The notes beneath the pieces were generated by a model that saw only the letters and a program-made list of their open reading frames with translations, ran no database searches and was not told the origin of the DNA. Both the position numbers and the translations under genes were made by a program. From an uncultured Acidobacteriota bacterium (GTDB lineage: Bacteria; Acidobacteriota; UBA6911; RPQK01; JAPXNP01), in the NCBI GenBank assembly GCA_963777605.1, contig CAVZRV010000015.1:128001-192000 (forward strand): a stretch of DNA of 64,000 bases, written 5' to 3'. Below are positions 1-64,000 of this stretch, in pieces (within the stretch, counting starts at the first letter, position 1; each line of letters starts with the position of its first letter).

Positions 1-42
1 CTTTCCCCGTCCCCTTCGTCTCCCCGGCGGCGCAGATCAGTT

Positions 43-1245
43 ATGAACGGGCAGAAGCGTCTCCAGTTCGCAACCGCCTACCGGGACGAGTTGATTCAGG
101 ACAATGTCCCGTTCTGGGAGCGCCACTCGATTGACGAAACGTGGGGCGGGTTTCTGCACTGCCTGGATCGCAACGGCGGCCGGGTCGATTCCGACAAGAG
201 CATCTGGATCCAGGGTCGGGCGGCCTGGATGTTCGCCACCCTCTACACGCGAGTAGACCCGCTTCCCCAGTGGCTTTCCCATGCCCAAAGTGGGGTCCGC
301 TTCCTCCGCAACCACGGTTTTGACCAGGATGGGCGGATGTTTTTCTGGGTGACGAGAGACGGGAAACCGCTGCGCAAGAGACGCTACTACTTCAGCGAGT
401 GTTTCGCCGTCATCGCCTTTGCGGCACTGGCCCAGGCTTCGGGAGACCAGGAACTGGCCACCGAGGCCCGGCTCCTGTTTCGAAAGATCCTGGACTATCG
501 GTCCCGTCCGGAACTCGCCGGCCCTCCGAAGTGGAACCCCGAGAACCGGGCGATGAAAGGAATCGGGGCACCGATGATCACGATCAACGTTGCCCAGGAA
601 CTGAGGGACACGATCGGGGACGAACTAGCCGATTCAGTGATCGATGAATGCATCAGCGAAATCAAGAGCGATTTCGTCAAGCCGGACCTGGAATGCGTCA
701 TGGAGTCCGTCGCCCCGGATGGGAGCCTGATCGACCACTTCGACGGCCGTCTCCTCAATCCGGGGCACGCTCTCGAGGCCGCCTGGTTCATCCTGCGGGA
801 ATCACTTCACCGGGGAGGTGATCCCGAATTGACCCGCCTCGGATGCCGGATCGTGGACTGGATGTGGGCCCGCGGCTGGGACCGCGAGTATGGCGGGCTC
901 TTCTATTTTCGTGACCTTCTCGATCAGCCCGTCCAGGAGTACTGGCACGAGATGAAATTCTGGTGGCCCCACAACGAGGCCGTGCTCGCCACCCTGATGG
1001 CCCACGAACTGACCGGTGAAACCCGGTACGAGCGCATGCACGACCAACTGTACGAATGGAGCCAGGCCCACTTTCGCGATCCCCAGGAGGGGGAGTGGTT
1101 CGGCTACCTGAGACGGGACGGCAGCCTGGCTTCGACGCTCAAGGGGAACCTCTGGAAGGGTCCGTTCCACGTTCCGCGGATGCTGCTCACGGCCTGGAAG
1201 CTTCTGGAGGCGCCCCCGTTCATTCGCCCATCCCATGAAGGATGA
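43..1245 (+). CDS. N-acylglucosamine 2-epimerase (AGE family)
   Basis: 400 aa with AGE motifs FW..HS.D...GGFL.CLDR.G, W.QGR..W, NPGHA.E..WF, KFWWP.NE, WFGYL.RDG and KG..WKGPFHVPR. Confidence 0.9.
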   Translation: MNGQKRLQFATAYRDELIQDNVPFWERHSIDETWGGFLHCLDRNGGRVDSDKSIWIQGRAAWMFATLYTRVDPLPQWLSHAQSGVRFLRNHGFDQDGRMFFWVTRDGKPLRKRRYYFSECFAVIAFAALAQASGDQELATEARLLFRKILDYRSRPELAGPPKWNPENRAMKGIGAPMITINVAQELRDTIGDELADSVIDECISEIKSDFVKPDLECVMESVAPDGSLIDHFDGRLLNPGHALEAAWFILRESLHRGGDPELTRLGCRIVDWMWARGWDREYGGLFYFRDLLDQPVQEYWHEMKFWWPHNEAVLATLMAHELTGETRYERMHDQLYEWSQAHFRDPQEGEWFGYLRRDGSLASTLKGNLWKGPFHVPRMLLTAWKLLEAPPFIRPSHEG

Positions 1246-1290
1246 CATTAGTCATCGTCGTGAGAAATCCCAATACTCTAGATTTGCTTC

Positions 1291-2397
1291 ATGAGCCGTT
1301 CCGATCTGCCCATTCTGGAACCTGAAATCTCGTCCTCGCACTTGGCGGCTTCGATTCCCACGGACTTCCCGGAAAAGAAATCGCGCAAGCCCTTATTGAA
1401 CAGGCGCCGAGACGACCGCTCCCAGAGCATTCGTTCGGGCCTGCAAATCGGCTTTCTACTGTTGAATGTCTGGATCGGGTTCCAGTTTTACCTCTGGGTG
1501 CGCTACTACGAGACGGGCGGACATGGCTGGCACGTTCCCCGTCCTCCCGGAGTTGAGGGCTGGCTGCCGATTGCCTCGCTCATGAACCTCAAGGCATGGG
1601 TGATGACGGGCGCCGTTCCGCCGATTCATGCGGCGGGAATGTTCCTCCTGGTGGCCTTCCTGGTCATCTCGCTGATCTTTCGCAAGGCCTTTTGCGGCTG
1701 GCTTTGCCCCGTCGGAACCGTATCAGAAACCCTCTGGCAGTTTGGCAGAAAGCTCATGGGGAGAAACTTTCGGCTCCCGGCCGTGCTGGATTATCCCTTG
1801 CGAGCGCTGAAGTATCTTCTGCTGGCGCTGTTCCTGTACGCAGTGGGAAGCATGTCCGCGCCTGCCATCCGAAACTTCCTGGATGGCCCTTACGGAGTCG
1901 TCGCAGACGTCAAGATGCTCGGATTCTTCCGGAACCTCTCCCTGTTTGTGCTTGCTGTCGTGGGATTGCTTGTTGTTGCCTCCCTGTTCGTAAGGAACTC
2001 CTGGTGCCGTTACCTCTGCCCTTACGGCGCACTGATGGGCCTGTTCTCGCTGCTGAGTCCTCTCAAGATTCGGCGTGACGAGGATCTGTGTATCGACTGT
2101 GCCCGGTGTGCCCGGGCCTGCCCTTCCGGTCTGCCGGTGGACCGGAAAGATTCCGTTCAGTCCCCAGAGTGCGTCGGCTGCTACCAATGCGTTGCGGCGT
2201 GCCCCGCAGCCGGGGCGTTGGAAATGAAAGCTCCCGGCGGGCGGATCGTCCGCCCGGCCTGGATAGCCGCAGGAATTCTGGCCGTGTTCCTGGGCTCGGT
2301 CCTGGTCGCCCGACTGGGAGGTCACTGGAAGACTCAGTTGCCCGAAAGCACCTACTTCGAACTGGTGCCGAATGCCGACCAGTTCTCCCACCCCTGA
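1291..2397 (+). CDS. Membrane 4Fe-4S polyferredoxin (NapH/MauN/YccM-like)
   Basis: TM helices, CGWLCP and CRYLCP motifs, two ferredoxin motifs (CIDCARCARACP, CVGCYQCVAACP). Confidence 0.88.
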   Translation: MSRSDLPILEPEISSSHLAASIPTDFPEKKSRKPLLNRRRDDRSQSIRSGLQIGFLLLNVWIGFQFYLWVRYYETGGHGWHVPRPPGVEGWLPIASLMNLKAWVMTGAVPPIHAAGMFLLVAFLVISLIFRKAFCGWLCPVGTVSETLWQFGRKLMGRNFRLPAVLDYPLRALKYLLLALFLYAVGSMSAPAIRNFLDGPYGVVADVKMLGFFRNLSLFVLAVVGLLVVASLFVRNSWCRYLCPYGALMGLFSLLSPLKIRRDEDLCIDCARCARACPSGLPVDRKDSVQSPECVGCYQCVAACPAAGALEMKAPGGRIVRPAWIAAGILAVFLGSVLVARLGGHWKTQLPESTYFELVPNADQFSHP

Positions 2398-2494
2398 GAT
2401 TGATTCCAAAACCGGAGGCGGCTACGATCGTGGGGAGAAGCGCCTGTCGCCCCACCATCGCGGGGGCGCGGCCGGCAGTGCGGAGCAATGTGGC

Positions 2495-3169
2495 ATGGGA
2501 ACGGTGATTCTTGGGGGGGACGACCTCCGAATGCGGGTTGACGTGGAGTCGGTGGAGAAATCCCTCCGGATCCGCCCCGACCAGCCGGATGCGGCCCGGT
2601 TTCGGGAGATGATCGAGGAAGCCGCCCGAATCGCACGTCCCAAGGTGATCTTCCGCCGCACCGAAGTTGAGAGCATTGACGAACAGGGAATCGTTATCGG
2701 CGGGATCCGGTTAAACGGCCCTCTTCTGCACCGCAACCTCCGGGACACCGGCCAGGTGATCCCCTTCGTGGCAACCTGCGGACGGGAAGTAAATAAGTGG
2801 GCCACCCAGTTCAGCGATCTTCTCGAATCGTACTGGGCCGACGAGATCAAGAACCAGGCCCTGCTTGCGGCCCTCGGCTCCTTTCACGAGGTGCTCGAGT
2901 CACTCGAAGAGATTCACCACGCGACCATGAACCCGGGCTCCCTTCCCTCCTGGCCGATTGAGCAACAGGGGTCGCTCTTTCGAGTGCTGGGCGATGTCGA
3001 AGGAGCGATCGGGGTCAGCCTGACCGAAAGTTTCCTGATGATCCCGAACAAGTCAGTGTCCGGCATCGCCTTCCCATCGCAGGTCGGATGGCAGAGTTGT
3101 CTGCTCTGCGGCCGGCCCAACTGCCCCAACCGAAGAGCCGAGTATTGCCCTGACCGATTTGCGGAATAA
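2495..3169 (+). CDS. Stand-alone B12-dependent methionine synthase activation-domain-like protein
   Basis: NPGSLPSWPIEQQ..LF, IGVSLTESFLMIPNKSVSG and C-terminal CxxCxxxxCxxRR; start inferred at ATG 2495. Confidence 0.75.
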   Translation: MGTVILGGDDLRMRVDVESVEKSLRIRPDQPDAARFREMIEEAARIARPKVIFRRTEVESIDEQGIVIGGIRLNGPLLHRNLRDTGQVIPFVATCGREVNKWATQFSDLLESYWADEIKNQALLAALGSFHEVLESLEEIHHATMNPGSLPSWPIEQQGSLFRVLGDVEGAIGVSLTESFLMIPNKSVSGIAFPSQVGWQSCLLCGRPNCPNRRAEYCPDRFAE

Positions 3170-3308
3170 GTCAACAAAATCACTCCATATTCCCTTAAGT
3201 ATATATCCTGAAATCGTTTACGGGTCGGACGATCGCGGCCTCGTCTGGTATGATTGGAAGATCTTACCGTCAATAATATTGCGCCAGATAGGCGAAAGGA
3301 GGTCCAGA

Positions 3309-3866
3309 TTGAGTGGGAGGACGAGTTCAAGATGTGTGATCGGAGCGGTGCTGATGATGTTCGGGTGCACCATGATCCTGGCACAGGGCTCCGGTAAGTA
3401 CTCGTACGAGGGCGTTGCCGTCTGCGGGATGTGTCACAAATCAGCGAAACAGGGTGATCAGCTCAAGGTCTGGCAGGGGAGTGCCCACGCCAAGGCATTC
3501 CAGGCCTTGCAGAGCCCGGAAGCTGCGAAAATTGCCAAAGATAAAGGACTGAGTACAACCGCGGACAAAGCTGAAGCATGCCTGAAGTGTCATGCCAGCG
3601 GCTACAACGTTGATGCTGCTCGTTTGGGCAAGAGATTCAAGGTCGAAGACGGCGTGCAGTGTGAGACGTGCCACGGACCCGGATCGGCCTACAAGTCGAT
3701 GAAGATCATGAAGGACGCCAAGCTGGCCGAAGAGAACGGTCTGATCCTCCACAAAGACGTGGAGAAGTACTGCAAGTCGTGCCACAACGAAGAGAGCCCG
3801 ACTTACAAGCCCTTCAACTTCGCCGAGTCCTGGGCCAAGATCAAGCACCCCGTACCCGGCAAGTAA
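3309..3866 (+). CDS. Periplasmic tetraheme cytochrome c (c554-like)
   Basis: Four CxxCH motifs (CGMCH, CLKCH, CETCH, CKSCH), GVQCETCHGPGS, signal peptide; TTG start after AAAGGAGG RBS. Confidence 0.88.
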   Translation: MSGRTSSRCVIGAVLMMFGCTMILAQGSGKYSYEGVAVCGMCHKSAKQGDQLKVWQGSAHAKAFQALQSPEAAKIAKDKGLSTTADKAEACLKCHASGYNVDAARLGKRFKVEDGVQCETCHGPGSAYKSMKIMKDAKLAEENGLILHKDVEKYCKSCHNEESPTYKPFNFAESWAKIKHPVPGK

Positions 3867-3895
3867 TCCTGTTGTTACGACAGTCAATTTGAATG

Positions 3896-3937
3896 ATTAA
3901 AACAGCCATGGACCCGCGGGTCCATGGCTGTTTTAAT
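3896..3937. terminator. Perfect 42-bp palindrome, probable intrinsic terminator
   Basis: attaaaacagccatggacccg|cgggtccatggctgttttaat lies 30 bp after the cytochrome stop; T-tracts on both strands. Confidence 0.7.
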
Positions 3938-3981
3938 ATGGGGAGCCGATCCGGCGGGAAGGACGGCGGAGAGGGGGCAGT

Positions 3982-5691
3982 GTGAATCGCAGACGGTTTC
4001 TCAGGAATGCGGCCGGGGGCCTGTCCGTTCTCGGGCTGTCGCGGCCGGGGTTCCCTTCGGCAGGCCTTTACGTGGGAAATGGAGAGCCGAGAGTCTCCTG
4101 CGACGTCGCCATCATCGGTGGCGGCGTGGGAGGGGTAGCGGCCGCCCTCGCCTGTCTTCGATCCGGGCTTCGGGTTGTTTTGAGTGAAGAGACCGACTGG
4201 GTCGGCGGACAGCTCACGCAGCAGGGTGTTCCGCCCGATGAAAACCCTTGGATCGAGCAGTTCGGTTCGACTGCTTCGTACCGGAAATTCCGCCAGGACG
4301 TCCGAGACTACTACCGACGCTGGTACCCGCTCAGCCCGCGCGCGGCCTCCGACCCAGACCTGAATCCCGGCAACTGTGGGGTCTCTCGACTCTGTCACGA
4401 GCCACGCGTCGCCCTGGCGGTTCTCGAGTCTTACCTGGCCGCGGCCAGAAGTTCCGGACAGCTGCAAGTCCTCCTGAACCACCGCCCGGTCCAGGCCGAT
4501 GCCACGGGAGATCGAGTTGATTCGGTTCTGCTCGAAAACCAACTGGAAGGCTCTCGGGTTCTCATCAAAGCACACTACTTTGTTGATGCAACCGAGACCG
4601 GCGACCTGCTGCCCCTGACCGGAACCGAGTATGTCGTCGGGGCGGAGGCCCGTTCGGAAACGGGAGAGCCTCACGCGGCGGCGTCTTACCAGCCGGGGAA
4701 CGTCCAGTCCATCACCTGGTGCTTCGCCCTCAGTTACACTCCCGGAGCCGACTTCACCATCGACAAGCCCCGCGAGTACGACTTCTGGAGGAACTACCGG
4801 CCGGACCTGAAACCGCCCTGGCCCGGTCCGCTGCTCAGCTGGACCTATACCCATCCGATCACCCTGGGACCCTTCACGCGGGGGTTCGACCCTACTCCGG
4901 ACGCTCGCGAACCCGGCTTCTGGGTCTACCGAAGGCTTTGCGACCCGCGCAACTTCACCGATGATCGTCCCGGGATCACCGTGGTCAACTGGCCCCAGAA
5001 CGATTACCTGCTCGGGAGCATCATCGATCAACCACCGGATGAGACCGAACGTCACCTGGGGCAATCGCGACAGCTGAGCTTTTCCCTGGTCTACTGGCTG
5101 CAGACCGAAGCACCGCGCCCCGATGGCGGTGCGGGATGGCCGGGGCTGCGCCTGCGCGGCGACCTCATGGGGACCTCACACGGACTGGCAAAACGCCCCT
5201 ACATCCGCGAATCAAGGAGGATTCGATCCGAGTTCACCGTTCTCGAGCAGCACGTGGGAACACGAGCCCGGATGGAAGCCACCGGTTTGGACGAAGACTC
5301 GGTAACGGCGGAACGGTTTCCCGACAGCGTCGGAATCGGGAGCTACCGGATCGATCTCCACCCTTCGACGGGCGGAGACAACTACATCGACATCAGTTCA
5401 CTCCCGTTTCAGATTCCGCTGGGAGCCCTGCTCCCCCGTAGAGTCAGGAATCTCATCCCGGCCTGCAAGAACATCGGAACAACCCACATCACCAACGGCT
5501 GCTATCGGCTCCACCCGGTTGAGTGGAACATCGGCGAGTCCGCCGGCTTCCTGGCGAGTTACTGCCTCGAGCAACGAAAGGAACCTCAGCAGGTCCGGAG
5601 AACCAACGACCTGCTCAAGGAGTTCCAGGAATTGATTCAAAGACAGGGGGTCGAAATCGCCTGGCCCGATCCGCTCAGAAGTCCCCGGTAA
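3982..5691 (+). CDS. Tat-exported FAD-dependent oxidoreductase
   Basis: NRRRFL Tat motif, DVAIIGGGVGG, VDATETGDLLPL, PYIRESRRI, KNIGTTHITNGCYRLHPVEW. Confidence 0.85.
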   Translation: MNRRRFLRNAAGGLSVLGLSRPGFPSAGLYVGNGEPRVSCDVAIIGGGVGGVAAALACLRSGLRVVLSEETDWVGGQLTQQGVPPDENPWIEQFGSTASYRKFRQDVRDYYRRWYPLSPRAASDPDLNPGNCGVSRLCHEPRVALAVLESYLAAARSSGQLQVLLNHRPVQADATGDRVDSVLLENQLEGSRVLIKAHYFVDATETGDLLPLTGTEYVVGAEARSETGEPHAAASYQPGNVQSITWCFALSYTPGADFTIDKPREYDFWRNYRPDLKPPWPGPLLSWTYTHPITLGPFTRGFDPTPDAREPGFWVYRRLCDPRNFTDDRPGITVVNWPQNDYLLGSIIDQPPDETERHLGQSRQLSFSLVYWLQTEAPRPDGGAGWPGLRLRGDLMGTSHGLAKRPYIRESRRIRSEFTVLEQHVGTRARMEATGLDEDSVTAERFPDSVGIGSYRIDLHPSTGGDNYIDISSLPFQIPLGALLPRRVRNLIPACKNIGTTHITNGCYRLHPVEWNIGESAGFLASYCLEQRKEPQQVRRTNDLLKEFQELIQRQGVEIAWPDPLRSPR

Positions 5692-5694
5692 GGT

Positions 5695-5766
<72 letters not shown>

Positions 5767-5909
5767 TAAGGATCATATCCGTTCCTGTTACCGCGGATGC
5801 AGGATTCACGGTTTCAAGTTCAACCTTCCACGCGTCTGAGGGTTGGGCCAAGATTCGATTTCTGCGCGCCGTGCCATCTTGTCCGGCAGTTCAAAGCTCC
5901 TCCGCCACG

Positions 5910-5953
5910 TTTCACCCTTCGAATGATTCCCGCCGCCGAACGACGGGGCGGGG
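5910..5953 (-). repeat. Dispersed ~45-bp intergenic repeat, copy A
   Basis: Reverse complement ccccgcccc...gggaatcattcgaagggtgaaa resembles the copies at 38551, 57007 and 57420. Confidence 0.6.
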
Positions 5954-6196
5954 ATCATCCGGCGGCGGCGGGCGCACGAGTCCCCCGGGCAAAGCCTCCG
6001 GCGGGGGCCAAACCCCAAACCCCACTTATTAAGAACGAACGTGTCGGCAAAAATGCGAAAAAATACTCGATAAAAGACAAGTTTCCGCAGATTCCCAACC
6101 GGCCACATCTCTCACTGGCCTGAAAGCCACTCGCCGAGTCGGTATGATCAGAGTAAGGTCTTTAAAATTCAAAACGTACAATTCGGGAGCTGAATA

Positions 6197-6799
6197 ATGA
6201 CGAACGTACTGATTCTTTACTACAGCATGTACGGGCACATTGAAACCATGGCGAAGGCAGTCGCCGAAGGGGTACGCAGCGTCGAAGGGGTCGAGGCTAC
6301 AATCAAGCGGGTAGAAGAACTCATGCCGAAGGAAACGGCGCAGAAGGCAGGAGCCAAGCTCGACCAGAGCGCTCCGATCGCCACCGTGGAGGAACTGCCG
6401 GAATACGACGCGATCATCTTCGGCACGCCGACGCGATTCGGCAACATGTGCGCCCAGATGCGCAACTTCCTGGATCAGACCGGGAAACTATGGGTCAGCG
6501 GCAAACTGGTTGGCAAGGTGGGAAGCGTCTTCACCTCGACGGCGACCCAGCACGGAGGCCAGGAAACCACGATCACCTCGTTCCACAGCACCCTCCTCCA
6601 CCAGGGCATGATCGTGGTGGGAGTGCCCTATGCGTGCCAGCGACTGCTCAACATGGAGGAAATCACCGGTGGGTCCCCCTATGGTGCGAGTACCCTTGCA
6701 GGGAGCGACAACAGTCGTCAGCCGTCACAGAATGAACTGGAGATTGCCCGGTACCAGGGCGCCCATGTCGCGGGGATCGCGAAGAAACTCGCCACCTGA
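6197..6799 (+). CDS. wrbA: NAD(P)H:quinone oxidoreductase WrbA
   Basis: [26 protein letters not shown] and GGSPYGAST motifs. Confidence 0.95.
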
Positions 6800-6908
6800 G
6801 ATTGCGAAGATGGCCTCCAATTGAATTGAGGAAGAGCCGCAGAGTTATCTCGGGTCACGTTCTCTTTAGCCTGGATTTTCGCGCCGGCCCCTCCCCACTG
6901 ACTCTCCG

Positions 6909-8388
6909 CTATCGTGCCCAGGATTCTTCGATTTCTTCCAGCGTTCGCCCTTTGGTCTCGGGGACGTAGCGCCAGAAGAACCAGGTCCCGCAGAAGCAAA
7001 TCAGAGCGAAAGTCAGAAAATCCCACGTGCATCCCGTACCGGGCAACGTACCAGGGAAACAGGAGAGCACTGACCGAGTTGGTGCCCCAGTTGACCAGTG
7101 TCGCTACGGACATGGCCCGCCCGCGGACCCGGTTCGGGAAAATCTCGGGCGTCAGCACCCAGATCACCGCGCAGATCGAGAGCGCCACGCAGGCCATGTA
7201 GACACACAGGACGAGGGCGATCCACGGGCCCAGCTGCGGACGGCTCAGAACCAGCGCTTGGGTCCCGGAAATGTCAACGAAGTGGGGGTTCCCAAGGAAA
7301 AAGAGGATTCCGGTAACGGCCAGCGAAACCGCGACGAGACTCATTCCCCCAATCAGCAGCGGCCGTCGCCCCAGCCGGTCGATGACGCTGAGCGCCACCA
7401 GCGTGAAGACCAGGTTGACGAGTCCAAACCCTACCTGAAACTGGAAGGCCCCGATCCTCTCGAATCCCGCGTACTGGAGAACAGTCGGCCCGTAGTAAAC
7501 GACGATGTTGACGCCCGTCAACTGCCCGAAGAAGGACAGCGCAACTCCAACCAGGAGCGCCATCCGCAACCCGGGCCGCACCAGTTCGCGAAGTGTCCCG
7601 GCTTCATGGGCAAGCGCCGTCCGGATTTCCTCAATCAATTTGCGCGCTTCGGCGCGACCTCCGACTCGGGCCAGGATAACCTCGGCGGCTCCAAACCGCC
7701 CCTCTTTGGCCAGCCAGCGAGGACTTTCCGGGACCCAGAAGAGGAGGATCAGGAAGAGGCCCGCCGGGATCATTTCCGCCCCGAACATCCCCCGCCAGAC
7801 TTCGGACACCAGCAGCCAGTTGAGGATTCCGCCCCCGAATGCCGCCGGGCTGTTTTGGGCGTGACTCAACAGAAGCCAGTTTGAGGAGTAAGCAGCCAGG
7901 ATCCCGACGACGATCGAGAGTTGATAGAGCCCACCGAGGCGGCCTCTTGACCGGGCGGGAACGAACTCCGAGATGAACATGGGTGCGAGGACCGAAGCCA
8001 TCCCGACTCCCCAGCCTCCAATAATGCGGGCACAGATCAGAATGGTGAAATCAGGTGGTATAGCGGAGAACAGCGCCGACACAAAGAAGAAGAGCGCCGA
8101 AAGCTTAAGAATCGGCCGGCGACCGAACCGGTCACCCAGGTACCCGGCCACGGCTGCGCCGAAGACACAGCCAACCAGGGCAGAACTGCCGAACCACCCG
8201 ACCTGGAGTTTGCTCAGGCCAAACTGCTTCTCGACGAACCCGAATGTCCCCGAGATCACCGCCGTATCGAACCCGAAGAGAAGTCCTCCGAGGGAGGCCA
8301 CAATGCAAATCAGCGCCAGGTAGACGGAACTGCCCATTCCGGTACTCGCCTGATCTTTCTGTCTCCCCGCGCGCGCATTCTCACCCAA
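6909..8388 (-). CDS. MFS sugar porter (XylE-like), frameshift near 7017-7020
   Basis: GGLLFGFDTAVISG, DRFGRR, PESPRWL, EIFPNRVRG; removing one base from the A-run restores ...VPETKGRTLEEIE with a stop at 6909. Confidence 0.88.
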
Positions 8389-8427
8389 TTCGGATTTCTT
8401 TCCCAGCCCGCCCGAAATCTACTCCCG

Positions 8428-10014
8428 TCACTTCGGCTGCCGCTCGTTGGCCCCGATATCGGGTTTACCCTCTTCCGGCACCGGGTTTCCCCAGAAATCC
8501 CGCCCTCCGTTTCCATCAATCTGGATACCGGCGTCAATGCAGGGAGAAGCGGCCTGCAATTGGTAGCCGTTGAGTGAGTCGAAACCCGTACCGCCGGAAC
8601 CCGGGTCAACCAGGAGAGGATCTTTCCGATAGGCTCGAGCATCGGGAGGCAAAGCCTCCTGTTTCCCGAAATAGACATTGTTCTCGAACCGGTTGTTCAG
8701 GCTGAGGCCGAATCCATCCTCAGTTTTGAAGAGTCCGTCTTCAATCCGGGCAGTTGCATGTCGATAGCGGGCTGTCCCTTCCGAGTAAACGATATTGTTC
8801 TCGAAGGAGACTCCTTGAGACCAACCGTCCCAGTCGGAGAAGAGAAGCACGTCCACCATCTGATCCTTGCTCACGTAAAAGACGTTGTTGTAAATTTGCG
8901 CGTCTTCTATCGTTCCGGCAATGTGAAAGGTCCGGACCTGGTCGCCCTGGCTGATGTTGTAGCGAACGATGGTTCCGGTATTCGGAACCATCCGTGGCAG
9001 CTTCCAGTTTCCGCTCGAACAAATCAGCATGAATCCACCTTCGTTGTCGTGACTGTAGTTGTACTGGAAGATCGTGTTCATGCAGTTCCCGTCGGAATCA
9101 AACGCCTGGCCGTCCTTGGTGCCTTTCACGCCGCTGACCTCGTTGAACTGGATCAACGTGTTGTCACTGCTCCAGGGCCAGATCCCCGCCGCATAGTCGT
9201 CACAGCGAGTACGCCCTCCCTCGAGCCGATTGTGTTCGACGACAGCACCGTCGCAGCCCCAGACCTTGATCCCGTCGCCCCCAATGTCCTGCAGGAGGTT
9301 CTCCCGGATAACGACGTTGAGGCTGGGGAACCAGGACTCGCGGTCGGAGTTCTCACTGTAGCCGCTGATGCCGTTGCGATCGGTTCGGAGCAGGTGACAT
9401 TTCTCAATCCGCAGACCATCAAACCGGCTGGGAATCCTCTTGCCGCCGTTCTCCCAGAGGATTCCGTGTCCCTCACCCCGGTCCTCCTTGATCAGAGATC
9501 CGTTGACATCGTGCACGAACAGGTCCTTCAGGTAGATGTGGTGCACGATCCCAAAGTCCCAGGCTGCGACTCTGACACCGTATCGAAAGGGAACCCGTTC
9601 CCTGCCCTCGTTCGTCAACTCCAGGCCGCTGACTTCCCAGTATTCCTGGTTATTCAGAAGCAACGCTTCCCCATAGCGCCCTTCAGCATCGATGCGTGGA
9701 CGCGGGCCGTCGCCGTAGACACCCACGACAACCGGCGCAGACTCGCTACCCGAACCCTTTGGCGCAAGCCGGCCGGAATATCGGCTTCCTGCCTTGAAAA
9801 GGATCTTGTCACCCGACGCGAATGCGGTCTCATTGACCGGATCAAGAGTCTTCCATGCCAGATCGGAGGACCGGCCCGAGTTGCCGTCGTCGCCCGAGAG
9901 CGAGTCCACGTAGTAGAGCGTATTTCCCGGAGATTGCGAGACCGAACCCGGTCCCAGGCAGGCCGCCGCCAGGGCCACGACCACTATCAACACGCCTCGA
10001 AGGATCACTTTCAT
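8428..10014 (-). CDS. Secreted right-handed parallel beta-helix (pectin-lyase-like) protein
   Basis: Signal peptide, YYVDS..GDDGNSG, DGQAFDSD, FQYNYSHDNEGG, C-terminal SPCIDAG...PDIGA. Confidence 0.78.
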   Translation of the reverse strand: MKVILRGVLIVVVALAAACLGPGSVSQSPGNTLYYVDSLSGDDGNSGRSSDLAWKTLDPVNETAFASGDKILFKAGSRYSGRLAPKGSGSESAPVVVGVYGDGPRPRIDAEGRYGEALLLNNQEYWEVSGLELTNEGRERVPFRYGVRVAAWDFGIVHHIYLKDLFVHDVNGSLIKEDRGEGHGILWENGGKRIPSRFDGLRIEKCHLLRTDRNGISGYSENSDRESWFPSLNVVIRENLLQDIGGDGIKVWGCDGAVVEHNRLEGGRTRCDDYAAGIWPWSSDNTLIQFNEVSGVKGTKDGQAFDSDGNCMNTIFQYNYSHDNEGGFMLICSSGNWKLPRMVPNTGTIVRYNISQGDQVRTFHIAGTIEDAQIYNNVFYVSKDQMVDVLLFSDWDGWSQGVSFENNIVYSEGTARYRHATARIEDGLFKTEDGFGLSLNNRFENNVYFGKQEALPPDARAYRKDPLLVDPGSGGTGFDSLNGYQLQAASPCIDAGIQIDGNGGRDFWGNPVPEEGKPDIGANERQPK

Positions 10015-10260
10015 GGTTAACTCCTTCCCCATCTGAACCGTGCACACTGAAATCCGGGCGGTCCGACATCGTCGCATGCACATCGCCCCGCCATCCCGGA
10101 ATCGCCTCTCAGGAACCTCGTGACATTCTGATGCCAAGGCCGGGGCGGGTCAATCCTGCCTCGGCAAGAACCGACAAAACTGCCACACCGAGGCGTTCCT
10201 CAAGTCAGCTTCCAAGGCCCAAAAGTACGTGTTCAGTGGGTTTCAGCGCTCAGGAAACTC

Positions 10261-10276
10261 TGGAACGCCTCGTGCT
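10261..10276 (+). promoter_or_regulatory. Putative sigma54 promoter
   Basis: TGGAAC-N5-GTGCT about 70 bp upstream of ATG 10346. Confidence 0.5.
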
Positions 10277-10345
10277 TTCCTGACTATTGAAAATAACGGG
10301 AGGACCTGCAGCAGGCTACCTCCCATGCATCTTAGGAGAAAAACA

Positions 10346-10753
10346 ATGCGACTTAAGACATTTCTGGCAGTTTTGGTATTCATGGCGTTTTCGATCGTTC
10401 CGGCATTTGCGAGTTCCACCACGGTCATCAACGTCAAGGTGCCTTTTGCGTTCGAGGTCGACAACACCGTGTTGCCCGCCGCAAATTACCAACTCAGGCG
10501 GGTTCATATGGAAACCGATAACATCTGGATGATCAGGAGCAAGGACGGGCGCTACTCGGCCGAATTCGTGACCAACCCGGAAGATACTCCGAATCCGGTG
10601 GACCGGTCCACGCTGGAGTTCGAGAAAGTCGGAGACAGCTACTACCTCTCGAACATCTGGGTCAAGGGCAACGAGATGAATTGGTGGGTTCCACAGAGCC
10701 CGAACCGCGGTCCCTCCGTCGGCAAAGTGTCCGTGGGTGCTGACAATTCCTGA
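10346..10753 (+). CDS. Secreted hypothetical protein (VPFxFxVxxxxLPAxxY family)
   Basis: AGGAG RBS and signal peptide; paralogous to 32137-32556. Confidence 0.75.
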   Translation: MRLKTFLAVLVFMAFSIVPAFASSTTVINVKVPFAFEVDNTVLPAANYQLRRVHMETDNIWMIRSKDGRYSAEFVTNPEDTPNPVDRSTLEFEKVGDSYYLSNIWVKGNEMNWWVPQSPNRGPSVGKVSVGADNS

Positions 10754-10834
10754 GCGGCAACAGGCTCACCCCGGGGACGCTTGAGGGACTCGAGTCTTAG
10801 CGAAGCCTGCGCCCCGAAATCTCCGAGAGGTCAG

Positions 10835-12169
10835 TCACGGCTCCATCCCGAGTGTGGAGGGCGGCACCACCGAATCAGCCATCGAGAGTTCCCTGAAGTT
10901 CCGGAATCGGTGGAAGGTCAGGAAGTTCGCGTCGTGCTGGTTGTGAGCGCCACCCTCCCCGTCGTCGAAGGCTGTCCGGCTCAGCGCGATCAGGTCATTT
11001 CCTTCGAACAGCCAGTCCAGGTACTGAAACCCATGATGCTCACGGTCGGGATAGTAGAGGGGGATGCTGCGAACTTCCCAGTTGCGAAGATCTGGAGAGG
11101 AAACCAATGCGACGGTATTTCGCGTCCGTTCCGGGTTGTCGTTGACCTCGGAAGGCGGGACGAAGTTGGTGAGAGACCAGTAAAGGCCGCTATCAGAGTC
11201 GAAACGGATAGTGAACTTCTTGCACCCTCCCGGGAACGCAATGAATCCCGAGTCGGGATCGAACGAGGCCGTCGTCCCGTCCGCGCTGATCTGGATCAGG
11301 GCCGCTTTTCCACCTTCCGGACGATAATCGACTCGAAGGAAATCGACGACCCCGCCACCGGGAGCCACCACGGCATTCCCCTCCAGCCATCCACCAAAAC
11401 GCCCGGACAACCATTCGGGATTCCTGCCGATGCGATTGCTCAAGGTCCAGTTCTCCGCCCGCAGGAGGTCCGCGTCTTCGGGAATCGACATCATGAACGC
11501 GCGGAAGTGACTGCCCCAGCCATCCGGCCCCATGGCATCCTCCATGGCACGCCAGAGGCGGCCCTCGTGAAATACCACGGGAACCGGAGCACAGTGATAG
11601 GACCCGTCCGACCGCAGCAATCCCGACTGCTCGTCAACCGGTTTAGTCCAGGTTTGGCCGTTGTCACTCGAGCGGAGAATCACCGCATACCCGTTTTGCC
11701 GTGTGGTCCCCATCAGGTAGACATCTCCCCGGTGGACGAACACGCTGGCCCAGAAGAGCCCCTTCACGTCCGCCTCCCGGGCCCAGTTCCGGCCCTTATC
11801 CCGGGAGCGAAACATCCGGGTCACCGCCGACTCGTCCTGCGTCGAACCCGGGCCGAACTCGTCACACTTGGCCAGGTAGTCACCGTTGGGAAGAATCGCA
11901 ATTCCCGGGGAACCCAGGTAGATGCCCGTCGAGGCGGGGCTGTGTTCCACGACTACGCCTGAGACCTCGACCGGTGTCTCGGTCGCCAGTGGACCCGTCC
12001 CGGACTCCGTTCCGGTCTCGCCACAGGAAATCGTCAGCGCCAACAGAGACAGCCCCAGAAAACAGCGCACCAGGCGGAGAAAAAAGCCCACACGGTACTT
12101 CCGGTCCGTGTGGGCCGAGACCGGGAAAGGAGTAAACGCGGAAACGATCGAGAGTAAGTTCCAATCCAT
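10835..12169 (-). CDS. BNR/Asp-box sialidase-like protein
   Basis: Asp-boxes SRDKGRNW, SSDNGQTW, SPDLRNW; lipoprotein-like signal; start uncertain. Confidence 0.75.
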   Translation of the reverse strand: MDWNLLSIVSAFTPFPVSAHTDRKYRVGFFLRLVRCFLGLSLLALTISCGETGTESGTGPLATETPVEVSGVVVEHSPASTGIYLGSPGIAILPNGDYLAKCDEFGPGSTQDESAVTRMFRSRDKGRNWAREADVKGLFWASVFVHRGDVYLMGTTRQNGYAVILRSSDNGQTWTKPVDEQSGLLRSDGSYHCAPVPVVFHEGRLWRAMEDAMGPDGWGSHFRAFMMSIPEDADLLRAENWTLSNRIGRNPEWLSGRFGGWLEGNAVVAPGGGVVDFLRVDYRPEGGKAALIQISADGTTASFDPDSGFIAFPGGCKKFTIRFDSDSGLYWSLTNFVPPSEVNDNPERTRNTVALVSSPDLRNWEVRSIPLYYPDREHHGFQYLDWLFEGNDLIALSRTAFDDGEGGAHNQHDANFLTFHRFRNFRELSMADSVVPPSTLGMEP

Positions 12170-12337
12170 CAGGGATGCACTCTAATCCAAAGGTGTCGCG
12201 GTTTCCAGCAGTAACTCCGGGCCGCCAGAACCCTCACTCCGTGCGGAAGTTCATCTCTTCGAACCAGTTCATCACGACCTTGATCCTGGAAGGAAAGAAG
12301 CGCCGGAAGGAGCATGACCGGGAGCCGTGCCTCGGAT

Positions 12338-13573
12338 TCAAGCCCGGGCAGAGCCGTCTTCCTCCCGCAGGAAGCGAAGCACCTGTTCGAGGGATTCTGC
12401 CTGTCCAAATCCGCCGGCTTTGGTCACGACCGGCAAAGAGGGGCAGAGTCCTCCCCTCAATTCCCCACAAGGGATTCCGGGAAGGACTTCACCCAGGACC
12501 CGGATTGCCACGACCCCGAGTGCCCCGCAGACCGCCCGGGCCGTGTCGCCACCCGTCATTACCAGCCCTCCCAGGGGAATTCCCGGAACGATGCGACGGA
12601 CCAACTCCCCCAGGAAGAGGACTACGTCGGGACAGTTGGGAGCCTCGTCACCCCCCCCTCCGGCCGAAAAAACCACATCGTTCCCCTCAAGCAGGAGTTT
12701 GCGCGCCCGTTCCTCAAGGTCTCGCATGCCCAGGGTCATCTCATCGGGCCCGGGCACCTGAAAAACGACACTCCCGCCCTCGCCCAGGCGCTGAACCTGG
12801 GCCCGGGTCTGAGGATGACGGCTCCCAGCAACAACGAGCACCGGGCCGCTTCGATGCTCCGGCCTCGTCGGGCTCCCGGACTGCCGGCTCTGAACGCCCA
12901 CATCGACGAGCGCCGCCATGAGTCCCGCGGACCCACAGAAGAGTCGAAGACCGGCGGAAAGGCCCCACACGGCCAGGCGTCGAAGATCGGCATCGGTTTC
13001 GGCATCCGCAATCACGAGAACGGAAGACGGCCCCGCGAGAGCCCCCTCCAGTCCAGCCTCGAGGGAGCGCACCCGGCCAAGGTCAACGGTCAACACCGCT
13101 TCAGAGATGTGCCCGCAGAGCCGCCTGAGATCACATTCTCCAGCGTCCTTTGCAAACCCGGTCCGATCCAGACGGACCCCGTAAACGTACTGGCAGCCAC
13201 CAACGGTCGTTCGTCCCTGCGCCGGAAAAGCGGGTGCGATCAGAGCGCTGTCCAGTCCCGACGATTCCATAAGAGCCGACAACTCCGATCCCGGATGGCC
13301 TCTCAACGTCGAGTCTATCTTCTTGTACACAATCCGGGAACCGGGGAGGATCCCGGAATTCTGCAAACCGGACACAAGCTCGCGGACCCGTCCGGTTGCG
13401 GAGTCTCGGTCCAGATCGCGGCTGTCGGTCGTCAGAACCAGGCAGTCCACGGCTTCAGAGGAGAGCCACTCGAACGGAATCAGCACTCGCAAGCCCTTCG
13501 CAGCCACAGCGGCCGCCGCGTCCGCGGCACCGGTCAGGTCATCGGCAATGATCAGGATCTCGGGACTTTTCAT
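12338..13573 (-). CDS. Four-carbon acid sugar kinase (DUF1537; DtnK/DenK family)
   Basis: IADDLTGA.D, KKIDSTLRG, PAFPAQGR, GSAG, TGGDTA and TKAGGFG motifs. Confidence 0.9.
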   Translation of the reverse strand: MKSPEILIIADDLTGAADAAAAVAAKGLRVLIPFEWLSSEAVDCLVLTTDSRDLDRDSATGRVRELVSGLQNSGILPGSRIVYKKIDSTLRGHPGSELSALMESSGLDSALIAPAFPAQGRTTVGGCQYVYGVRLDRTGFAKDAGECDLRRLCGHISEAVLTVDLGRVRSLEAGLEGALAGPSSVLVIADAETDADLRRLAVWGLSAGLRLFCGSAGLMAALVDVGVQSRQSGSPTRPEHRSGPVLVVAGSRHPQTRAQVQRLGEGGSVVFQVPGPDEMTLGMRDLEERARKLLLEGNDVVFSAGGGGDEAPNCPDVVLFLGELVRRIVPGIPLGGLVMTGGDTARAVCGALGVVAIRVLGEVLPGIPCGELRGGLCPSLPVVTKAGGFGQAESLEQVLRFLREEDGSARA

Positions 13574-14856
13574 GTTCCGACGATCGGCAGTGTGTCCGGG
13601 GCATGGGTCAAAGCCAGCACCGTCGCCCCCAATCCCTGCCTCCTTGATGCTTCTCCGAGCGCATCCTGCAGGCAACTGAAGGGACGGAACCCAAGAGCCC
13701 TTGCATCCTCTTTGCTGATCCCGGGGCTCACCAGAGAGACTGCGGCGTGCTCGCGAACCCGGGCCCACGCCAGCGCCAGGGCGCCGGAAACTCGGTCCGC
13801 GATTTTACCCCGTTCAACCAGGTCGAGGATCTCGGCGGATGGTTTCGAGGTGTAGTTCAACATCTCGCAATGGGTCTGGCTTACCCCCTCCGGACAGGGA
13901 GTCACCAAAATGATTGTCCCACCGGCGCGAACCGTCATGTCGGCGGGGTAAAGAGACTTGTGAGCCTGCCAGAATTCAATGTCACAGGGGCAGGATCCCG
14001 CGACGACTATGTCGGCGCGGCGCGGGACCCGGGCTCCGTAGATCCGGCGGGCGAACGCAGCACCCTCCCGGAATGCCTGTCGGGGGTCTCCGTAGAACGC
14101 TCTTACCAGTTCCCCGGAAGCGTTCAGCACGCAGTTCAGAACCGCCGAAAGCCCGACCCGCTCGGCGATCTCCTCCATTTCCGCCCGAACCGGGTTCTCC
14201 AACTGCCCAAGGTAGGAGGATTCAGCACGGGTACTCAGGAGGTGAGTTGCCCCGGTGGTTTCGGCCCCGGTGATTCCCGGCTGAATGATCTTGCCTCCAC
14301 CGGAAAAGCCCGGAATGTGGTGAGGAACAATGCTGCCGATTCCGATTACCACGTCCGCCTCAAGGGCGCGGCCGCAAACGCTGACCGGGGTACCGTTCGA
14401 GGAGTCGCCCAGGCCGACCAGTTCCCCCTCCTCCTGCCACGGATGGTTGTAGACCGGCACGCGGCGGAGGACTTCAGCGCCAAACCTGGTTTCAATCTCG
14501 CTCGAAGTCATGCGACGGTGAGTTCCCAGGGCAATCAGGACTTCGACCTGGTTGTCGCCGACGCCGGCCCGGTTGAGTTCTTCCAACAATTCCAGGCAAA
14601 TCCGATCGACCGGGGTGAGCCGGGTCATGTCGTCGGCGACGAGCAGGACGTTCCGGCGATTCCGAACCAGGTCATGCAGGTGAGACTGGGCAATCGGCTG
14701 ATCGAGGGCCCGCCTCAACTCGGCCCCAACGTCGGAGCAGGGACCCGTCGGTTGCGGAGAAAATTGACCGATCAGGTGACGCTCCTCGACAGATGCCCGG
14801 ATGGTTCCGTCGCCGAAGGGAAGAACGAGTTCAGTCATCTCCGAACGGGGAGCCAT
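13570..14856 (-). CDS. larA: Nickel-pincer-dependent LarA-family racemase/epimerase
   Basis: DDMTR.TP, ALGTHR, PHH..GFSGGGK.I.PG and QAHK motifs; overlaps the downstream kinase by 4 bp. Confidence 0.88.
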   Translation of the reverse strand: MAPRSEMTELVLPFGDGTIRASVEERHLIGQFSPQPTGPCSDVGAELRRALDQPIAQSHLHDLVRNRRNVLLVADDMTRLTPVDRICLELLEELNRAGVGDNQVEVLIALGTHRRMTSSEIETRFGAEVLRRVPVYNHPWQEEGELVGLGDSSNGTPVSVCGRALEADVVIGIGSIVPHHIPGFSGGGKIIQPGITGAETTGATHLLSTRAESSYLGQLENPVRAEMEEIAERVGLSAVLNCVLNASGELVRAFYGDPRQAFREGAAFARRIYGARVPRRADIVVAGSCPCDIEFWQAHKSLYPADMTVRAGGTIILVTPCPEGVSQTHCEMLNYTSKPSAEILDLVERGKIADRVSGALALAWARVREHAAVSLVSPGISKEDARALGFRPFSCLQDALGEASRRQGLGATVLALTHAPDTLPIVGT

Positions 14857-15846
14857 CTAGTCATTCCGGGTGAAGCGAACCGCCAATTGAATCGCCTGGA
14901 CCAGGCTGTCCGGTCTCGCCTTCCCGGTACCTGCGATGTCGAAGGCGGTGCCGTGGTCAACCGAAGTTCGGACGATCGGAATCCCCAGGGTCACGTTGAC
15001 CGACTCGTCCATCGCCACCAGCTTCATCGGTCCGTGCCCCTGGTCGTGATACATGGCGATGACCATCTCGAAGTCCCCGCCTCTCATCCGGTTGAAAATG
15101 GTATCTGCCGGATAAGGTCCCGAACATTGCAGGCCCTCCTGCAGAGCCGACTCGATCGCCGGAACAATCTCGTCGATTTCCTCGTTTCCAAAAGCACCCC
15201 CCTCGCCGGCATGCGGGTTCAGGCCGCAGACAGCGATCCGGCCCTTCTCAATCCCCAACCGCTCCAGCGCCTGGGCCGCAATCTGAAGGGTGGTCAGAAT
15301 CCGCTCCATGTGGGCCAACTGAATCGCCTCCCGAAGGGAACAATGAGTCGAGTTGTGAACGACCCTCATGTTGTGCGAGAAGAGGCCCATCCGGTAGTTC
15401 CGAGTGCCGGTGGTCTCGGCAAGCAACTCGGTGTGGCCGGCATACCCGTAACCCGCCCGGTGGATGGCCTCCTTGTTGAGCGGCCCCGTCACAATCGCGT
15501 CCACCGAACTCTCGACCGCCAGCCGTGCCGCCGTGCGGACCCACTCCACGGCACAGCGTCCGGCTTCCGGATCGAGCACCCCCGGACGACGAACCGGCGC
15601 CTTCCAGCCACCGTCGAGGACCGGGACTTGATTTTCATCCACCCGCAAAGCGTCCTCGATGCTGCCAACGGGACAGGGATCGGGAGTCCCCTCAGCAAAC
15701 CGGCGACAGCTGCTGTAGGCGTCGAGGTCGCCGAAAACGACCATCCGGGTAGACCGACGCAGGTCTTTCATCGCCAGTACCTTGGCGAAAATCTCCGGCC
15801 CGACGCCGTTGACGTCACCCATGGTGAGTGCAATCAGTGGTTTCAC
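14857..15846 (-). CDS. pdxA: PdxA2 (4-phospho-tetronate / 4-hydroxythreonine-4-phosphate dehydrogenase)
   Basis: TMGD.NGVGPE, GHTELLA, GLNPHAGE, AMYHDQGH, RTSVDHGTAFDIAG. Confidence 0.92.
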   Translation of the reverse strand: MKPLIALTMGDVNGVGPEIFAKVLAMKDLRRSTRMVVFGDLDAYSSCRRFAEGTPDPCPVGSIEDALRVDENQVPVLDGGWKAPVRRPGVLDPEAGRCAVEWVRTAARLAVESSVDAIVTGPLNKEAIHRAGYGYAGHTELLAETTGTRNYRMGLFSHNMRVVHNSTHCSLREAIQLAHMERILTTLQIAAQALERLGIEKGRIAVCGLNPHAGEGGAFGNEEIDEIVPAIESALQEGLQCSGPYPADTIFNRMRGGDFEMVIAMYHDQGHGPMKLVAMDESVNVTLGIPIVRTSVDHGTAFDIAGTGKARPDSLVQAIQLAVRFTRND

Positions 15847-16112
15847 GCTACATCGCTCCTTGTACCCGCTGGCCTCCCGCGAGGCGGTCCCTGAGAAAGA
15901 GTCCACTGTCCTGACAGGACACTAGTATAGCGGGAACCGCCGCGAAAGCGCCGGCTTGAGTCCCAACACCGGAGGGCGGCAGGACGACCTTCCCAGGTTG
16001 TCCTGTGGGCATGGCTCCTTCGCGCACTGCAGTGCAAATTGGCACTGCCTCGGGAACAGGTCGGAATTGGCCAAAGCAGGCGGCTTCGATCACGAGACAC
16101 CCTCGGGGACGC

Positions 16113-17075
16113 TTATCCTACGCTGGGGCGCCTTCGGCGGCGTGCGATGAGAGAGGTGAGCAGTGGGGTCAGCAGCGCGGTAGTCACCGTAGAGGCGGCG
16201 ACCTGGGGAGTCGCGGCGGCAGCAAGCGATCGCAGTGAAGGGTCTACCAGGGCCACCGCTTCGGGCGTGGCAACCGCGTTACCCGCTGTACTCGAGGCAG
16301 CCGCCCCGGCGACTCCACTACCGCCGGAAGCCCGGTCGGCCAGGATGTTAAAGATCCCGCCGATCACGGTCGTCATGAATCCGAGCAGAACACCCGGGAA
16401 CCCGGCTTCGAGGAGGTTCATGAAGTCAATCCCGGCCCCCAGGGCAAAAGCAAAGAAGGGAATCAACACCGGGCCACCTTTCTGCAGCATTTCCCGCATT
16501 CGCGGATCCAGGTTCCCGAGCACCATCCCGATCACAATGGGAGCGATCACCGCTACAAGACCCATCAACGGAATTTTCGCCATTCCTGCCGCGCCCAGCG
16601 CAACCATGGTCAGAAAGGGGCCATCGTTAATTGAGATCACGGCAATGGCCCCAACCTCGGATTCGTCCCCGAACTCGCCGGCCAGGGCGGCATAGAGACC
16701 ACCGTTGGTATTGGTCATGGCGGCGATTACGGCGAGCGAAGACAACCCCCAAAGCCCCTTGTCCCCAAACAGGAATGCGACCGCAAGTCCGAGCCCGACT
16801 CCGACCAGGAACTTCGTTGCCGTAACAACCAACCCCGTCTTCAGGGCGCGGGGGGCGGTGCGGAAAGTAATACCCGCTCCCATGCAGAGCAGGAACGCCC
16901 CGATAAGGGCGGGGGCGCCCCGGGCCAGCGCGGTCGTAAAACCCCCGATGGCCAGCAACTGGGGAACGAACGTGTTGATCGCAGCCCCTGCGAGCAGGGG
17001 AACCACCATCATCCCTCCGGGAACAGCCTCGATGGAGTCCTTGATTCTAATAGCCTTAACCACCCATTTCTTCAA
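16113..17075 (-). CDS. kdgT: 2-keto-3-deoxygluconate permease family transporter
   Basis: [36 protein letters not shown] and [10 protein letters not shown] motifs. Confidence 0.9.
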
Positions 17076-17234
17076 AAAGTTGCAGCGAAGAGATTAGCAT
17101 GGCGGACTGCCAGGCAGGCCCAGTCGGCGGATCATCTCCTCCGCGCACCTGAGTTTGACTAGTCGGACCTGTCAGACCTGTCAGACAAACTCATCCGGTC
17201 CCTTTGCCAAGTGGGGCTGAAAGGCTTTAAGGTT

Positions 17235-18572
17235 GTGTGGTTGCTGATTTTGCTGGTAGTTGCCGTCCTCGCGATCATCCTCCTGACGGCAACTCTGAGA
17301 GTTCATCCCTTCCTGGCTCTTCTCGGTGCCGCTTTCGGCTACGGCATCCTGAGCGGCAGGCTCAGTCTGGTCGAGGTAGTCGACGCCGTGAACCAGGGGT
17401 TCGGTTCCACGGTTGCCGGGATCGGAATTGTCATTCTTGCGGGCGGGATCATCGGCACGTTCCTGGAGAAATCCGGAGGCGCCCACCGACTGGCGGAGAA
17501 AGTGTTGAACCTGACCGGTGCCCGTCACGTCCCCCTGGCCATGGGAATTATCGGGAGCATCGTCAGCATTCCGGTATTCTGTGATTCCGGGTTTGTCATA
17601 CTGGCACCCCTGAACCGGTCGCTATCGCGCCGAGCCGGCGTACCGCTGGCGGCTTCGGCGATTGCCCTCAGCCTCGGGCTCCTGGCCACCCATTCCATGG
17701 TCCCGCCAACACCCGGTCCGCTAGCCGCTGCCGCCGCCCTGGACGCCGACCTGGGGCTGGTGATTCTGTTCGGTCTCCTGGCAAGCGCAGTCGGACTGTT
17801 TGCGGGCTGGCTCTTCGCTGTAACCGTCGCTGCCCGGGTCAGGACGCCCGGAGTGGACAACCCTCAGTCGGACGATCGCCCGGACAAAGCCAATGCGCCT
17901 TCCGCCGGGCGTTCGCTGGTCCCGATCCTGTTGCCGCTGATTCTGATTCTTCTTCGATCGATCGCACAAGTGACTTCCCTGCCCGGCGGAAGCACGGTCA
18001 ACAGTGCGGTCACCTTTTTCGGACAACCGGTAGTGGCGCTGCTGATCGGCGTGCTGATCGCTTTCACGCTGCCGGCGAAGCTCGAACGCTTCATGCTTTC
18101 GACCGGGGGTTGGGTGGGAGAAGCCGTGACTTCGGTAACCGGCATCATCGTGATCACGGCTGCGGGCGGGGCCTTTGGACGAGTCCTCCAGGAATCGGGC
18201 ATTGCCGCCGTGGTTGGTCACCAGCTTTCCGGAGCCCACCTCGGCATTCTGCTTCCGATCATCATTGCCGCCGCTCTCAAGTCGGCCCAAGGTTCCGGAA
18301 CGGTCGCGATTATCACAACCGCTGGAATCATGGCTCCCTTGATGACTTCATTTGGTCTCGACGCTCCGGCCGCCCGGGCGCTCGTAGTAACCGCGATCGG
18401 AGCCGGAGCCATGGTGGTGAGCCACGCCAACGACAGCTATTTCTGGGTGGTCACCCAACTCTCGGGCCTGTCGGTCAAACAGGGCTATCACCTCCAGACC
18501 CTGGGGACTCTGGTTCAAGGCTGCGTAGCAGCCGGAGCAGTTTGGATCCTCAGCCTTTTGGTGATCACCTGA
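17235..18572 (+). CDS. GntP-family gluconate/acid-sugar permease
   Basis: HPFLAL, IPVFCDSGF, VPPTPGP, AQGSGTVA and SHANDSYFW motifs. Confidence 0.9.
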   Translation: MWLLILLVVAVLAIILLTATLRVHPFLALLGAAFGYGILSGRLSLVEVVDAVNQGFGSTVAGIGIVILAGGIIGTFLEKSGGAHRLAEKVLNLTGARHVPLAMGIIGSIVSIPVFCDSGFVILAPLNRSLSRRAGVPLAASAIALSLGLLATHSMVPPTPGPLAAAAALDADLGLVILFGLLASAVGLFAGWLFAVTVAARVRTPGVDNPQSDDRPDKANAPSAGRSLVPILLPLILILLRSIAQVTSLPGGSTVNSAVTFFGQPVVALLIGVLIAFTLPAKLERFMLSTGGWVGEAVTSVTGIIVITAAGGAFGRVLQESGIAAVVGHQLSGAHLGILLPIIIAAALKSAQGSGTVAIITTAGIMAPLMTSFGLDAPAARALVVTAIGAGAMVVSHANDSYFWVVTQLSGLSVKQGYHLQTLGTLVQGCVAAGAVWILSLLVIT

Positions 18573-18686
18573 AGCTTCAATCAAGATCGCTGCATGGAAA
18601 CGCCGGAACGCCAGGGCGAGCAAGCCCGGGAAAGCCGGATGCACCCGGGCTCAAGTCAACTGCCAGTGCGTCTCCTGAAGGTCCGG

Positions 18687-19121
18687 CTAGTCCTCGACGG
18701 AGATCTCGACCTTCTCCATCACGTCTTCCTGCTGGATGCTCTCAACCACATCCAGGCCCTCGATGACCCGGCCGAATACCGAGTGTTTGCCATCGAGCCA
18801 GGGGGTCTGCACGTGAGTGATGAAGAACTGGGAACCGTTGGTGTTCGGACCGGCATTGGCCATCGACAGGATGCCGGGGCCGTCATGCTTGAGATCGGGA
18901 TGGAACTCGTCGGGGAAGGTATATCCGGGGCCTCCCGTTCCCGTGCCCCGGGGGCAGCCCGCCTGGATCATGAAGTCCTTGATCACGCGGTGAAAGGTAA
19001 GGCCATCGTAAAAGCCATCGCCGGCCAGTTTCTCAAAATTGGCACACGTGTCAGGTGCCTTGTCTTCGAACAGTTCGAGCTTGATCGGCCCGCGCTTCGT
19101 GGTAATGGTTGCAACTTTCAT
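18687..19121 (-). CDS. Cyclophilin-type peptidyl-prolyl isomerase
   Basis: [44 protein letters not shown]. Confidence 0.95.
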
Positions 19122-19184
19122 CCAGTGAATTTAACAAAAAAGCCGTCTTGATCGCATTAGCATAGACACGCGGGAACGTTCACA

Positions 19185-21182
19185 ATGGAGAACATGTCAC
19201 GATGGTCCATCATTCTCGTCGCCGGAATGGCTGTGTCCAGTGTCCTGGGCACCGAACGTCCTTTCTTTGATCGGTTCCACCACTCGGCGGTCTTCGGAGA
19301 AGAACGGAACTACCGGATTTTCCTCCCCGCCGATTACGGCACGTCGAATCGCAACTATCCCGTGATCTACTACTTCCACGGTCACAGCGACCGCTATACC
19401 CTGGAGCGCTACGACAACGGGCGCGACACCGTGCCCCGGATCGCTGCGTTCGTCGCCGAGAACCCCGTTATCGTCGTCTCTGTAGACGGCTACGTGGCCC
19501 GCGACTACACCGGCTTCTACGGAGGGTCCCCCTGGGACGTCCGCAAGGAGGGAGGCCAGTTTGACTTTGGCGAGTACTTCCTGGAGCTGGTGAACCACAT
19601 TGACGGGAACTACCGGACGCTGACCGATCGCCGCCACCGGGCCACCTGCGGGCTCAGCATGGGCGGGTTCATGAGCCTCTATCTCAGTGCGAGGTATCCC
19701 GACCTGGTCGGGAGCGCCTCTGCCTTCAACCCGGGGCCGGAATTCTACGTGGGAGAGCCGGGTCGGCGGATCCTCTGGCGTCCCAAGGATCACGTCTCGA
19801 GCCACCGGCAGTCCCGGGTCCGCCTCGTTCGGGCAAGCGGGGACTTCATCAGCCAATACCACGAAGAGACCCGTGACGCCTACTCGAGGGACCACGCCGT
19901 TGACTTCGAGTACCGGCGGGACGAGTTTCACCGCCACGCCGCAACCTCTATCGAAGAGACATTCCGGTTTCACATGACGGCCTTCTCCGAGTCCTGGCTC
20001 GACAACGTTCCGGAACTCTGGAGCTACTGCAGCGCCTATCGCAGCTTCCAGGCCTGGGGCTTGTCCGCGGAGGTCGCCGCCGCCGGACCTGCCTTCACCT
20101 ATCTCGAGAATGTCCGGCAGAGCGGCATGAGAATTCGGACCCGGCGCTGGGCGCCGGACGGTCCTCCTGCCGACGTCTCCATCAGCGTAACCACAGCACC
20201 TCTCTATCGGCCCGACCAGGACTACACCCTTACCGACCTTGCCCTGTCCGACAACCACGTCACGAGCCTGCAGGTACGGTCGGATCACCAGGGCCGGATT
20301 CACTTCCAGGTTGACGGGAGCGGCCATCAGGTCAGCCTCTCGGGGCCGGGAACCGGCGCCGAACCCCCGGTGGTTCTCCCCGGGAAAGAGCCCCTGGTTC
20401 GAGCCCAGGCCGGGACGGCCGTCACACTCGCTCTTCCGGTCTACAACCCGAGAACCACCGTCATGGACCGCGTCGAAGGGGAACTGACGAGCGAATACCC
20501 CACCGTGGAGATCCTCACGCCCCGGTTTGCCGTTGATTCGCTCGGCGCGGCGACGACCATCCGCCCGGAACTGCGTGCCCGGTTCACAGCGGGGGAAGGT
20601 TATCTCGAGCGGGCCCGCCTTCATCTGAAACTCATTTATGACGGTTGGTACGAAACGGCGATCGACTATGACGTCATGGTTGTGCCCGAGGACGTTCCCG
20701 CCCCTCTTAAGTTCGAGATTCTGGACGGGCGGTCAATCACGTTCAACGTCTTCCACCAGAAAGGGAACCAGGGAGGCGGCAGTGCGATCGAGAGGCCGGT
20801 GACAGAGGGGCGCGGAAACGGGAATGGAAGGCTGGAGCCGGGCGAACAGGCCACGGTATGGGTCCAGATCCAACAGGGGCTGGATCCCTTTGACAAGAAC
20901 AACTGGTACCGCTGCAAGGCGTTGAGCGATTCGCCCTGGATCACGGTAGCGGCGGACATCGAGGAGCAAAAGCAGTTGGAGTGGACGGGCGCCCAGGAAC
21001 GAACCAGCCTCATCGAGATGTCCGCAGATGCCCCGTCAGGGACAAGAATCAGGCTCCTGCTGGACAACGAGTCGTGGACCTTCTATTACACTCCGGATGT
21101 CCGCTACGGTTCGGAGCCCCTCTACCAGGCCTTCCAATTCCACAAACGCCATCTGCATCGACTGGAACTGACGGTCCCCTGA
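19185..21182 (+). CDS. Secreted alpha/beta-hydrolase esterase with long unknown C-terminal region
   Basis: Signal peptide, RIFLP..Y, YPVIYYFHG and GLSMGG nucleophile elbow. Confidence 0.75.
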   Translation: MENMSRWSIILVAGMAVSSVLGTERPFFDRFHHSAVFGEERNYRIFLPADYGTSNRNYPVIYYFHGHSDRYTLERYDNGRDTVPRIAAFVAENPVIVVSVDGYVARDYTGFYGGSPWDVRKEGGQFDFGEYFLELVNHIDGNYRTLTDRRHRATCGLSMGGFMSLYLSARYPDLVGSASAFNPGPEFYVGEPGRRILWRPKDHVSSHRQSRVRLVRASGDFISQYHEETRDAYSRDHAVDFEYRRDEFHRHAATSIEETFRFHMTAFSESWLDNVPELWSYCSAYRSFQAWGLSAEVAAAGPAFTYLENVRQSGMRIRTRRWAPDGPPADVSISVTTAPLYRPDQDYTLTDLALSDNHVTSLQVRSDHQGRIHFQVDGSGHQVSLSGPGTGAEPPVVLPGKEPLVRAQAGTAVTLALPVYNPRTTVMDRVEGELTSEYPTVEILTPRFAVDSLGAATTIRPELRARFTAGEGYLERARLHLKLIYDGWYETAIDYDVMVVPEDVPAPLKFEILDGRSITFNVFHQKGNQGGGSAIERPVTEGRGNGNGRLEPGEQATVWVQIQQGLDPFDKNNWYRCKALSDSPWITVAADIEEQKQLEWTGAQERTSLIEMSADAPSGTRIRLLLDNESWTFYYTPDVRYGSEPLYQAFQFHKRHLHRLELTVP

Positions 21183-21199
21183 TCCAGGGCAAAAGAAAA

Positions 21200-21820
21200 G
21201 GTCCCAAATGATATCCGCAAGTTGTCAGACCGAAAGCCTCTCACTCAAGTAAGGACAGTGGTTAATCAATCCTCACCGAGTGTCCGGCAACTGACTCAAC
21301 CTGTTGCCTCAACCTTGCGGCTGAAGTGCCCAGGCCGAATCCCTCGCCGACCAGCAAACCATCGCTCACCGGGGAAGAAACCCGAAGACCTCCTCTCCGG
21401 AAGACCCGGTCTGCCCGAGACTTCGTTCGAAGCCGTTCACCCGCCAGTCTCTCGATTGACAGGCTCACTTTACCCGTTGGGTGCAGACCCGACATTGCAG
21501 ACCCAGGATTGCTCCTGTCTCCGTATGCCGGCCTTGGCGTCCCGGTTCTCCGAAGAAAACCGATCGGCTTCGGACTTCCCAGATCGACCTTTCGATCGAC
21601 CGGTTCCGGCCCTTCCCATGCGGGCAAAACAACCTCACCGAATCAACCTTGAAATTCAGGGCTGACGCGTGGCCTACCGGGAAAGCTGCTTCTTTCGAAG
21701 CGACTCGCCTGATCCGCCTGACCTCCGGCAGAAAAGCGACGGTGAAGATGCTTCGCTACCGAACGTCCCGAGGTCGCTGCCTCTTTTGGTATCCGCCAAC
21801 TGCGTTTACCTTTTGGGACC
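21200..21820 (-). ncRNA. Candidate large (~620 nt) structured non-coding RNA of unknown family
   Basis: Termini pair (GGUCCCAAA/UUUGGGACC), 3' U-tract, upstream sigma70-like promoter, five GNRA and two cUUCGg hairpins that read correctly only on the minus strand. Confidence 0.75.
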
Positions 21821-21827
21821 GAGGTGC

Positions 21828-21855
21828 ATGTTATCTCCACCAGGCGCGCCGGCAA
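21828..21855 (-). promoter_or_regulatory. Sigma70-like promoter for the ncRNA candidate
   Basis: TTGCCG-16 bp-TAACAT, then 7 nt to the first G of the terminal stem (21820). Confidence 0.6.
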
Positions 21856-22068
21856 AGGCTTTTTTGAACCCCGGAGGGTTGCACAAGGATTGTGCAAAAG
21901 TCCCTGTTTTCAGGAGGTTCCGACCGGTGCTGAATTTCGTCAATTTCGTCACACTACTTACACAACTTTCACACAGGCTTTTCCACCGATTGTGGAAAAT
22001 CCAAATTTCTCAACCAGATTTCGACCTCCCAGGAATCTGACGAATGCACGATATAGGCGTATCTCAGG

Positions 22069-23373
22069 TCAAAAATAGACCACGAACTGGGTGGGGCCGC
22101 CGGGAGGGCGATCGAGGAAGAACTCGAATCCGTGGCGAACCAGGATCTCCCGGATCAGTGTGAGCCCAATTCCCTGCCCGTTCTTCTTGGTGCTGAAAAA
22201 CGGGGTGAAGAGGTTCTTTTGCACTTCAGGGTCCAGGTCCTCGCCCGAATCCTCGATCGCCACAAAGTAACGATCCTCTCTGCACCCGATGCGGACGCCG
22301 ATCGTCCCTTCTTCCCCGATCGCCTCGAGGGCGTTCTTGAAGACATTCAGAAAGACCTGCTCGATCTGGTTCTTGTCCATCGGGATCGGCGGAACCAGCT
22401 CCTCGACCATCCATATCCACTGAACCTTCGCTTCCCGGCTCCACGGCTCGAGAAGGGTCTCGAGATCCTTCAGCAGTTCATGCAGATCGCAAGGTCTCTT
22501 CTCAGGTCCCGGAAGGCGAACGACCTGGGCGAAGCGGTTCATGAACTCAGACAGGTTCTCCACTCTTGAAATTGCTACGGCCATTGCGTTGGAGAAGTCT
22601 CCCCGGTCCTCGGGCGACAGCTGGTCCTCGTAGTTCATGCTGGAAATCAGGAGAGAGCGCACCGCTCCGACCGAGTTGTTCACCTCGTGAGACATCATTC
22701 GGATCAGTTTTTCGTAGGCTGCTTTCTCACTCAGCCTCAGTTCTTCGGTGAGTTCCTCCATGGTAACGAACTCCCGTGCAAAGCCCTGGTCGAGGAAGTT
22801 CGCCTTGAGGCACCGGATCCGGCGGCTTCCGTGCAGCGGCAGGACCTGGGACTCCCCGAGCGACAACTCGGCAAGCGCATCGGCGAACGGGCTGCCCAGG
22901 GACTGCAGGGTCTTTCCGTGGAGCGTTTCCGCGGGCAACTGCAGGAGCTTCTCGGCACTGGGATTAGCCAGGGCAACCCGACCGTCAAAGTCGAAGGTGA
23001 GCACGCCCGCAGGACTGACCGCAAGGATTTTGTCCATGAAATAGTGCTGTTCCCTCAGCCGGGTCCGCTCCTCCCTCAGTTGCTCGATCATCCGGTTGTA
23101 GACATCAATCAGCCGGTCCATCTCGGGTTGGCCGGTTTCGAGGAACTTGGAAGTGAAGTCCTTTTCACCAATCAACTCGGCGCCGGTCTGAATCAGGTCG
23201 AGAGGTACGAACAGGCGGTGGATGAGTCGGAATCCCACCGCAGTCGAGACCGCCAGGCCCAGTTCGACGATCAGCAGCCAGGGTCGCCGGTCCGCAAAAA
23301 CGTACATTGCAGCCGCCGCGAGGAAGAGATGAAGCACGATCACGTAAATGACAAGCTTGCGCTGAAGGCTCAC
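22069..23373 (-). CDS. Sensor histidine kinase (TM, PAS, HisKA, HATPase)
   Basis: MSHEVNN H-box, NVFKNALEA, FTPFFSTKKNGQGIGL. Confidence 0.9.
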   Translation of the reverse strand: MSLQRKLVIYVIVLHLFLAAAAMYVFADRRPWLLIVELGLAVSTAVGFRLIHRLFVPLDLIQTGAELIGEKDFTSKFLETGQPEMDRLIDVYNRMIEQLREERTRLREQHYFMDKILAVSPAGVLTFDFDGRVALANPSAEKLLQLPAETLHGKTLQSLGSPFADALAELSLGESQVLPLHGSRRIRCLKANFLDQGFAREFVTMEELTEELRLSEKAAYEKLIRMMSHEVNNSVGAVRSLLISSMNYEDQLSPEDRGDFSNAMAVAISRVENLSEFMNRFAQVVRLPGPEKRPCDLHELLKDLETLLEPWSREAKVQWIWMVEELVPPIPMDKNQIEQVFLNVFKNALEAIGEEGTIGVRIGCREDRYFVAIEDSGEDLDPEVQKNLFTPFFSTKKNGQGIGLTLIREILVRHGFEFFLDRPPGGPTQFVVYF

Positions 23374-24746
23374 GGGCTGAGTCCGTACTTTTCGAAGCGG
23401 CGATAAAGAGCGGCGCGGCTCAATCCCAATGCTTCGGCGACCTTCGAGACATTGCCTGCATAGGCATCGAGGCACTTTACGATCATCGCCCGCTCGATTT
23501 CCTCCATCGTCATACTGCCCGCCGTCGGCAGAAAATCTTTCGATCGGCCCGACATCTCCACCTGGGAGGTAATCGAGAAATCTTCCACCGAGAACACATC
23601 CTTCTCCGTGACCAGCATGGTCCGCTCAATCAACTGCCGCAGCTGGCGAATGTTTCCCGGCCAACTCTGACAGCGGAGCCATCCCATCGCCGACTCCTCG
23701 ACCCGGACCGGTCCCCGACGGTGAACCTGACTGAGGTTATCGAGAAAGTGCCGGACCAGAAGCGGGATGTCCCCGGGTCGCTCGCGCAGTGGCGGGAGAT
23801 TGACCGAGATCAGGTTCAATCGGTAAAGGAGATCTTCCCGGAACTCGCCCCGCTCCACCATTTCAGCCAAGTTTCGGTTGGTGGCCGAAACGACTCTCAC
23901 GTCGAGGCTGAGGGGAGCGCTCGTCCCGAGCACTTCGTAGGTCCGGTCCTGGAGAACGCGGAGCAGTTTGACCTGGGCATTGAGGTCGAGGTCTCCGATT
24001 TCGTCCAGGAAGATGGTCCCGGAATTCGCCAGGGCGAAACGCCCTTTTCGGTCGTGGTAGGCGTCAGTGTACGCCCCTCGAACGTGTCCAAACATCTCAC
24101 TTTCGAACAGCGTCGAGGAGATCCCTCCGAGGTTGACCTTCACGAACGGCCCTTCCCTGCGGAGGCTGTTCAAATGAATCGCTTCGGCGATCATTTCTTT
24201 GCCGGTCCCGCTTTCGCCGGTAATCAGGATCGATGCATCGGTTGCGCTGACGCGTCCGATCACTTCCAGGATCTTGAGGAAGCGGGGGTCACGGCCGATT
24301 ATCCTGCCAAAATCGTACCGTTCATCCAGTTCCGACCGGCTCCTTCCGGGCTGGCGTTTTCCCGCGGTGTCAGACGTCCGGGCAAGGCCAAGGGTCGTCG
24401 AAACGGTCTGCCGCAATTGCTGGTTGGACCAGGGCTTGGTCATGAAATCGCTGGCGCCTTTCTTGATGCCCTGGACGGCCAGATTGATCGAACCCCATGC
24501 CGTGAGCAGGACAACGGGCAGGTCGGGACGAATCTTCTTGATCTCCTCGAGCAGTGCAAGCCCTTCCGCACCGCTGGTATCCCGGGAGAAGTTCATATCC
24601 TGGATCACCAGTTCAACCCTTGATCCTTTGATCACCCGCAGTGCCTCGCCAGGATCGGAAGCCGCCCTGGCAACCAGGCCTTCCTGTTTGAGCAGGAGAC
24701 AAACCGAGGTCGTCACCGAATTGTCGTCATCAACAACAAGAATCAT
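23370..24746 (-). CDS. Sigma54-dependent response regulator (NtrC family)
   Basis: Receiver domain, GESGTGKE, ESEMFGHVRGAYTDA (GAFTGA variant), FLDEIG, Fis-type HTH. Confidence 0.93.
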   Translation of the reverse strand: MILVVDDDNSVTTSVCLLLKQEGLVARAASDPGEALRVIKGSRVELVIQDMNFSRDTSGAEGLALLEEIKKIRPDLPVVLLTAWGSINLAVQGIKKGASDFMTKPWSNQQLRQTVSTTLGLARTSDTAGKRQPGRSRSELDERYDFGRIIGRDPRFLKILEVIGRVSATDASILITGESGTGKEMIAEAIHLNSLRREGPFVKVNLGGISSTLFESEMFGHVRGAYTDAYHDRKGRFALANSGTIFLDEIGDLDLNAQVKLLRVLQDRTYEVLGTSAPLSLDVRVVSATNRNLAEMVERGEFREDLLYRLNLISVNLPPLRERPGDIPLLVRHFLDNLSQVHRRGPVRVEESAMGWLRCQSWPGNIRQLRQLIERTMLVTEKDVFSVEDFSITSQVEMSGRSKDFLPTAGSMTMEEIERAMIVKCLDAYAGNVSKVAEALGLSRAALYRRFEKYGLSP

Positions 24747-24765
24747 CGCGGTCTGTTCCTTGAAA

Positions 24766-25947
24766 CTACTCCCAGTGCAGAGCCTCTGCAGGCATGATCC
24801 TGGTCGCGAGACGGCTTGGGTAAACGCAGCACGCGATGGTCAAGCCATAGACCAGTACCACCGACAGGACCAGTCCATAGAGATAGACCCTGGGACTGAC
24901 GAACGGCAAGAGGTCGAGGAGAGGAAGTTGGGCGACGAAGAGTACTCCAATCGCCAAGCCCAACGAGGTGATCACCAGCAATTCTCCGGAGATTTGCCAG
25001 TAGATCCAGCCTGCTGACGCCCCGAGCGCCCGACGCAATCCCAATTCGGAAGTTCGCTGGGATACATTCTGCCAAACCACCCCGATCAACCCCAACGCAA
25101 CCATGAGAAGCAGGAAAGCCTCGACGATGCCTGCCGCAATCAGAGGAACCAGTCTGAACCGGTTGTTTGATTCTCTCATTTGGTCGAGCGGCTCAATGTC
25201 AAAACCCCAGTCCGGCCTGACTGCGTACAACCGATCGGCCAGCGTTTCCTCGAATGACACCGGAGTCCCGGGCTTCAGCTTTACGAGCAGTTCGTATCGG
25301 TTGCCGTCGTCGTGAGTCAGCCGCTTGAACACGTAATCGCGGTCTCCGGAAAACTCCCCGTCCTTCCGGAAGTCGTTGATCACCCCCACCACCCGGTACT
25401 CCGGCTGATCGTCAGGGGCCGAAATCACCTTTCCAATGGGATCTTCCCCATTGAAGAGCTTTCGCTGGAGAGACTCATTGATGACGGCGGGCTTCCAGTC
25501 CATTCCGTCGTCTTCTTTGCTGAACCAGCGGCCTTCAACGACCTGCAGGCCGAGAACGTCCTTGAGATTGTCGGAGCCCAGGTTTTGAGGCACTTCGAAG
25601 CGCTTCCCTCGATACTCCACTTCTGAAGTCCAGTTACTCATAGTCCACGGCGAGAAGCTGATCAGGCTCACTGTCTCCACCCGCTCCAGGTCTTCGAGCG
25701 CGTTCGTGAGCTGAGATGAAAACCCGGCCAGTTCCGCTTCATCACCGCTGGCCTGTGTCGCCAGGGAAACTGCCACCGACCAGACGTTCCGGTAGTCGAA
25801 CCCGAGGGGCCGGCGATAATTGTCGAAATAATACATTCCCAAGGTCGTGACCCCAAAGAGCACGAGGAAACAGACGAGCACTTCGATGACGATGAGCAGG
25901 TGACTTCTTTTCCGATTCCAGGACAACTTCAAAAGTTGCTTGATCAT
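24766..25947 (-). CDS. ABC transporter permease (MacB/FtsX)
   Basis: VVGVI.D, QRTSELGLRRALGA, PSRLATRIMPAEALHWE. Confidence 0.88.
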   Translation of the reverse strand: MIKQLLKLSWNRKRSHLLIVIEVLVCFLVLFGVTTLGMYYFDNYRRPLGFDYRNVWSVAVSLATQASGDEAELAGFSSQLTNALEDLERVETVSLISFSPWTMSNWTSEVEYRGKRFEVPQNLGSDNLKDVLGLQVVEGRWFSKEDDGMDWKPAVINESLQRKLFNGEDPIGKVISAPDDQPEYRVVGVINDFRKDGEFSGDRDYVFKRLTHDDGNRYELLVKLKPGTPVSFEETLADRLYAVRPDWGFDIEPLDQMRESNNRFRLVPLIAAGIVEAFLLLMVALGLIGVVWQNVSQRTSELGLRRALGASAGWIYWQISGELLVITSLGLAIGVLFVAQLPLLDLLPFVSPRVYLYGLVLSVVLVYGLTIACCVYPSRLATRIMPAEALHWE

Positions 25948-27167
25948 GCTGCCTTTCCTCCTCTCAAGGCGTCGACAGGATTGAGGCGAGACATCCTCCA
26001 GGCCGGGTAGACGCCCGACAAGAGGCCGAAGAAGACGGCTATGGCGAGGCCCGAGAAGAAGATCCGGTAATTCATCTCGAAGTGCGAGTAGGGAATGAGT
26101 CCGCTTTCCGAAAGCCAATCGAGGAAGAGTATCGACCCAACCCATCCGATGGCTCCTCCCGCCAGCGTTAGAACCAGGTTCTCCACCAGAAACTGGGTGA
26201 CGAGGTTGAAGGATGATGCGCCAAACGCCCTCCGGATCCCAATCTCGGACATTCGCTCCCGAATGCGGCTGACGTTGATGTTGACCAGATTGACCGTCGG
26301 GAGGAGCATGAACAGAACCATCACGGTCATCAATCCGGCGAATAGCTGGCCCCCGAAGAACGCCCGTGACACAGCTTCGAAAAGGCTCTCAGGGTGAGCC
26401 TCCAGCTTGTTGACGAAGCGGGGGTCGGAAAAATCCACGTGGGCAAGCATGCCCTGAAATTCGCTCTTCACTTCGGCAAGGGCCTCCGGCGACGATGCGA
26501 GAATTGTCGCCCAGCACATCCCGCCCACGAGATCCTGCCTGTATGCGTCCGACGCCAACGTGCTGAACGGAAGCCATATGTCCGAAAAGGTCGTGAACCG
26601 GAGCATGGGAACGTCCTGAACCACTCCGACCACTCGAAACTCCCGGTTCTCGATCCTGACACTCTTACCGACAGCCGCTGCGTCTCCAAAAAACTTTCGA
26701 CGGGTGGACTCGTTGATCACCGCGACAAAATCGGCATTTCGTTCATTCTCGGCCGTGTAAGGGCCGCCCTCCAGGAAGTTGAATCTGAACACCTCCCAGA
26801 ACTGACCGTCTGTTCGCTTGGTGTACGACCGGATTTCCTTTCCCTTGAAATAGGAGGTCGCCGGTACAAAGGGGCTGTGCAGCGTCACGACAGATGCGCT
26901 CTTGAGTCTCCGGGTGTAGCGATCGTGCAGCAGGAATCCGCCGGGGCCGGAAAAGCGGCGATTCGGTCCTTGCGCCAAGACGACATAAATGCCCGCGGTT
27001 CGATTCTGGTAGACCTCCGGCGCATGGGCGCCGAAGGTGTGGTCGTAAAGAGAGACCGCTACGACCAGGACCATCAGGGTCAGGCTGATTCCGAACAGGC
27101 TGATGAAGGTGAAGAACTTGCGTCGAAGGAAGACCTTCCAGGCAACCTTCAGGTAATTTCGAATCAT
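25944..27167 (-). CDS. ABC transporter permease (MacB/FtsX)
   Basis: MIRNYLKVAW, EIGIRRAFGA, YPAWRMSRLNPVDALRG. Confidence 0.9.
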   Translation of the reverse strand: MIRNYLKVAWKVFLRRKFFTFISLFGISLTLMVLVVAVSLYDHTFGAHAPEVYQNRTAGIYVVLAQGPNRRFSGPGGFLLHDRYTRRLKSASVVTLHSPFVPATSYFKGKEIRSYTKRTDGQFWEVFRFNFLEGGPYTAENERNADFVAVINESTRRKFFGDAAAVGKSVRIENREFRVVGVVQDVPMLRFTTFSDIWLPFSTLASDAYRQDLVGGMCWATILASSPEALAEVKSEFQGMLAHVDFSDPRFVNKLEAHPESLFEAVSRAFFGGQLFAGLMTVMVLFMLLPTVNLVNINVSRIRERMSEIGIRRAFGASSFNLVTQFLVENLVLTLAGGAIGWVGSILFLDWLSESGLIPYSHFEMNYRIFFSGLAIAVFFGLLSGVYPAWRMSRLNPVDALRGGKAA

Positions 27168-27179
27168 GAACGCATCCTC

Positions 27180-27842
27180 CTAGTTCACCTGCCGCCCGTC
27201 GAACAGGCGGACAATCCGCTCTGTGGTCGCCGCCAGCCGGTTGTCGTGGGTCACCATCACAACGGTCGTTCCCTTCCGGTTGAGTTCCCGGAGAATGGCC
27301 ATGATTTCGTCTCCCATCTCGCTGTCCAGGTTCCCGGTCGGCTCGTCGGCAAGTACGATCCGGGGTTTCCCGACGACGGCTCGGGCGATCGCGACGCGCT
27401 GCTGCTGCCCTCCGGAAAGCTGAGTGGGAAAGTGAAAGGCCCGCGAGGTCAGCCCGACCCGGTCCAAAGCATCCATTGCCGCCCGTCGCCTCTCTTTACC
27501 CGAAACACGCCGGTAGATCAGTGGGATCTCAACGTTGTCCACCACGCTGAGGTCACCCACCAGGTGAAACGTCTGAAAAACAAAACCGATGGTTTCGTTC
27601 CGAAGCCTTGCCAACTTTCGATCGCTGAAGGAACGGATCCATTCGCCATTGATTGAAAGCCGTCCCCGGGTCGGTTCATCGAGCAACCCCATCACGTTCA
27701 GCAACGTACTTTTTCCCGAACCGGACGGCCCCATGATCGAAACGAACTCCCCGTCGCCGACTTCCAGATTGACATTCTGAAGGGCAACCGTTTCGATCTT
27801 GTCGGTTCGATAAACTCTTTCTATCTGGTCCATTTGGATCAT
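27180..27842 (-). CDS. ABC transporter ATP-binding protein (MacB/LolD type)
   Basis: GPSGSGKST, LSGGQQQRVAIARA, LADEPTGNLD. Confidence 0.95.
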   Translation of the reverse strand: MIQMDQIERVYRTDKIETVALQNVNLEVGDGEFVSIMGPSGSGKSTLLNVMGLLDEPTRGRLSINGEWIRSFSDRKLARLRNETIGFVFQTFHLVGDLSVVDNVEIPLIYRRVSGKERRRAAMDALDRVGLTSRAFHFPTQLSGGQQQRVAIARAVVGKPRIVLADEPTGNLDSEMGDEIMAILRELNRKGTTVVMVTHDNRLAATTERIVRLFDGRQVN

Positions 27843-27880
27843 CGGAACTCCATTTCTTCTTCTCGTGCTGAAGAGGCTCA

Positions 27881-29140
27881 TTACTGAATTCGAATCCTGG
27901 AGAGATGTTCGAAGTCGCTCATGTCAGACATGATGACTTCGTCGCCCTCCGCCAGTCCGGCTTTCACTTCGTACTCGTCGAAGCTCGCCATTCCGATCTC
28001 AACCGGAGTCTTGACCGCGGATGACCCGTGAATCACGAAGAGTTCGTTGGGCCCCTCGCCATTGATTGCAGGCCCTCGCGGCAACTTCAATGCACTTTCC
28101 GTCCAGCCTGTAACGATGAACACATCGCAGCGCAAATTTGCGCGGAGCTGCGGATTGGAACGGTCATCCAGAGCTGCGCGGAGAGTCATTACTCCATCCT
28201 TGATCGTAGGCAGCACACCGGACACCCGGCCCGGCAAAACGGACTGGTCGTTCAGCTTGACTCGAACCGGCAACCCAGGAATCAGCCGTCCCGCATGGAC
28301 GTCGGATAAGGTCGCTTCGACCCGAAACGAACTGAGGTCCGCGATGCGGGCGATCACGTCGCCTTTCTGAACGGTCGTCCCTTCTTCGGTTACGACCCAG
28401 GTGAGTACCCCGTCCCGATCCGCGTTCGTTGTGGCTCGTTCGAGCAAACGCTGGGCGTCCTCCCTCTCCTTACGCAGAATGTTCATTTCGAGTTCCAGTC
28501 CCTTGAGCTGGGTGCGGGTGGACTCGCGTGCCTTCTCGATTCCGGCTTTCAACTGGGCGAGTTCAATGGCCGCCTTGTCCCGATCGACGGAGGCACGGTG
28601 CAACTCTTCCTCGGAAATCAATCCTTCCCGGCGAAGCCGGCTGCGCAGATTGGCCTCCAGCTGAAAGGACTGGAGATCCAGTTGCTTGGTCTGGAGCTGT
28701 CCCTGGAGTGTGATCAGCGTATTCTCCAAATCGAGCTCGAGCTTTTCCTGCTGGTTCCGCTTGATCGAAATCTGCTGATCCAGTTTTTCCATTGCCAGGA
28801 TTGACTCCGACATGTCGAGCCGAACAATGGGCTCTCCGCGTCTGACCCGGTCTCCGGGCCGCCGCAAGATCTTCACCACCCGGGCGCTGATCGGACTCGA
28901 TAGCACCTGTTCGAACTCGGGCTGGACCAACCCCGAGGCGGAAATCGTTGTTTCAATTGGGCCGGAGTCGACGATGGCGGTCCGGATTCCGGAACGGGAG
29001 ATCGACGGCCGCAGCAAATCGGCTCCCCAAACGAACAGGCACACCAACCCGGCGACAATCGCGAGGACGGTCAGAACTCGGCGGGCGGTGCGCTTCCTCA
29101 CGACATCGGTAGCGACCGGGCGATCCATTCCTTGACTCAT
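27881..29140 (-). CDS. Periplasmic adaptor (HlyD/MacA-like)
   Basis: N-terminal TM segment, lipoyl halves, coiled coil, GLAEGDEVI; start at 29140 or 29128. Confidence 0.88.
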   Translation of the reverse strand: MSQGMDRPVATDVVRKRTARRVLTVLAIVAGLVCLFVWGADLLRPSISRSGIRTAIVDSGPIETTISASGLVQPEFEQVLSSPISARVVKILRRPGDRVRRGEPIVRLDMSESILAMEKLDQQISIKRNQQEKLELDLENTLITLQGQLQTKQLDLQSFQLEANLRSRLRREGLISEEELHRASVDRDKAAIELAQLKAGIEKARESTRTQLKGLELEMNILRKEREDAQRLLERATTNADRDGVLTWVVTEEGTTVQKGDVIARIADLSSFRVEATLSDVHAGRLIPGLPVRVKLNDQSVLPGRVSGVLPTIKDGVMTLRAALDDRSNPQLRANLRCDVFIVTGWTESALKLPRGPAINGEGPNELFVIHGSSAVKTPVEIGMASFDEYEVKAGLAEGDEVIMSDMSDFEHLSRIRIQ

Positions 29141-29153
29141 CGGAAGGGTCTCC

Positions 29154-29259
29154 AGCAATTGCGGTGCCAAATTTTACAGTCATTGATTTTCAACGACTTA
29201 CGGGAAAAAGAGGGAAACGGGCCGTGCGTCAACGGACAGTCGATGTCCGTTTCCGAACA
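29154..29259 (-). promoter_or_regulatory. Sigma54 promoter plus putative enhancer sites
   Basis: TGGCAC-cgcaa-TTGCT (29169-29154); TGTCCG-N4-CGAACA (29244-29259) and a degenerate copy (29223-29238) 21 bp apart. Confidence 0.75.
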
Positions 29260-29412
29260 GTCCTTCCAGGGAAGTTCAACCTCGGCCTCATGAACCGGCC
29301 CGGGAGCCCGGCTCTTGCCGGACACCCCAATTCAACCCGGCCCTGCGAGCAGCACCGCGAGTGGCTGAGGGGAACACGATCAGGTTCGGGCGTGTTCCGG
29401 TAAACTGATGCC

Positions 29413-30579
29413 ATGGAAACCCTTAAACCTGATGAGTTGCTGGCGCTGGTCGAAAGGGTATTCCAGCCGTCTCCCGGCGATCGTGCCCTTTCAATTCTGG
29501 TCGATCTTCCCGATCATGCCGTCCCCGATAGCGACGAGTGGCAGGTTCGAAGGCAGATGGCCATCGAATGGGCACGACAAGTGGGTCCCCGCCTTGCTCC
29601 TCTGAGTATTGGAGTGCGTCTTGTGCTCTACCGGAACGCCAAGGCACACAACGCCGACCTCCCGCCCCTGGCGTGGAACTGGCCTGTCGAGAAGAACCTG
29701 CCGGCGTCGGCCGACGACCTGAGCGCCGCGTCTGCGGTCCCCTTCGAAGAGGTATTTGAGGACTCCCGCATGATGATGGCTCCAACCGAGTTCTCGGCGA
29801 CGGCGCCATTGAAGGTCGCCGCCCGCAATTTCGGCTTTCGGGCGGCCACGATGGGCGGGTTCTCGGCAGCCATGATTCCGGCCCTGCGAATCGACTACCG
29901 GGATGTCAATCATCGAGTAAATCTCCTGAAGGGATTGCTGGATCGCGCCTATTCGGCGGAACTGGACTTTGAGTTGCTCGAAGACGGCAGCCTTGTTCAC
30001 CTGGTTCTCGACCTTCGCCACCGATCCGCGCATGCGTCCGGAGGTCTGTTTCTCGAGCCGGGAACAGTGGGAAACCTGCCCTCGGGAGAGGCCTACATCG
30101 TCCCCTACGAAGGAGAACGGTACGACGATCCGAGTCAGTCCGAGGGCGTTCTTCCCGTCCAGTTCGGAGACGAAATCGTGATCTACGAGATCCGTCAGAA
30201 CCGTGCGATTTCAGCCCGGAGAGGTGGCCCGGCCGCAGCCCGCGAGTCTGAACTGCTCGCGGCCGAACCGGCCTATGCGAACATCGCCGAACTGGGACTC
30301 GGGGTCATCCGGGATTTCGGGGTCCGTCCCTGCGGGAGCATTCTTCTGGACGAGAAACTCGGCCTTCACATCGCTTTCGGGCGGAGTGACCATTTCGGCG
30401 GAAAGGTCGGTCCAGCCGACTTCAGTTCGCCGTCGGCGGTCGTCCATATCGACCGGGTCTACATCCCGGAAGTGCAACCGGGAGTCTTTGCAAAGTCGAT
30501 GAACCTGGTGCTGCCGGACGGGGAAAAAGTGCCGATCATCCTGAATGGGTCCTACGCCCTCCAGTTCGGCCAAGGTTAG
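29413..30579 (+). CDS. M29/aminopeptidase T-like metallopeptidase
   Basis: GNLPSGEAYIVP, NIAELGLG, LDEKLGLHIAFGRS and VHID motifs. Confidence 0.65.
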   Translation: METLKPDELLALVERVFQPSPGDRALSILVDLPDHAVPDSDEWQVRRQMAIEWARQVGPRLAPLSIGVRLVLYRNAKAHNADLPPLAWNWPVEKNLPASADDLSAASAVPFEEVFEDSRMMMAPTEFSATAPLKVAARNFGFRAATMGGFSAAMIPALRIDYRDVNHRVNLLKGLLDRAYSAELDFELLEDGSLVHLVLDLRHRSAHASGGLFLEPGTVGNLPSGEAYIVPYEGERYDDPSQSEGVLPVQFGDEIVIYEIRQNRAISARRGGPAAARESELLAAEPAYANIAELGLGVIRDFGVRPCGSILLDEKLGLHIAFGRSDHFGGKVGPADFSSPSAVVHIDRVYIPEVQPGVFAKSMNLVLPDGEKVPIILNGSYALQFGQG

Positions 30580-30642
30580 GTAGACACCGGTGCCTCGACA
30601 GCCAGGCGGAAACGGGATAGGGTAGAGTTCAGGAGGTCAACG

Positions 30643-31185
30643 ATGTACTGTGCGCTGGCAGTTGTCGCGTTGTCCCTTGCACTGAGTTTAGGACTCCCCC
30701 CAAAGATCGCTTCCCAATCCCAGGAAACCGCCGAGAATCGTGCCGAGATTCTGGACGCGGCCCGCGATCTGATGCGGGCCTCTCACTACTGTGCCCTCAT
30801 CACGCTCGGGGATGATGGTCGGCCGCTGGCTCGTACCATGGACCCGTTCGAGCCAACCCCTGACTTTCACGTCTGGCTCGGGACCAACAAGCGGACCCAC
30901 AAGATCGCCCAGATCCGGAAGGATCCGCGGGTCACCCTGTACTACTTCTCACCCGATTCTCCGGGCTACGTCACCATCCTCGGATCGGCCCGAATCGTGG
31001 ATGACGCCGCAGCCAGGAAGCAGTACTGGAAGAAGGAGTGGGCTGATTTCTACGAGGACGGGAACGAGGGCCCCGACTACATCCTGATCGAAGTCGTTCC
31101 GCAGACGATCCAGGTCGTCAGCTACAGCCACGGCATCGCCAGCGATCCACAAACCTGGGGCCCGGCGACCGTGAATTTTCCTTAG
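30643..31185 (+). CDS. Pyridoxamine 5'-phosphate oxidase-like (general stress protein 26) protein
   Basis: P.ARTMDP, K..QI..DPRVTLYY, YVTILG.A; signal peptide. Confidence 0.8.
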   Translation: MYCALAVVALSLALSLGLPPKIASQSQETAENRAEILDAARDLMRASHYCALITLGDDGRPLARTMDPFEPTPDFHVWLGTNKRTHKIAQIRKDPRVTLYYFSPDSPGYVTILGSARIVDDAAARKQYWKKEWADFYEDGNEGPDYILIEVVPQTIQVVSYSHGIASDPQTWGPATVNFP

Positions 31186-31461
31186 TACTCACGATCATAG
31201 ATCCGGTCACGTTTATTGGGAGTGCGACGGTTCCCTGCTCGCGGCGCGACGGCGAGGCTATGATCGGGAGTACTTAGTCGGGAGGTCAGCGTTCGAAAAC
31301 GAGGTCCTGCCCCTCGGCAAGGGAAAAGGACCTCCGCTGCCCGTCGATTGCGATGCTGTACTTTCCTGGTGCATTGAACCTTGAATTTGCCGAAAAGTTA
31401 ATCAACACTTTTGCCAGTACATTTCCTTCCCGAAAACAGCAATTTACGTCTGGAGAACAGT

Positions 31462-31845
31462 ATGAAACCAGTACTCGGCAAAGTTGAACCTCAGATATAC
31501 GCACTGATGCGGATCGTTGTCGGCCTGCTTTTCTTCTGCCATGGAGCCCAGAAGATCCTCGGCCTGTTCGGAGGGATGCAGGGTCACACAGTTCCGCTCT
31601 TCTCGAAATTCGGGGCCGCCGGGCTGATCGAGATTACCGCGGGAATCATGCTGATGCTCGGAATCTATGCCGGCTATGCCGCTTTCATCGCCTGCGGCCA
31701 GATGGCCGTGGCCTACTTCACGGTGCACTTTCCACGCGGCTTCTGGCCGATCCAGAATGGCGGAGAGCTGGCCGTACTCTACTGCTGGGTATTCCTCTAC
31801 ATTGCAGCCAAGGGCTCCGGGACCTGGAGCGTCACCCGGCGCTGA
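31462..31845 (+). CDS. DoxX-family membrane protein
   Basis: RIVVGLLFFCHGAQKILG, MAVAYF..H, PIQNGGELA. Confidence 0.9.
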   Translation: MKPVLGKVEPQIYALMRIVVGLLFFCHGAQKILGLFGGMQGHTVPLFSKFGAAGLIEITAGIMLMLGIYAGYAAFIACGQMAVAYFTVHFPRGFWPIQNGGELAVLYCWVFLYIAAKGSGTWSVTRR

Positions 31846-32136
31846 TCGAAAGTTCAATCGGGCGGATTTGAAAACCTGGAGAATTTGGACCGTCTGGAGG
31901 GAGATCGCAGCTTCGAAATCGGACCCGCAGTCAACTGCCTTTAGGCATCCCGCGCCAAAGGCGCTGAATCATTCTAAGTCCATCGGTCGTACGATTCCTG
32001 GAACCAATCCGACAAACAGAGAGGGCGTCGGCTGGCATGCGGCCCGATCTCAAGGCTCCGGGATCGAGATGACTCTCGACTCCGGAGCAGGGCCAACTTC
32101 CATCCGGCGCCCAGTTCAACCGAGTAGAACCGGTTC

Positions 32137-32556
32137 TCAGCCCCGCTTGCGCGACTGTCCGGGAACCCGGTGGGTCAGGTGAGAGACCTTGTGCAGGTCG
32201 AGTGCGTTCAGAGGAATCATCCAACCCACTTCGAGGCCCTCGATCTTCAACCCGGAGAGGTAATCCTGGTTTCCGACTTTTTCGAAAGTCAGTTCGGTAT
32301 TCGAAGCGGGATTTGCGGAATCAGTAATCTCAGCGAGAAACACCACTTCGTGCTTCCCGTCCTGGCTTCGGATTGACCAGGTGTTGAAGTCATCAGAAAG
32401 TTGGACAGCTTCGTATTGGCCAGCGGGCAAGATCGTCTTTTCGACCTTGAACGGGAATGGAATGTTGCTGTCGATGACGTGATCGGGATCGTCAGCGTAC
32501 AAAGAAAGAAGGCTGAATGCCATGACTATGGTTGCGACTAAAAGTGTTCTTCTCAT
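32137..32556 (-). CDS. Secreted hypothetical protein (IPFxFxVxxxxLPAGxY family)
   Basis: Signal peptide and AAGGAGG RBS; shares LxFEKVG..YL with 10346-10753. Confidence 0.75.
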   Translation of the reverse strand: MRRTLLVATIVMAFSLLSLYADDPDHVIDSNIPFPFKVEKTILPAGQYEAVQLSDDFNTWSIRSQDGKHEVVFLAEITDSANPASNTELTFEKVGNQDYLSGLKIEGLEVGWMIPLNALDLHKVSHLTHRVPGQSRKRG

Positions 32557-32599
32557 ATTTTGTATCCTCCTTACGGAACGTATTTCAATTCTTTAATCA

Positions 32600-32616
32600 A
32601 GCAATGTCCGTTCCAA
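32600..32616 (-). promoter_or_regulatory. Putative sigma54 promoter
   Basis: TTGGAAC-GGACA-TTGCT about 45 bp upstream of ATG 32556. Confidence 0.6.
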
Positions 32617-33067
32617 CCATTCACAGATCTCTAAATGCCTGTCTTGGAAAGCCTCGCATCGACCCGATCGCTCATTTCGAGCGGCGAAGCGAGGCTGAAT
32701 TGACGCCTACACTCAAAATTGCCACGGTTTCTATGCCCGGGCGCTTTGTCCTCCCGAATACGGTCTTCACGCTACAGGGTTACAATTGAAGCAGTTAGAT
32801 CCTGGATCAGTTTTTCCAAAGAAACGGGAAGAGCGCGATTGGCTTAAGTTGGACCTTGTTCCAAGGCTCTGGGTCGCACACAGAATCCGAGCATGAGCCT
32901 GAGAACCCGCTTTTCTGGGAAGGTTCACCACGATTGTGGATACGCAGACCCTCTGGATGACCCTTCTCTCAGATCTCGTGGTTTCGCAAACTGGAAATTG
33001 AGGTAGCCAAGGTCTACCACTTCGAAATTAACAAACACGGCCTCTTCAGCGGGAGGCTTGGAGAAGA

Positions 33068-34199
33068 ATGATGAAAGCAATCGCCATCACCCCAGGAACC
33101 GCCAATGTAAAGCTCGTCGAGAGGGATGAACCTTCGATACAGAAGCCGGACGAAATCAAGCTTCAGGTACTCGAAGTGGGTATTTGCGGCACAGACCGGG
33201 AAGAAGTGAAAGGGGGACGGGCCGATGCTCCCGAAGGCCGGTCGGAACTCGTTATCGGACATGAGATGCTGGGCCGGGTTGTCGACGCTGGTGACAAGGT
33301 CACCCGGGTTCAGCCGGGAGACTACGCAGTCTTCACGGTCCGGCGAAGTTGTGGAGAGTGCCTGCCCGTGCCGAATGAACCGACCCGACATGTGTCGTAC
33401 GGGACGTTACCGTGAGCGTGGCATCAAGGGACTGGATGGGTATCAGACTGAGTTCGTGGTCGACTCGGAACAGTATGTCGTCCGCGTACCCGCCGAGTTG
33501 AACCGTGTTGGAGTACTGTCCGAACCACTGTCGGTCGCGGAGAAAGCAATTGACGAAGCCGTTCAGATCCAGGAAGCCCGCCTGCCCGACGCACCGGCCA
33601 CGCCCGCCTGGCTTCACGGGCGGCGGTGCATGGTGGCCGGCATCGGCCCCATCGGGCTCCTGGCCGCTCTTGCCCTTCGGCTTCGTGGCGCCGAGGTCTA
33701 CGGACTGGACATCGTCGATCCTGCGTCGGCGCGGCCCCGCTGGTTGGCGGCTATCGGGGGCAAGTACATTGACGGGCGCCAGGTTCCAGCCGATAAAGTG
33801 GATGATACTTTGGGACCGATGGATTTGATTCTCGAGTCGACCGGTGTTGCATCTCTGGAATTCAACCTGCTCGACGCACTTGCAACCGATGGCATATACG
33901 TTCTCACCGGAATTCCGGGAGGTGACCGCCCTCTGCAAATTCAGGGAGCCCAGTTGATTCGACAACTGGTTCTTTCCAACCAGGTCATGGTGGGCAGTGT
34001 CAACGCGGCCCGGGACCATTTCCAGATGGCGGTGGACGATCTGTCCCATGCACATGCACTCTGGGACCAACACGTTGACGGCTTGATCACGGGCCGTGTG
34101 CCATGTGATCAGTTCTCTAAAGCGTTCGGGCAACACGAAGACGACCAGATCAAGACCACAATCGACTGGCGATCTCAAAGCGGAGAAGAAACTCAATGA
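33068..34199 (+). CDS. Zn-dependent glucose 1-dehydrogenase (MDR family), frameshift near 33365
   Basis: GICGTDRE, GHE, CxxC/CR...DMC split across two frames, GIGPIG, GSVNA. Confidence 0.82.
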
Positions 34200-36621
34200 C
34201 AGGGACGATCGGCACAGCTCCAGGCGCCCCGGGATTGGACCCTCGATGGACTTCGGCCGCGAAGAGCGGTGTTGGAACCTCGCTCGAGTCCCAACAGCCG
34301 CGTCTGGTTTACCTTGAGTCACGGCATATTCAACGAGATTTACTACCCTCGGCTGGATCAGGCCTGCGTTCGGGACATGGGCCTGATTGTGACGGACGGC
34401 AAGGACTTCTTCTCCGAGGAGAAACGGCACACCACCAGCGAAATCTCGTGGCTGGGCAACGGGGTTCCCGGATACAGCCTTGTAAACACCTGTAAACAGG
34501 GGCGATACCGCGTCTACAAAGTCATCGTCACCGACCCGGACCGGGATGCCGTTCTTCAGCAACGCAGTTCAAAGCCTTGCAGGGACAGGCGGGGGACTAT
34601 CGAATGTTTGTGTTGCTGGCTCCTCACCTCGGCAATTTTGGGGCCGGCAATACGGCTTGGATCGACGATTACAAAGGAACTCCAATGCTGTTCGCCCAGC
34701 GAGATGGGACCTGCCTGGCATTGGCTTCCTCGGCCTCCTGGCTCCGGAGATCGGCCGGATACGTCGGCACGTCGGACGGCTGGCAGGATCTGACTGTGCA
34801 TAAACAGATGACCTGGACCTACCAGCGAGCCGAAGATGGCAATGTGGCTTTGACGGGAGAAATCGACCTGCCCGGTTCCCCCGACGGCGCCTTTCTCCTC
34901 GTTCTGGCTTTCGGCAGGACACCTGCGGAAGCCGGGCTTCGAGCCCGGGCCTGCCTGCTCAGCGGATTTGAGTACGCTCGCGCCGAGTACGAGCGCAGAT
35001 GGAAACATTGGCAAGGGCCGCCTGCTTCCAGTCGACAACGGCCACGATGGACTCTACAGGACGTCTACAGCAGTCCTTCGGACTCACGAATCGAGTCGCT
35101 TTCCGGGTGGGATGATCGCCAGCCTGTCGATCCCATGGGGATTCAGGAAAGGGGATGATGACCTCGGGCGGCTATCATCTTGCCTGGCCGAGGGATCTGG
35201 TGGAGACCGCCGGGGGCCTGCTGGCCGCCGGCGCGGTTGAGGACCTTCGGCGGGTCCTCGACTACCTGCGGGCAACCCAGGAACTCGACGGGCACTGGCC
35301 CCAGAACATGTGGCTCGATGGGACGTCCTTATTGGACCGGCGTCCAGATGGACGAGACGGCGTTCCCCATCCTTCTGGTGGACCTGGCCCGCCGCATGGG
35401 GGTCCTTGGCGACGACGGAATTGGCCGAATACTGGCCGATGGTGCGCAAGGCGTCCGCCTACCTGGTCCGCAACGGCCCGGTCACCCAGCAGGATCGCTG
35501 GGAAGAGGACCCGGGATACTCTCCCTTCACGTTGGCCGTCGAGATCGCCGCTCTGCTCGCGGCGGCTGAGATGGCGACGAGCGGCAGAAACCGGAGGATC
35601 GCCGCGGGCTATCTGCGGAAACCGCCGACGCCTGGAATGAAGGGATCGAGCGCTGGACCTACGTAACCGGGACCGACCTTGGCGCCGCGAGGTTCGGGGT
35701 GGAAGGTTACTACGTCCGGGTTGCCCCGCCCGACGGCGGGATCCAGCGCTTCCCCGGCAGAAGGATTCGTTCCGATCAAGAACTCGGCCCCCGCGGAGAG
35801 CCTGCAACCCGCCGGCCAGATCGTCAGCCCGGACGCCCTCGCACTGGTCCGATTCGGACTGCGTGCGCCGGACGATCCTCGCATTCTCGCAGACCGTGAA
35901 GGTCATCGACCACCTGCTGAAAGTGGAGACGCCCCGGCGGGCCCCTCTGGCGACGCTACAACGATGACGGCTACGGTGAACACGAAGACGGCATCGCGCA
36001 TTTGACGGAACCGGGAATAGGACGAGCCTGGCCATTGCTGACCGGAGAACGGGCCCACTATGAACTGGCCGCCGGTCGCCGCGATGAGGCGACGCCTTGA
36101 TAGGGCGATGGAGTCGTTCGCCAGTGCCGGGGGAATGCTCCCCGAGCAGGTCTGGGATGCGCCGGACATCCGCCGAACGGGAACTCTATTTCGGCCGACC
36201 TTCGGGGTCCGCTATGCCCCTGGTCTGGGCCCACGCCGAGTACATCAAACTCCGCCGCTCTCTCCGCGACGGCCGGGTCTTCGATATGCCGCCGCAGACG
36301 GTCGATCGCTATATCGAATGATTCGACGGAATCCCGAATCCGTGGATCTGGCGGTTCAACCACAAATCCAGGAGTCTCCCTGCCGGCAGGAACACTGCGC
36401 ATTGAGGTCCTGTCCGCTGCACTCGTCCGCTGGACCGTAGACGAGTGGGACACGTCCCGCGACGCACGAGACCCGGGATACGGGATTGGGAGTCCAAGTG
36501 GCGGATCTCGACACGACTCAGCTGAATCCGGAGCGCACGCATGTGAATTCACCTTCTACTGGCCGGAAAAGGGGCCTGGGAGGGGACCGACTTCAAGGTC
36601 CACGTCGTGCCCGGGACCTGA
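34196..36621 (+). pseudogene. GH15 glucoamylase/glucodextranase, heavily frameshifted
   Basis: Fragments in alternating frames: APG.PG..PRWTSAAK, EIYYPRLD, ASLSIPWG, GGYHLAWPRDL, QMDETAFP, QDRWEE, SAMPLVWAHAEY; roughly ten or more frame switches (true decay or read errors). Confidence 0.8.
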
Positions 36622-36688
36622 GGCTGCAGACCCCGACCGCCGGAGTTGCTTCCAGGAAGTTCGGTTCGGGAGGGTCTATAGTGGATTC

Positions 36689-37195
36689 ATGATTAAGTAC
36701 TTCACAATCGCAGCTGCCGCTGTCGTGGCACTTGGAATTTTCGCAAGAAGTTCGGCAGCAAAACCGGAGGCAGAACATACCCGGGTTGTAGGTCCTTACC
36801 GGTTTGAATTAGAGGTCCTGCCCCCCGAACCGTTCTATACCAAAACCCAGGTCGAGTCGGAGCACGTCAAGAAGGGCATGTTGGTCATTCGAGGCGCAGT
36901 GCCTGTCCAGCCCGGAGCAAACTCTCATCCGGACCATCACCTGGTCGTTCACCTGTTTGACAAGACATCCGGCAAGGCGGTCACTGGGGCCCAAGTCACC
37001 ATGAGATACCAAGAACTTGCGCAGGACGGAGAGCCCTCAGGACCAGCCACCCGCTTACCGGTGACTGAAATGCAGGTGATCGGCAAGGGGCCATCGACCA
37101 CCCATTACGGCAACAATGTCACCTTGCCGTCCGGAAGTTACCAGGTCACGATCGAGGCCAACAATACCACTGCAACGTTCACGATCAAGGTGTGA
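36689..37195 (+). CDS. Secreted hypothetical protein, possible metal binder (P19/Tp34-like motif)
   Basis: Signal peptide, HHLVVH and HYGNNV. Confidence 0.6.
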   Translation: MIKYFTIAAAAVVALGIFARSSAAKPEAEHTRVVGPYRFELEVLPPEPFYTKTQVESEHVKKGMLVIRGAVPVQPGANSHPDHHLVVHLFDKTSGKAVTGAQVTMRYQELAQDGEPSGPATRLPVTEMQVIGKGPSTTHYGNNVTLPSGSYQVTIEANNTTATFTIKV

Positions 37196-37235
37196 GCCGG
37201 TAGCGCCGAGCGCCACGAACTGGGACAATTGAGCC

Positions 37236-38492
37236 ATGAAGTTCGTCCTGCCCTCGTCGCGACGCCGCTTTTTTCAGCAACTTTCGGCTGCCGGAGTGAT
37301 CCTGCCTGGCTTTGCAGAACTTTCGGCTTCGACCCAAGAGGGTTCGGCGGGCGCCTTGCCCGACATCGGGACGCTCTACCCCCAGATCGAAAGCATCGCC
37401 CAGCGAAACACCTATCCCTACTCCTATCTGGTGCGGGATTATCCCGATACTGCCAGTTACCGTAGGACCGTTCGAAACAAGGTGTTTGAGCTCTTTCATT
37501 ACGACCCGCCTCCAGTCGATCCTGCTCCCAAACTCGTTGACCGCTGGGAGCACGACGATTACATCCAGGAGAAGATTGTCTTTTCGACAACTCCGTGGTT
37601 CCAGGTACCCGCCTATGTACTCACTCCAAGGGGATTCAAGGGCCGGCGGCCGGGCATCGTTGACCTCCATTCCCACGGCGGCATGTTCGTCTTCGGCAAA
37701 GAGAAAGTGATGCCGATGCCGGGAGGCGATCACCCGGCCATCACCGAGTACCGAAAAAACAACTACGACGGCGTGTCCACTTCCCTCCAGCTCTGCAAAC
37801 GAGGATACGTGGTGGTCTCGATCGACTGTTTCTACTTTGGCGAACGCCGAACGCGATTTGGGGACCTCCCCGAACGATTGGCGGGTGACCGCAACGCCCT
37901 CAGTGTCTCCGAGGTTCAGCAGGTCAACCGCCGAGCCGGCCAGGGGGAAGCCACGCTGGCGAAGAGCTTGTTCTGGGCCGGGACGACCTGGCAGGGAATT
38001 GCCCACTGGGATGACATTCGAACCGTTGACTATCTCATGAGCCGGGCGGACGTCGATCCCGAGCGGATCGGGTGCCTGGGCATTTCCATGGGTGGGGACC
38101 GAACCGACTACCTGTCGGGACTCGACGAACGGATTCGCTGCGCCGTCTCGATCGGATGGATGTCCACCCTGCGGGAGATGATCCCCCATCACGTTGACAC
38201 TCACAGCTTCATGCACTTCGTTCCCGGCCTTACCCACTTCATCGACCTGCCCGACCTGATCGGCTGCATGGTCCCCAAGCCGTTGATGGTCCAGTACTGC
38301 CGCCAGGACAATCTCTATCCCCTCGACGGGATGGAGAAGTCCCGGGTCAAGCTCACGGATATCTATCAAAAGGCAGGCGCGCCGGACCGCTTCCAGGGCC
38401 GCTTTTACGACCGCCCTCACATGTTCGGGCTGGAAATGCAAAAGGACGCCTACGAGTGGCTCGATCGCTGGCTGGAACCGGAACGGGTATGA
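37236..38492 (+). CDS. Tat-exported alpha/beta hydrolase (dienelactone hydrolase-like)
   Basis: SRRRFF, LHSHGG, DYL..R.DVDPERIGC.GISMGG. Confidence 0.82.
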   Translation: MKFVLPSSRRRFFQQLSAAGVILPGFAELSASTQEGSAGALPDIGTLYPQIESIAQRNTYPYSYLVRDYPDTASYRRTVRNKVFELFHYDPPPVDPAPKLVDRWEHDDYIQEKIVFSTTPWFQVPAYVLTPRGFKGRRPGIVDLHSHGGMFVFGKEKVMPMPGGDHPAITEYRKNNYDGVSTSLQLCKRGYVVVSIDCFYFGERRTRFGDLPERLAGDRNALSVSEVQQVNRRAGQGEATLAKSLFWAGTTWQGIAHWDDIRTVDYLMSRADVDPERIGCLGISMGGDRTDYLSGLDERIRCAVSIGWMSTLREMIPHHVDTHSFMHFVPGLTHFIDLPDLIGCMVPKPLMVQYCRQDNLYPLDGMEKSRVKLTDIYQKAGAPDRFQGRFYDRPHMFGLEMQKDAYEWLDRWLEPERV

Positions 38493-38507
38493 GCGACGAC
38501 GGGAAAG

Positions 38508-38885
38508 CGGTTTCTGGTTTCGGGTTTCGGGTTTCGGGTTCAAGTCACATAGCCCCGCCCCCGGCCGCCGCCGGATCATTCAAAGAGTGAAACTGGTTTT
38601 GGGTTTCGGGTGCCGAGTGCTTGGGATTTCATCCAGCTTCCAATTCCCGCTTCCCGATTCCTCCAAAATGAAGTTTCAATTTAGCTTTGCCGGAGTTCCG
38701 CCCCGCTCGCGGGGCGGAATGGAGTAGCCCAGGATGTAACGAAGCGGAATCCTGGGTTTGCCCGGCACACCATCCACCTCAAGTCCCGCCTCCGGGGGAC
38801 GACATGGAGGGAATGAAACGTTGAACTTGGAACTTTGAACCCGGACACCCGAACCCAGGAACCAGGAACCAGGAACCAGGAACTT
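38508..38885. repeat. Intergenic repeat cluster: heptamer arrays, dispersed repeat copy B and a REP-like hairpin element
   Basis: (GGGTTTC)n near 38508-38540; repeat copy at 38551-38596; hairpins at 38698-38803; (CCAGGAA)x4 at 38855-38882. Confidence 0.75.
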
Positions 38886-40796
38886 CATTCCCCGTCAATC
38901 GGCAGCGCATACGCGACCAGGACGTCCGACCAGTGGTCCGGGCTGAATGCCCCCCCTCCGCCGGCTGCGATCACCACGTATTGACGGCCGTCACTTCCCA
39001 GGTAGGTGGCAGGAGTGGCATGACCGCTCGCCTCGAGGTCCGCGGTCCAGAGCTCTTCTCCCGACGCGGCATCAAAAGCCCGGAACCTGCGATCGTTGGT
39101 ACCGGCGATGAAGACGAGGCCTCCCGACGTGACGATCGAACCGCCAAGGTTGGGTGCGCCCGTCTTCTGAACTCCCCTGGCTTCCAGTTCCCGTACGCTG
39201 CCGAGAGGCACCTTCCAGGCGATGGTCCCGGTCTTCAGGTCGACGGCGTTCAGAGTCCCCCAGGGCGGCTGCTGGCAGGGCCAACGATTCTCATCCCAGA
39301 ACCGGGCATACGCCCCCCATTGACTGTTTCGTCGATAGGAGCCGTCATCGGTCTTCTCCATGAGGGCGATACGCCCGACCTCGTTCACGTTGACGTAGAG
39401 GAGACCGGATCCCGGATCGAATGAAGCACCCGACCAGGTGGCACCTCCAAGCGTTCCCGGGAAGCTCAGCGTCAGTTCAGATCCCGCTGGAGTAAAGACG
39501 CCGCCACTCGTGGAACGATCGAATAGGTTCCGGCAGTACTGATTCGACTCCGGCGTCACCGTCGTCAACTCCTCCCGGGTCAGGGGCGTGATTCGGGCCA
39601 GAGGAGGAGGCTGCAGCGGAAAGGGTTGAGTCGCCCAGGTATGTTCTCCGGGAACAGTACTCTGGGGAACCGGTTGTTCCTCAACCGGAAAGATCGGCTC
39701 GCCGGTCACTCTGTCCAGCACGTATACAAACCCCATCTTAGTCACCTGGACCACCGCCGGGATCGTAATTCCGTCCCGCTCGACATCGACGAGTACCGGT
39801 TGTGCCGGAAGGTCAAAATCCCAGATGTCATGGTGAACCATTTGGAAGTGCCACAGTTTCTTCCCGGTGGCGGCGTCAAGGGCGACCAGGCAATTTCCAT
39901 AGAGGTTCTCACCCTCGCGGTCTGCCCCGTAGAAGTCATAGGCGGGCGAGCCGACGGGAAGAAAGGCGATGCCTCGTTCCTGAGTCAACGCTGATCATCG
40001 ACCAGACATTGGTGCCGGTCCGATCCGCCCTTCCCTCTTTCGGCCAGGTCTCTGACTCCCGGAGTTCCCCGTCCAGGGGGACGGTTTGGAAAACCCAGAT
40101 CGGTTCTCCAGTGCGTGTATCGAACGCCCGAACCGCACCACTGGGACCGTGGGATGGGCCCTCCGGCACAAGCGCCCCCACAATCAGAAGATTCTGGTAA
40201 ACGGCCGGAGGAGAGGTAACCGCGAACTCCAAGTCCCGCCACTTGGGAGACAAGTCCTTCTTTAGATCGAGGAATCCCCCCTCGGCAAAATCGGGGCATG
40301 GCCGTCCTTGCTCCGTGTCGAGGCAAACCAGGCGCCCGTCCGGAAGGGGCGCGAAAAGACGTCCGCCTTCTCCCTCCCAATAGGCAACACCGCGGTTGGC
40401 CTGAAACTTCCGGTCGGCGGTCCTGCCCGGGAAGGGATCGAATTCCCAGATTTCCTCCCCGTTCGTCGCGTCGAGAGCGACGACACGCCCGGATGGCGTC
40501 GAGAGAAGAAGCCGGTTTCCAATGACCAGGGGAGTGCATTCGAATGCGGCCGGCCTCGACAGCGACGCGGAATTCATCCACTCCGCCTCGCCGGTGCTGA
40601 AAGTCCAGGCCGGGACCAATCCCCGTACGTTCTCGACATTGATCTGGTCGAGTGGCGAAAAGCGCTCGCCGCCGGGGTCATGACCGTAAAACGCCCATTC
40701 GGCTGCATGGCCTGGGGATGCCGGGGGTAGTTCGGAACAGGCGCCCAGAACGAGCAGAGCCAAAGAAAGCGTTAGGAAACGGGCAAAACTCGTCAT
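38885..40796 (-). CDS. PQQ-dependent glucose/quinate-type dehydrogenase lipoprotein, frameshift near 39985
   Basis: RFSPLDQIN..NV, NRGVAYW, HHDIWDFDLPAQP, TP.TY...DGRQYVVIAAGG; lipobox LGAC. Confidence 0.87.
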
Positions 40797-40846
40797 AGAA
40801 AGTTCCATTCTGATTTCGAAGCCGAGGTCATGCCGAAGCCGTTTCA

Positions 40847-42268
40847 TCAACCCGCCATCGAGGCAATTCGCGCGGCGACCCGGTTCGCCGACCGGGTGGC
40901 CGCCTCCATGCCCCAGTTGAGGTTGTCGGCGTACGCCCCGGCGAAGTGCAGCCGACCGAAAGGTTCGATGATGGCAGGCCAAATCCTGGTCAATTCCCCC
41001 GGCCGGCAGGGAACCGTTTCGCAACTCGAACACCAGTCCTCCTCAGGCCAGCGCAGCACGTGAACCTGTTCGATCGAGTCCGTCTTCCCCGGGTAGACCG
41101 ACCGGAAGGCCTCGAGTACCGATTCGGCGGAGGCCAAGCCGGGAGCGGTACCTTCGAGGAAACCCCGGTCGGTTGGCACTTCGGCGGCCATCTGCCAGAT
41201 ATTGGAGAGCGAGGGATGCCCAACCGAGAGGTTGGGACTGACGCCGTCCTCCTCCCAGAACCGGGTCCGCGACTGGATCGCCACCCGCGTGTGGGAGTAA
41301 TAGTTCAGCAACTCGATCGCCTGCTGTTTCTCGGCGGGGAGATGCGGTTCGAGGTTCAAGCCGGCCAACTGCCCCAGGTTGATGCAACTGACGGCGAAAT
41401 CGGCCTTGATCACCCGGTCTTCACCTCCAAAGAGACGATAGCGGACGGCAACCGAGCCTTCGTCCTGGGACAGTCCGGTCACCGGGCATCCGCGCCAGAC
41501 GCGGGAACCGAGCCGCGCCGCAAACGCGTCGCAGATCCCCTGGTTTCCTCCCACCAGCCTGAAGATCTGGCGGGGAAACAGCGGGACCCCTCTGATCTGG
41601 AGGATCGCCGTGTGCCAGAGTTCGTGAAGGGCCGAAGCCCCGCCACCCAGTCGAGCAATCGCCGCTTTGGACGCTCCCTCCCGGGTCAGGAATTCTTCCA
41701 TCGAGAGTTCATCGAGACGCCTCAGGTCTCCCGGAAAGGGGTCGTACTCATCGTCGAACTCGTCCAGGTACGGCTTGAAAAACAGCAACGGGAGGTCGCT
41801 CCAGTCGTGTTGGGACAGGAACTGAACTTCGCGGGGACTGAAGTTTCTCGCCCTCAGCCAGGTTGGATCCTTCAGTTCGTCGTCCGTGTAGAACCGCCCG
41901 TCGATGCGGCGAAGCAGGTTGTCGCGCTGCAGGCAACGAGTCGTCTCGAGCCCGAATTCATCGACGTACTTCCAGAACAGTTCATATCCAGGCCGGGTGA
42001 TGTGTTCGGCGCCTCCGTCCAGGTACAGGCCGTCGGGAAAGGGATCGCGAACCGTCCGAACATGGCCTCCGATTCGCCCGGAAGCCTCCAGCACGGTCAC
42101 ATCAACTCCCTTGCGCATCAACTCGTACGCAGTGCACAGTCCGGCGATTCCGGCCCCAATGACAACGACTTTGGCTCCACTTGCCGGAGCGGAAGACCGC
42201 GCCAGCATCGGAGCCGACAACGTGGACGCAAGCGAAGCTTGCAGGAACCGACGCCTCGGCAACTTCAT
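40847..42268 (-). CDS. Tat-exported flavin monoamine/L-amino-acid oxidase family protein
   Basis: RRRFL, VVVIGAGIAGL, LEASGRIGG, LHFAG...GMEAA..S. Confidence 0.85.
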   Translation of the reverse strand: MKLPRRRFLQASLASTLSAPMLARSSAPASGAKVVVIGAGIAGLCTAYELMRKGVDVTVLEASGRIGGHVRTVRDPFPDGLYLDGGAEHITRPGYELFWKYVDEFGLETTRCLQRDNLLRRIDGRFYTDDELKDPTWLRARNFSPREVQFLSQHDWSDLPLLFFKPYLDEFDDEYDPFPGDLRRLDELSMEEFLTREGASKAAIARLGGGASALHELWHTAILQIRGVPLFPRQIFRLVGGNQGICDAFAARLGSRVWRGCPVTGLSQDEGSVAVRYRLFGGEDRVIKADFAVSCINLGQLAGLNLEPHLPAEKQQAIELLNYYSHTRVAIQSRTRFWEEDGVSPNLSVGHPSLSNIWQMAAEVPTDRGFLEGTAPGLASAESVLEAFRSVYPGKTDSIEQVHVLRWPEEDWCSSCETVPCRPGELTRIWPAIIEPFGRLHFAGAYADNLNWGMEAATRSANRVAARIASMAG

Positions 42269-42997
42269 ACTTTTCTCCTCCGATCCTGAGCTTCGGTGAA
42301 TCCCTTCGGGACCAGGCAAGTCGTTGAGGCCAATGTTAGGCCCCGCAAACCGGGTGTCAAACGACCGAAAACGATGTCAATCATGCTCGGCCACGGAAGA
42401 GTCGAGGCGGGTACCAACTGACCCTGATCCTGTCGTTATCGACTGGATCAGGTACTCGGTGACTTCACCGGGAGAAATCTTCTCATGGAGGAGCAATGAC
42501 TGATCTTCTCCAGTTCATCACGGACGTGTCGAATCTCAAGAGAGTAAGAACCGGAATCCGTTCCGATCACCGAGAGCCGGTACTCTCCGATATCGGTTTG
42601 AGGCAGGTACAAGATTCGGGTTTCTGGCCCTCTTGCACCGGTTTCGTCATCGTCGATACGCTCGGCTTCATACGTCGCAAGCGGGATCTCAGCAAACAAC
42701 ACGTTACCCCTTCGGTTAGTTCCGCACCTTCTTCCGGACGGATCCTGAACAAGGAGTTGGGCCGGAGGTAAAGTTCTCCTTCGCCCGGGTGCACCCGGAT
42801 GTCGAGCGCCCCGGCCTGGCTGAATACGAAGGCATTAAATGAAAGGCAAATGAGAGAACCGTACAGAGTCAGCAGCGGAAGCCGCTACTACTGGGTCGAT
42901 CCCCAAGAGAGGATCGCCGAGACGGAACCCGACACCACGCCAGGCATCGATTTCCGGAAACTCCTCATCTTGAATGCAAAATTCGGCGGCCGCTACT

Positions 42998-44661
42998 CTA
43001 CCGATTGTCTCCCAGCGAACCACCACGAACCAGGTCCACCGCAAACAGGATCTCGGCGTCCTGCGAGAAATGGTACTGCTGGAAATCCTTCCACGAGAGG
43101 CTATAGTCGGGCTGGAAGATCCTCCCTCGCTCCGGGTCGCCCGGGAACGACATCTGGTAATGGTTCGAGATGCTCCCCTTGAGTCCCGACCCGGGCAGAA
43201 CAAAGGGAGTACTCTCAATCGGCCCGTTGCCCGACTGGCGGGGCGGCACCCCGACAAACTTGACACCTTTGTCCATCTCCCACAGGTAGAAGCACAGTGT
43301 GAAAGCCGCACTGTTGGTGCCGGGGGAGGTTAAGACAACAACGGATTTTGGAGTGTAGACTGCTTGACCATTTAGATCTTCTACAAACTTGAGACAGTGA
43401 AACTCATTCTCCTTTAGGAACTTCAAGTGAAGCTCCCGGTTTTCCTCGGCGGTGCGTTCGCTGTCCCGATCATCCTTGTCCATGGAAAGAATGTAGTCCC
43501 CAATCCGATGATCGGTTCCGTTCCTCTTGTTGTAGTCGTCCAGTGAGACCGAATTCTTGGCCAGGTACAACTCGGACAGTACGAGGACATCGTAAGCTTG
43601 GGTGGGGGTTCCGAAGTAGTCGTCGCCGTAGAGCATGTAGAGCAGAGGGATGGCTACAAATGAGTATCCTCCACGATTGTCTCGAAGATCGAGGATGAGA
43701 GTGGACGAACCAGCCTCCTTCATTTCAATCAACATTCGTCTAAAAGTCTCGGTCAGGTAAGGTATTTTGGCGAGTTCCCGTCGTTGGTCATAGGGCGGCT
43801 TCAGATTCGGGTAGTATCGCGAGAGGATCTGCCGCCCCACTCCTCCAGGTAGGGATGCTTCCACCTCTCGATGGCCTCGATAACCTCTTGCGAGAACATT
43901 TCGTGGAGAGTGAAACAAGCAACCTCCCTTTGGGGCCCCAGGAACTGGTAGTGAAACACGCCATCCCCACCAACGACGGCCGCGGCATTCTCGTCGCTGC
44001 TCCAGGTCGGCGTTTCCGTTTTCTCCGACGGGAAGCCACGTCATTTCCCGTGAGAATTGCTCACCCTCTGGATTCACGACATCCAGTCGGCACTTGGGGT
44101 TCGCAGAAGGGAAGATTGAATCCAGACGGCGTTCTCCGGAGAGACCTTCTTTCAAATGGAAGTAGGCGCCGTAAGGATTCTCACAGGATGCCACCTCCTG
44201 GACCCTTTTCAAGATCGCGGGAATCCCTTCTCCGTTGATTGCGACGATTCTGGAGCCAACCAAGTCTTCTTTGCCTTTCACAGCATTCCGTATCAGGAGT
44301 CCATCCGAGGCAATCGTCAACCGGATTGGCAGAGTGCGGGTCGCTCCCTGGTCCCGCTGACCCTGGTCCCGCTCCATGTAGGTGTGCCCGTCGTGGAGGC
44401 GTGCAAGGAAGCTGGAAAGCGCATTCCTGAACTCAGCCCTGGACATACCTTCCTCCGGAAGACTTTCCAGGAGTCGCTGCTCTTCGAGCTTGAAAAACAC
44501 CTTCCCCCGAACGGAGAGTAGGGATCTGGATGTGATTTCTCCAGGAGATTCGTCAGGTGGTTAGCATCCGCCCTTAACACATCCAAGGGAAGCGACTCTT
44601 CCGCCGGGAGTGCAACCACCGGAAATATGAGAACGATTGCAAACGGACTGATCAGGACCAT
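42998..44661 (-). CDS. S41-family peptidase with several frameshifts
   Basis: HPDPY, LHDGHT, LILDLRDNRGG, TNSAA; N-terminus in another frame (break near 44503). Confidence 0.72.
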
Positions 44662-44777
44662 TTCCGCCTCCCTAATCAATTAGCGCAGGGATTCCGGCGA
44701 TTCCCAAAACCCCAGCCTTCCCCCCGAAAGACCCTAACGAAAGGTTTTTGGCCAATAATTGTTCGGGTCGAGTTGAC

Positions 44778-45936
44778 TCACTGGATCGCCTTCTGCTCGA
44801 GGGCGAAGCGGATCATGCTCTCGTACAGCGTGAGTTGGATGTCGAGAATCTGCGTGAGATCGACATGGCAACTCGTGTCATCGACCAGGCCATGAGGGCA
44901 CTCGAACGTGAAACTCGGGGCCCCGCTGATGTGGTAGAGCGCGCTGACCAGGTTGAAAGGGGCTGTCGTCTCTCCGCCCTCCTCGCCGACCTTGAACACC
45001 CCGGAGCGGGGAAGGCCCCGACTTTCGAGGGCAGCATAGACCTTCGTCGCCAGGTTCCCTCACCCAGTTCTGTGCGTCCATCGACTCGTACGCCGGCCTC
45101 AGGACTGCGGGGTTGTTCTCGTGACTGTGGAGCGATACCGCCAGGTCCGGGCCTTCGTCCCGGGCCAGTCTCAGGATCGCCGGCGCCTCGGGCCCCATCG
45201 GTGCCAGAAACTCGTCATGCATCGGGTTGATCCCACTGTCGTCAAAGTAGCAGCCGACAAACCCGACCCGGTCTCCCCTCATGGGATGAAGACGTTTAAC
45301 CTGCGGCCAGTCGCAGAAGGTCCCGTCCTTCCAGGTTCCCTGACCCCAGAACCGGAGGTCGTCGCCGGTCATTCCCTGGAGAGCGCGTGGTTCGAAACGG
45401 GCAATCCCATCCGGGTTGCCGGCAGGAATGATGAGCAGGCGGCACTGGCGGGCCAGGCTCATCAACTCCACGTGCTTTCTCCCCGCGAGGTCGAAGCCGG
45501 TTTCCACGATCTGGATCAGGTTCGCCAGTCCGGTCAACCCCTCGACCTCCTGGCCGTGGACGGGTCCGACAAACAGAATGACCGGCCGGGACCGTGCTTT
45601 CTTATCCATGTAGGCTGAAGGATCTCTCCCGCCGACAGCAGAGTTGAAGTTGGCGTGAGACGGAAGATATTCCCGTTCCCCAAAGCTCACCAGCTGAATC
45701 GGCCGGCCACCCGGAGAAACGCCGATAACCGTCGCCGTCGCCGTCTTGAGCTCGTCGAATCGCTCCTTCAGCCCCTGAACGTCGCCGACCCAAAACTCCG
45801 GCAACTGGCGATCCGGAATCCGGGAACGGGCCTGCTGCAAAGTCATGCCGGGACCGGGCGGTGCCGCAAAGATGCCAAGACAGGAACAAAGCAGGACAAA
45901 AACCGAGAGCGTGCACCAACCAACAAGGCATTTCAT
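44778..45936 (-). CDS. M14-family zinc carboxypeptidase-like protein, frameshifted near the C-terminus
   Basis: HGQE, GNPDG and SLHSH zinc motifs; the TFECPHG tail is in another frame. Confidence 0.72.
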
Positions 45937-46057
45937 TGTGAGCTCCTGTATTCGACGACCTCCCAGGTTGTCTCGAAGATTCGTTCGCACGGTGAAACCT
46001 TGCCCGACGAATCCGGGGCGCGACTTGGCCTTACCTTCGGCTCTGAGTCCGGCATCC

Positions 46058-47405
46058 TCATTCTCGCTTCCCGCTTCTCGATTCACGATTCCCCTTCAGC
46101 GAATAGAGCAATTGGAGAGCTTCTTTCGCGACCACCTCGGCTGCTCCCGGGGCGAACGGGCTCGCCTCGATTTCGTAGCCGCCCTCTTTGTACAGTTCGA
46201 GGGGAGGCAGGTAGCCGCTGGCCCCGTTGCAGTGCGTGACAACCCAGGTGTAGGGGAAAGGCGAACCTTTCTTGATCCGCAGACCGACGGCGGTAAGGAC
46301 TTCGGCACTGATTCCCACCAGCCCCACGTCGCCGATCCGGGCAGCGCTGATCGAAATCTCCACCGGAGGCGGGGGAGAGTCACCACCATTGGCCGATCCA
46401 GCCTGGCCGCGCATCTTCCCGGGAAGCTCGATGGTCTTTCTTGCACTGCGAATCTTTACCGAGTCAGCGAAGTCCTCAATTGAATCTCCCACATGAACGA
46501 CCTCGGTGCCCAAGAGGGTCCCCAGCAGCTCCGTCTCGGGCGTGAAGCCCTTCTCGGCCCTGAAGCCGGGCAGAACCCGGTACCAGGGATCGATGTCCCC
46601 GGACGCCCCGACGAACATGGACGAAACCACTCCAGCGCCGACGAAACCCTCCAGGAAGCGGTTTGCCCGCCCCACGAGATCCCCGCTGACAAGCAGGTTC
46701 CTGGCCCCGAGGGAGGTGGCGTGAGTGGCATAGTTGTAGAGCAGCCCCGCAGGTTGCCCGTCCTCACGGACAACCTTCATCACGAAGACTTCCGGGTCAT
46801 GGATCCCGAGGGGGTTGCGTCCGAGAACGACTTTTCCCTCGGGAGTGGTCTCCCGACGATTGACGCCAACCGGGCTCGATCCTCTTCCAAGGCCGATCCG
46901 AGCGGGCTTCAGGTCCGCCAGGGCGAGGCGAACCGCCTCGATGATCCGGTCGCCCAGCCAAACCGTGTATCTGCGGTTCGGGGAATCGGTGTTCCCGGCG
47001 CTCTTCCAGAGCGGTTTCGGTGCCGAGTGAGTGTGAATCGCCGCCAGGAACAGCTGCCGGTCGTCGATCCCCAACTCGTCGGCAAGGCGCTTTTGGTAGA
47101 GTTCGTAGCTGCCGTCGTAGAACCCGAGCGTATCCGTGGCCACCAACACGAGCCGGTCCTGCCCGCTTTCAAAAACGGAAGCCCGGACATAGAGCGGGTC
47201 GTGAACGCCGGCCGAAAGCGCGGTTCGGCTGGCGTACCCGGCCAGGACGACCGGTTCCTCCGGAGTGATCTCCAGCTCGGGAAAACCCGGCTTTCAGCTC
47301 TCCCTGGCCGGCGGCGAACAGGCCGGTCGAAAGTGCAACCACGGCAGCAGAAATGCCAGCGAGCTGCAAGAAGCGACGCAAAACATGATTTGATCGGTCA
47401 AACAT
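46058..47405 (-). CDS. Neutral/alkaline ceramidase-family protein with N-terminal frameshifts
   Basis: GVHDPLYVR, HTHSAP, GVNRR, NYATHAT, GYLP....EGGYE. Confidence 0.78.
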
Positions 47406-47472
47406 TGTGCTCCTCCAATTCGGGGGAGATCGTACCGATGGGACGAATAGGACGGCTTCTTATCCCGATCGA

Positions 47473-49566
47473 CTACTCCCCCACCCTCGAAACACCCTCC
47501 ATCACTGAATACCCCGTCGGCCTGAAGATCTCCACGCGAACTTCCCGGAGCTCATCGAAAGACTCCCATGAGACTGCTTCCCGATGCACCGTCCCCGGCA
47601 CCAGATCGGGCAGCAGCACCTTCCCGGATGCGATCGGTTGTCTGAAATCGTTATTGGCCTGCCAAACCAATGTGTAGCCACGAAGCGTGTAGGCAGGAAG
47701 ATCGGTCTTCAGATCCCGGGTTGAGATCTCCACCACCGACCGGGTCATCCCGTTCGCGTTCCTGGGCGGCCCGACCCGAATCCGTTTGACGGGCGAGCAC
47801 TCCCGTCTCAAGGCCTCATACGACGGCTTGCGTCGACCCAGCAAATCGACCACCCCGTGCACTCGCTGTTGGAACGATCCTTTCCCCTTGTCGCCGATGT
47901 GAGTCCGGTAGTCGTTGTAGTCGAAGAAAATCGCCCCGGCCACGTTCGGTGCCTTCCGATACCGGTCAGTGTGGGTGCGAAGAATCTCGATTCGGCGGGG
48001 ATCGCCTGAGGGGTTGCGCGGGTCACACTCGCAGAGACCGTACTCCGAAATCACCAGAGACTTGTCGGGGAAGGCCTCCCTGATTTGAACCAGGTTCTGT
48101 TCGAGGTCGTTCAGGTCGCCCCGATACCAGGATTCCCAGTAGTCATTCCACTCGATGAAATCAACCAGCCCGGATGCATCTTCCCCGGGATGCGACTGGA
48201 GCGAGTTCGAAGCCCAGGTCAAAAGGCGGGTCGAGTCCAGGCGCCGCCCCAACTCCATCCCGCGACGCACGAACTGGTGCGCCTTTTCGCTCTGCCCGCC
48301 GATTTCGTTACAGAGTCCCCAGGCGTAGATCGAGGGGTGGTTGAAGTGAGCTCGCACCATCTCCTCCATCTGCATTGCCTGCACCCCGGCCAGTTGTCCA
48401 TCCATCGTGCGGGAACCCCAGGCCGGGATCTCTTCCTGGATCAGCAATCCCTCCCGGTCGCCGAACTGGAAGACAAAATCGTCCTGCTGCCAGTGAAACC
48501 GGGTCAGGATCACGTTCAGCGCTTTCATATCGCGCAGAATCTGCCGTGTGACTTCACTCGGCTCGGCCATCCCGTAGCGGGGATCGCTTCCCGGCATCCA
48601 TTCCACACCCATCAGACGCATCGGTTCGCCGTTGAGGTAGTAGAACCCGTTCTTGACCTCAACCTTCCGGATGCCGAATTCGGCTTCGCGCCGGTCCAGA
48701 ACGGCACCGTCCCGCACGAGCAGGCAGACGGCGCGATAAAGCGCGGGGGCATCGAAATGCCAGAGCGTCGGGCGGTCCACGTCCAGCTTCAGTCTAACTT
48801 CGACGCCATCCGGGTGGCCTCCATTGTCGCGACGGACGCCAGGGCCAGACTTGATCGATCCCACAAGACGGCCGAGCGGATCGTAAACCAAGCCTTCGAC
48901 GACTGCCGCGGAAACGCCCGGCTCCTGGTGAACCCGCAGATCGATCTCGACCGTAGCGCGGTCAAAACCCGGCGATAGCCGGGAGGAGACTTGCAGCCTT
49001 TCAAGGCGCGTCACAGGCAGGGCACGGACCCGGGCGCTTCGAATAATCCCGCCGTCGCCCGCCCAATCAAATGAGTCCTCATAAGGAAGAGCGGCCGGCG
49101 AGAATCGATTGTCTACCCGGACCACTACCTCGTTCGGCGCATCGAAATTCCAGCCTTGGCGCAACGAAAACGAAAAGGCGGTCCAGCCGCTCCCCAGGTG
49201 GGAGCCCACTTCTGTACCGTTGAGCCAAACGGTGCAGTCACGGTAGACCGCATCGAACTCGATTCGGAGATCGCTTCCCTTCCACCCCGTAGGAGAGTGA
49301 ACCTCTCGCGCATACCACGCCACACCGCGGTAGTCTTCGTTGCCGACCTCCACCTGCCAGGTGTGCGGAACCGCCACCGTTCTCCACCCGCTTCGATCCG
49401 CGGCCGGCTCGAACCATCCTTTGCGTGCGCCGACGTCATCACGATCAAGCCGAAAGAGCCAGCCGCCGTCAAGCGAAACGGTATCACCCGGAGTCGTGGC
49501 CCCGACCGAAAGGACCATCCAGACTAAGACAGCGACCCAAATCGGAGCCTTCTGCAAACGGGTCAT
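47473..49566 (-). CDS. Glycoside hydrolase family 2
   Basis: Y.GVAWY, FGIRKVEV, NHPSIYAWGLCNE (acid/base) and ISEYG (nucleophile). Confidence 0.88.
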   Translation of the reverse strand: MTRLQKAPIWVAVLVWMVLSVGATTPGDTVSLDGGWLFRLDRDDVGARKGWFEPAADRSGWRTVAVPHTWQVEVGNEDYRGVAWYAREVHSPTGWKGSDLRIEFDAVYRDCTVWLNGTEVGSHLGSGWTAFSFSLRQGWNFDAPNEVVVRVDNRFSPAALPYEDSFDWAGDGGIIRSARVRALPVTRLERLQVSSRLSPGFDRATVEIDLRVHQEPGVSAAVVEGLVYDPLGRLVGSIKSGPGVRRDNGGHPDGVEVRLKLDVDRPTLWHFDAPALYRAVCLLVRDGAVLDRREAEFGIRKVEVKNGFYYLNGEPMRLMGVEWMPGSDPRYGMAEPSEVTRQILRDMKALNVILTRFHWQQDDFVFQFGDREGLLIQEEIPAWGSRTMDGQLAGVQAMQMEEMVRAHFNHPSIYAWGLCNEIGGQSEKAHQFVRRGMELGRRLDSTRLLTWASNSLQSHPGEDASGLVDFIEWNDYWESWYRGDLNDLEQNLVQIREAFPDKSLVISEYGLCECDPRNPSGDPRRIEILRTHTDRYRKAPNVAGAIFFDYNDYRTHIGDKGKGSFQQRVHGVVDLLGRRKPSYEALRRECSPVKRIRVGPPRNANGMTRSVVEISTRDLKTDLPAYTLRGYTLVWQANNDFRQPIASGKVLLPDLVPGTVHREAVSWESFDELREVRVEIFRPTGYSVMEGVSRVGE

Positions 49567-49622
49567 TCTGCCGATCATTCCGCCTCTCAGCAGCCAGCTT
49601 CGCGACGCCGGCTTCGATTCAC

Positions 49623-50720
49623 CTACCATCCATAGGCAGTCTTCATGATGGTGAAGAGATGGGTGTTCAGGAATGCTCCGTGGACCTGCTCGGAACCCGG
49701 ACCGGTGGCCGCAGCGATCACCTCTTCCGCAGTGTGCGTGCCCTCAATTTCAATAAAGTCGTCCACCGTTTCCCCGACCGGCCCGTTTGGCAATCGGAGC
49801 CCATAGGAGTGGTCCGCCGTCACAAGAACCAGAGTATCGGTGCCTTCAACCTTTTCGACAGTACTCCGAATGATTCGATCCATTTTGACGGCATTGTCAA
49901 GGGTCGCTTTCACGTCGGTCGAGTGGTTGTTCGACTCGATCATGAGAAAGAACCCTTTCGGGTTGCGCGAGAGGATTTCCAGCGCCTTCGCGGCCGATAC
50001 CGCGAGATCGTATTCCTGGTCCTCCCCGTAGAGGGCGACCAGGCGGGACGCCGACTGCGCTTCGTTCTCCATCGCGTCCTCGGAGTCAACAAAGGCATAT
50101 CCAGCCGAACGAAGTCCGCCCGCCAGGTCAACACCCAGTTCTCCGGTCTTCTCCATAATCGCATCCCGGCCCGGACCAATCACTACATCGACGCCGTCCC
50201 CAAACCGCGGCGTGAGGACCTGGGCAAAGATTTCGCCCGTCTTGCCCCGGTCGTTGGAATGGGCGTAACAGGCCGCTGGAGTGGCATCAGCCATGGGTGA
50301 ATTGGAAACCACCCCGGTCGATAACCCGCGCTCTTCCGCATACTCCAGGATCGTCTTCAAGAGAGGTCCGTCAACTTCTCCCCGCACTGCTTCGGGCCCC
50401 TGTGAGATGACCCCGTTTCCCGTCCGGGTTCCGGTGACGATAGCCGTCATGCCGGCGGCCGAGTCATTGACCCAGTTGTCCGCGGCCGAACACTCCGAGA
50501 GGGCGATGTATGGCAACTGGTAAAGAAAAAGCTTCTGCGGTTCGCCATAGGCGTGAATGCTGGCCGCGTTGAGTGTCGGGATCCCGGTCCCGTCGGCAAG
50601 GAACAGGATGACGTTCTTCGCTCGGGGAACCGGCTTGACCTGGTCGGCGGCAGGTTCGGTTCGGCCTCCGCAGGCTGAAATGAGAATCAGACAGAGCACG
50701 GCGAAAAGTCGATGGATCAT
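49623..50720 (-). CDS. Alkaline phosphatase (lipoprotein)
   Basis: KNVILFLADG.G, DSAA, ATPAA.YAH, GFFLMIES, VTADHS. Confidence 0.9.
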   Translation of the reverse strand: MIHRLFAVLCLILISACGGRTEPAADQVKPVPRAKNVILFLADGTGIPTLNAASIHAYGEPQKLFLYQLPYIALSECSAADNWVNDSAAGMTAIVTGTRTGNGVISQGPEAVRGEVDGPLLKTILEYAEERGLSTGVVSNSPMADATPAACYAHSNDRGKTGEIFAQVLTPRFGDGVDVVIGPGRDAIMEKTGELGVDLAGGLRSAGYAFVDSEDAMENEAQSASRLVALYGEDQEYDLAVSAAKALEILSRNPKGFFLMIESNNHSTDVKATLDNAVKMDRIIRSTVEKVEGTDTLVLVTADHSYGLRLPNGPVGETVDDFIEIEGTHTAEEVIAAATGPGSEQVHGAFLNTHLFTIMKTAYGW

Positions 50721-50749
50721 GGGCACTTTCCTGTTAGGGGTTGAATGGT

Positions 50750-51841
50750 TCATTCCGACAACGCCGCCTGAAGCATTGCTTTGGTGTAGGCCACGTTGTA
50801 GACAAGCCCGGTGTAGCCTCCTCCACCGGGGTAGTAAGGCTTGAATCCAGCCGCTTCGCGATCGGCATCCAGCGCCCGCGGGTGTTCAGGATAGAGTGCC
50901 ATCGAATAGCGCTGCCGGACGAGTTCCTTCATCACCGCGAACAGATCGACCTGGCCTTCGTCGAGGAAAACCTCGGTATAGTCCACCGAGGGTTTCCGGA
51001 CCCGGACGTTCCGATAGTGAACGTGATTGATCCGGTCCCGCTCGCCGAAGTAACGGCAGACAGCCACCGGATCCTCCCCGATTTCACGGGTGACGCCACA
51101 GTCGTAGGTGATCCCGTTGGCGGGGCTGTCAACGATCTCAATCAGTCGTTTCCAACCGTCGAGCGTCGCCATGATCTGTTCCGATCCGCGACTGAGCGGC
51201 ACGGGAGGATCGTTGGGATGGAGAGCCAGACGGACGCCCGATTCTTCGGCGACGGGAACGACCGCCCTGAGAAAGTAGGTGATGTGATCCCAGAGCTGTT
51301 CGAGCGCGTAGGTTCCGATGTCCGGCAGTGGAGGCAGGTTCCGGGATCGCTCGTAGTCGTAGCCGGTCATCCCTGCGCCGCCCCGGCCTTCCAACTCATA
51401 GTAGCCTTCGGTCAGGCGGTAGGCGTAGAAGTTGTACTCGATTACCGGCAGGCCAACCTTACCCGCCGCGCGGATCGACTGTCTCACCTTCTCGATCTCT
51501 TCGTCACGACCCGGCCGGCCGTAAATGACATTCGGGAATCCCCCGATCATCATGTTCACGATTTCCAGACCGTGTTCCCGGAAGTGATCCATCCGGGCAC
51601 GCAGGTCAGGTTCCGTCCACGGAATTTGAGGACCCCCCATCAAGACCGTCCCCACTCCGATCTGCTTCAGCTTGCGCATCTCGCGCTCTTCGGCCTGGGA
51701 ACCCAACCCGAGGCAGAGTCGTGGAGTGCCCTTTCCCTCTTCCGGGGGCCAGGGACGAAGGGAAGCGTTTGCCAGGGCCGGGGACAAAACCATCGCTCCG
51801 GCAGCCTGAATTAAGTTTCTTCGAGACAGATTGGGTGCCAT
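50750..51841 (-). CDS. uxuA: Mannonate dehydratase family protein with Tat signal
   Basis: YNFY, VVPVAEESGVRLALHPNDPP, HVHYRNV, F.DEG; SRRNL Tat motif. Confidence 0.8.
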   Translation of the reverse strand: MAPNLSRRNLIQAAGAMVLSPALANASLRPWPPEEGKGTPRLCLGLGSQAEEREMRKLKQIGVGTVLMGGPQIPWTEPDLRARMDHFREHGLEIVNMMIGGFPNVIYGRPGRDEEIEKVRQSIRAAGKVGLPVIEYNFYAYRLTEGYYELEGRGGAGMTGYDYERSRNLPPLPDIGTYALEQLWDHITYFLRAVVPVAEESGVRLALHPNDPPVPLSRGSEQIMATLDGWKRLIEIVDSPANGITYDCGVTREIGEDPVAVCRYFGERDRINHVHYRNVRVRKPSVDYTEVFLDEGQVDLFAVMKELVRQRYSMALYPEHPRALDADREAAGFKPYYPGGGGYTGLVYNVAYTKAMLQAALSE

Positions 51842-51925
51842 GGCCGAACTCCTTGGTCTGTTCCGGGACCGCCTGTGATTACACCATTCCGTGCCCGGAT
51901 CGGCAAGACCGCCATCCATAACCCG

Positions 51926-53188
51926 CTACCAGGACACTGGGCCTCTTCGAAACGGCATCGTCATGCAGCGGCAGCCGCCCCCGCCCCTGGCCAGTTCTGA
52001 TCCGTCAATCGTGACTGCGAAGCGGGCGTAGTCCTCCGGATCGACGTTGCCCGCGATGATCTCCTTCGCGGTGAGGATCTCGAACCCATCCTGGTTCAGC
52101 GCGTCCAGCGTGAGCCGGTTTCGACCGTAACCGATTATCCGGCCGGGCGCCAGGGCCAGAAAATTAGCGCCGCTGTGCCACTGTTCCCGTTCCTGGACCC
52201 AGCTGTCGGTCTTGCCCCCACAGTAGATCGGGCGGGCATCGATGCCCAGGTTTCGAAGCGCGTGCAGAAGGTCCAGTTCCTCGTAAATCGAGGTGACCCG
52301 TCCGGCGTCAACAACGATGTGGACGGTTTGGAAATCGTGACGGTTGAGGATCACGGGGGGATAGACCATGCAGGTGTCCACGTCGAGAAAAGTAAACACC
52401 ATGTCGAGGTGGATGAACGACTCGGGATGGTCCGGCAGTTGCTGGACCAGAACGTGGGTCGTCCGCTTCCTCTTCTTGAGCTCCTCCAACAGGTGATCGA
52501 CTCCCCGAGTTGACGTGCGGGCACCGTTTCCGACCAGGAGAACATCCTCCCGGGCGACCAGGAAGTCGCCCCCTTCGAAGCTGAGTCTCCGGTCCTGGCG
52601 CCCCTGTGGACTGATAGGAATCGTCGGGGTCTTCAACTCGGGATGGCATTCGAAGATGCACCGCATGATAATCGCTTCGCGTTCTCGAACCTTGCTGGCG
52701 AGCGCCGAGATGATCACTTCGTCGTGCAATGTAATGGCTGCATCCCGAGTGAAGAAGAAGTTGTGGAGTGGCTGCAGCAGGTAACGTTCGTCACTGAGGA
52801 ACCGGGTGAGGTTGTCCTTGGGCAGCGGAACTCCTTCCAGGAGTTGGCGGGTCAGTTCTTCCGGCGGAAGCCCGCGCAGTTGATCCCCGAGGATGAAGAC
52901 TTCCTCGTTTTCGCAAATCCGGTCTACCAGCGTATCCCGCGCAGCCCCGTCTGCGAGGACTTCCCCGAGAAGATCCCGCACTTCGAACGTCCTCGCGAAG
53001 CGCCTCAGGATGCTTCGAAACTGATTGTACTCATCCGAAACCACGGACAGGTTCAGGATGTCACTGTAGAGCGCACGCTCGGCATTCTGGGGCGTCATGT
53101 TCTCAACTTCCCGACCCGGTGTGTGGATGATCACCGCCTCGAGTCCTCCGATCTCAGAGGTCACCCCGGCTTGAAACTTGCTCTGCAT
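51926..53188 (-). CDS. arcA: Arginine deiminase
   Basis: V.SEIG.L, HTPG.E, N.FFTRD, EGGD, HLD.VF, ELARGGGGCRCMTMP. Confidence 0.9.
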   Translation of the reverse strand: MQSKFQAGVTSEIGGLEAVIIHTPGREVENMTPQNAERALYSDILNLSVVSDEYNQFRSILRRFARTFEVRDLLGEVLADGAARDTLVDRICENEEVFILGDQLRGLPPEELTRQLLEGVPLPKDNLTRFLSDERYLLQPLHNFFFTRDAAITLHDEVIISALASKVREREAIIMRCIFECHPELKTPTIPISPQGRQDRRLSFEGGDFLVAREDVLLVGNGARTSTRGVDHLLEELKKRKRTTHVLVQQLPDHPESFIHLDMVFTFLDVDTCMVYPPVILNRHDFQTVHIVVDAGRVTSIYEELDLLHALRNLGIDARPIYCGGKTDSWVQEREQWHSGANFLALAPGRIIGYGRNRLTLDALNQDGFEILTAKEIIAGNVDPEDYARFAVTIDGSELARGGGGCRCMTMPFRRGPVSW

Positions 53189-53372
53189 ACGCACTCCTTC
53201 CCCTGAACCGATCGACCCGGGAGAGGTCCCGCGTCACCCATATTCTAGGTGATACCGTTCCAGAGAGTAGACCGAACCCGGCGGTGAAATCTATACTCAG
53301 GAATGTTCGATCGGTATCTAGAGAACAGTTGTCGTGGCGATCCCCTCGACGCCAGCAGCACGGGAGCCGGAC

Positions 53373-54533
53373 ATGATCCAAACGACCCGCCGGACCTTCT
53401 TGAATGGTGCATTGACGGCTATAACGACGTTCGCCTCGGTTCGCGCCCTTCCACGTCCTCCGGGCGCCCCCGCGGAACCCTACAATCCCCTGCCCCGTTG
53501 GAGAGGATTCAACCTGCTCGACTATTTCACTCCGGCTCCCCCGAAAGAGGGTCGCGGCTACAGAACCACTGACGACGACTTCCGCTGGATGGTCGATTGG
53601 GGCTTTGACTTCGTTCGCCTCCCCATGGCCTATCCGCGGTACGTGCGCTTCGACCGATCCCATCCGATCACTCCCGACGGAGTTCTCACCTTCGATGAGC
53701 AGGTGATCGAGGAAATTCAAGAGCTCGTCACCCGGGCGAATCGTCATGGTTTGCACGTCAGCCTGGACCTCCACCGGGCACCGGGATTCTGCGTGAACGC
53801 CGGCTTCCAGGAGCCCTACAACCTCTGGAAAGACGAGGCCGCTCAAGAGGCTTTTTCTGCTCACTGGGAAATGTGGGCGGAACGTTTCAAAGAGGTCTCG
53901 CCGAAGCTGATCAGCTTCGATCTCGTCAACGAACCCTGCATGCGGGAAGACATGAACGACCAGCATGGAGAGCGGACGCCGGTTCCGGGTGCGGTCTACC
54001 GAAAGGTGGCCAAAGCGACGGCGGAGGCGATCTGGAGTGTCACCCCCGACCGGCTGGTCGTCGCCGACGGAAACGACGTTGGGTCGTCGCCCATCCCTCA
54101 AATCACCGACCTCGAGATCGCCCAGAGCTGTCGCGGCTACTTCCCCCACTACATCTCCCACTACCGCGCCCCCTGGGTATTCAAGGACCCCGACTCCGCC
54201 CCAACGCCTGTCTGGCCCGGTACGATCGACGGAAAGCCCTTCGGACGCCCCCAACTGGAGGAGTTCTATGCCCCCTGGATCGAGTTGGTCAAACAGGAAA
54301 TTGGTGTCCACTGCGGCGAATGCGGGTGCTGGAGAGAAACTCCTCATCCGGTCTTCATGGCCTGGTTTGGGGACGTGCTCGACATTTTGACCGAGAACGG
54401 GATCGGCTACGCACTTTGGAACTTCAGGGGAGACTTCGGGATCCTGGACTCGGGTCGCAAGGATATCGAATACGAGGACTGGAACGGCCACAAGCTGGAC
54501 CGGGCGCTCCTCAAACTCCTCCAGAAGCACTGA
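53373..54533 (+). CDS. Glycoside hydrolase family 5 (Tat-exported)
   Basis: RGFNL, GFDFVRLP, LDLHRAPG, NEP, GECG, WNF. Confidence 0.88.
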   Translation: MIQTTRRTFLNGALTAITTFASVRALPRPPGAPAEPYNPLPRWRGFNLLDYFTPAPPKEGRGYRTTDDDFRWMVDWGFDFVRLPMAYPRYVRFDRSHPITPDGVLTFDEQVIEEIQELVTRANRHGLHVSLDLHRAPGFCVNAGFQEPYNLWKDEAAQEAFSAHWEMWAERFKEVSPKLISFDLVNEPCMREDMNDQHGERTPVPGAVYRKVAKATAEAIWSVTPDRLVVADGNDVGSSPIPQITDLEIAQSCRGYFPHYISHYRAPWVFKDPDSAPTPVWPGTIDGKPFGRPQLEEFYAPWIELVKQEIGVHCGECGCWRETPHPVFMAWFGDVLDILTENGIGYALWNFRGDFGILDSGRKDIEYEDWNGHKLDRALLKLLQKH

Positions 54534-54829
54534 CCCAGTGGTCAGGGGGGCAAGTCGAACAGGATGAATGAAAAATCGGGTCGTCCGGAAAAGCCTGTTA
54601 ACCCGAGGCCGGCGAGATCCGGTTCATGCGCGAGAAACTGGATGAGCGGGAGCGCCTCTTCGGGTCGAACTTGACCGGTTTTGCTCTTTGGATGATTTGT
54701 GTGAATCTTGGTGGTGGACTGAAGAGAGACTCAAAACGGATGTCGTCGAATCACCCCGGTTTTCAGCCGGACCGAATTGAGAGAGACTGTGGCGGTTGAA
54801 ACCGCCAAACGAACTCGGGAGGTCGAATC

Positions 54830-56914
54830 ATGTTCCGTAAATCTGATGGGCTGAAGGCATCGGTCGGCGCGTGCGTGCTGGGTCTTCTGCTGATACTGGT
54901 CCAAGGCTGTGGCACCGGAGAACCGGCCCACGAAGCGGTGCTGTTCAACGAGGACTTCTCCGGGCTGGAACCCGGCCTGTTTTCGGCTCCCGTTGGCCCT
55001 CATACCGAGTACCACTACCTTCCCGAGGCCGCACCGCGCGGCCGGTGGGCCGTCTCCTGCTTCACCTGGGAGAAAGGTTCGCAGTCAGCCTGGAAAGTCG
55101 AGGAAGAAGCAGGAGCCCATCGCCTGGTTCAGACCTTTGACAACCAGGAGTTCGATCACACCCATCCGATGGTGATCTCGGGCGACGAATTCTGGGGCGA
55201 CTACACCCTTTCGGTTCGTTTTTCACCGCAGTCGGACCGGGATCAGAGCGGCATCGTCTTCCGCTACCGCAATGATCGCCGCTATTACTTCTTCGGCTTC
55301 GAAAAGGGCCGGGTGGTATTGCGCAAGGTCGATGACGCCACCGGCTTCCACGAACCCAGAGTGGAGGTTCTCTCCGAGTCGAATCTGGATTGGATCCCCG
55401 GGAAGTACTACACCGCAACCGTCCGACTCGACGGCGACCGGATCCGTGCCGGCATCGACGACCTGGTCAAGCTGGAAACGCGTGACGGGTCCTTCCCGAA
55501 GGGCAAGGTCGGCCTGCTGGCGGACGTCCCGACAAGCTACGCAGAAGTGTCCGTACTGACCAGCACGGAGGGAGAAGAGGAAGCCGAAAGTTTGCGCGAT
55601 CAAAAAGAACTCGAGGAATCTCAACTGCAGGCGGCCAATCCGAAACCCAGGATCTGGAAGAAGATCTCAACCGAAGGCTTCGGGGCGGGCCGCAATTTGC
55701 GGTTCGGAGACCTGGACGGTGACGGGGTCACCGACGTCCTTATCGGGCAGGTCGTTCACCATGCCTGGCCAAGCGACAGTTACAGCGAACTGAGTTGCCT
55801 GACCGCTATGACCTTCGAGGGCAAAGTCCTCTGGCAAACTGGGACTCCTGATCCGGAGAAGTGGCACCTTACGAACGATGTGGCTTTTCAGATTCACGAC
55901 CTCGACGGGGATGGGCGGAACGAGGTGATCTACACAAAGGACTTCGAAATCGTCGTCGCCGACGGCGCAACGGGCCGGATCCGCTATCGAAAGCCGACTC
56001 CCAGAAGCAAGCCGCCGGCCGACCGGTATCCCCGCATTCTTGGAGACTGTCTCTACTTTTGCGACCTGCGTGGGACCGGGCGTGACAGCGACATCGTGAT
56101 CAAGGATCGCTACTGGCACCTCTGGGCCCTCAATGACCGCCTCGAACTACTGTGGGAGGGGGAGTGCAAAACCGGACACTATCCCTATGCCTACGACGTG
56201 GACGGTGACGGCAAGGACGAACTGGCCATCGGCTACAGCCTGTTCGACGATGACGGGCGAAAACTCTGGAGCCTCGATGAGCAAGTGGATGACCACGCCG
56301 ACGGGATCGCCATCCTGGATTTCCAGGATCCCCAGGCGCCTGGTCCGAAGATCCTCTTTGCCGCGAGCGATGCCGGCGTCTTCTACACCGACCTCCAGGG
56401 GAACATCCTCAAGCATCACTGGATCGGCCACGGGCAGAATCCTGCCGTCGCCGACTTTCGGCCCGACCTTCCGGGACTCGAAGCACTGTCGATCAATTTC
56501 TGGGGGAACCAGGGGATCATCCATTACTACACTGCGGCGGGGGACATTTACCACGACTTCGAACCCAACCAGTACGGAAGCATGTGTCTTCCAGTCAACT
56601 GGACCGGCCAACCGGGAGAGTTCTTTGTCCACTCACCGAACGTGCGCGAGGGAGGGATGTACGACGGTTGGGGCCGGCGGGTTGTCCTGTTTCCAGCCGA
56701 CGGCCACCCCGACATGTGCAATGCGGTTCTCGACATCACCGGAGACTGCCGGGATGAGGTCGTCGTCTGGGACCCGAAACAGATCTGGGTCTACACCCAA
56801 GCCGACAATCCTCGAACGGGGCGGCTCTATCGTCCCCACCGGAATCCACTCTACAACTACTCCAATTACCAGGCCACGGTATCCCTTCCGGGATGGTCGG
56901 AGCCTGGCGAATGA
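54830..56914 (+). CDS. Lipoprotein with lectin-like domain and FG-GAP/PL11-like beta-propeller
   Basis: Lipobox VQGC; repeats DLDGDG, DLDGDGRNE, DVDGDGKDE, DFRPDLPGLE and DITGDCRDE. Confidence 0.65.
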   Translation: MFRKSDGLKASVGACVLGLLLILVQGCGTGEPAHEAVLFNEDFSGLEPGLFSAPVGPHTEYHYLPEAAPRGRWAVSCFTWEKGSQSAWKVEEEAGAHRLVQTFDNQEFDHTHPMVISGDEFWGDYTLSVRFSPQSDRDQSGIVFRYRNDRRYYFFGFEKGRVVLRKVDDATGFHEPRVEVLSESNLDWIPGKYYTATVRLDGDRIRAGIDDLVKLETRDGSFPKGKVGLLADVPTSYAEVSVLTSTEGEEEAESLRDQKELEESQLQAANPKPRIWKKISTEGFGAGRNLRFGDLDGDGVTDVLIGQVVHHAWPSDSYSELSCLTAMTFEGKVLWQTGTPDPEKWHLTNDVAFQIHDLDGDGRNEVIYTKDFEIVVADGATGRIRYRKPTPRSKPPADRYPRILGDCLYFCDLRGTGRDSDIVIKDRYWHLWALNDRLELLWEGECKTGHYPYAYDVDGDGKDELAIGYSLFDDDGRKLWSLDEQVDDHADGIAILDFQDPQAPGPKILFAASDAGVFYTDLQGNILKHHWIGHGQNPAVADFRPDLPGLEALSINFWGNQGIIHYYTAAGDIYHDFEPNQYGSMCLPVNWTGQPGEFFVHSPNVREGGMYDGWGRRVVLFPADGHPDMCNAVLDITGDCRDEVVVWDPKQIWVYTQADNPRTGRLYRPHRNPLYNYSNYQATVSLPGWSEPGE

Positions 56915-57070
56915 CGTTCAAGTTCAGCCCGGCACTCAATAGTTCCCCGGGGCTTTCCGCGCCCGGCCGAAAAACCAGGAACTCATCCAAGTCGAAGCTT
57001 CAAGTCAGCCCCGCCCACACGCCCTTGCGGATCATTCAGAGAGTGAAACTGGTGAAGGACCGCCAGATGA

Positions 57071-57332
57071 GCGCGCCAACGGCGCAGGGTCATTTTCAGC
57101 CCGGCGGCAACGCCCCGGGAATGGGAGTCGAGACGACAATACTGCACTGAAAGTGCGATTCAGTCCCGGTGGCGGCCACCTGCGAGATTCACGGGCCGCA
57201 AAGGAATCCGAGAGGCGAAGTTGCGCCTCCGGGGGTATTTGAATCGCGCTTTCATCGCTGCCTTGCGATCCAATCACCCGCGTCCCGGGGCCGTTGCCCC
57301 GGGCTCAGAATGAGTTTGCGCCTTCGGCGCGC
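57071..57332. mobile_element. REPIN/MITE-like non-autonomous inverted-repeat element
   Basis: Three nested inverted pairs of palindromic motifs. Confidence 0.65.
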
Positions 57333-57485
57333 AATTCACCCTGGATTCGTTTTCGATGCCCCAATCTCACGTTGGACGCACCCAACTTATCCAGTTCTTC
57401 CAAATTGAAGTTTCAGGTCAGCCCCGCCCCCGGCGCCGCCGGACCATTCAAAGAGTGAAACCGGGCACCTATGCCACCGGTCCGG

Positions 57486-57638
57486 ATTCAGTACGCGAGA
57501 GGAGCGAGCGCGACTCCGGATGTTCATCGATTGCCCATTCTGGACCTTGTCTCCACCCGAACGGTTCCGGCCTTCGGCTTCACTTCTGGTGGCCTGCGAG
57601 CGTCCGCAGTTGCGCTCGCTGACCCTCGCGTACTGAAT
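57486..57638. mobile_element. MITE-like element with terminal inverted repeats
   Basis: attcagtacgcgag / ctcgcgtactgaat, a perfect 14-bp TIR that extends imperfectly inward. Confidence 0.55.
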
Positions 57639-57772
57639 GCGAAGTCTTGGCGCTTGCACCGAAAACCACGGACGCAGGGTATCTGCGATTGTCCCAAACT
57701 CAATCCATATTGGCCCAAGTCTTCCAGATCATCCAACCCATCCCAAGTCGAAGCTTCACGTCAGCCCGGCCC

Positions 57773-58981
57773 TCAATCATTTTTCCGGGGAGGCGCGATT
57801 CCGCCCGGTGGCGACGTATGGACCGTGCCGGTCAGCGACTTCATGAACTGAATCAGGTTCTCGAAGTCCTCCGGGTGCCCCCCGAAACTCGTCAGGCGGA
57901 TCAGCCCGACTTTCGGGTCCAATGTCCCGACAACCGGCGTCCCGGTTCCCCGACCAACGTTCCAGTAGTGCTGGAGCACCGCGTCGAGGCTGGAAAAGAC
58001 GCCGTTGTGCATGTAGGGAGCCGACAGCTCCACATTGCGCAGGCTGGGCGTCTTGAAGCGGCCCACGTCCGCACAGGAGGAGTGTAGAAAGCTCACCTCG
58101 GCTCGCCCGGGATCTACGTCATCCGCAACGCCTCCACAGATCCGAGCATTCTCGGGAAACATCCCCGCAGCTTCGAACCCGGCTCGGGGCACGGCAACGT
58201 TGTGGAAATCGGAGTCGGTGAAATTCGGTGGCTTGTGACATTCCGAACATCTTCCCCGACCGAAGAAGACCAGTGCGCCCCGCTTCTGCCGGGGAGATAG
58301 GGCCGAATTGTCTCCCTGAAGCCACCGGTCAAAGGGGGCGTCCCGGCTCACCAGGGTTCGTTCGTAGGCCGCGATCGCCTTCGCGACAGTCCCGGACGAG
58401 ATTTCGCCCGCAAAGACGGCACCGAACGAGTCAGCATAATATCTTGCACTGCCCGAAAAGGACTGCCCGGTCAACGGGTGGGTTCCTGTGGACAGGTACG
58501 CAATGACGTTGTCCCAGGTATTGGCCATTTCTACCGGATCAACGACCGGGCCCAGGGCCTGCTGCTCGAGCGACTGAACCCGGCCGTCCCAGAAGTAGTG
58601 ACTCTGGTAAGCCGAGTTGTAGAGAGAATTCGAATTTCTTCGGCCAGTCACTCCGGCACAGCCTCGCGAGACCCGGCGGCCGTCACTGAAACCGGATTCC
58701 GGAACGTGGCAGGTCGCACACGCAACGGTACCGCAGGCAGAAAGGTTCGGGTCGAAAAAGAGCGCCTCGCCCAGCCTGACCTTCTCCGGGGTGAGAGGAT
58801 TGTTCTCGGGGTCGGCGGTAACGATCTCGAGCCGCGGGAATTCGTTCCGGATGCGCGTTCTCAGTTCGGCCACGGCCGGATTCGACTCCCGGCTCGAACG
58901 GGAACATCCGGTCCAAACCGGCAGCAATCCAAGCAGCACAGCGCATAGCACCAGATTGTATGCCAACTCATATCGTTTCAT
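57773..58981 (-). CDS. Di-heme cytochrome c peroxidase (bCcP/MauG superfamily)
   Basis: LG..LFFD.NLS, CATCH, FWDGR, CSECH, FKTPSLRNV...APYMHNG. Confidence 0.9.
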   Translation of the reverse strand: MKRYELAYNLVLCAVLLGLLPVWTGCSRSSRESNPAVAELRTRIRNEFPRLEIVTADPENNPLTPEKVRLGEALFFDPNLSACGTVACATCHVPESGFSDGRRVSRGCAGVTGRRNSNSLYNSAYQSHYFWDGRVQSLEQQALGPVVDPVEMANTWDNVIAYLSTGTHPLTGQSFSGSARYYADSFGAVFAGEISSGTVAKAIAAYERTLVSRDAPFDRWLQGDNSALSPRQKRGALVFFGRGRCSECHKPPNFTDSDFHNVAVPRAGFEAAGMFPENARICGGVADDVDPGRAEVSFLHSSCADVGRFKTPSLRNVELSAPYMHNGVFSSLDAVLQHYWNVGRGTGTPVVGTLDPKVGLIRLTSFGGHPEDFENLIQFMKSLTGTVHTSPPGGIAPPRKND

Positions 58982-59056
58982 TTTGCTGACGCCGACTCGG
59001 GAGATGAGACAACAATACCTTTTTCCCGCGGTGATTTCGAGGGTTTTGAAACCGAC

Positions 59057-61903
59057 TCAGGCGATGCGACTCCGGCCGTCTTCCTTGGCTCGGTAGAGTG
59101 CTTCGTCGGCTCCCCGGACGAGACGTCCGATCGAAAGCGGTTCACCCTCTTCTTCCGACTGGTAGGTCGAAATTCCTCCTGAAATCGTCACCTTGACCGG
59201 AGTCCCGGTGTTGGTCATGACGGTACTGTCCTCGACGGCCTGCTTGAGCCGGCGACAAACCTCCCACGCTCGCCCGTTCTCGGTGTCAGGCATGAGGAGG
59301 ATGAATTCATCGCCACCCCACCGTCCCAGGGTATCCGTTGCCCGAACGACTTCTTGTCCAACTTTGGCAATTCGGATCAGCACTCTGTCCCCAACATCGT
59401 GACCGTTGTCGTCATTGATCCCCTTGAAGAGATCCACATCGAACAGAAACACCGAGAACGGGTTGCCGGTCCGGCTCGCACGCGCCATCTCGCGCTCGAG
59501 CAGTTCACTGCATTTCCGCCGATTGGGCAGGAGTGTCAGGTCATCGGTCGTGGCGAGCAAGGCCATGGCATCCCGCTGCCTCTTGATCTCGACAGTCTGC
59601 TGATCGACCAGTTGCTCAAGTTTGGACTGGCGGGCCTTGAGCAACTGGACCCGGAATAGGCCGATGAAGACGCCACTGATGATCAGTCCAAACACGAAGA
59701 GAGCCCGGGCATAGATGGTTTGCCACCACGCCGGTGAAACCACAACGAAAAGAGGTGTAGGAGCTTCACTCCAGCTGCCATTCTGGGGACGGCACTGAAC
59801 CCGAAACGTGTATTCTCCGGGTGGAAGAGCGCTGTACTGCACTGATCCCCGGTTAGTCGGGGAGGACCAGTCGGAGTCGAAGCCGTCCAACCGGGAACGG
59901 AAGAACTGCTCCTGTTCGTTCCAGAAGCTCGGCGCGGCAAACTGGATCTCCAGGTTCCGAAAAGTGGACGGGAGTTCCAGCCGGCTCGGGAACCTTTGAT
60001 TCTTTCCACTCACGCTGACCGTGCTGATTGCCGGGACTGCGACAGGAGGCGTACGAAGCAGGGAGGGCCGCACTAGGCTTACGTTGACCCCACCAAGCCA
60101 GACGACTCCCCGGCTGTCCAGAAGCGCCGCTCCGGTGTTGCACTCCCCAAGCGCGACTCCGTCGTAGAACCCGAAAAACTCGAAGTCGGATCCGTCGAAC
60201 CTGCCGATTCCGCCGTTGCAGCCCAGCCAGATGGTGCCGTCAGCGGTTCGAACAAAATCGAAAAGCTGTTTCTGATCCGGCTGGTACCGATGCCACGCCG
60301 AACCCTTCAGGACAGCAAGTCCCCGGTCCGTCAGCACGACAAGTCCGTCATCCGTCTCGAGCAGGTTGCGAACCGACGAGACTTTCCAATCGGCGGGCAA
60401 CAGCACTTCCGTCAACCGGGACTCCGGGTCCCATCGATAGAGCTTGGAACCCAGCAGCCAGACGCCTCCATCGCGGGCGGGGAGGGCCCGGGTGATGATG
60501 CGTGAACCATTGAGTGACTGGTTGAGCGGATGAGGAGTCAGACGATTGGTTTGGGGATCCAGCTGAAAGATTCCGTAGGAAGTACAGATCCAGACCTCCC
60601 GGTCGTTCACCGGCATGACTTCGTACAGGTTGAGCAACTCGAGATCGGCCTGCGGGTAGGTGTTGAACTTCCGCCCGTCCCATCGATAGAGCCCGCTGTA
60701 CCCAAGGACCCAGACCTCGCCCCGGTCCGTGGCCTTGATGTCCACGATGCTTTGCTCGGGCAGGCCGTCGGCATCGGTCCAGACCTTGGTCCGCCATTCG
60801 GGATCAACCGATACAATGCCGTCGTTGGTTCCCATCCAGACCGTTCCGTCCGGAAGTTCTTCGATCACCCAGACCGAATTGACCGGAAAGTTCTTCTGCC
60901 ACTTGAAATTCCGAAAGGCGGGCTGGCTTATCTTGTCGAGTCCGCTCTCCGTGGCCACCCAGAGAACCTGATCGCGATCGACCAGTAGGTCGATGGCGAA
61001 GCTATTCGACAGCCCCTGGTCTTCTGTCAGGGTCTCCACCTCCCCGTCGGCGAACCGTTGCAGTCCACAACTGCTCGCGATCCACACGACTCCCTCGCCG
61101 TCAACCGCGAGCCGATAGGGATAATAGGGCTGGTTGCCCGATTGGGAAATGTCCCACGACCGGCATGCAGCCGTCGATTCGCAGTGAAACAGGCGACCCT
61201 GAGCTCCGACCAGCCAGAGATCCCCGTTGGGACCACGGGCCATAACCGATATCTCGGGAGAACTCCGATCATCGTTGTCCGGAAGGTCATACGGGTTCGC
61301 GGTGCCATTGTGAATCTGAAAGATCCCGTCCTCAGTAGACGCCAGAAAACCGGAACGTTCTTCCGTTTCAAGAATCGTCGTCACTACCCCGGTCTTCCCG
61401 TCAAGCGGATAGAACGGGCCACTTACTCCGCTTCGGCTGACCCGGTAGTATCCCTTGTCTCCGGCGGCAATCACTTTGTGCCCCGCACCAACGCTATAGA
61501 GGAATGCGACGTGATCCTGCACCAGCAGGCGGTTGGGATCGGGAACGTTGGAAACTTCCCCGTCGCGGCTGATGAACTGGATGCCCTTCTGGGGAAAACT
61601 CAACCAGACGTACCCGTCTGCGGTTGCTACCAGGCTGCTTGGGCCTTCGCCGATCAAACCGTCGTCAGCGTCAAAGTTCTCGAACGATCTTCCGTCGTAG
61701 GCCGAGACGCCAGCCGAATGCCCGATCCAAAGTCTCCCGTCGGCGCCTTGGGCCAGGCACGAAATATACGCAGACGGCAACCCGTCGCGGATGCCGTAGC
61801 GAACGATGGCCAACTCCTGCCCTCGAACCGGATAGAGGGAAAGAAGGATCAAGGCCAGGGCCATCACCATCAACTGTATTCTGGTAGCGAGACTTTTCTG
61901 CAC
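59057..61903 (-). CDS. Diguanylate cyclase with periplasmic beta-propeller and Y_Y_Y sensor
   Basis: Reg_prop repeats, YSALPPGEYTFRV, TM helix, FKGIND..GH..GD, RWGGDEF. Confidence 0.92.
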   Translation of the reverse strand: MQKSLATRIQLMVMALALILLSLYPVRGQELAIVRYGIRDGLPSAYISCLAQGADGRLWIGHSAGVSAYDGRSFENFDADDGLIGEGPSSLVATADGYVWLSFPQKGIQFISRDGEVSNVPDPNRLLVQDHVAFLYSVGAGHKVIAAGDKGYYRVSRSGVSGPFYPLDGKTGVVTTILETEERSGFLASTEDGIFQIHNGTANPYDLPDNDDRSSPEISVMARGPNGDLWLVGAQGRLFHCESTAACRSWDISQSGNQPYYPYRLAVDGEGVVWIASSCGLQRFADGEVETLTEDQGLSNSFAIDLLVDRDQVLWVATESGLDKISQPAFRNFKWQKNFPVNSVWVIEELPDGTVWMGTNDGIVSVDPEWRTKVWTDADGLPEQSIVDIKATDRGEVWVLGYSGLYRWDGRKFNTYPQADLELLNLYEVMPVNDREVWICTSYGIFQLDPQTNRLTPHPLNQSLNGSRIITRALPARDGGVWLLGSKLYRWDPESRLTEVLLPADWKVSSVRNLLETDDGLVVLTDRGLAVLKGSAWHRYQPDQKQLFDFVRTADGTIWLGCNGGIGRFDGSDFEFFGFYDGVALGECNTGAALLDSRGVVWLGGVNVSLVRPSLLRTPPVAVPAISTVSVSGKNQRFPSRLELPSTFRNLEIQFAAPSFWNEQEQFFRSRLDGFDSDWSSPTNRGSVQYSALPPGEYTFRVQCRPQNGSWSEAPTPLFVVVSPAWWQTIYARALFVFGLIISGVFIGLFRVQLLKARQSKLEQLVDQQTVEIKRQRDAMALLATTDDLTLLPNRRKCSELLEREMARASRTGNPFSVFLFDVDLFKGINDDNGHDVGDRVLIRIAKVGQEVVRATDTLGRWGGDEFILLMPDTENGRAWEVCRRLKQAVEDSTVMTNTGTPVKVTISGGISTYQSEEEGEPLSIGRLVRGADEALYRAKEDGRSRIA

Positions 61904-62064
61904 TGTCGGCCAATCGAATTCGACACGATGGGAACTGCGCGGGCGGCGTCACCGCACAACAGTCGACTCCAGCCCATTCATCGGCTCGACGGCATCCTGA
62001 CTTTAGTTTCAAGTAAAGAATCGGGCTGAATTTCTCGACCCGGTGGCAAGTGTCCGGTCACGCA

Positions 62065-62680
62065 TCAACGGTACGACCGGCCGGCCAGGCGCAGTGACTG
62101 GCCGTTGGAATAGGTATCCAGGGCCCATCGGTCTTCGAGGTCTTTCCATTCGAGGAGGTAGTCGGCCAGCAGCAGGCGGTTGCCCGATGTCGTCACGTCG
62201 CCTTGATCGGTCCGATAGTTGAAGTAGTAAAAAGGCAGGACGATCTCTGACCGGGCGATTCCCGGTTCTTCGTCGATCGAGACCCGCTTGACGAGCCGGC
62301 CGATCAGTCGTCCATCCCGGCTGTGCAGGGGGAGGTCGCGGAAGGTTTCCTCGGGAGACAGACGCAATCAGATAGTTGGTCAGCGGAAAGTAGGGACTGC
62401 TCTCTGTGGGGCTGAAAATATCGGAGAACTTCAGGGCGCAGGAACGTCCCTGCAAGGCCTTGCGCAGCAGGATGAAGGTCCGATCGACCTGTTCCGAACT
62501 GCTCGGCGTCAACACTCCGTGGTCGGTCTCCAACCGCACCGGAAGCCCGAACGATTCAACTACGCCGAGGCAGGACCCTTCGCCCGCGTACAGCGTCGGG
62601 TCTTCCGGCTGGGCAAATCCACTGGAGGTCAAAAATCCGACGGTTAACACAATCAGAATAAAAGGCAGGTATCTGTTCAT
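62065..62680 (-). CDS. Secreted hypothetical protein, frameshift near 62340
   Basis: Signal-peptide ORF continues with protein-like sequence in the 62065-62367 frame. Confidence 0.5.
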
Positions 62681-63220
62681 AGAGTGCTCCTCGAAACACT
62701 CTACCCACGCTTACCCGCAAAATTCTGTGATCTCGACAACAGATACACCACTATCCCGCAAAGACCTTGGCTGGCCCATGTCCGGTCTGTCCCATCGGCC
62801 CCCCACGTCATCTCTTCCACCGTAGGCAGTGGATTCCAGGTTGTCCCCCCAGTCGATCCAATGAATTGAGAGCGGGTTGCCACTGACTTCCGCGCTGTCC
62901 GCCCTCCAGCAGTTGCAGGGATCCTTTTGGAGAAAGGCACGGACCAGGTCCGCCCCATTCTCCACAGCCTTTGAGACCCCCTCCGCCCAGAGTACCGGGC
63001 AGGAGAGATTGTTGCCGGCGACCTCGGCGTGGCCACCTCCCCCCGGAGTTGACTTCAACCCCTGGCAAGGTAAGCCTGACTTAAGAGTCTGGTTTGCGGC
63101 CGCAACAGGCCAGGCCGGCAACTCGATAAACCGCTTGATTTCGTCTAATATCACCTGGCCGGCATTGCCGGGATCTCGCGTCTTCCGGTGCGACTGTGGT
63201 ATAGCCGTGAGGCAGTGGAA

Positions 63221-64000
63221 TTGACTCACGATTGGAAGTCACAGTTGGGACGTTCCAGCCTGGCCGTGCCGCTGCTGCTGATCCTTGTCACGCTCTGTTT
63301 TCTGCCCGGCATCACCCCGAGCCTTTCAGGTGATGACTTCGTGCATGTCTACAGGAACCGGCAGCCGTTTCCCGCTGCATTCAGCGCATTCACGGCGCAG
63401 GACGGGCGCGAGTACCGGCCCCTGGTCCGGTTGTCACTGGCACTGGACAGCCAAATCTGGGGAGCCCGTTATCAGGGCTTTCACGTCACCAACCTGCTGC
63501 TTCATCTGGCTACGGTCCTTCTGGTCTACCAGCTCTCACGCAGGTTGTTGCCGGGAAGATTTCCTCCCCTGCTGGCAGCGGCGCTCTTCGCACTCCATCC
63601 CGTCCATTCCTATTCCGTAAACGGGATCATGGGCAGAACCGACCTGCTCTGTGCCCTCTTCCTTGTGTCGGCCACACTGGCATCCTTGCGTGGCGCCTGG
63701 GTTATTGCCCTGCTTTTGTTCCTGGCCGCCCTCTTGAGCAAGGAAGTTGCGCTGGCTTTTCCGCTGCTGCTCCTGTTATGGACTCCGTTTCGGGACAGTG
63801 ATCGCCGGCGAACGCTTCTCGCATCACTGGCCGGTTCGTTCATCCTCACGATCAGCTATCTCGCGGTCCGATTGACCCTGCTGGCCCCGTCGCATTCGGA
63901 TCTGGCGGTGTACCTCCAGTTCTCAGGCATCCAGGTCGTCAAGAACATCGTCTTCTACGGTGGTGCACTGTTGATCCCGGCGGGGCAGTTCGAGCTTCGG
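63221..64000 (+). CDS. GT-C-fold membrane glycosyltransferase (TMTC/PMT-like), truncated by the window end
   Basis: Open frame from TTG 63221: GDDF, YRPL, FHVTNLLLH, LFALHPVH, GRTDLL, LSKE. Confidence 0.75.
   Translation, partial: MTHDWKSQLGRSSLAVPLLLILVTLCFLPGITPSLSGDDFVHVYRNRQPFPAAFSAFTAQDGREYRPLVRLSLALDSQIWGARYQGFHVTNLLLHLATVLLVYQLSRRLLPGRFPPLLAAALFALHPVHSYSVNGIMGRTDLLCALFLVSATLASLRGAWVIALLLFLAALLSKEVALAFPLLLLLWTPFRDSDRRRTLLASLAGSFILTISYLAVRLTLLAPSHSDLAVYLQFSGIQVVKNIVFYGGALLIPAGQFELR

What the first reader, a model, noticed from the sequence alone, without database searches (positions are those of the whole stretch)
21191..21855. Candidate ~620-nt large structured ncRNA with its own promoter and paired ends
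Seen: the 886-bp gap lies between two convergent genes, so it needs no promoter. Its minus strand nevertheless has TTGCCG-16-TAACAT placed 7 nt before G21820. The 5' end GGUCCCAAA pairs with the 3' end UUUGGGACC (21208-21200), which is followed by UUUUCUUUU; a second stem CGCAGUUG/CAACUUGCG continues the closure. Hairpins carry GAAA loops (21582-21601, 21688-21701), GCAA loops (21307-21326, 21504-21517), a GAGA loop (21440-21463) and cUUCGg loops (21369-21400, 21542-21563). Long-range helices include CGAAGCCG/CGGCUUCG and UUGCCCG/CGGGCAG. Many pairs are G-U wobbles that work only on this strand. Established: GNRA/UUCG enrichment and closed termini are typical of stable functional RNAs, and RNAs of this size include OLE, ROOL, GOLLD and MISL. 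Inference: a stand-alone large RNA, possibly of an undescribed class; I could not match it to a known family.
Basis: partly seen in the sequence, partly recalled or inferred. Interest (0 to 1): 0.9.

Follow-up and report, generated by a model that had tools for sequence, protein, structure and literature searches.

The report
Abundant new large structured bacterial RNA
The gap holds a real, heavily transcribed, roughly 620-base non-coding RNA gene of a family absent from the RNA catalogue, found across one order of Acidobacteriota, and its promoter region shares a DnaA-box-like control module with the dnaA gene.

Summary
The minus strand of 21820-21200 folds far better than shuffles (z -10.55; plus strand -2.0). 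Rfam 15 gives no usable match. Contigs of four salt-marsh metatranscriptomes lie on 21202-21810, with adapter letters at both ends.

The element has relatives. I collected 58 unique full-length members (242-718 nt), including a 377-nt second copy in the same genome. The 3' motif was found in 17 of 28 sampled genomes of the window's order. It was found in 1 of 373 sampled genomes of the rest of the phylum.

All members share these features:
- a promoter at a fixed distance from the RNA start;
- a conserved terminal rod in which the 5' and 3' ends pair, with compensatory changes at 5 of 15 pairs;
- a U tract after the rod;
- an interior rich in UUCG and GNRA hairpins.

A 17-sequence subclass shows 40 of 110 pairs with changes on both sides.

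About 140-180 nt upstream lies an array of DnaA-box-like repeats. The same array precedes dnaA in 4 of 4 genomes checked. The loci are not replication origins.

The RNA is not 6S, RNase P, tmRNA, a Y RNA (no Ro gene in 0 of 16 genomes) or a riboswitch. Its function is unknown. My best guess is a trans-acting RNA or RNP, possibly under DnaA control.

The parts
21200..21820 (-). The RNA itself, about 620 nt. The predicted 5' end is G21820 or G21819. The 3' end is at about 21200, plus a few U.
   Evidence: Fold z -10.55. Metatranscriptome contigs lie on 21202-21810, with adapter-like loose ends at 21804/21809/21810 and at 21202. Relatives have the same ends.
21797..21820 (-). 5' strand of the terminal rod: P1 GGUCCCAAA (21820-21812), A, P2 GGUA (21810-21807), AA, P3 CGC (21804-21802), and an extension AGUUG.
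   Evidence: Family consensus is GUCCCAAGGGGUAGACGC.
21200..21224 (-). 3' strand of the terminal rod: CAACUU, GCG (21218-21216), GA, UAUC (21213-21210), A, UUUGGGACC (21208-21200).
   Evidence: Family consensus is GCGAAUAUCACUUGGGAC. Compensatory changes occur at 5 of 15 rod pairs in 58 members. The window itself carries the A-U version of pair 8.
21191..21199 (-). U tract (UUUUCUUUU) directly after the rod. It is the presumed termination signal.
   Evidence: The 3' motif is followed directly by a T run in the 11 copies viewed and in the 27 loci that also carry the 5' motif, with two weaker tails (L048, L069). T-richness (at least 6 T in the next 12 bases) was one of my selection criteria for the 58 members, so that set does not test it.
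21828..21833 (-). -10 hexamer TAACAT, 7 nt before G21820.
   Evidence: The aligned position holds TAGACT/TAGAAT/TATACT in 27 relatives.
21850..21855 (-). -35 hexamer TTGCCG, 16-nt spacer.
   Evidence: TTG is conserved at this position, preceded by a T-rich stretch, in relatives.
21879..21897 (-). Palindrome TTGCACA-N5-TGTGCAA, about 60-78 nt upstream of the RNA start.
   Evidence: It is conserved in most classes. The 466-468-nt class has an ATCCACA box here instead.
21948..21999 (-). Array of DnaA-box-like repeats: TTTTCCACA (21999-21991), GGTGGAAAA (21987-21979), TGTGTGAAA (21975-21967), GTGTGAC (21954-21948).
   Evidence: Of 32 relatives' upstream regions, 29 have at least one box with at most 1 mismatch (mean 1.25 against 0.05 expected), all between -180 and -141. 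The same module lies upstream of dnaA in 4 of 4 genomes.
21625..21781 (-). First interior domain, closed by GGCAGCGACCUC (21781-21770) pairing with GAGGUUGUUUUGCC. The conserved GAGGC.GCG.C motif opens it.
   Evidence: The analogous helix in the 17-member class (columns 29-35 with 180-187) is 99% paired. The island 21625-21646 is shared with a diverged homolog contig (record 1).

Best explanation
This is the gene of a stand-alone, abundant, highly structured non-coding RNA. It belongs to an RNA family that is not in Rfam 15 and that occurs in most families of one order of Acidobacteriota.

Shown or directly read:
- It lies on the minus strand, behind a sigma-70-type promoter (-35 at 21855-21850, -10 at 21833-21828).
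- Its first and last roughly 24 nt pair into a conserved rod. The rod has 8 bp, one G/A-A mismatch, 4 bp, a 2x2 purine loop, and then 3 or more bp.
- The rod is followed at once by a U tract.
- The interior holds ten or more hairpins capped by GNRA and UUCG loops. Interior length varies from about 200 to 680 nt among relatives.
- Contigs from RNA libraries lie on exactly this stretch.

Inferred:
- The whole transcript closes into one hairpin whose 3' strand plus the U tract ends transcription, and the clamped ends protect the RNA (about 60%).
- The invariant rod is a binding platform for a conserved protein or other partner, so the RNA acts in trans as an RNP or scaffold, while the variable interior gives stability or lineage-specific modules (about 45%).
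- Transcription is controlled by DnaA, through the box array that the gene shares with dnaA's own upstream region. RNA level would then follow the replication-initiation state (about 50%).

The window's copy is a diverged paralog. The 377-nt copy on contig C7 sits at the position syntenic with other genera.
For: Fold: z -10.55 on the minus strand against -2.0 on the plus strand.

No known family: Rfam 15 gave 0 gathering hits in the 64-kb window and in 11 relatives' loci. It gave 0 hits at E<=10 on the 242-nt member.

Relatives:
- A query from G010 found 5' and 3' end matches 380-700 nt apart in 10 of 15 other genomes of the family.
- An exact 3' motif scan of 185,579 species genomes gave 59 loci. 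Of these, 27 carry the 5' motif 242-695 nt upstream. All 27 are labelled Acidobacteriota/Acidobacteria (26) or Aminicenantes (1).
- In all I have 58 unique full-length members.

Range:
- The 3' motif with at most 1 mismatch occurs in 17 of 28 sampled genomes of the order.
- It occurs in 0 of 10 genomes of other orders of the class.
- It occurs in 1 of 363 genomes of other classes.

Promoter: the -10, -35, T-rich stretch, palindrome and box array align in 27 upstream regions.

Covariation:
- Rod pairs are 13/-12 AU 49, GC 7; 16/-15 CG 48, AU 4; 17/-16 GC 43, AU 7; 18/-17 CG 55, UA 1, GC 1; and 8/-7 GC 57, AU 1, which is the window.
- In the 17-sequence class, 110 pairs are 94.7% paired against 86.6% in shuffles (0 of 500 reach it).
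- In that class, 40 pairs change on both sides against 30.6 +/- 2.7 in shuffles (0 of 500).
- Slid controls give 37-47% paired.

Hairpin loops: of 261 MFE hairpins in 34 members, 168 are tetraloops, 85 are UUCG and 34 are GNRA.

Expression:
- All 24 of 24 listed runs are RNA libraries holding 0.20-0.47 of the sampled words.
- In 4 of 4 runs laid, contigs lie on 21202-21810 with word depths of about 240 to 10,000.
- Loose ends at 21804, 21809, 21810 and 21202 read as sequencing adapter; that identity is recalled.

Strain variants:
- Of 21 variants, 11 fall on unpaired positions of the centroid.
- Of the 10 on paired positions, 9 keep the pair. The null is 0.59 and the binomial P is 0.04.
- On the plus-strand fold 3 keep the pair and 6 break it.

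No conserved reading frame.

DnaA module:
- It is in 29 of 32 upstream regions, at -180 to -141.
- The same inverted pair plus direct repeat lies upstream of dnaA in G000, G010, G004 and G014.
Against: There is no experiment on function, partner or DnaA binding.

Expression caveats:
- The runs are kept as contigs, which cannot show strand, exact ends or level.
- RNA libraries can hold DNA (tool notes).
- All runs are of one habitat and year, and may be one campaign.

Structure caveats:
- The interior of the window copy could not be aligned with other long members. Its own helices therefore rest on energy and on strain variants only (P 0.04).
- The z-score uses only 20 shuffles.
- The structure tested was derived from the same alignment, and the 17 sequences form about three clades, so the compensatory changes are few independent events.

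Signal caveats:
- The consensus scanner called neither the promoter nor the terminator.
- Termination by a stem whose halves lie 600 nt apart is unusual and untested.

DnaA caveats:
- The box consensus I used is recalled.
- Another protein could bind these repeats.
- The same inverted pair also lies at the ends of an insertion-sequence copy.
Confidence: 0.85

Rival explanations
1. It is a self-assembling or catalytic 'ornate' RNA that works without a protein, like the cage-forming ROOL/GOLLD/OLE complexes. The rod would be only a structural clamp.
For: The size, the many GNRA/UUCG-capped hairpins and the high abundance fit large ornate RNAs. From the listing and abstract of PMC12286853, GOLLD, ROOL and OLE form homo-oligomers.
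Against: Ornate RNAs keep a conserved interior. Here almost only the termini are conserved in sequence: the invariant columns are 1-16 and the last 16, and interior length varies from about 200 to 680 nt. No Rfam match exists.
Confidence: 0.1
2. It is a cis-acting leader or attenuator (riboswitch-like) for downstream genes. The U tract would be a regulated terminator.
For: In three other families of the order, the RNA lies on the same strand upstream of asd/lysC-dapB-dapA. The gap is 49-175 nt in L044 and in the 466-468-nt class.
Against: In the window the next gene is convergent (esterase-like, 19185-21182 +). In the f1 family the downstream neighbour is a ThuA-like gene instead. In L063 and L048 the operon is more than 1 kb away. 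There is no Rfam lysine or other riboswitch hit. The interior is hypervariable, unlike a ligand pocket. The RNA accumulates as a discrete species.
Confidence: 0.04
3. It is a bacterial Y-RNA-like molecule whose terminal stem binds a Ro (Rsr) protein.
For: The paired 5'/3' ends carry a conserved, mismatch-bearing stem, a variable interior and a U tail. The stem sequence resembles Y RNA stems, but I recall this resemblance and did not compute it.
Against: A TROVE/Ro domain (PF05731) was found in 0 of 16 genomes of the family, while the control found it in Deinococcus and Bacteroides. No Y_RNA or YrlA match came up in Rfam, even at E<=10. The size is 2-6 times that of known Y RNAs (recalled).
Confidence: 0.03
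4. It is a 3' UTR or processing product of the upstream histidine-kinase / sigma-54 regulator operon, not an independent gene.
For: It lies on the same strand, 250 nt downstream of the kinase stop codon at 22069.
Against: Relatives have unrelated upstream genes but the same promoter at a fixed distance. Adapter-bearing contig ends lie at 21804-21810, near the predicted start.
Confidence: 0.02
5. The box array marks a replication origin or a DnaA-titrating locus, and the transcript is a by-product or primer.
For: There are three to four DnaA-box-like repeats at about 11-13-bp spacing next to a strongly transcribed G-rich RNA.
Against: GC skew changes sign only next to dnaA (C7, between the 920-kb and 960-kb bins; dnaA at 969,320). 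It does not change at either RNA locus. In G004 the RNA is 2.3 Mb from dnaA on a 5.13-Mb contig. There are two copies per genome. A titration role for the boxes is not excluded.
Confidence: 0.04

Closest known systems
Y RNAs (including bacterial YrlA) and other RNAs with conserved termini and a variable body
   Same: The 5' and 3' ends pair into a conserved stem with mismatches. A U-rich tail follows, the interior is variable, and abundance is high. The function of such RNAs resides in a protein bound to the stem.
   Different: The genomes have no Ro/TROVE gene (0 of 16). There is no covariance-model match. The RNA is much longer (242-718 nt), has no tRNA-like module, and has its own sigma-70-type promoter with an upstream box array.
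Large ornate bacterial RNAs: OLE, ROOL, GOLLD (and raiA, HEARO)
   Same: It is a stand-alone RNA of hundreds of nucleotides, with many GNRA/UUCG-capped helices, of unknown function and narrow taxonomic range.
   Different: No Rfam match. The phylum is different. The interior is not conserved in sequence or length. The gene partners recalled for those families (for example the oap genes of OLE, phage contexts of ROOL/GOLLD) were not looked for here; the flanking genes that I annotated are an esterase-like gene, a histidine kinase and sigma-54 regulator, a ThuA-like gene and a lysine-biosynthesis operon.
6S RNA
   Same: It is an abundant, mostly double-stranded RNA whose ends pair.
   Different: The genome has a canonical 6S RNA elsewhere (C11:160022-160175, 63.5 bits). 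There is no 6S match here. The RNA is three times longer and no central bubble is evident.
DnaA-box-controlled promoters (dnaA autoregulation in E. coli and B. subtilis, recalled)
   Same: An inverted pair plus a direct repeat of boxes close to the recalled consensus lies upstream of the gene. It is identical in design to the module upstream of dnaA in the same genomes.
   Different: The controlled product here is a large non-coding RNA. My paper search for 'DnaA box' with 'noncoding RNA' and 'Acidobacteria' (listing and abstracts only) surfaced no DnaA-controlled large structured RNA among its 15 listed papers. Binding is untested.

Membership tests
New family described here (terminal-rod RNA of one Acidobacteriota order) | 5' motif GUCCCAAGGGGUAGACGC or a close variant at the transcript start | tested here: met
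   The window has GUCCCAAAAGGUAAACGC, 3 differences from the consensus.
New family described here (terminal-rod RNA of one Acidobacteriota order) | 3' motif GCGRAUAUCAYUUGGGAC pairing with the 5' motif, then a U tract | tested here: met
   The window has GCGGAUAUCAUUUGGGAC followed by C and UUUUCUUUU. Its A-U at pair 8 compensates for the consensus G-C.
New family described here (terminal-rod RNA of one Acidobacteriota order) | Conserved promoter (-10 TAnAnT 7-8 nt before +1, -35 TTG) and an upstream box array at about -140 to -180 | tested here: met
   The window has boxes at -180 and -168.
OLE / ROOL / GOLLD / raiA / HEARO (Rfam 15 models) | Match to the family's covariance model | tested here: not met
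   There were 0 gathering hits in the window. No such family appears among 5 hits at E<=10 in 20900-22300. There were 0 hits in 11 relatives' loci.
Y RNA / YrlA | A Ro (TROVE-domain) protein encoded in the genome, usually nearby | tested here: not met
   PF05731 was found in 0 of 16 genomes of the family. The control found it in 2 of 14 reference genomes.
Y RNA / YrlA | Match to the Rfam model; tRNA-like module | tested here: not met
6S RNA | Match to RF00013 at this locus | tested here: not met
   The only RF00013 match in the genome is at C11:160022-160175.
RNase P RNA / tmRNA | Match to RF00010 / RF00023 at this locus | tested here: not met
   Both lie elsewhere: C10:347871-348243 and C8:393018-393373.
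Lysine riboswitch or other cis-regulatory leader | Covariance-model match and a position directly upstream of the regulated gene on the same strand | tested here: not met
   There is no model match. The window's downstream gene is convergent. Linkage to lysC is seen only in some families.
DnaA regulon | DnaA boxes in the promoter region | tested here: met
   The module is shared with dnaA upstream regions in 4 of 4 genomes.
DnaA regulon | DnaA binding and DnaA-dependent transcription | not testable with these tools
   This needs EMSA or ChIP, plus DnaA depletion.

The most novel reading that the evidence does not exclude
The large RNA, its shorter paralog and an unrelated conserved RNA of about 75 nt (C27:339376-339460) share one promoter design with dnaA. 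Together they form a small DnaA regulon made mostly of non-coding RNAs. On this reading the large RNA is an effector that reports or feeds back on replication-initiation status. For example, its invariant rod might bind and titrate a replication or cell-cycle protein. It would also end its own transcription through a whole-transcript hairpin whose two halves are the first and last 24 nt.
Probability: 0.25. Interest if true: 0.9.

Novelty: categorically new. Interest (0 to 1): 0.82.

Why it matters
Acidobacteriota are among the most abundant soil and sediment bacteria and are poorly studied. An RNA that assembles at high word depth from environmental RNA libraries, yet has no catalogue entry, is a gap in the parts list of these organisms.

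Three features make it more than another motif:
- Strictly conserved paired termini surround a body that varies threefold in length. This points to a function carried by the ends, such as a protein platform.
- The terminal helix is followed at once by a U tract. This suggests termination that depends on closing the whole molecule.
- The upstream module is the one found at dnaA itself. This would link a large non-coding RNA to the replication initiator, a link I did not find in the papers searched.

The family is large enough (58 unique members) for R-scape, SHAPE and cryo-EM work. Its rod is an obvious bait for finding the partner.

Tried and rejected
Replication origin. I rejected this. GC skew changes sign next to dnaA only, and dnaA is 0.4-2.3 Mb from the RNA loci.

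Y RNA. I rejected membership. No TROVE gene was found (0 of 16 genomes).

Housekeeping RNAs. I rejected these. 6S, RNase P and tmRNA lie elsewhere in the genome.

Mobile-element origin. There was no match in 72,556 plasmid records or 50,697 phage records with blastn.

Conserved peptide. Matches between groups are short (12-62 aa), occur on both strands and switch frames.

Direct BLAST with the window's RNA. It found nothing in 40 relatives at E<=0.001. At E<=0.1 it gave only a 51-nt match. That match was the lead to the family.

Metagenome scan with the 5' 18-mer.
- It returned 105 stretches, of which 80 were listed.
- My strict two-motif screen passed 1 member.
- About four more look like members by eye.
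- Most hits are an unrelated stretch next to a duplicated tRNA-Pro 3' end.

Cross-species alignment of the long class. It failed in the interior, so no covariation is claimed for the window's own interior helices.

Alignment tools. mafft-qinsi was not installed, so I used plain MAFFT modes instead.

Order census with the 5' motif at 2 or fewer mismatches. It gave 58 of 76 genomes, but the reversed control pattern hit 36 times, so this figure is inflated.

CsrA-type sponge. I did not pursue this. Hairpin loops are mostly UUCG and GNRA, not GGA-bearing.

Cover on the flanks. In the four runs laid, the bins 20300-21169 and 21866-22900 had no contig cover, except 1.45 in one bin of X2.

Closed or limited sources.
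- Supplementary files of papers are closed. Motif lists in the supplements of the comparative-genomics papers listed could hold this element under another name, and I could not see them.

Papers.
- For some searches I saw the search listings and the starts of abstracts only.
- For the two 2026 preprints I saw only term counts. All were 0 for 'acidobacteri', 'dnaa', 'large ncrna' and 'metatranscriptom'.
- I opened no paper's main text.
Full report
THE LOCUS. The gap 21183-22068 lies between an esterase-like gene on the plus strand (19185-21182) and, on the minus strand, a HAMP-PAS histidine kinase (22069-23475) preceded by a sigma-54 response regulator. These are the hexamers TTGCCG and TAACAT, the 16-nt spacer, the 7 nt to G21820, the complementary ends, the U tract and the second closing stem. 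The minus-strand RNA 21825-21191 folds to -298.5 kcal/mol. Twenty dinucleotide-preserving shuffles average -242.3 +/- 5.3, which gives z -10.55. The plus strand gives z -2.0. The listed GAAA, GCAA, GAGA and UUCG hairpins appear in the MFE or centroid fold. Two proposed long-range helices do not.

NOT A KNOWN FAMILY.
- Rfam 15 (4227 models) gives no gathering-level match anywhere in the window.
- At E<=10 in 20900-22300 it gives only five weak matches (E 0.5-7), none covering the element.
- Eleven loci of relatives give 0 matches, and the shortest relative gives 0 at E<=10.
- The genome has its 6S RNA, RNase P RNA and tmRNA elsewhere.
- No plasmid or phage record matches.

FINDING THE FAMILY.
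- BLAST with the window's sequence found only a 51-nt match in genome G010.
- Reading that locus showed a 639-nt element with the same first 50 nt, the same last 20 nt and a U tract.
- With the G010 element as query, matches to the two ends lay 380-700 nt apart in 10 of the 15 other genomes of the family. A second copy turned up in the window's own genome at C7:212605-212981, 377 nt long.
- An exact scan of one genome per species (185,579 species) with the 18-nt 3' motif gave 59 loci. Of these, 27 also carry the 5' motif 242-695 nt upstream. All 27 are labelled Acidobacteriota/Acidobacteria or Aminicenantes. The other hits, in many phyla, lack the 5' motif.
- After a census with the 5' motif, I hold 58 unique full-length members of 242-718 nt.

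TAXONOMIC RANGE.
- In an even sample of 401 genomes of the phylum, the 3' motif with at most 1 mismatch occurs in 17 of 28 genomes of the window's order.
- It occurs in 0 of 10 genomes of the other orders of the class, and in 1 of 363 genomes of other classes.
- That last hit has its mismatch inside the P1 strand and is probably chance. The reversed control pattern hit once.
- Families that lacked the exact 3' motif carry variant rods. One example is f14.

WHAT IS CONSERVED. Sequence conservation is almost confined to the first 18 and last 18 nt, plus a short CC..GAGGC.GCG.C motif that follows the 5' rod strand.

The ends pair as follows:
- P1, 8 bp;
- a G-A mismatch (A-A in the window);
- P2, 4 bp including a G-U pair;
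- a 2x2 purine loop, GA opposite AA;
- P3, 3 bp;
- a variable extension that covaries.

Across the 58 members the rod pairs read as follows:

| Pair | Counts |
|---|---|
| 13/-12 | A-U 49, G-C 7 |
| 16/-15 | C-G 48, A-U 4 |
| 17/-16 | G-C 43, A-U 7, G-U 4 |
| 18/-17 | C-G 55, U-A 1, G-C 1 |
| 8/-7 | G-C 57, A-U 1 (the window) |
| 2/-1 | U-A 50, U-G 8 |

THE INTERIOR. The interior differs so much between genera that MAFFT cannot align the long members. Within the 443-468-nt class (17 sequences) RNAalifold predicts 110 pairs, and 40 of them change on both sides. On that structure:
- 94.7% of cells pair, against 86.6 +/- 0.4% in shuffles (0 of 500 reach it);
- the covariation score is 0.390 against 0.258;
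- sliding the partners by 1-3 columns drops pairing to 37-47%.

The structure was derived from the same alignment and the sequences form about three clades, so these are few independent events.

In MFE folds of 34 members, 168 of 261 hairpins are tetraloops, 85 of them UUCG and 34 GNRA. The RNA strand is 36% G. No reading frame is conserved.

EXPRESSION.
- All 24 listed public runs that hold the stretch are metatranscriptomic RNA libraries labelled salt marsh, 2020, with 0.20-0.47 of the sampled words. They carry 24 coded study ids but may be one campaign.
- I laid the contigs of four of them on 20300-22900. In 4 of 4 runs the contigs lie on 21202-21810. Summed word depths per bin run from about 240 to about 10,000.
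- Contig ends at 21804, 21809 and 21810 run on into letters that I recognise from memory as Illumina adapter. One contig end at 21202 is preceded by such letters.
- This is what short fragments ending at the ends of an RNA of about 620 nt would give.
- Contigs cannot show strand, exact ends or level, and RNA libraries may hold DNA.
- One 549-nt contig matches only 21204-21224, 21338-21362 and 21625-21646. It is a diverged homolog that marks three conserved islands.

STRAIN VARIANTS. Twenty-one variants are listed.
- Eleven fall on unpaired positions of the centroid.
- Nine of the ten on paired positions keep the pair, and seven of these turn a G-U into a Watson-Crick pair.
- A random transition would keep the pair with probability 0.59, so the binomial P is 0.04.
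- On the plus-strand fold only 3 keep a pair and 6 break one.

THE PROMOTER REGION. In 27 aligned upstream regions the -10 hexamer (TAGACT, TAGAAT or TATACT; TAACAT in the window) lies 7-8 nt before the first G. A TTG -35 element follows a T-rich stretch. A palindrome TTGCACA-N5-TGTGCAA lies near -65. At -140 to -180 there is an inverted pair plus direct repeats of a 9-mer close to the DnaA-box consensus, which I recalled from memory.

- With at most 1 mismatch, 29 of 32 upstream regions hold at least one box. The mean is 1.25 against 0.05 in Markov shuffles, and all 40 boxes fall between -180 and -141.
- The same design lies about 100-155 nt before the start codon of dnaA in all four genomes examined: G000, G010, G004 and G014.
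- A scan of the window's genome for the inverted pair gives 24 hits, against 7 in the reversed genome.
- The full module is found at the two RNA copies, at dnaA, at three copies of an insertion sequence, and at one more site, C27:339209.
- That last site heads a different, conserved RNA candidate of about 75 nt.

The RNA loci are not origins. GC skew changes sign only beside dnaA. In G004 the RNA is 2.3 Mb from dnaA.

NEIGHBOURS. No neighbouring gene is conserved throughout the family.
- In three families the RNA precedes asd/lysC-dapB-dapA on the same strand.
- In the window's family it precedes a ThuA-like gene.
- The window's copy sits elsewhere, facing a convergent gene.

The 377-nt copy is therefore the syntenic one, and the window's 619-nt copy is a diverged paralog.

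INTERPRETATION. I regard the following as shown or nearly so:
- a discrete, abundant transcript;
- a family with conserved promoter, paired ends and U tract;
- structure under selection;
- no known family.

I regard the following as inferred:
- termination by closure of the terminal rod;
- a partner bound to the invariant, mismatch-bearing rod;
- control by DnaA.

The pattern of invariant termini around a body that varies threefold in length works like Y RNAs and similar scaffolds. Membership in that family fails on the Ro gene (0 of 16 genomes) and on the model.

LITERATURE. My searches gave no description of such an RNA (listings and abstracts only, term counts only). Supplements were closed.

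VERDICT. This is a real and new RNA family. Function remains open, and the DnaA link is the most interesting lead.

Noticed in passing
own genome G000:C7:212605-212981 (+); locus L025:1503-1879: A second, 377-nt copy of the same RNA family sits in the window's genome. It has the consensus rod, the same promoter and box array, and a ThuA-like gene downstream, as in genus g3. It is the syntenic copy; the window's copy is the diverged paralog.
   Followed up: partly
own genome G000:C27:339209-339460 (+); locus L246:310-565: A third transcription unit has the same upstream design: an inverted box pair, a palindrome and an extended -10 TGGTATACT. It heads an RNA candidate of about 75 nt with an invariant 45-nt C/U-rich core containing CCUCC motifs. 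It matches at 82-89% identity in 9 of 15 other genomes of the family. There is no Rfam hit at E<=1, and the fold z is only -1.5.
   Followed up: partly
own genome G000:C12:4788-4830, C35:128100-128125, C41:3023-3050: Three copies of an insertion-sequence end carry the same inverted DnaA-box-like pair plus a direct repeat, next to a transposase-like frame.
   Followed up: no
own genome G000:C7:968841-968872; L213:740-775; L214:735-775; L215 minus strand, script offsets 821-860: The dnaA gene of four genomes of the family has the box module TTTTCCACA-N3-4-TGTGGA..-TGTGGA about 100-155 nt before its start codon. GC skew places the origin next to dnaA in G000.
   Followed up: yes
L030:5821-7955; L044:3450-7497: In three other families of the order, the RNA lies just upstream, on the same strand, of a lysine-biosynthesis operon: asd, aspartate kinase with ACT domains, dapB and dapA.
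   Followed up: partly
L104:2530-2615 and about 40 other metagenome loci: The family's 5' 18-mer also occurs, probably by chance, next to a duplicated 3' end of tRNA-Pro in unrelated metagenome contigs. This looks like an attachment-site duplication of an integrated element. ARAGORN and Rfam call only the intact tRNAs.
   Followed up: partly
window 23370-23475: The listed frames of the histidine kinase (22069-23475) and the sigma-54 response regulator (23370-24746) overlap by 106 nt. The kinase probably starts at a later start codon.
   Followed up: no
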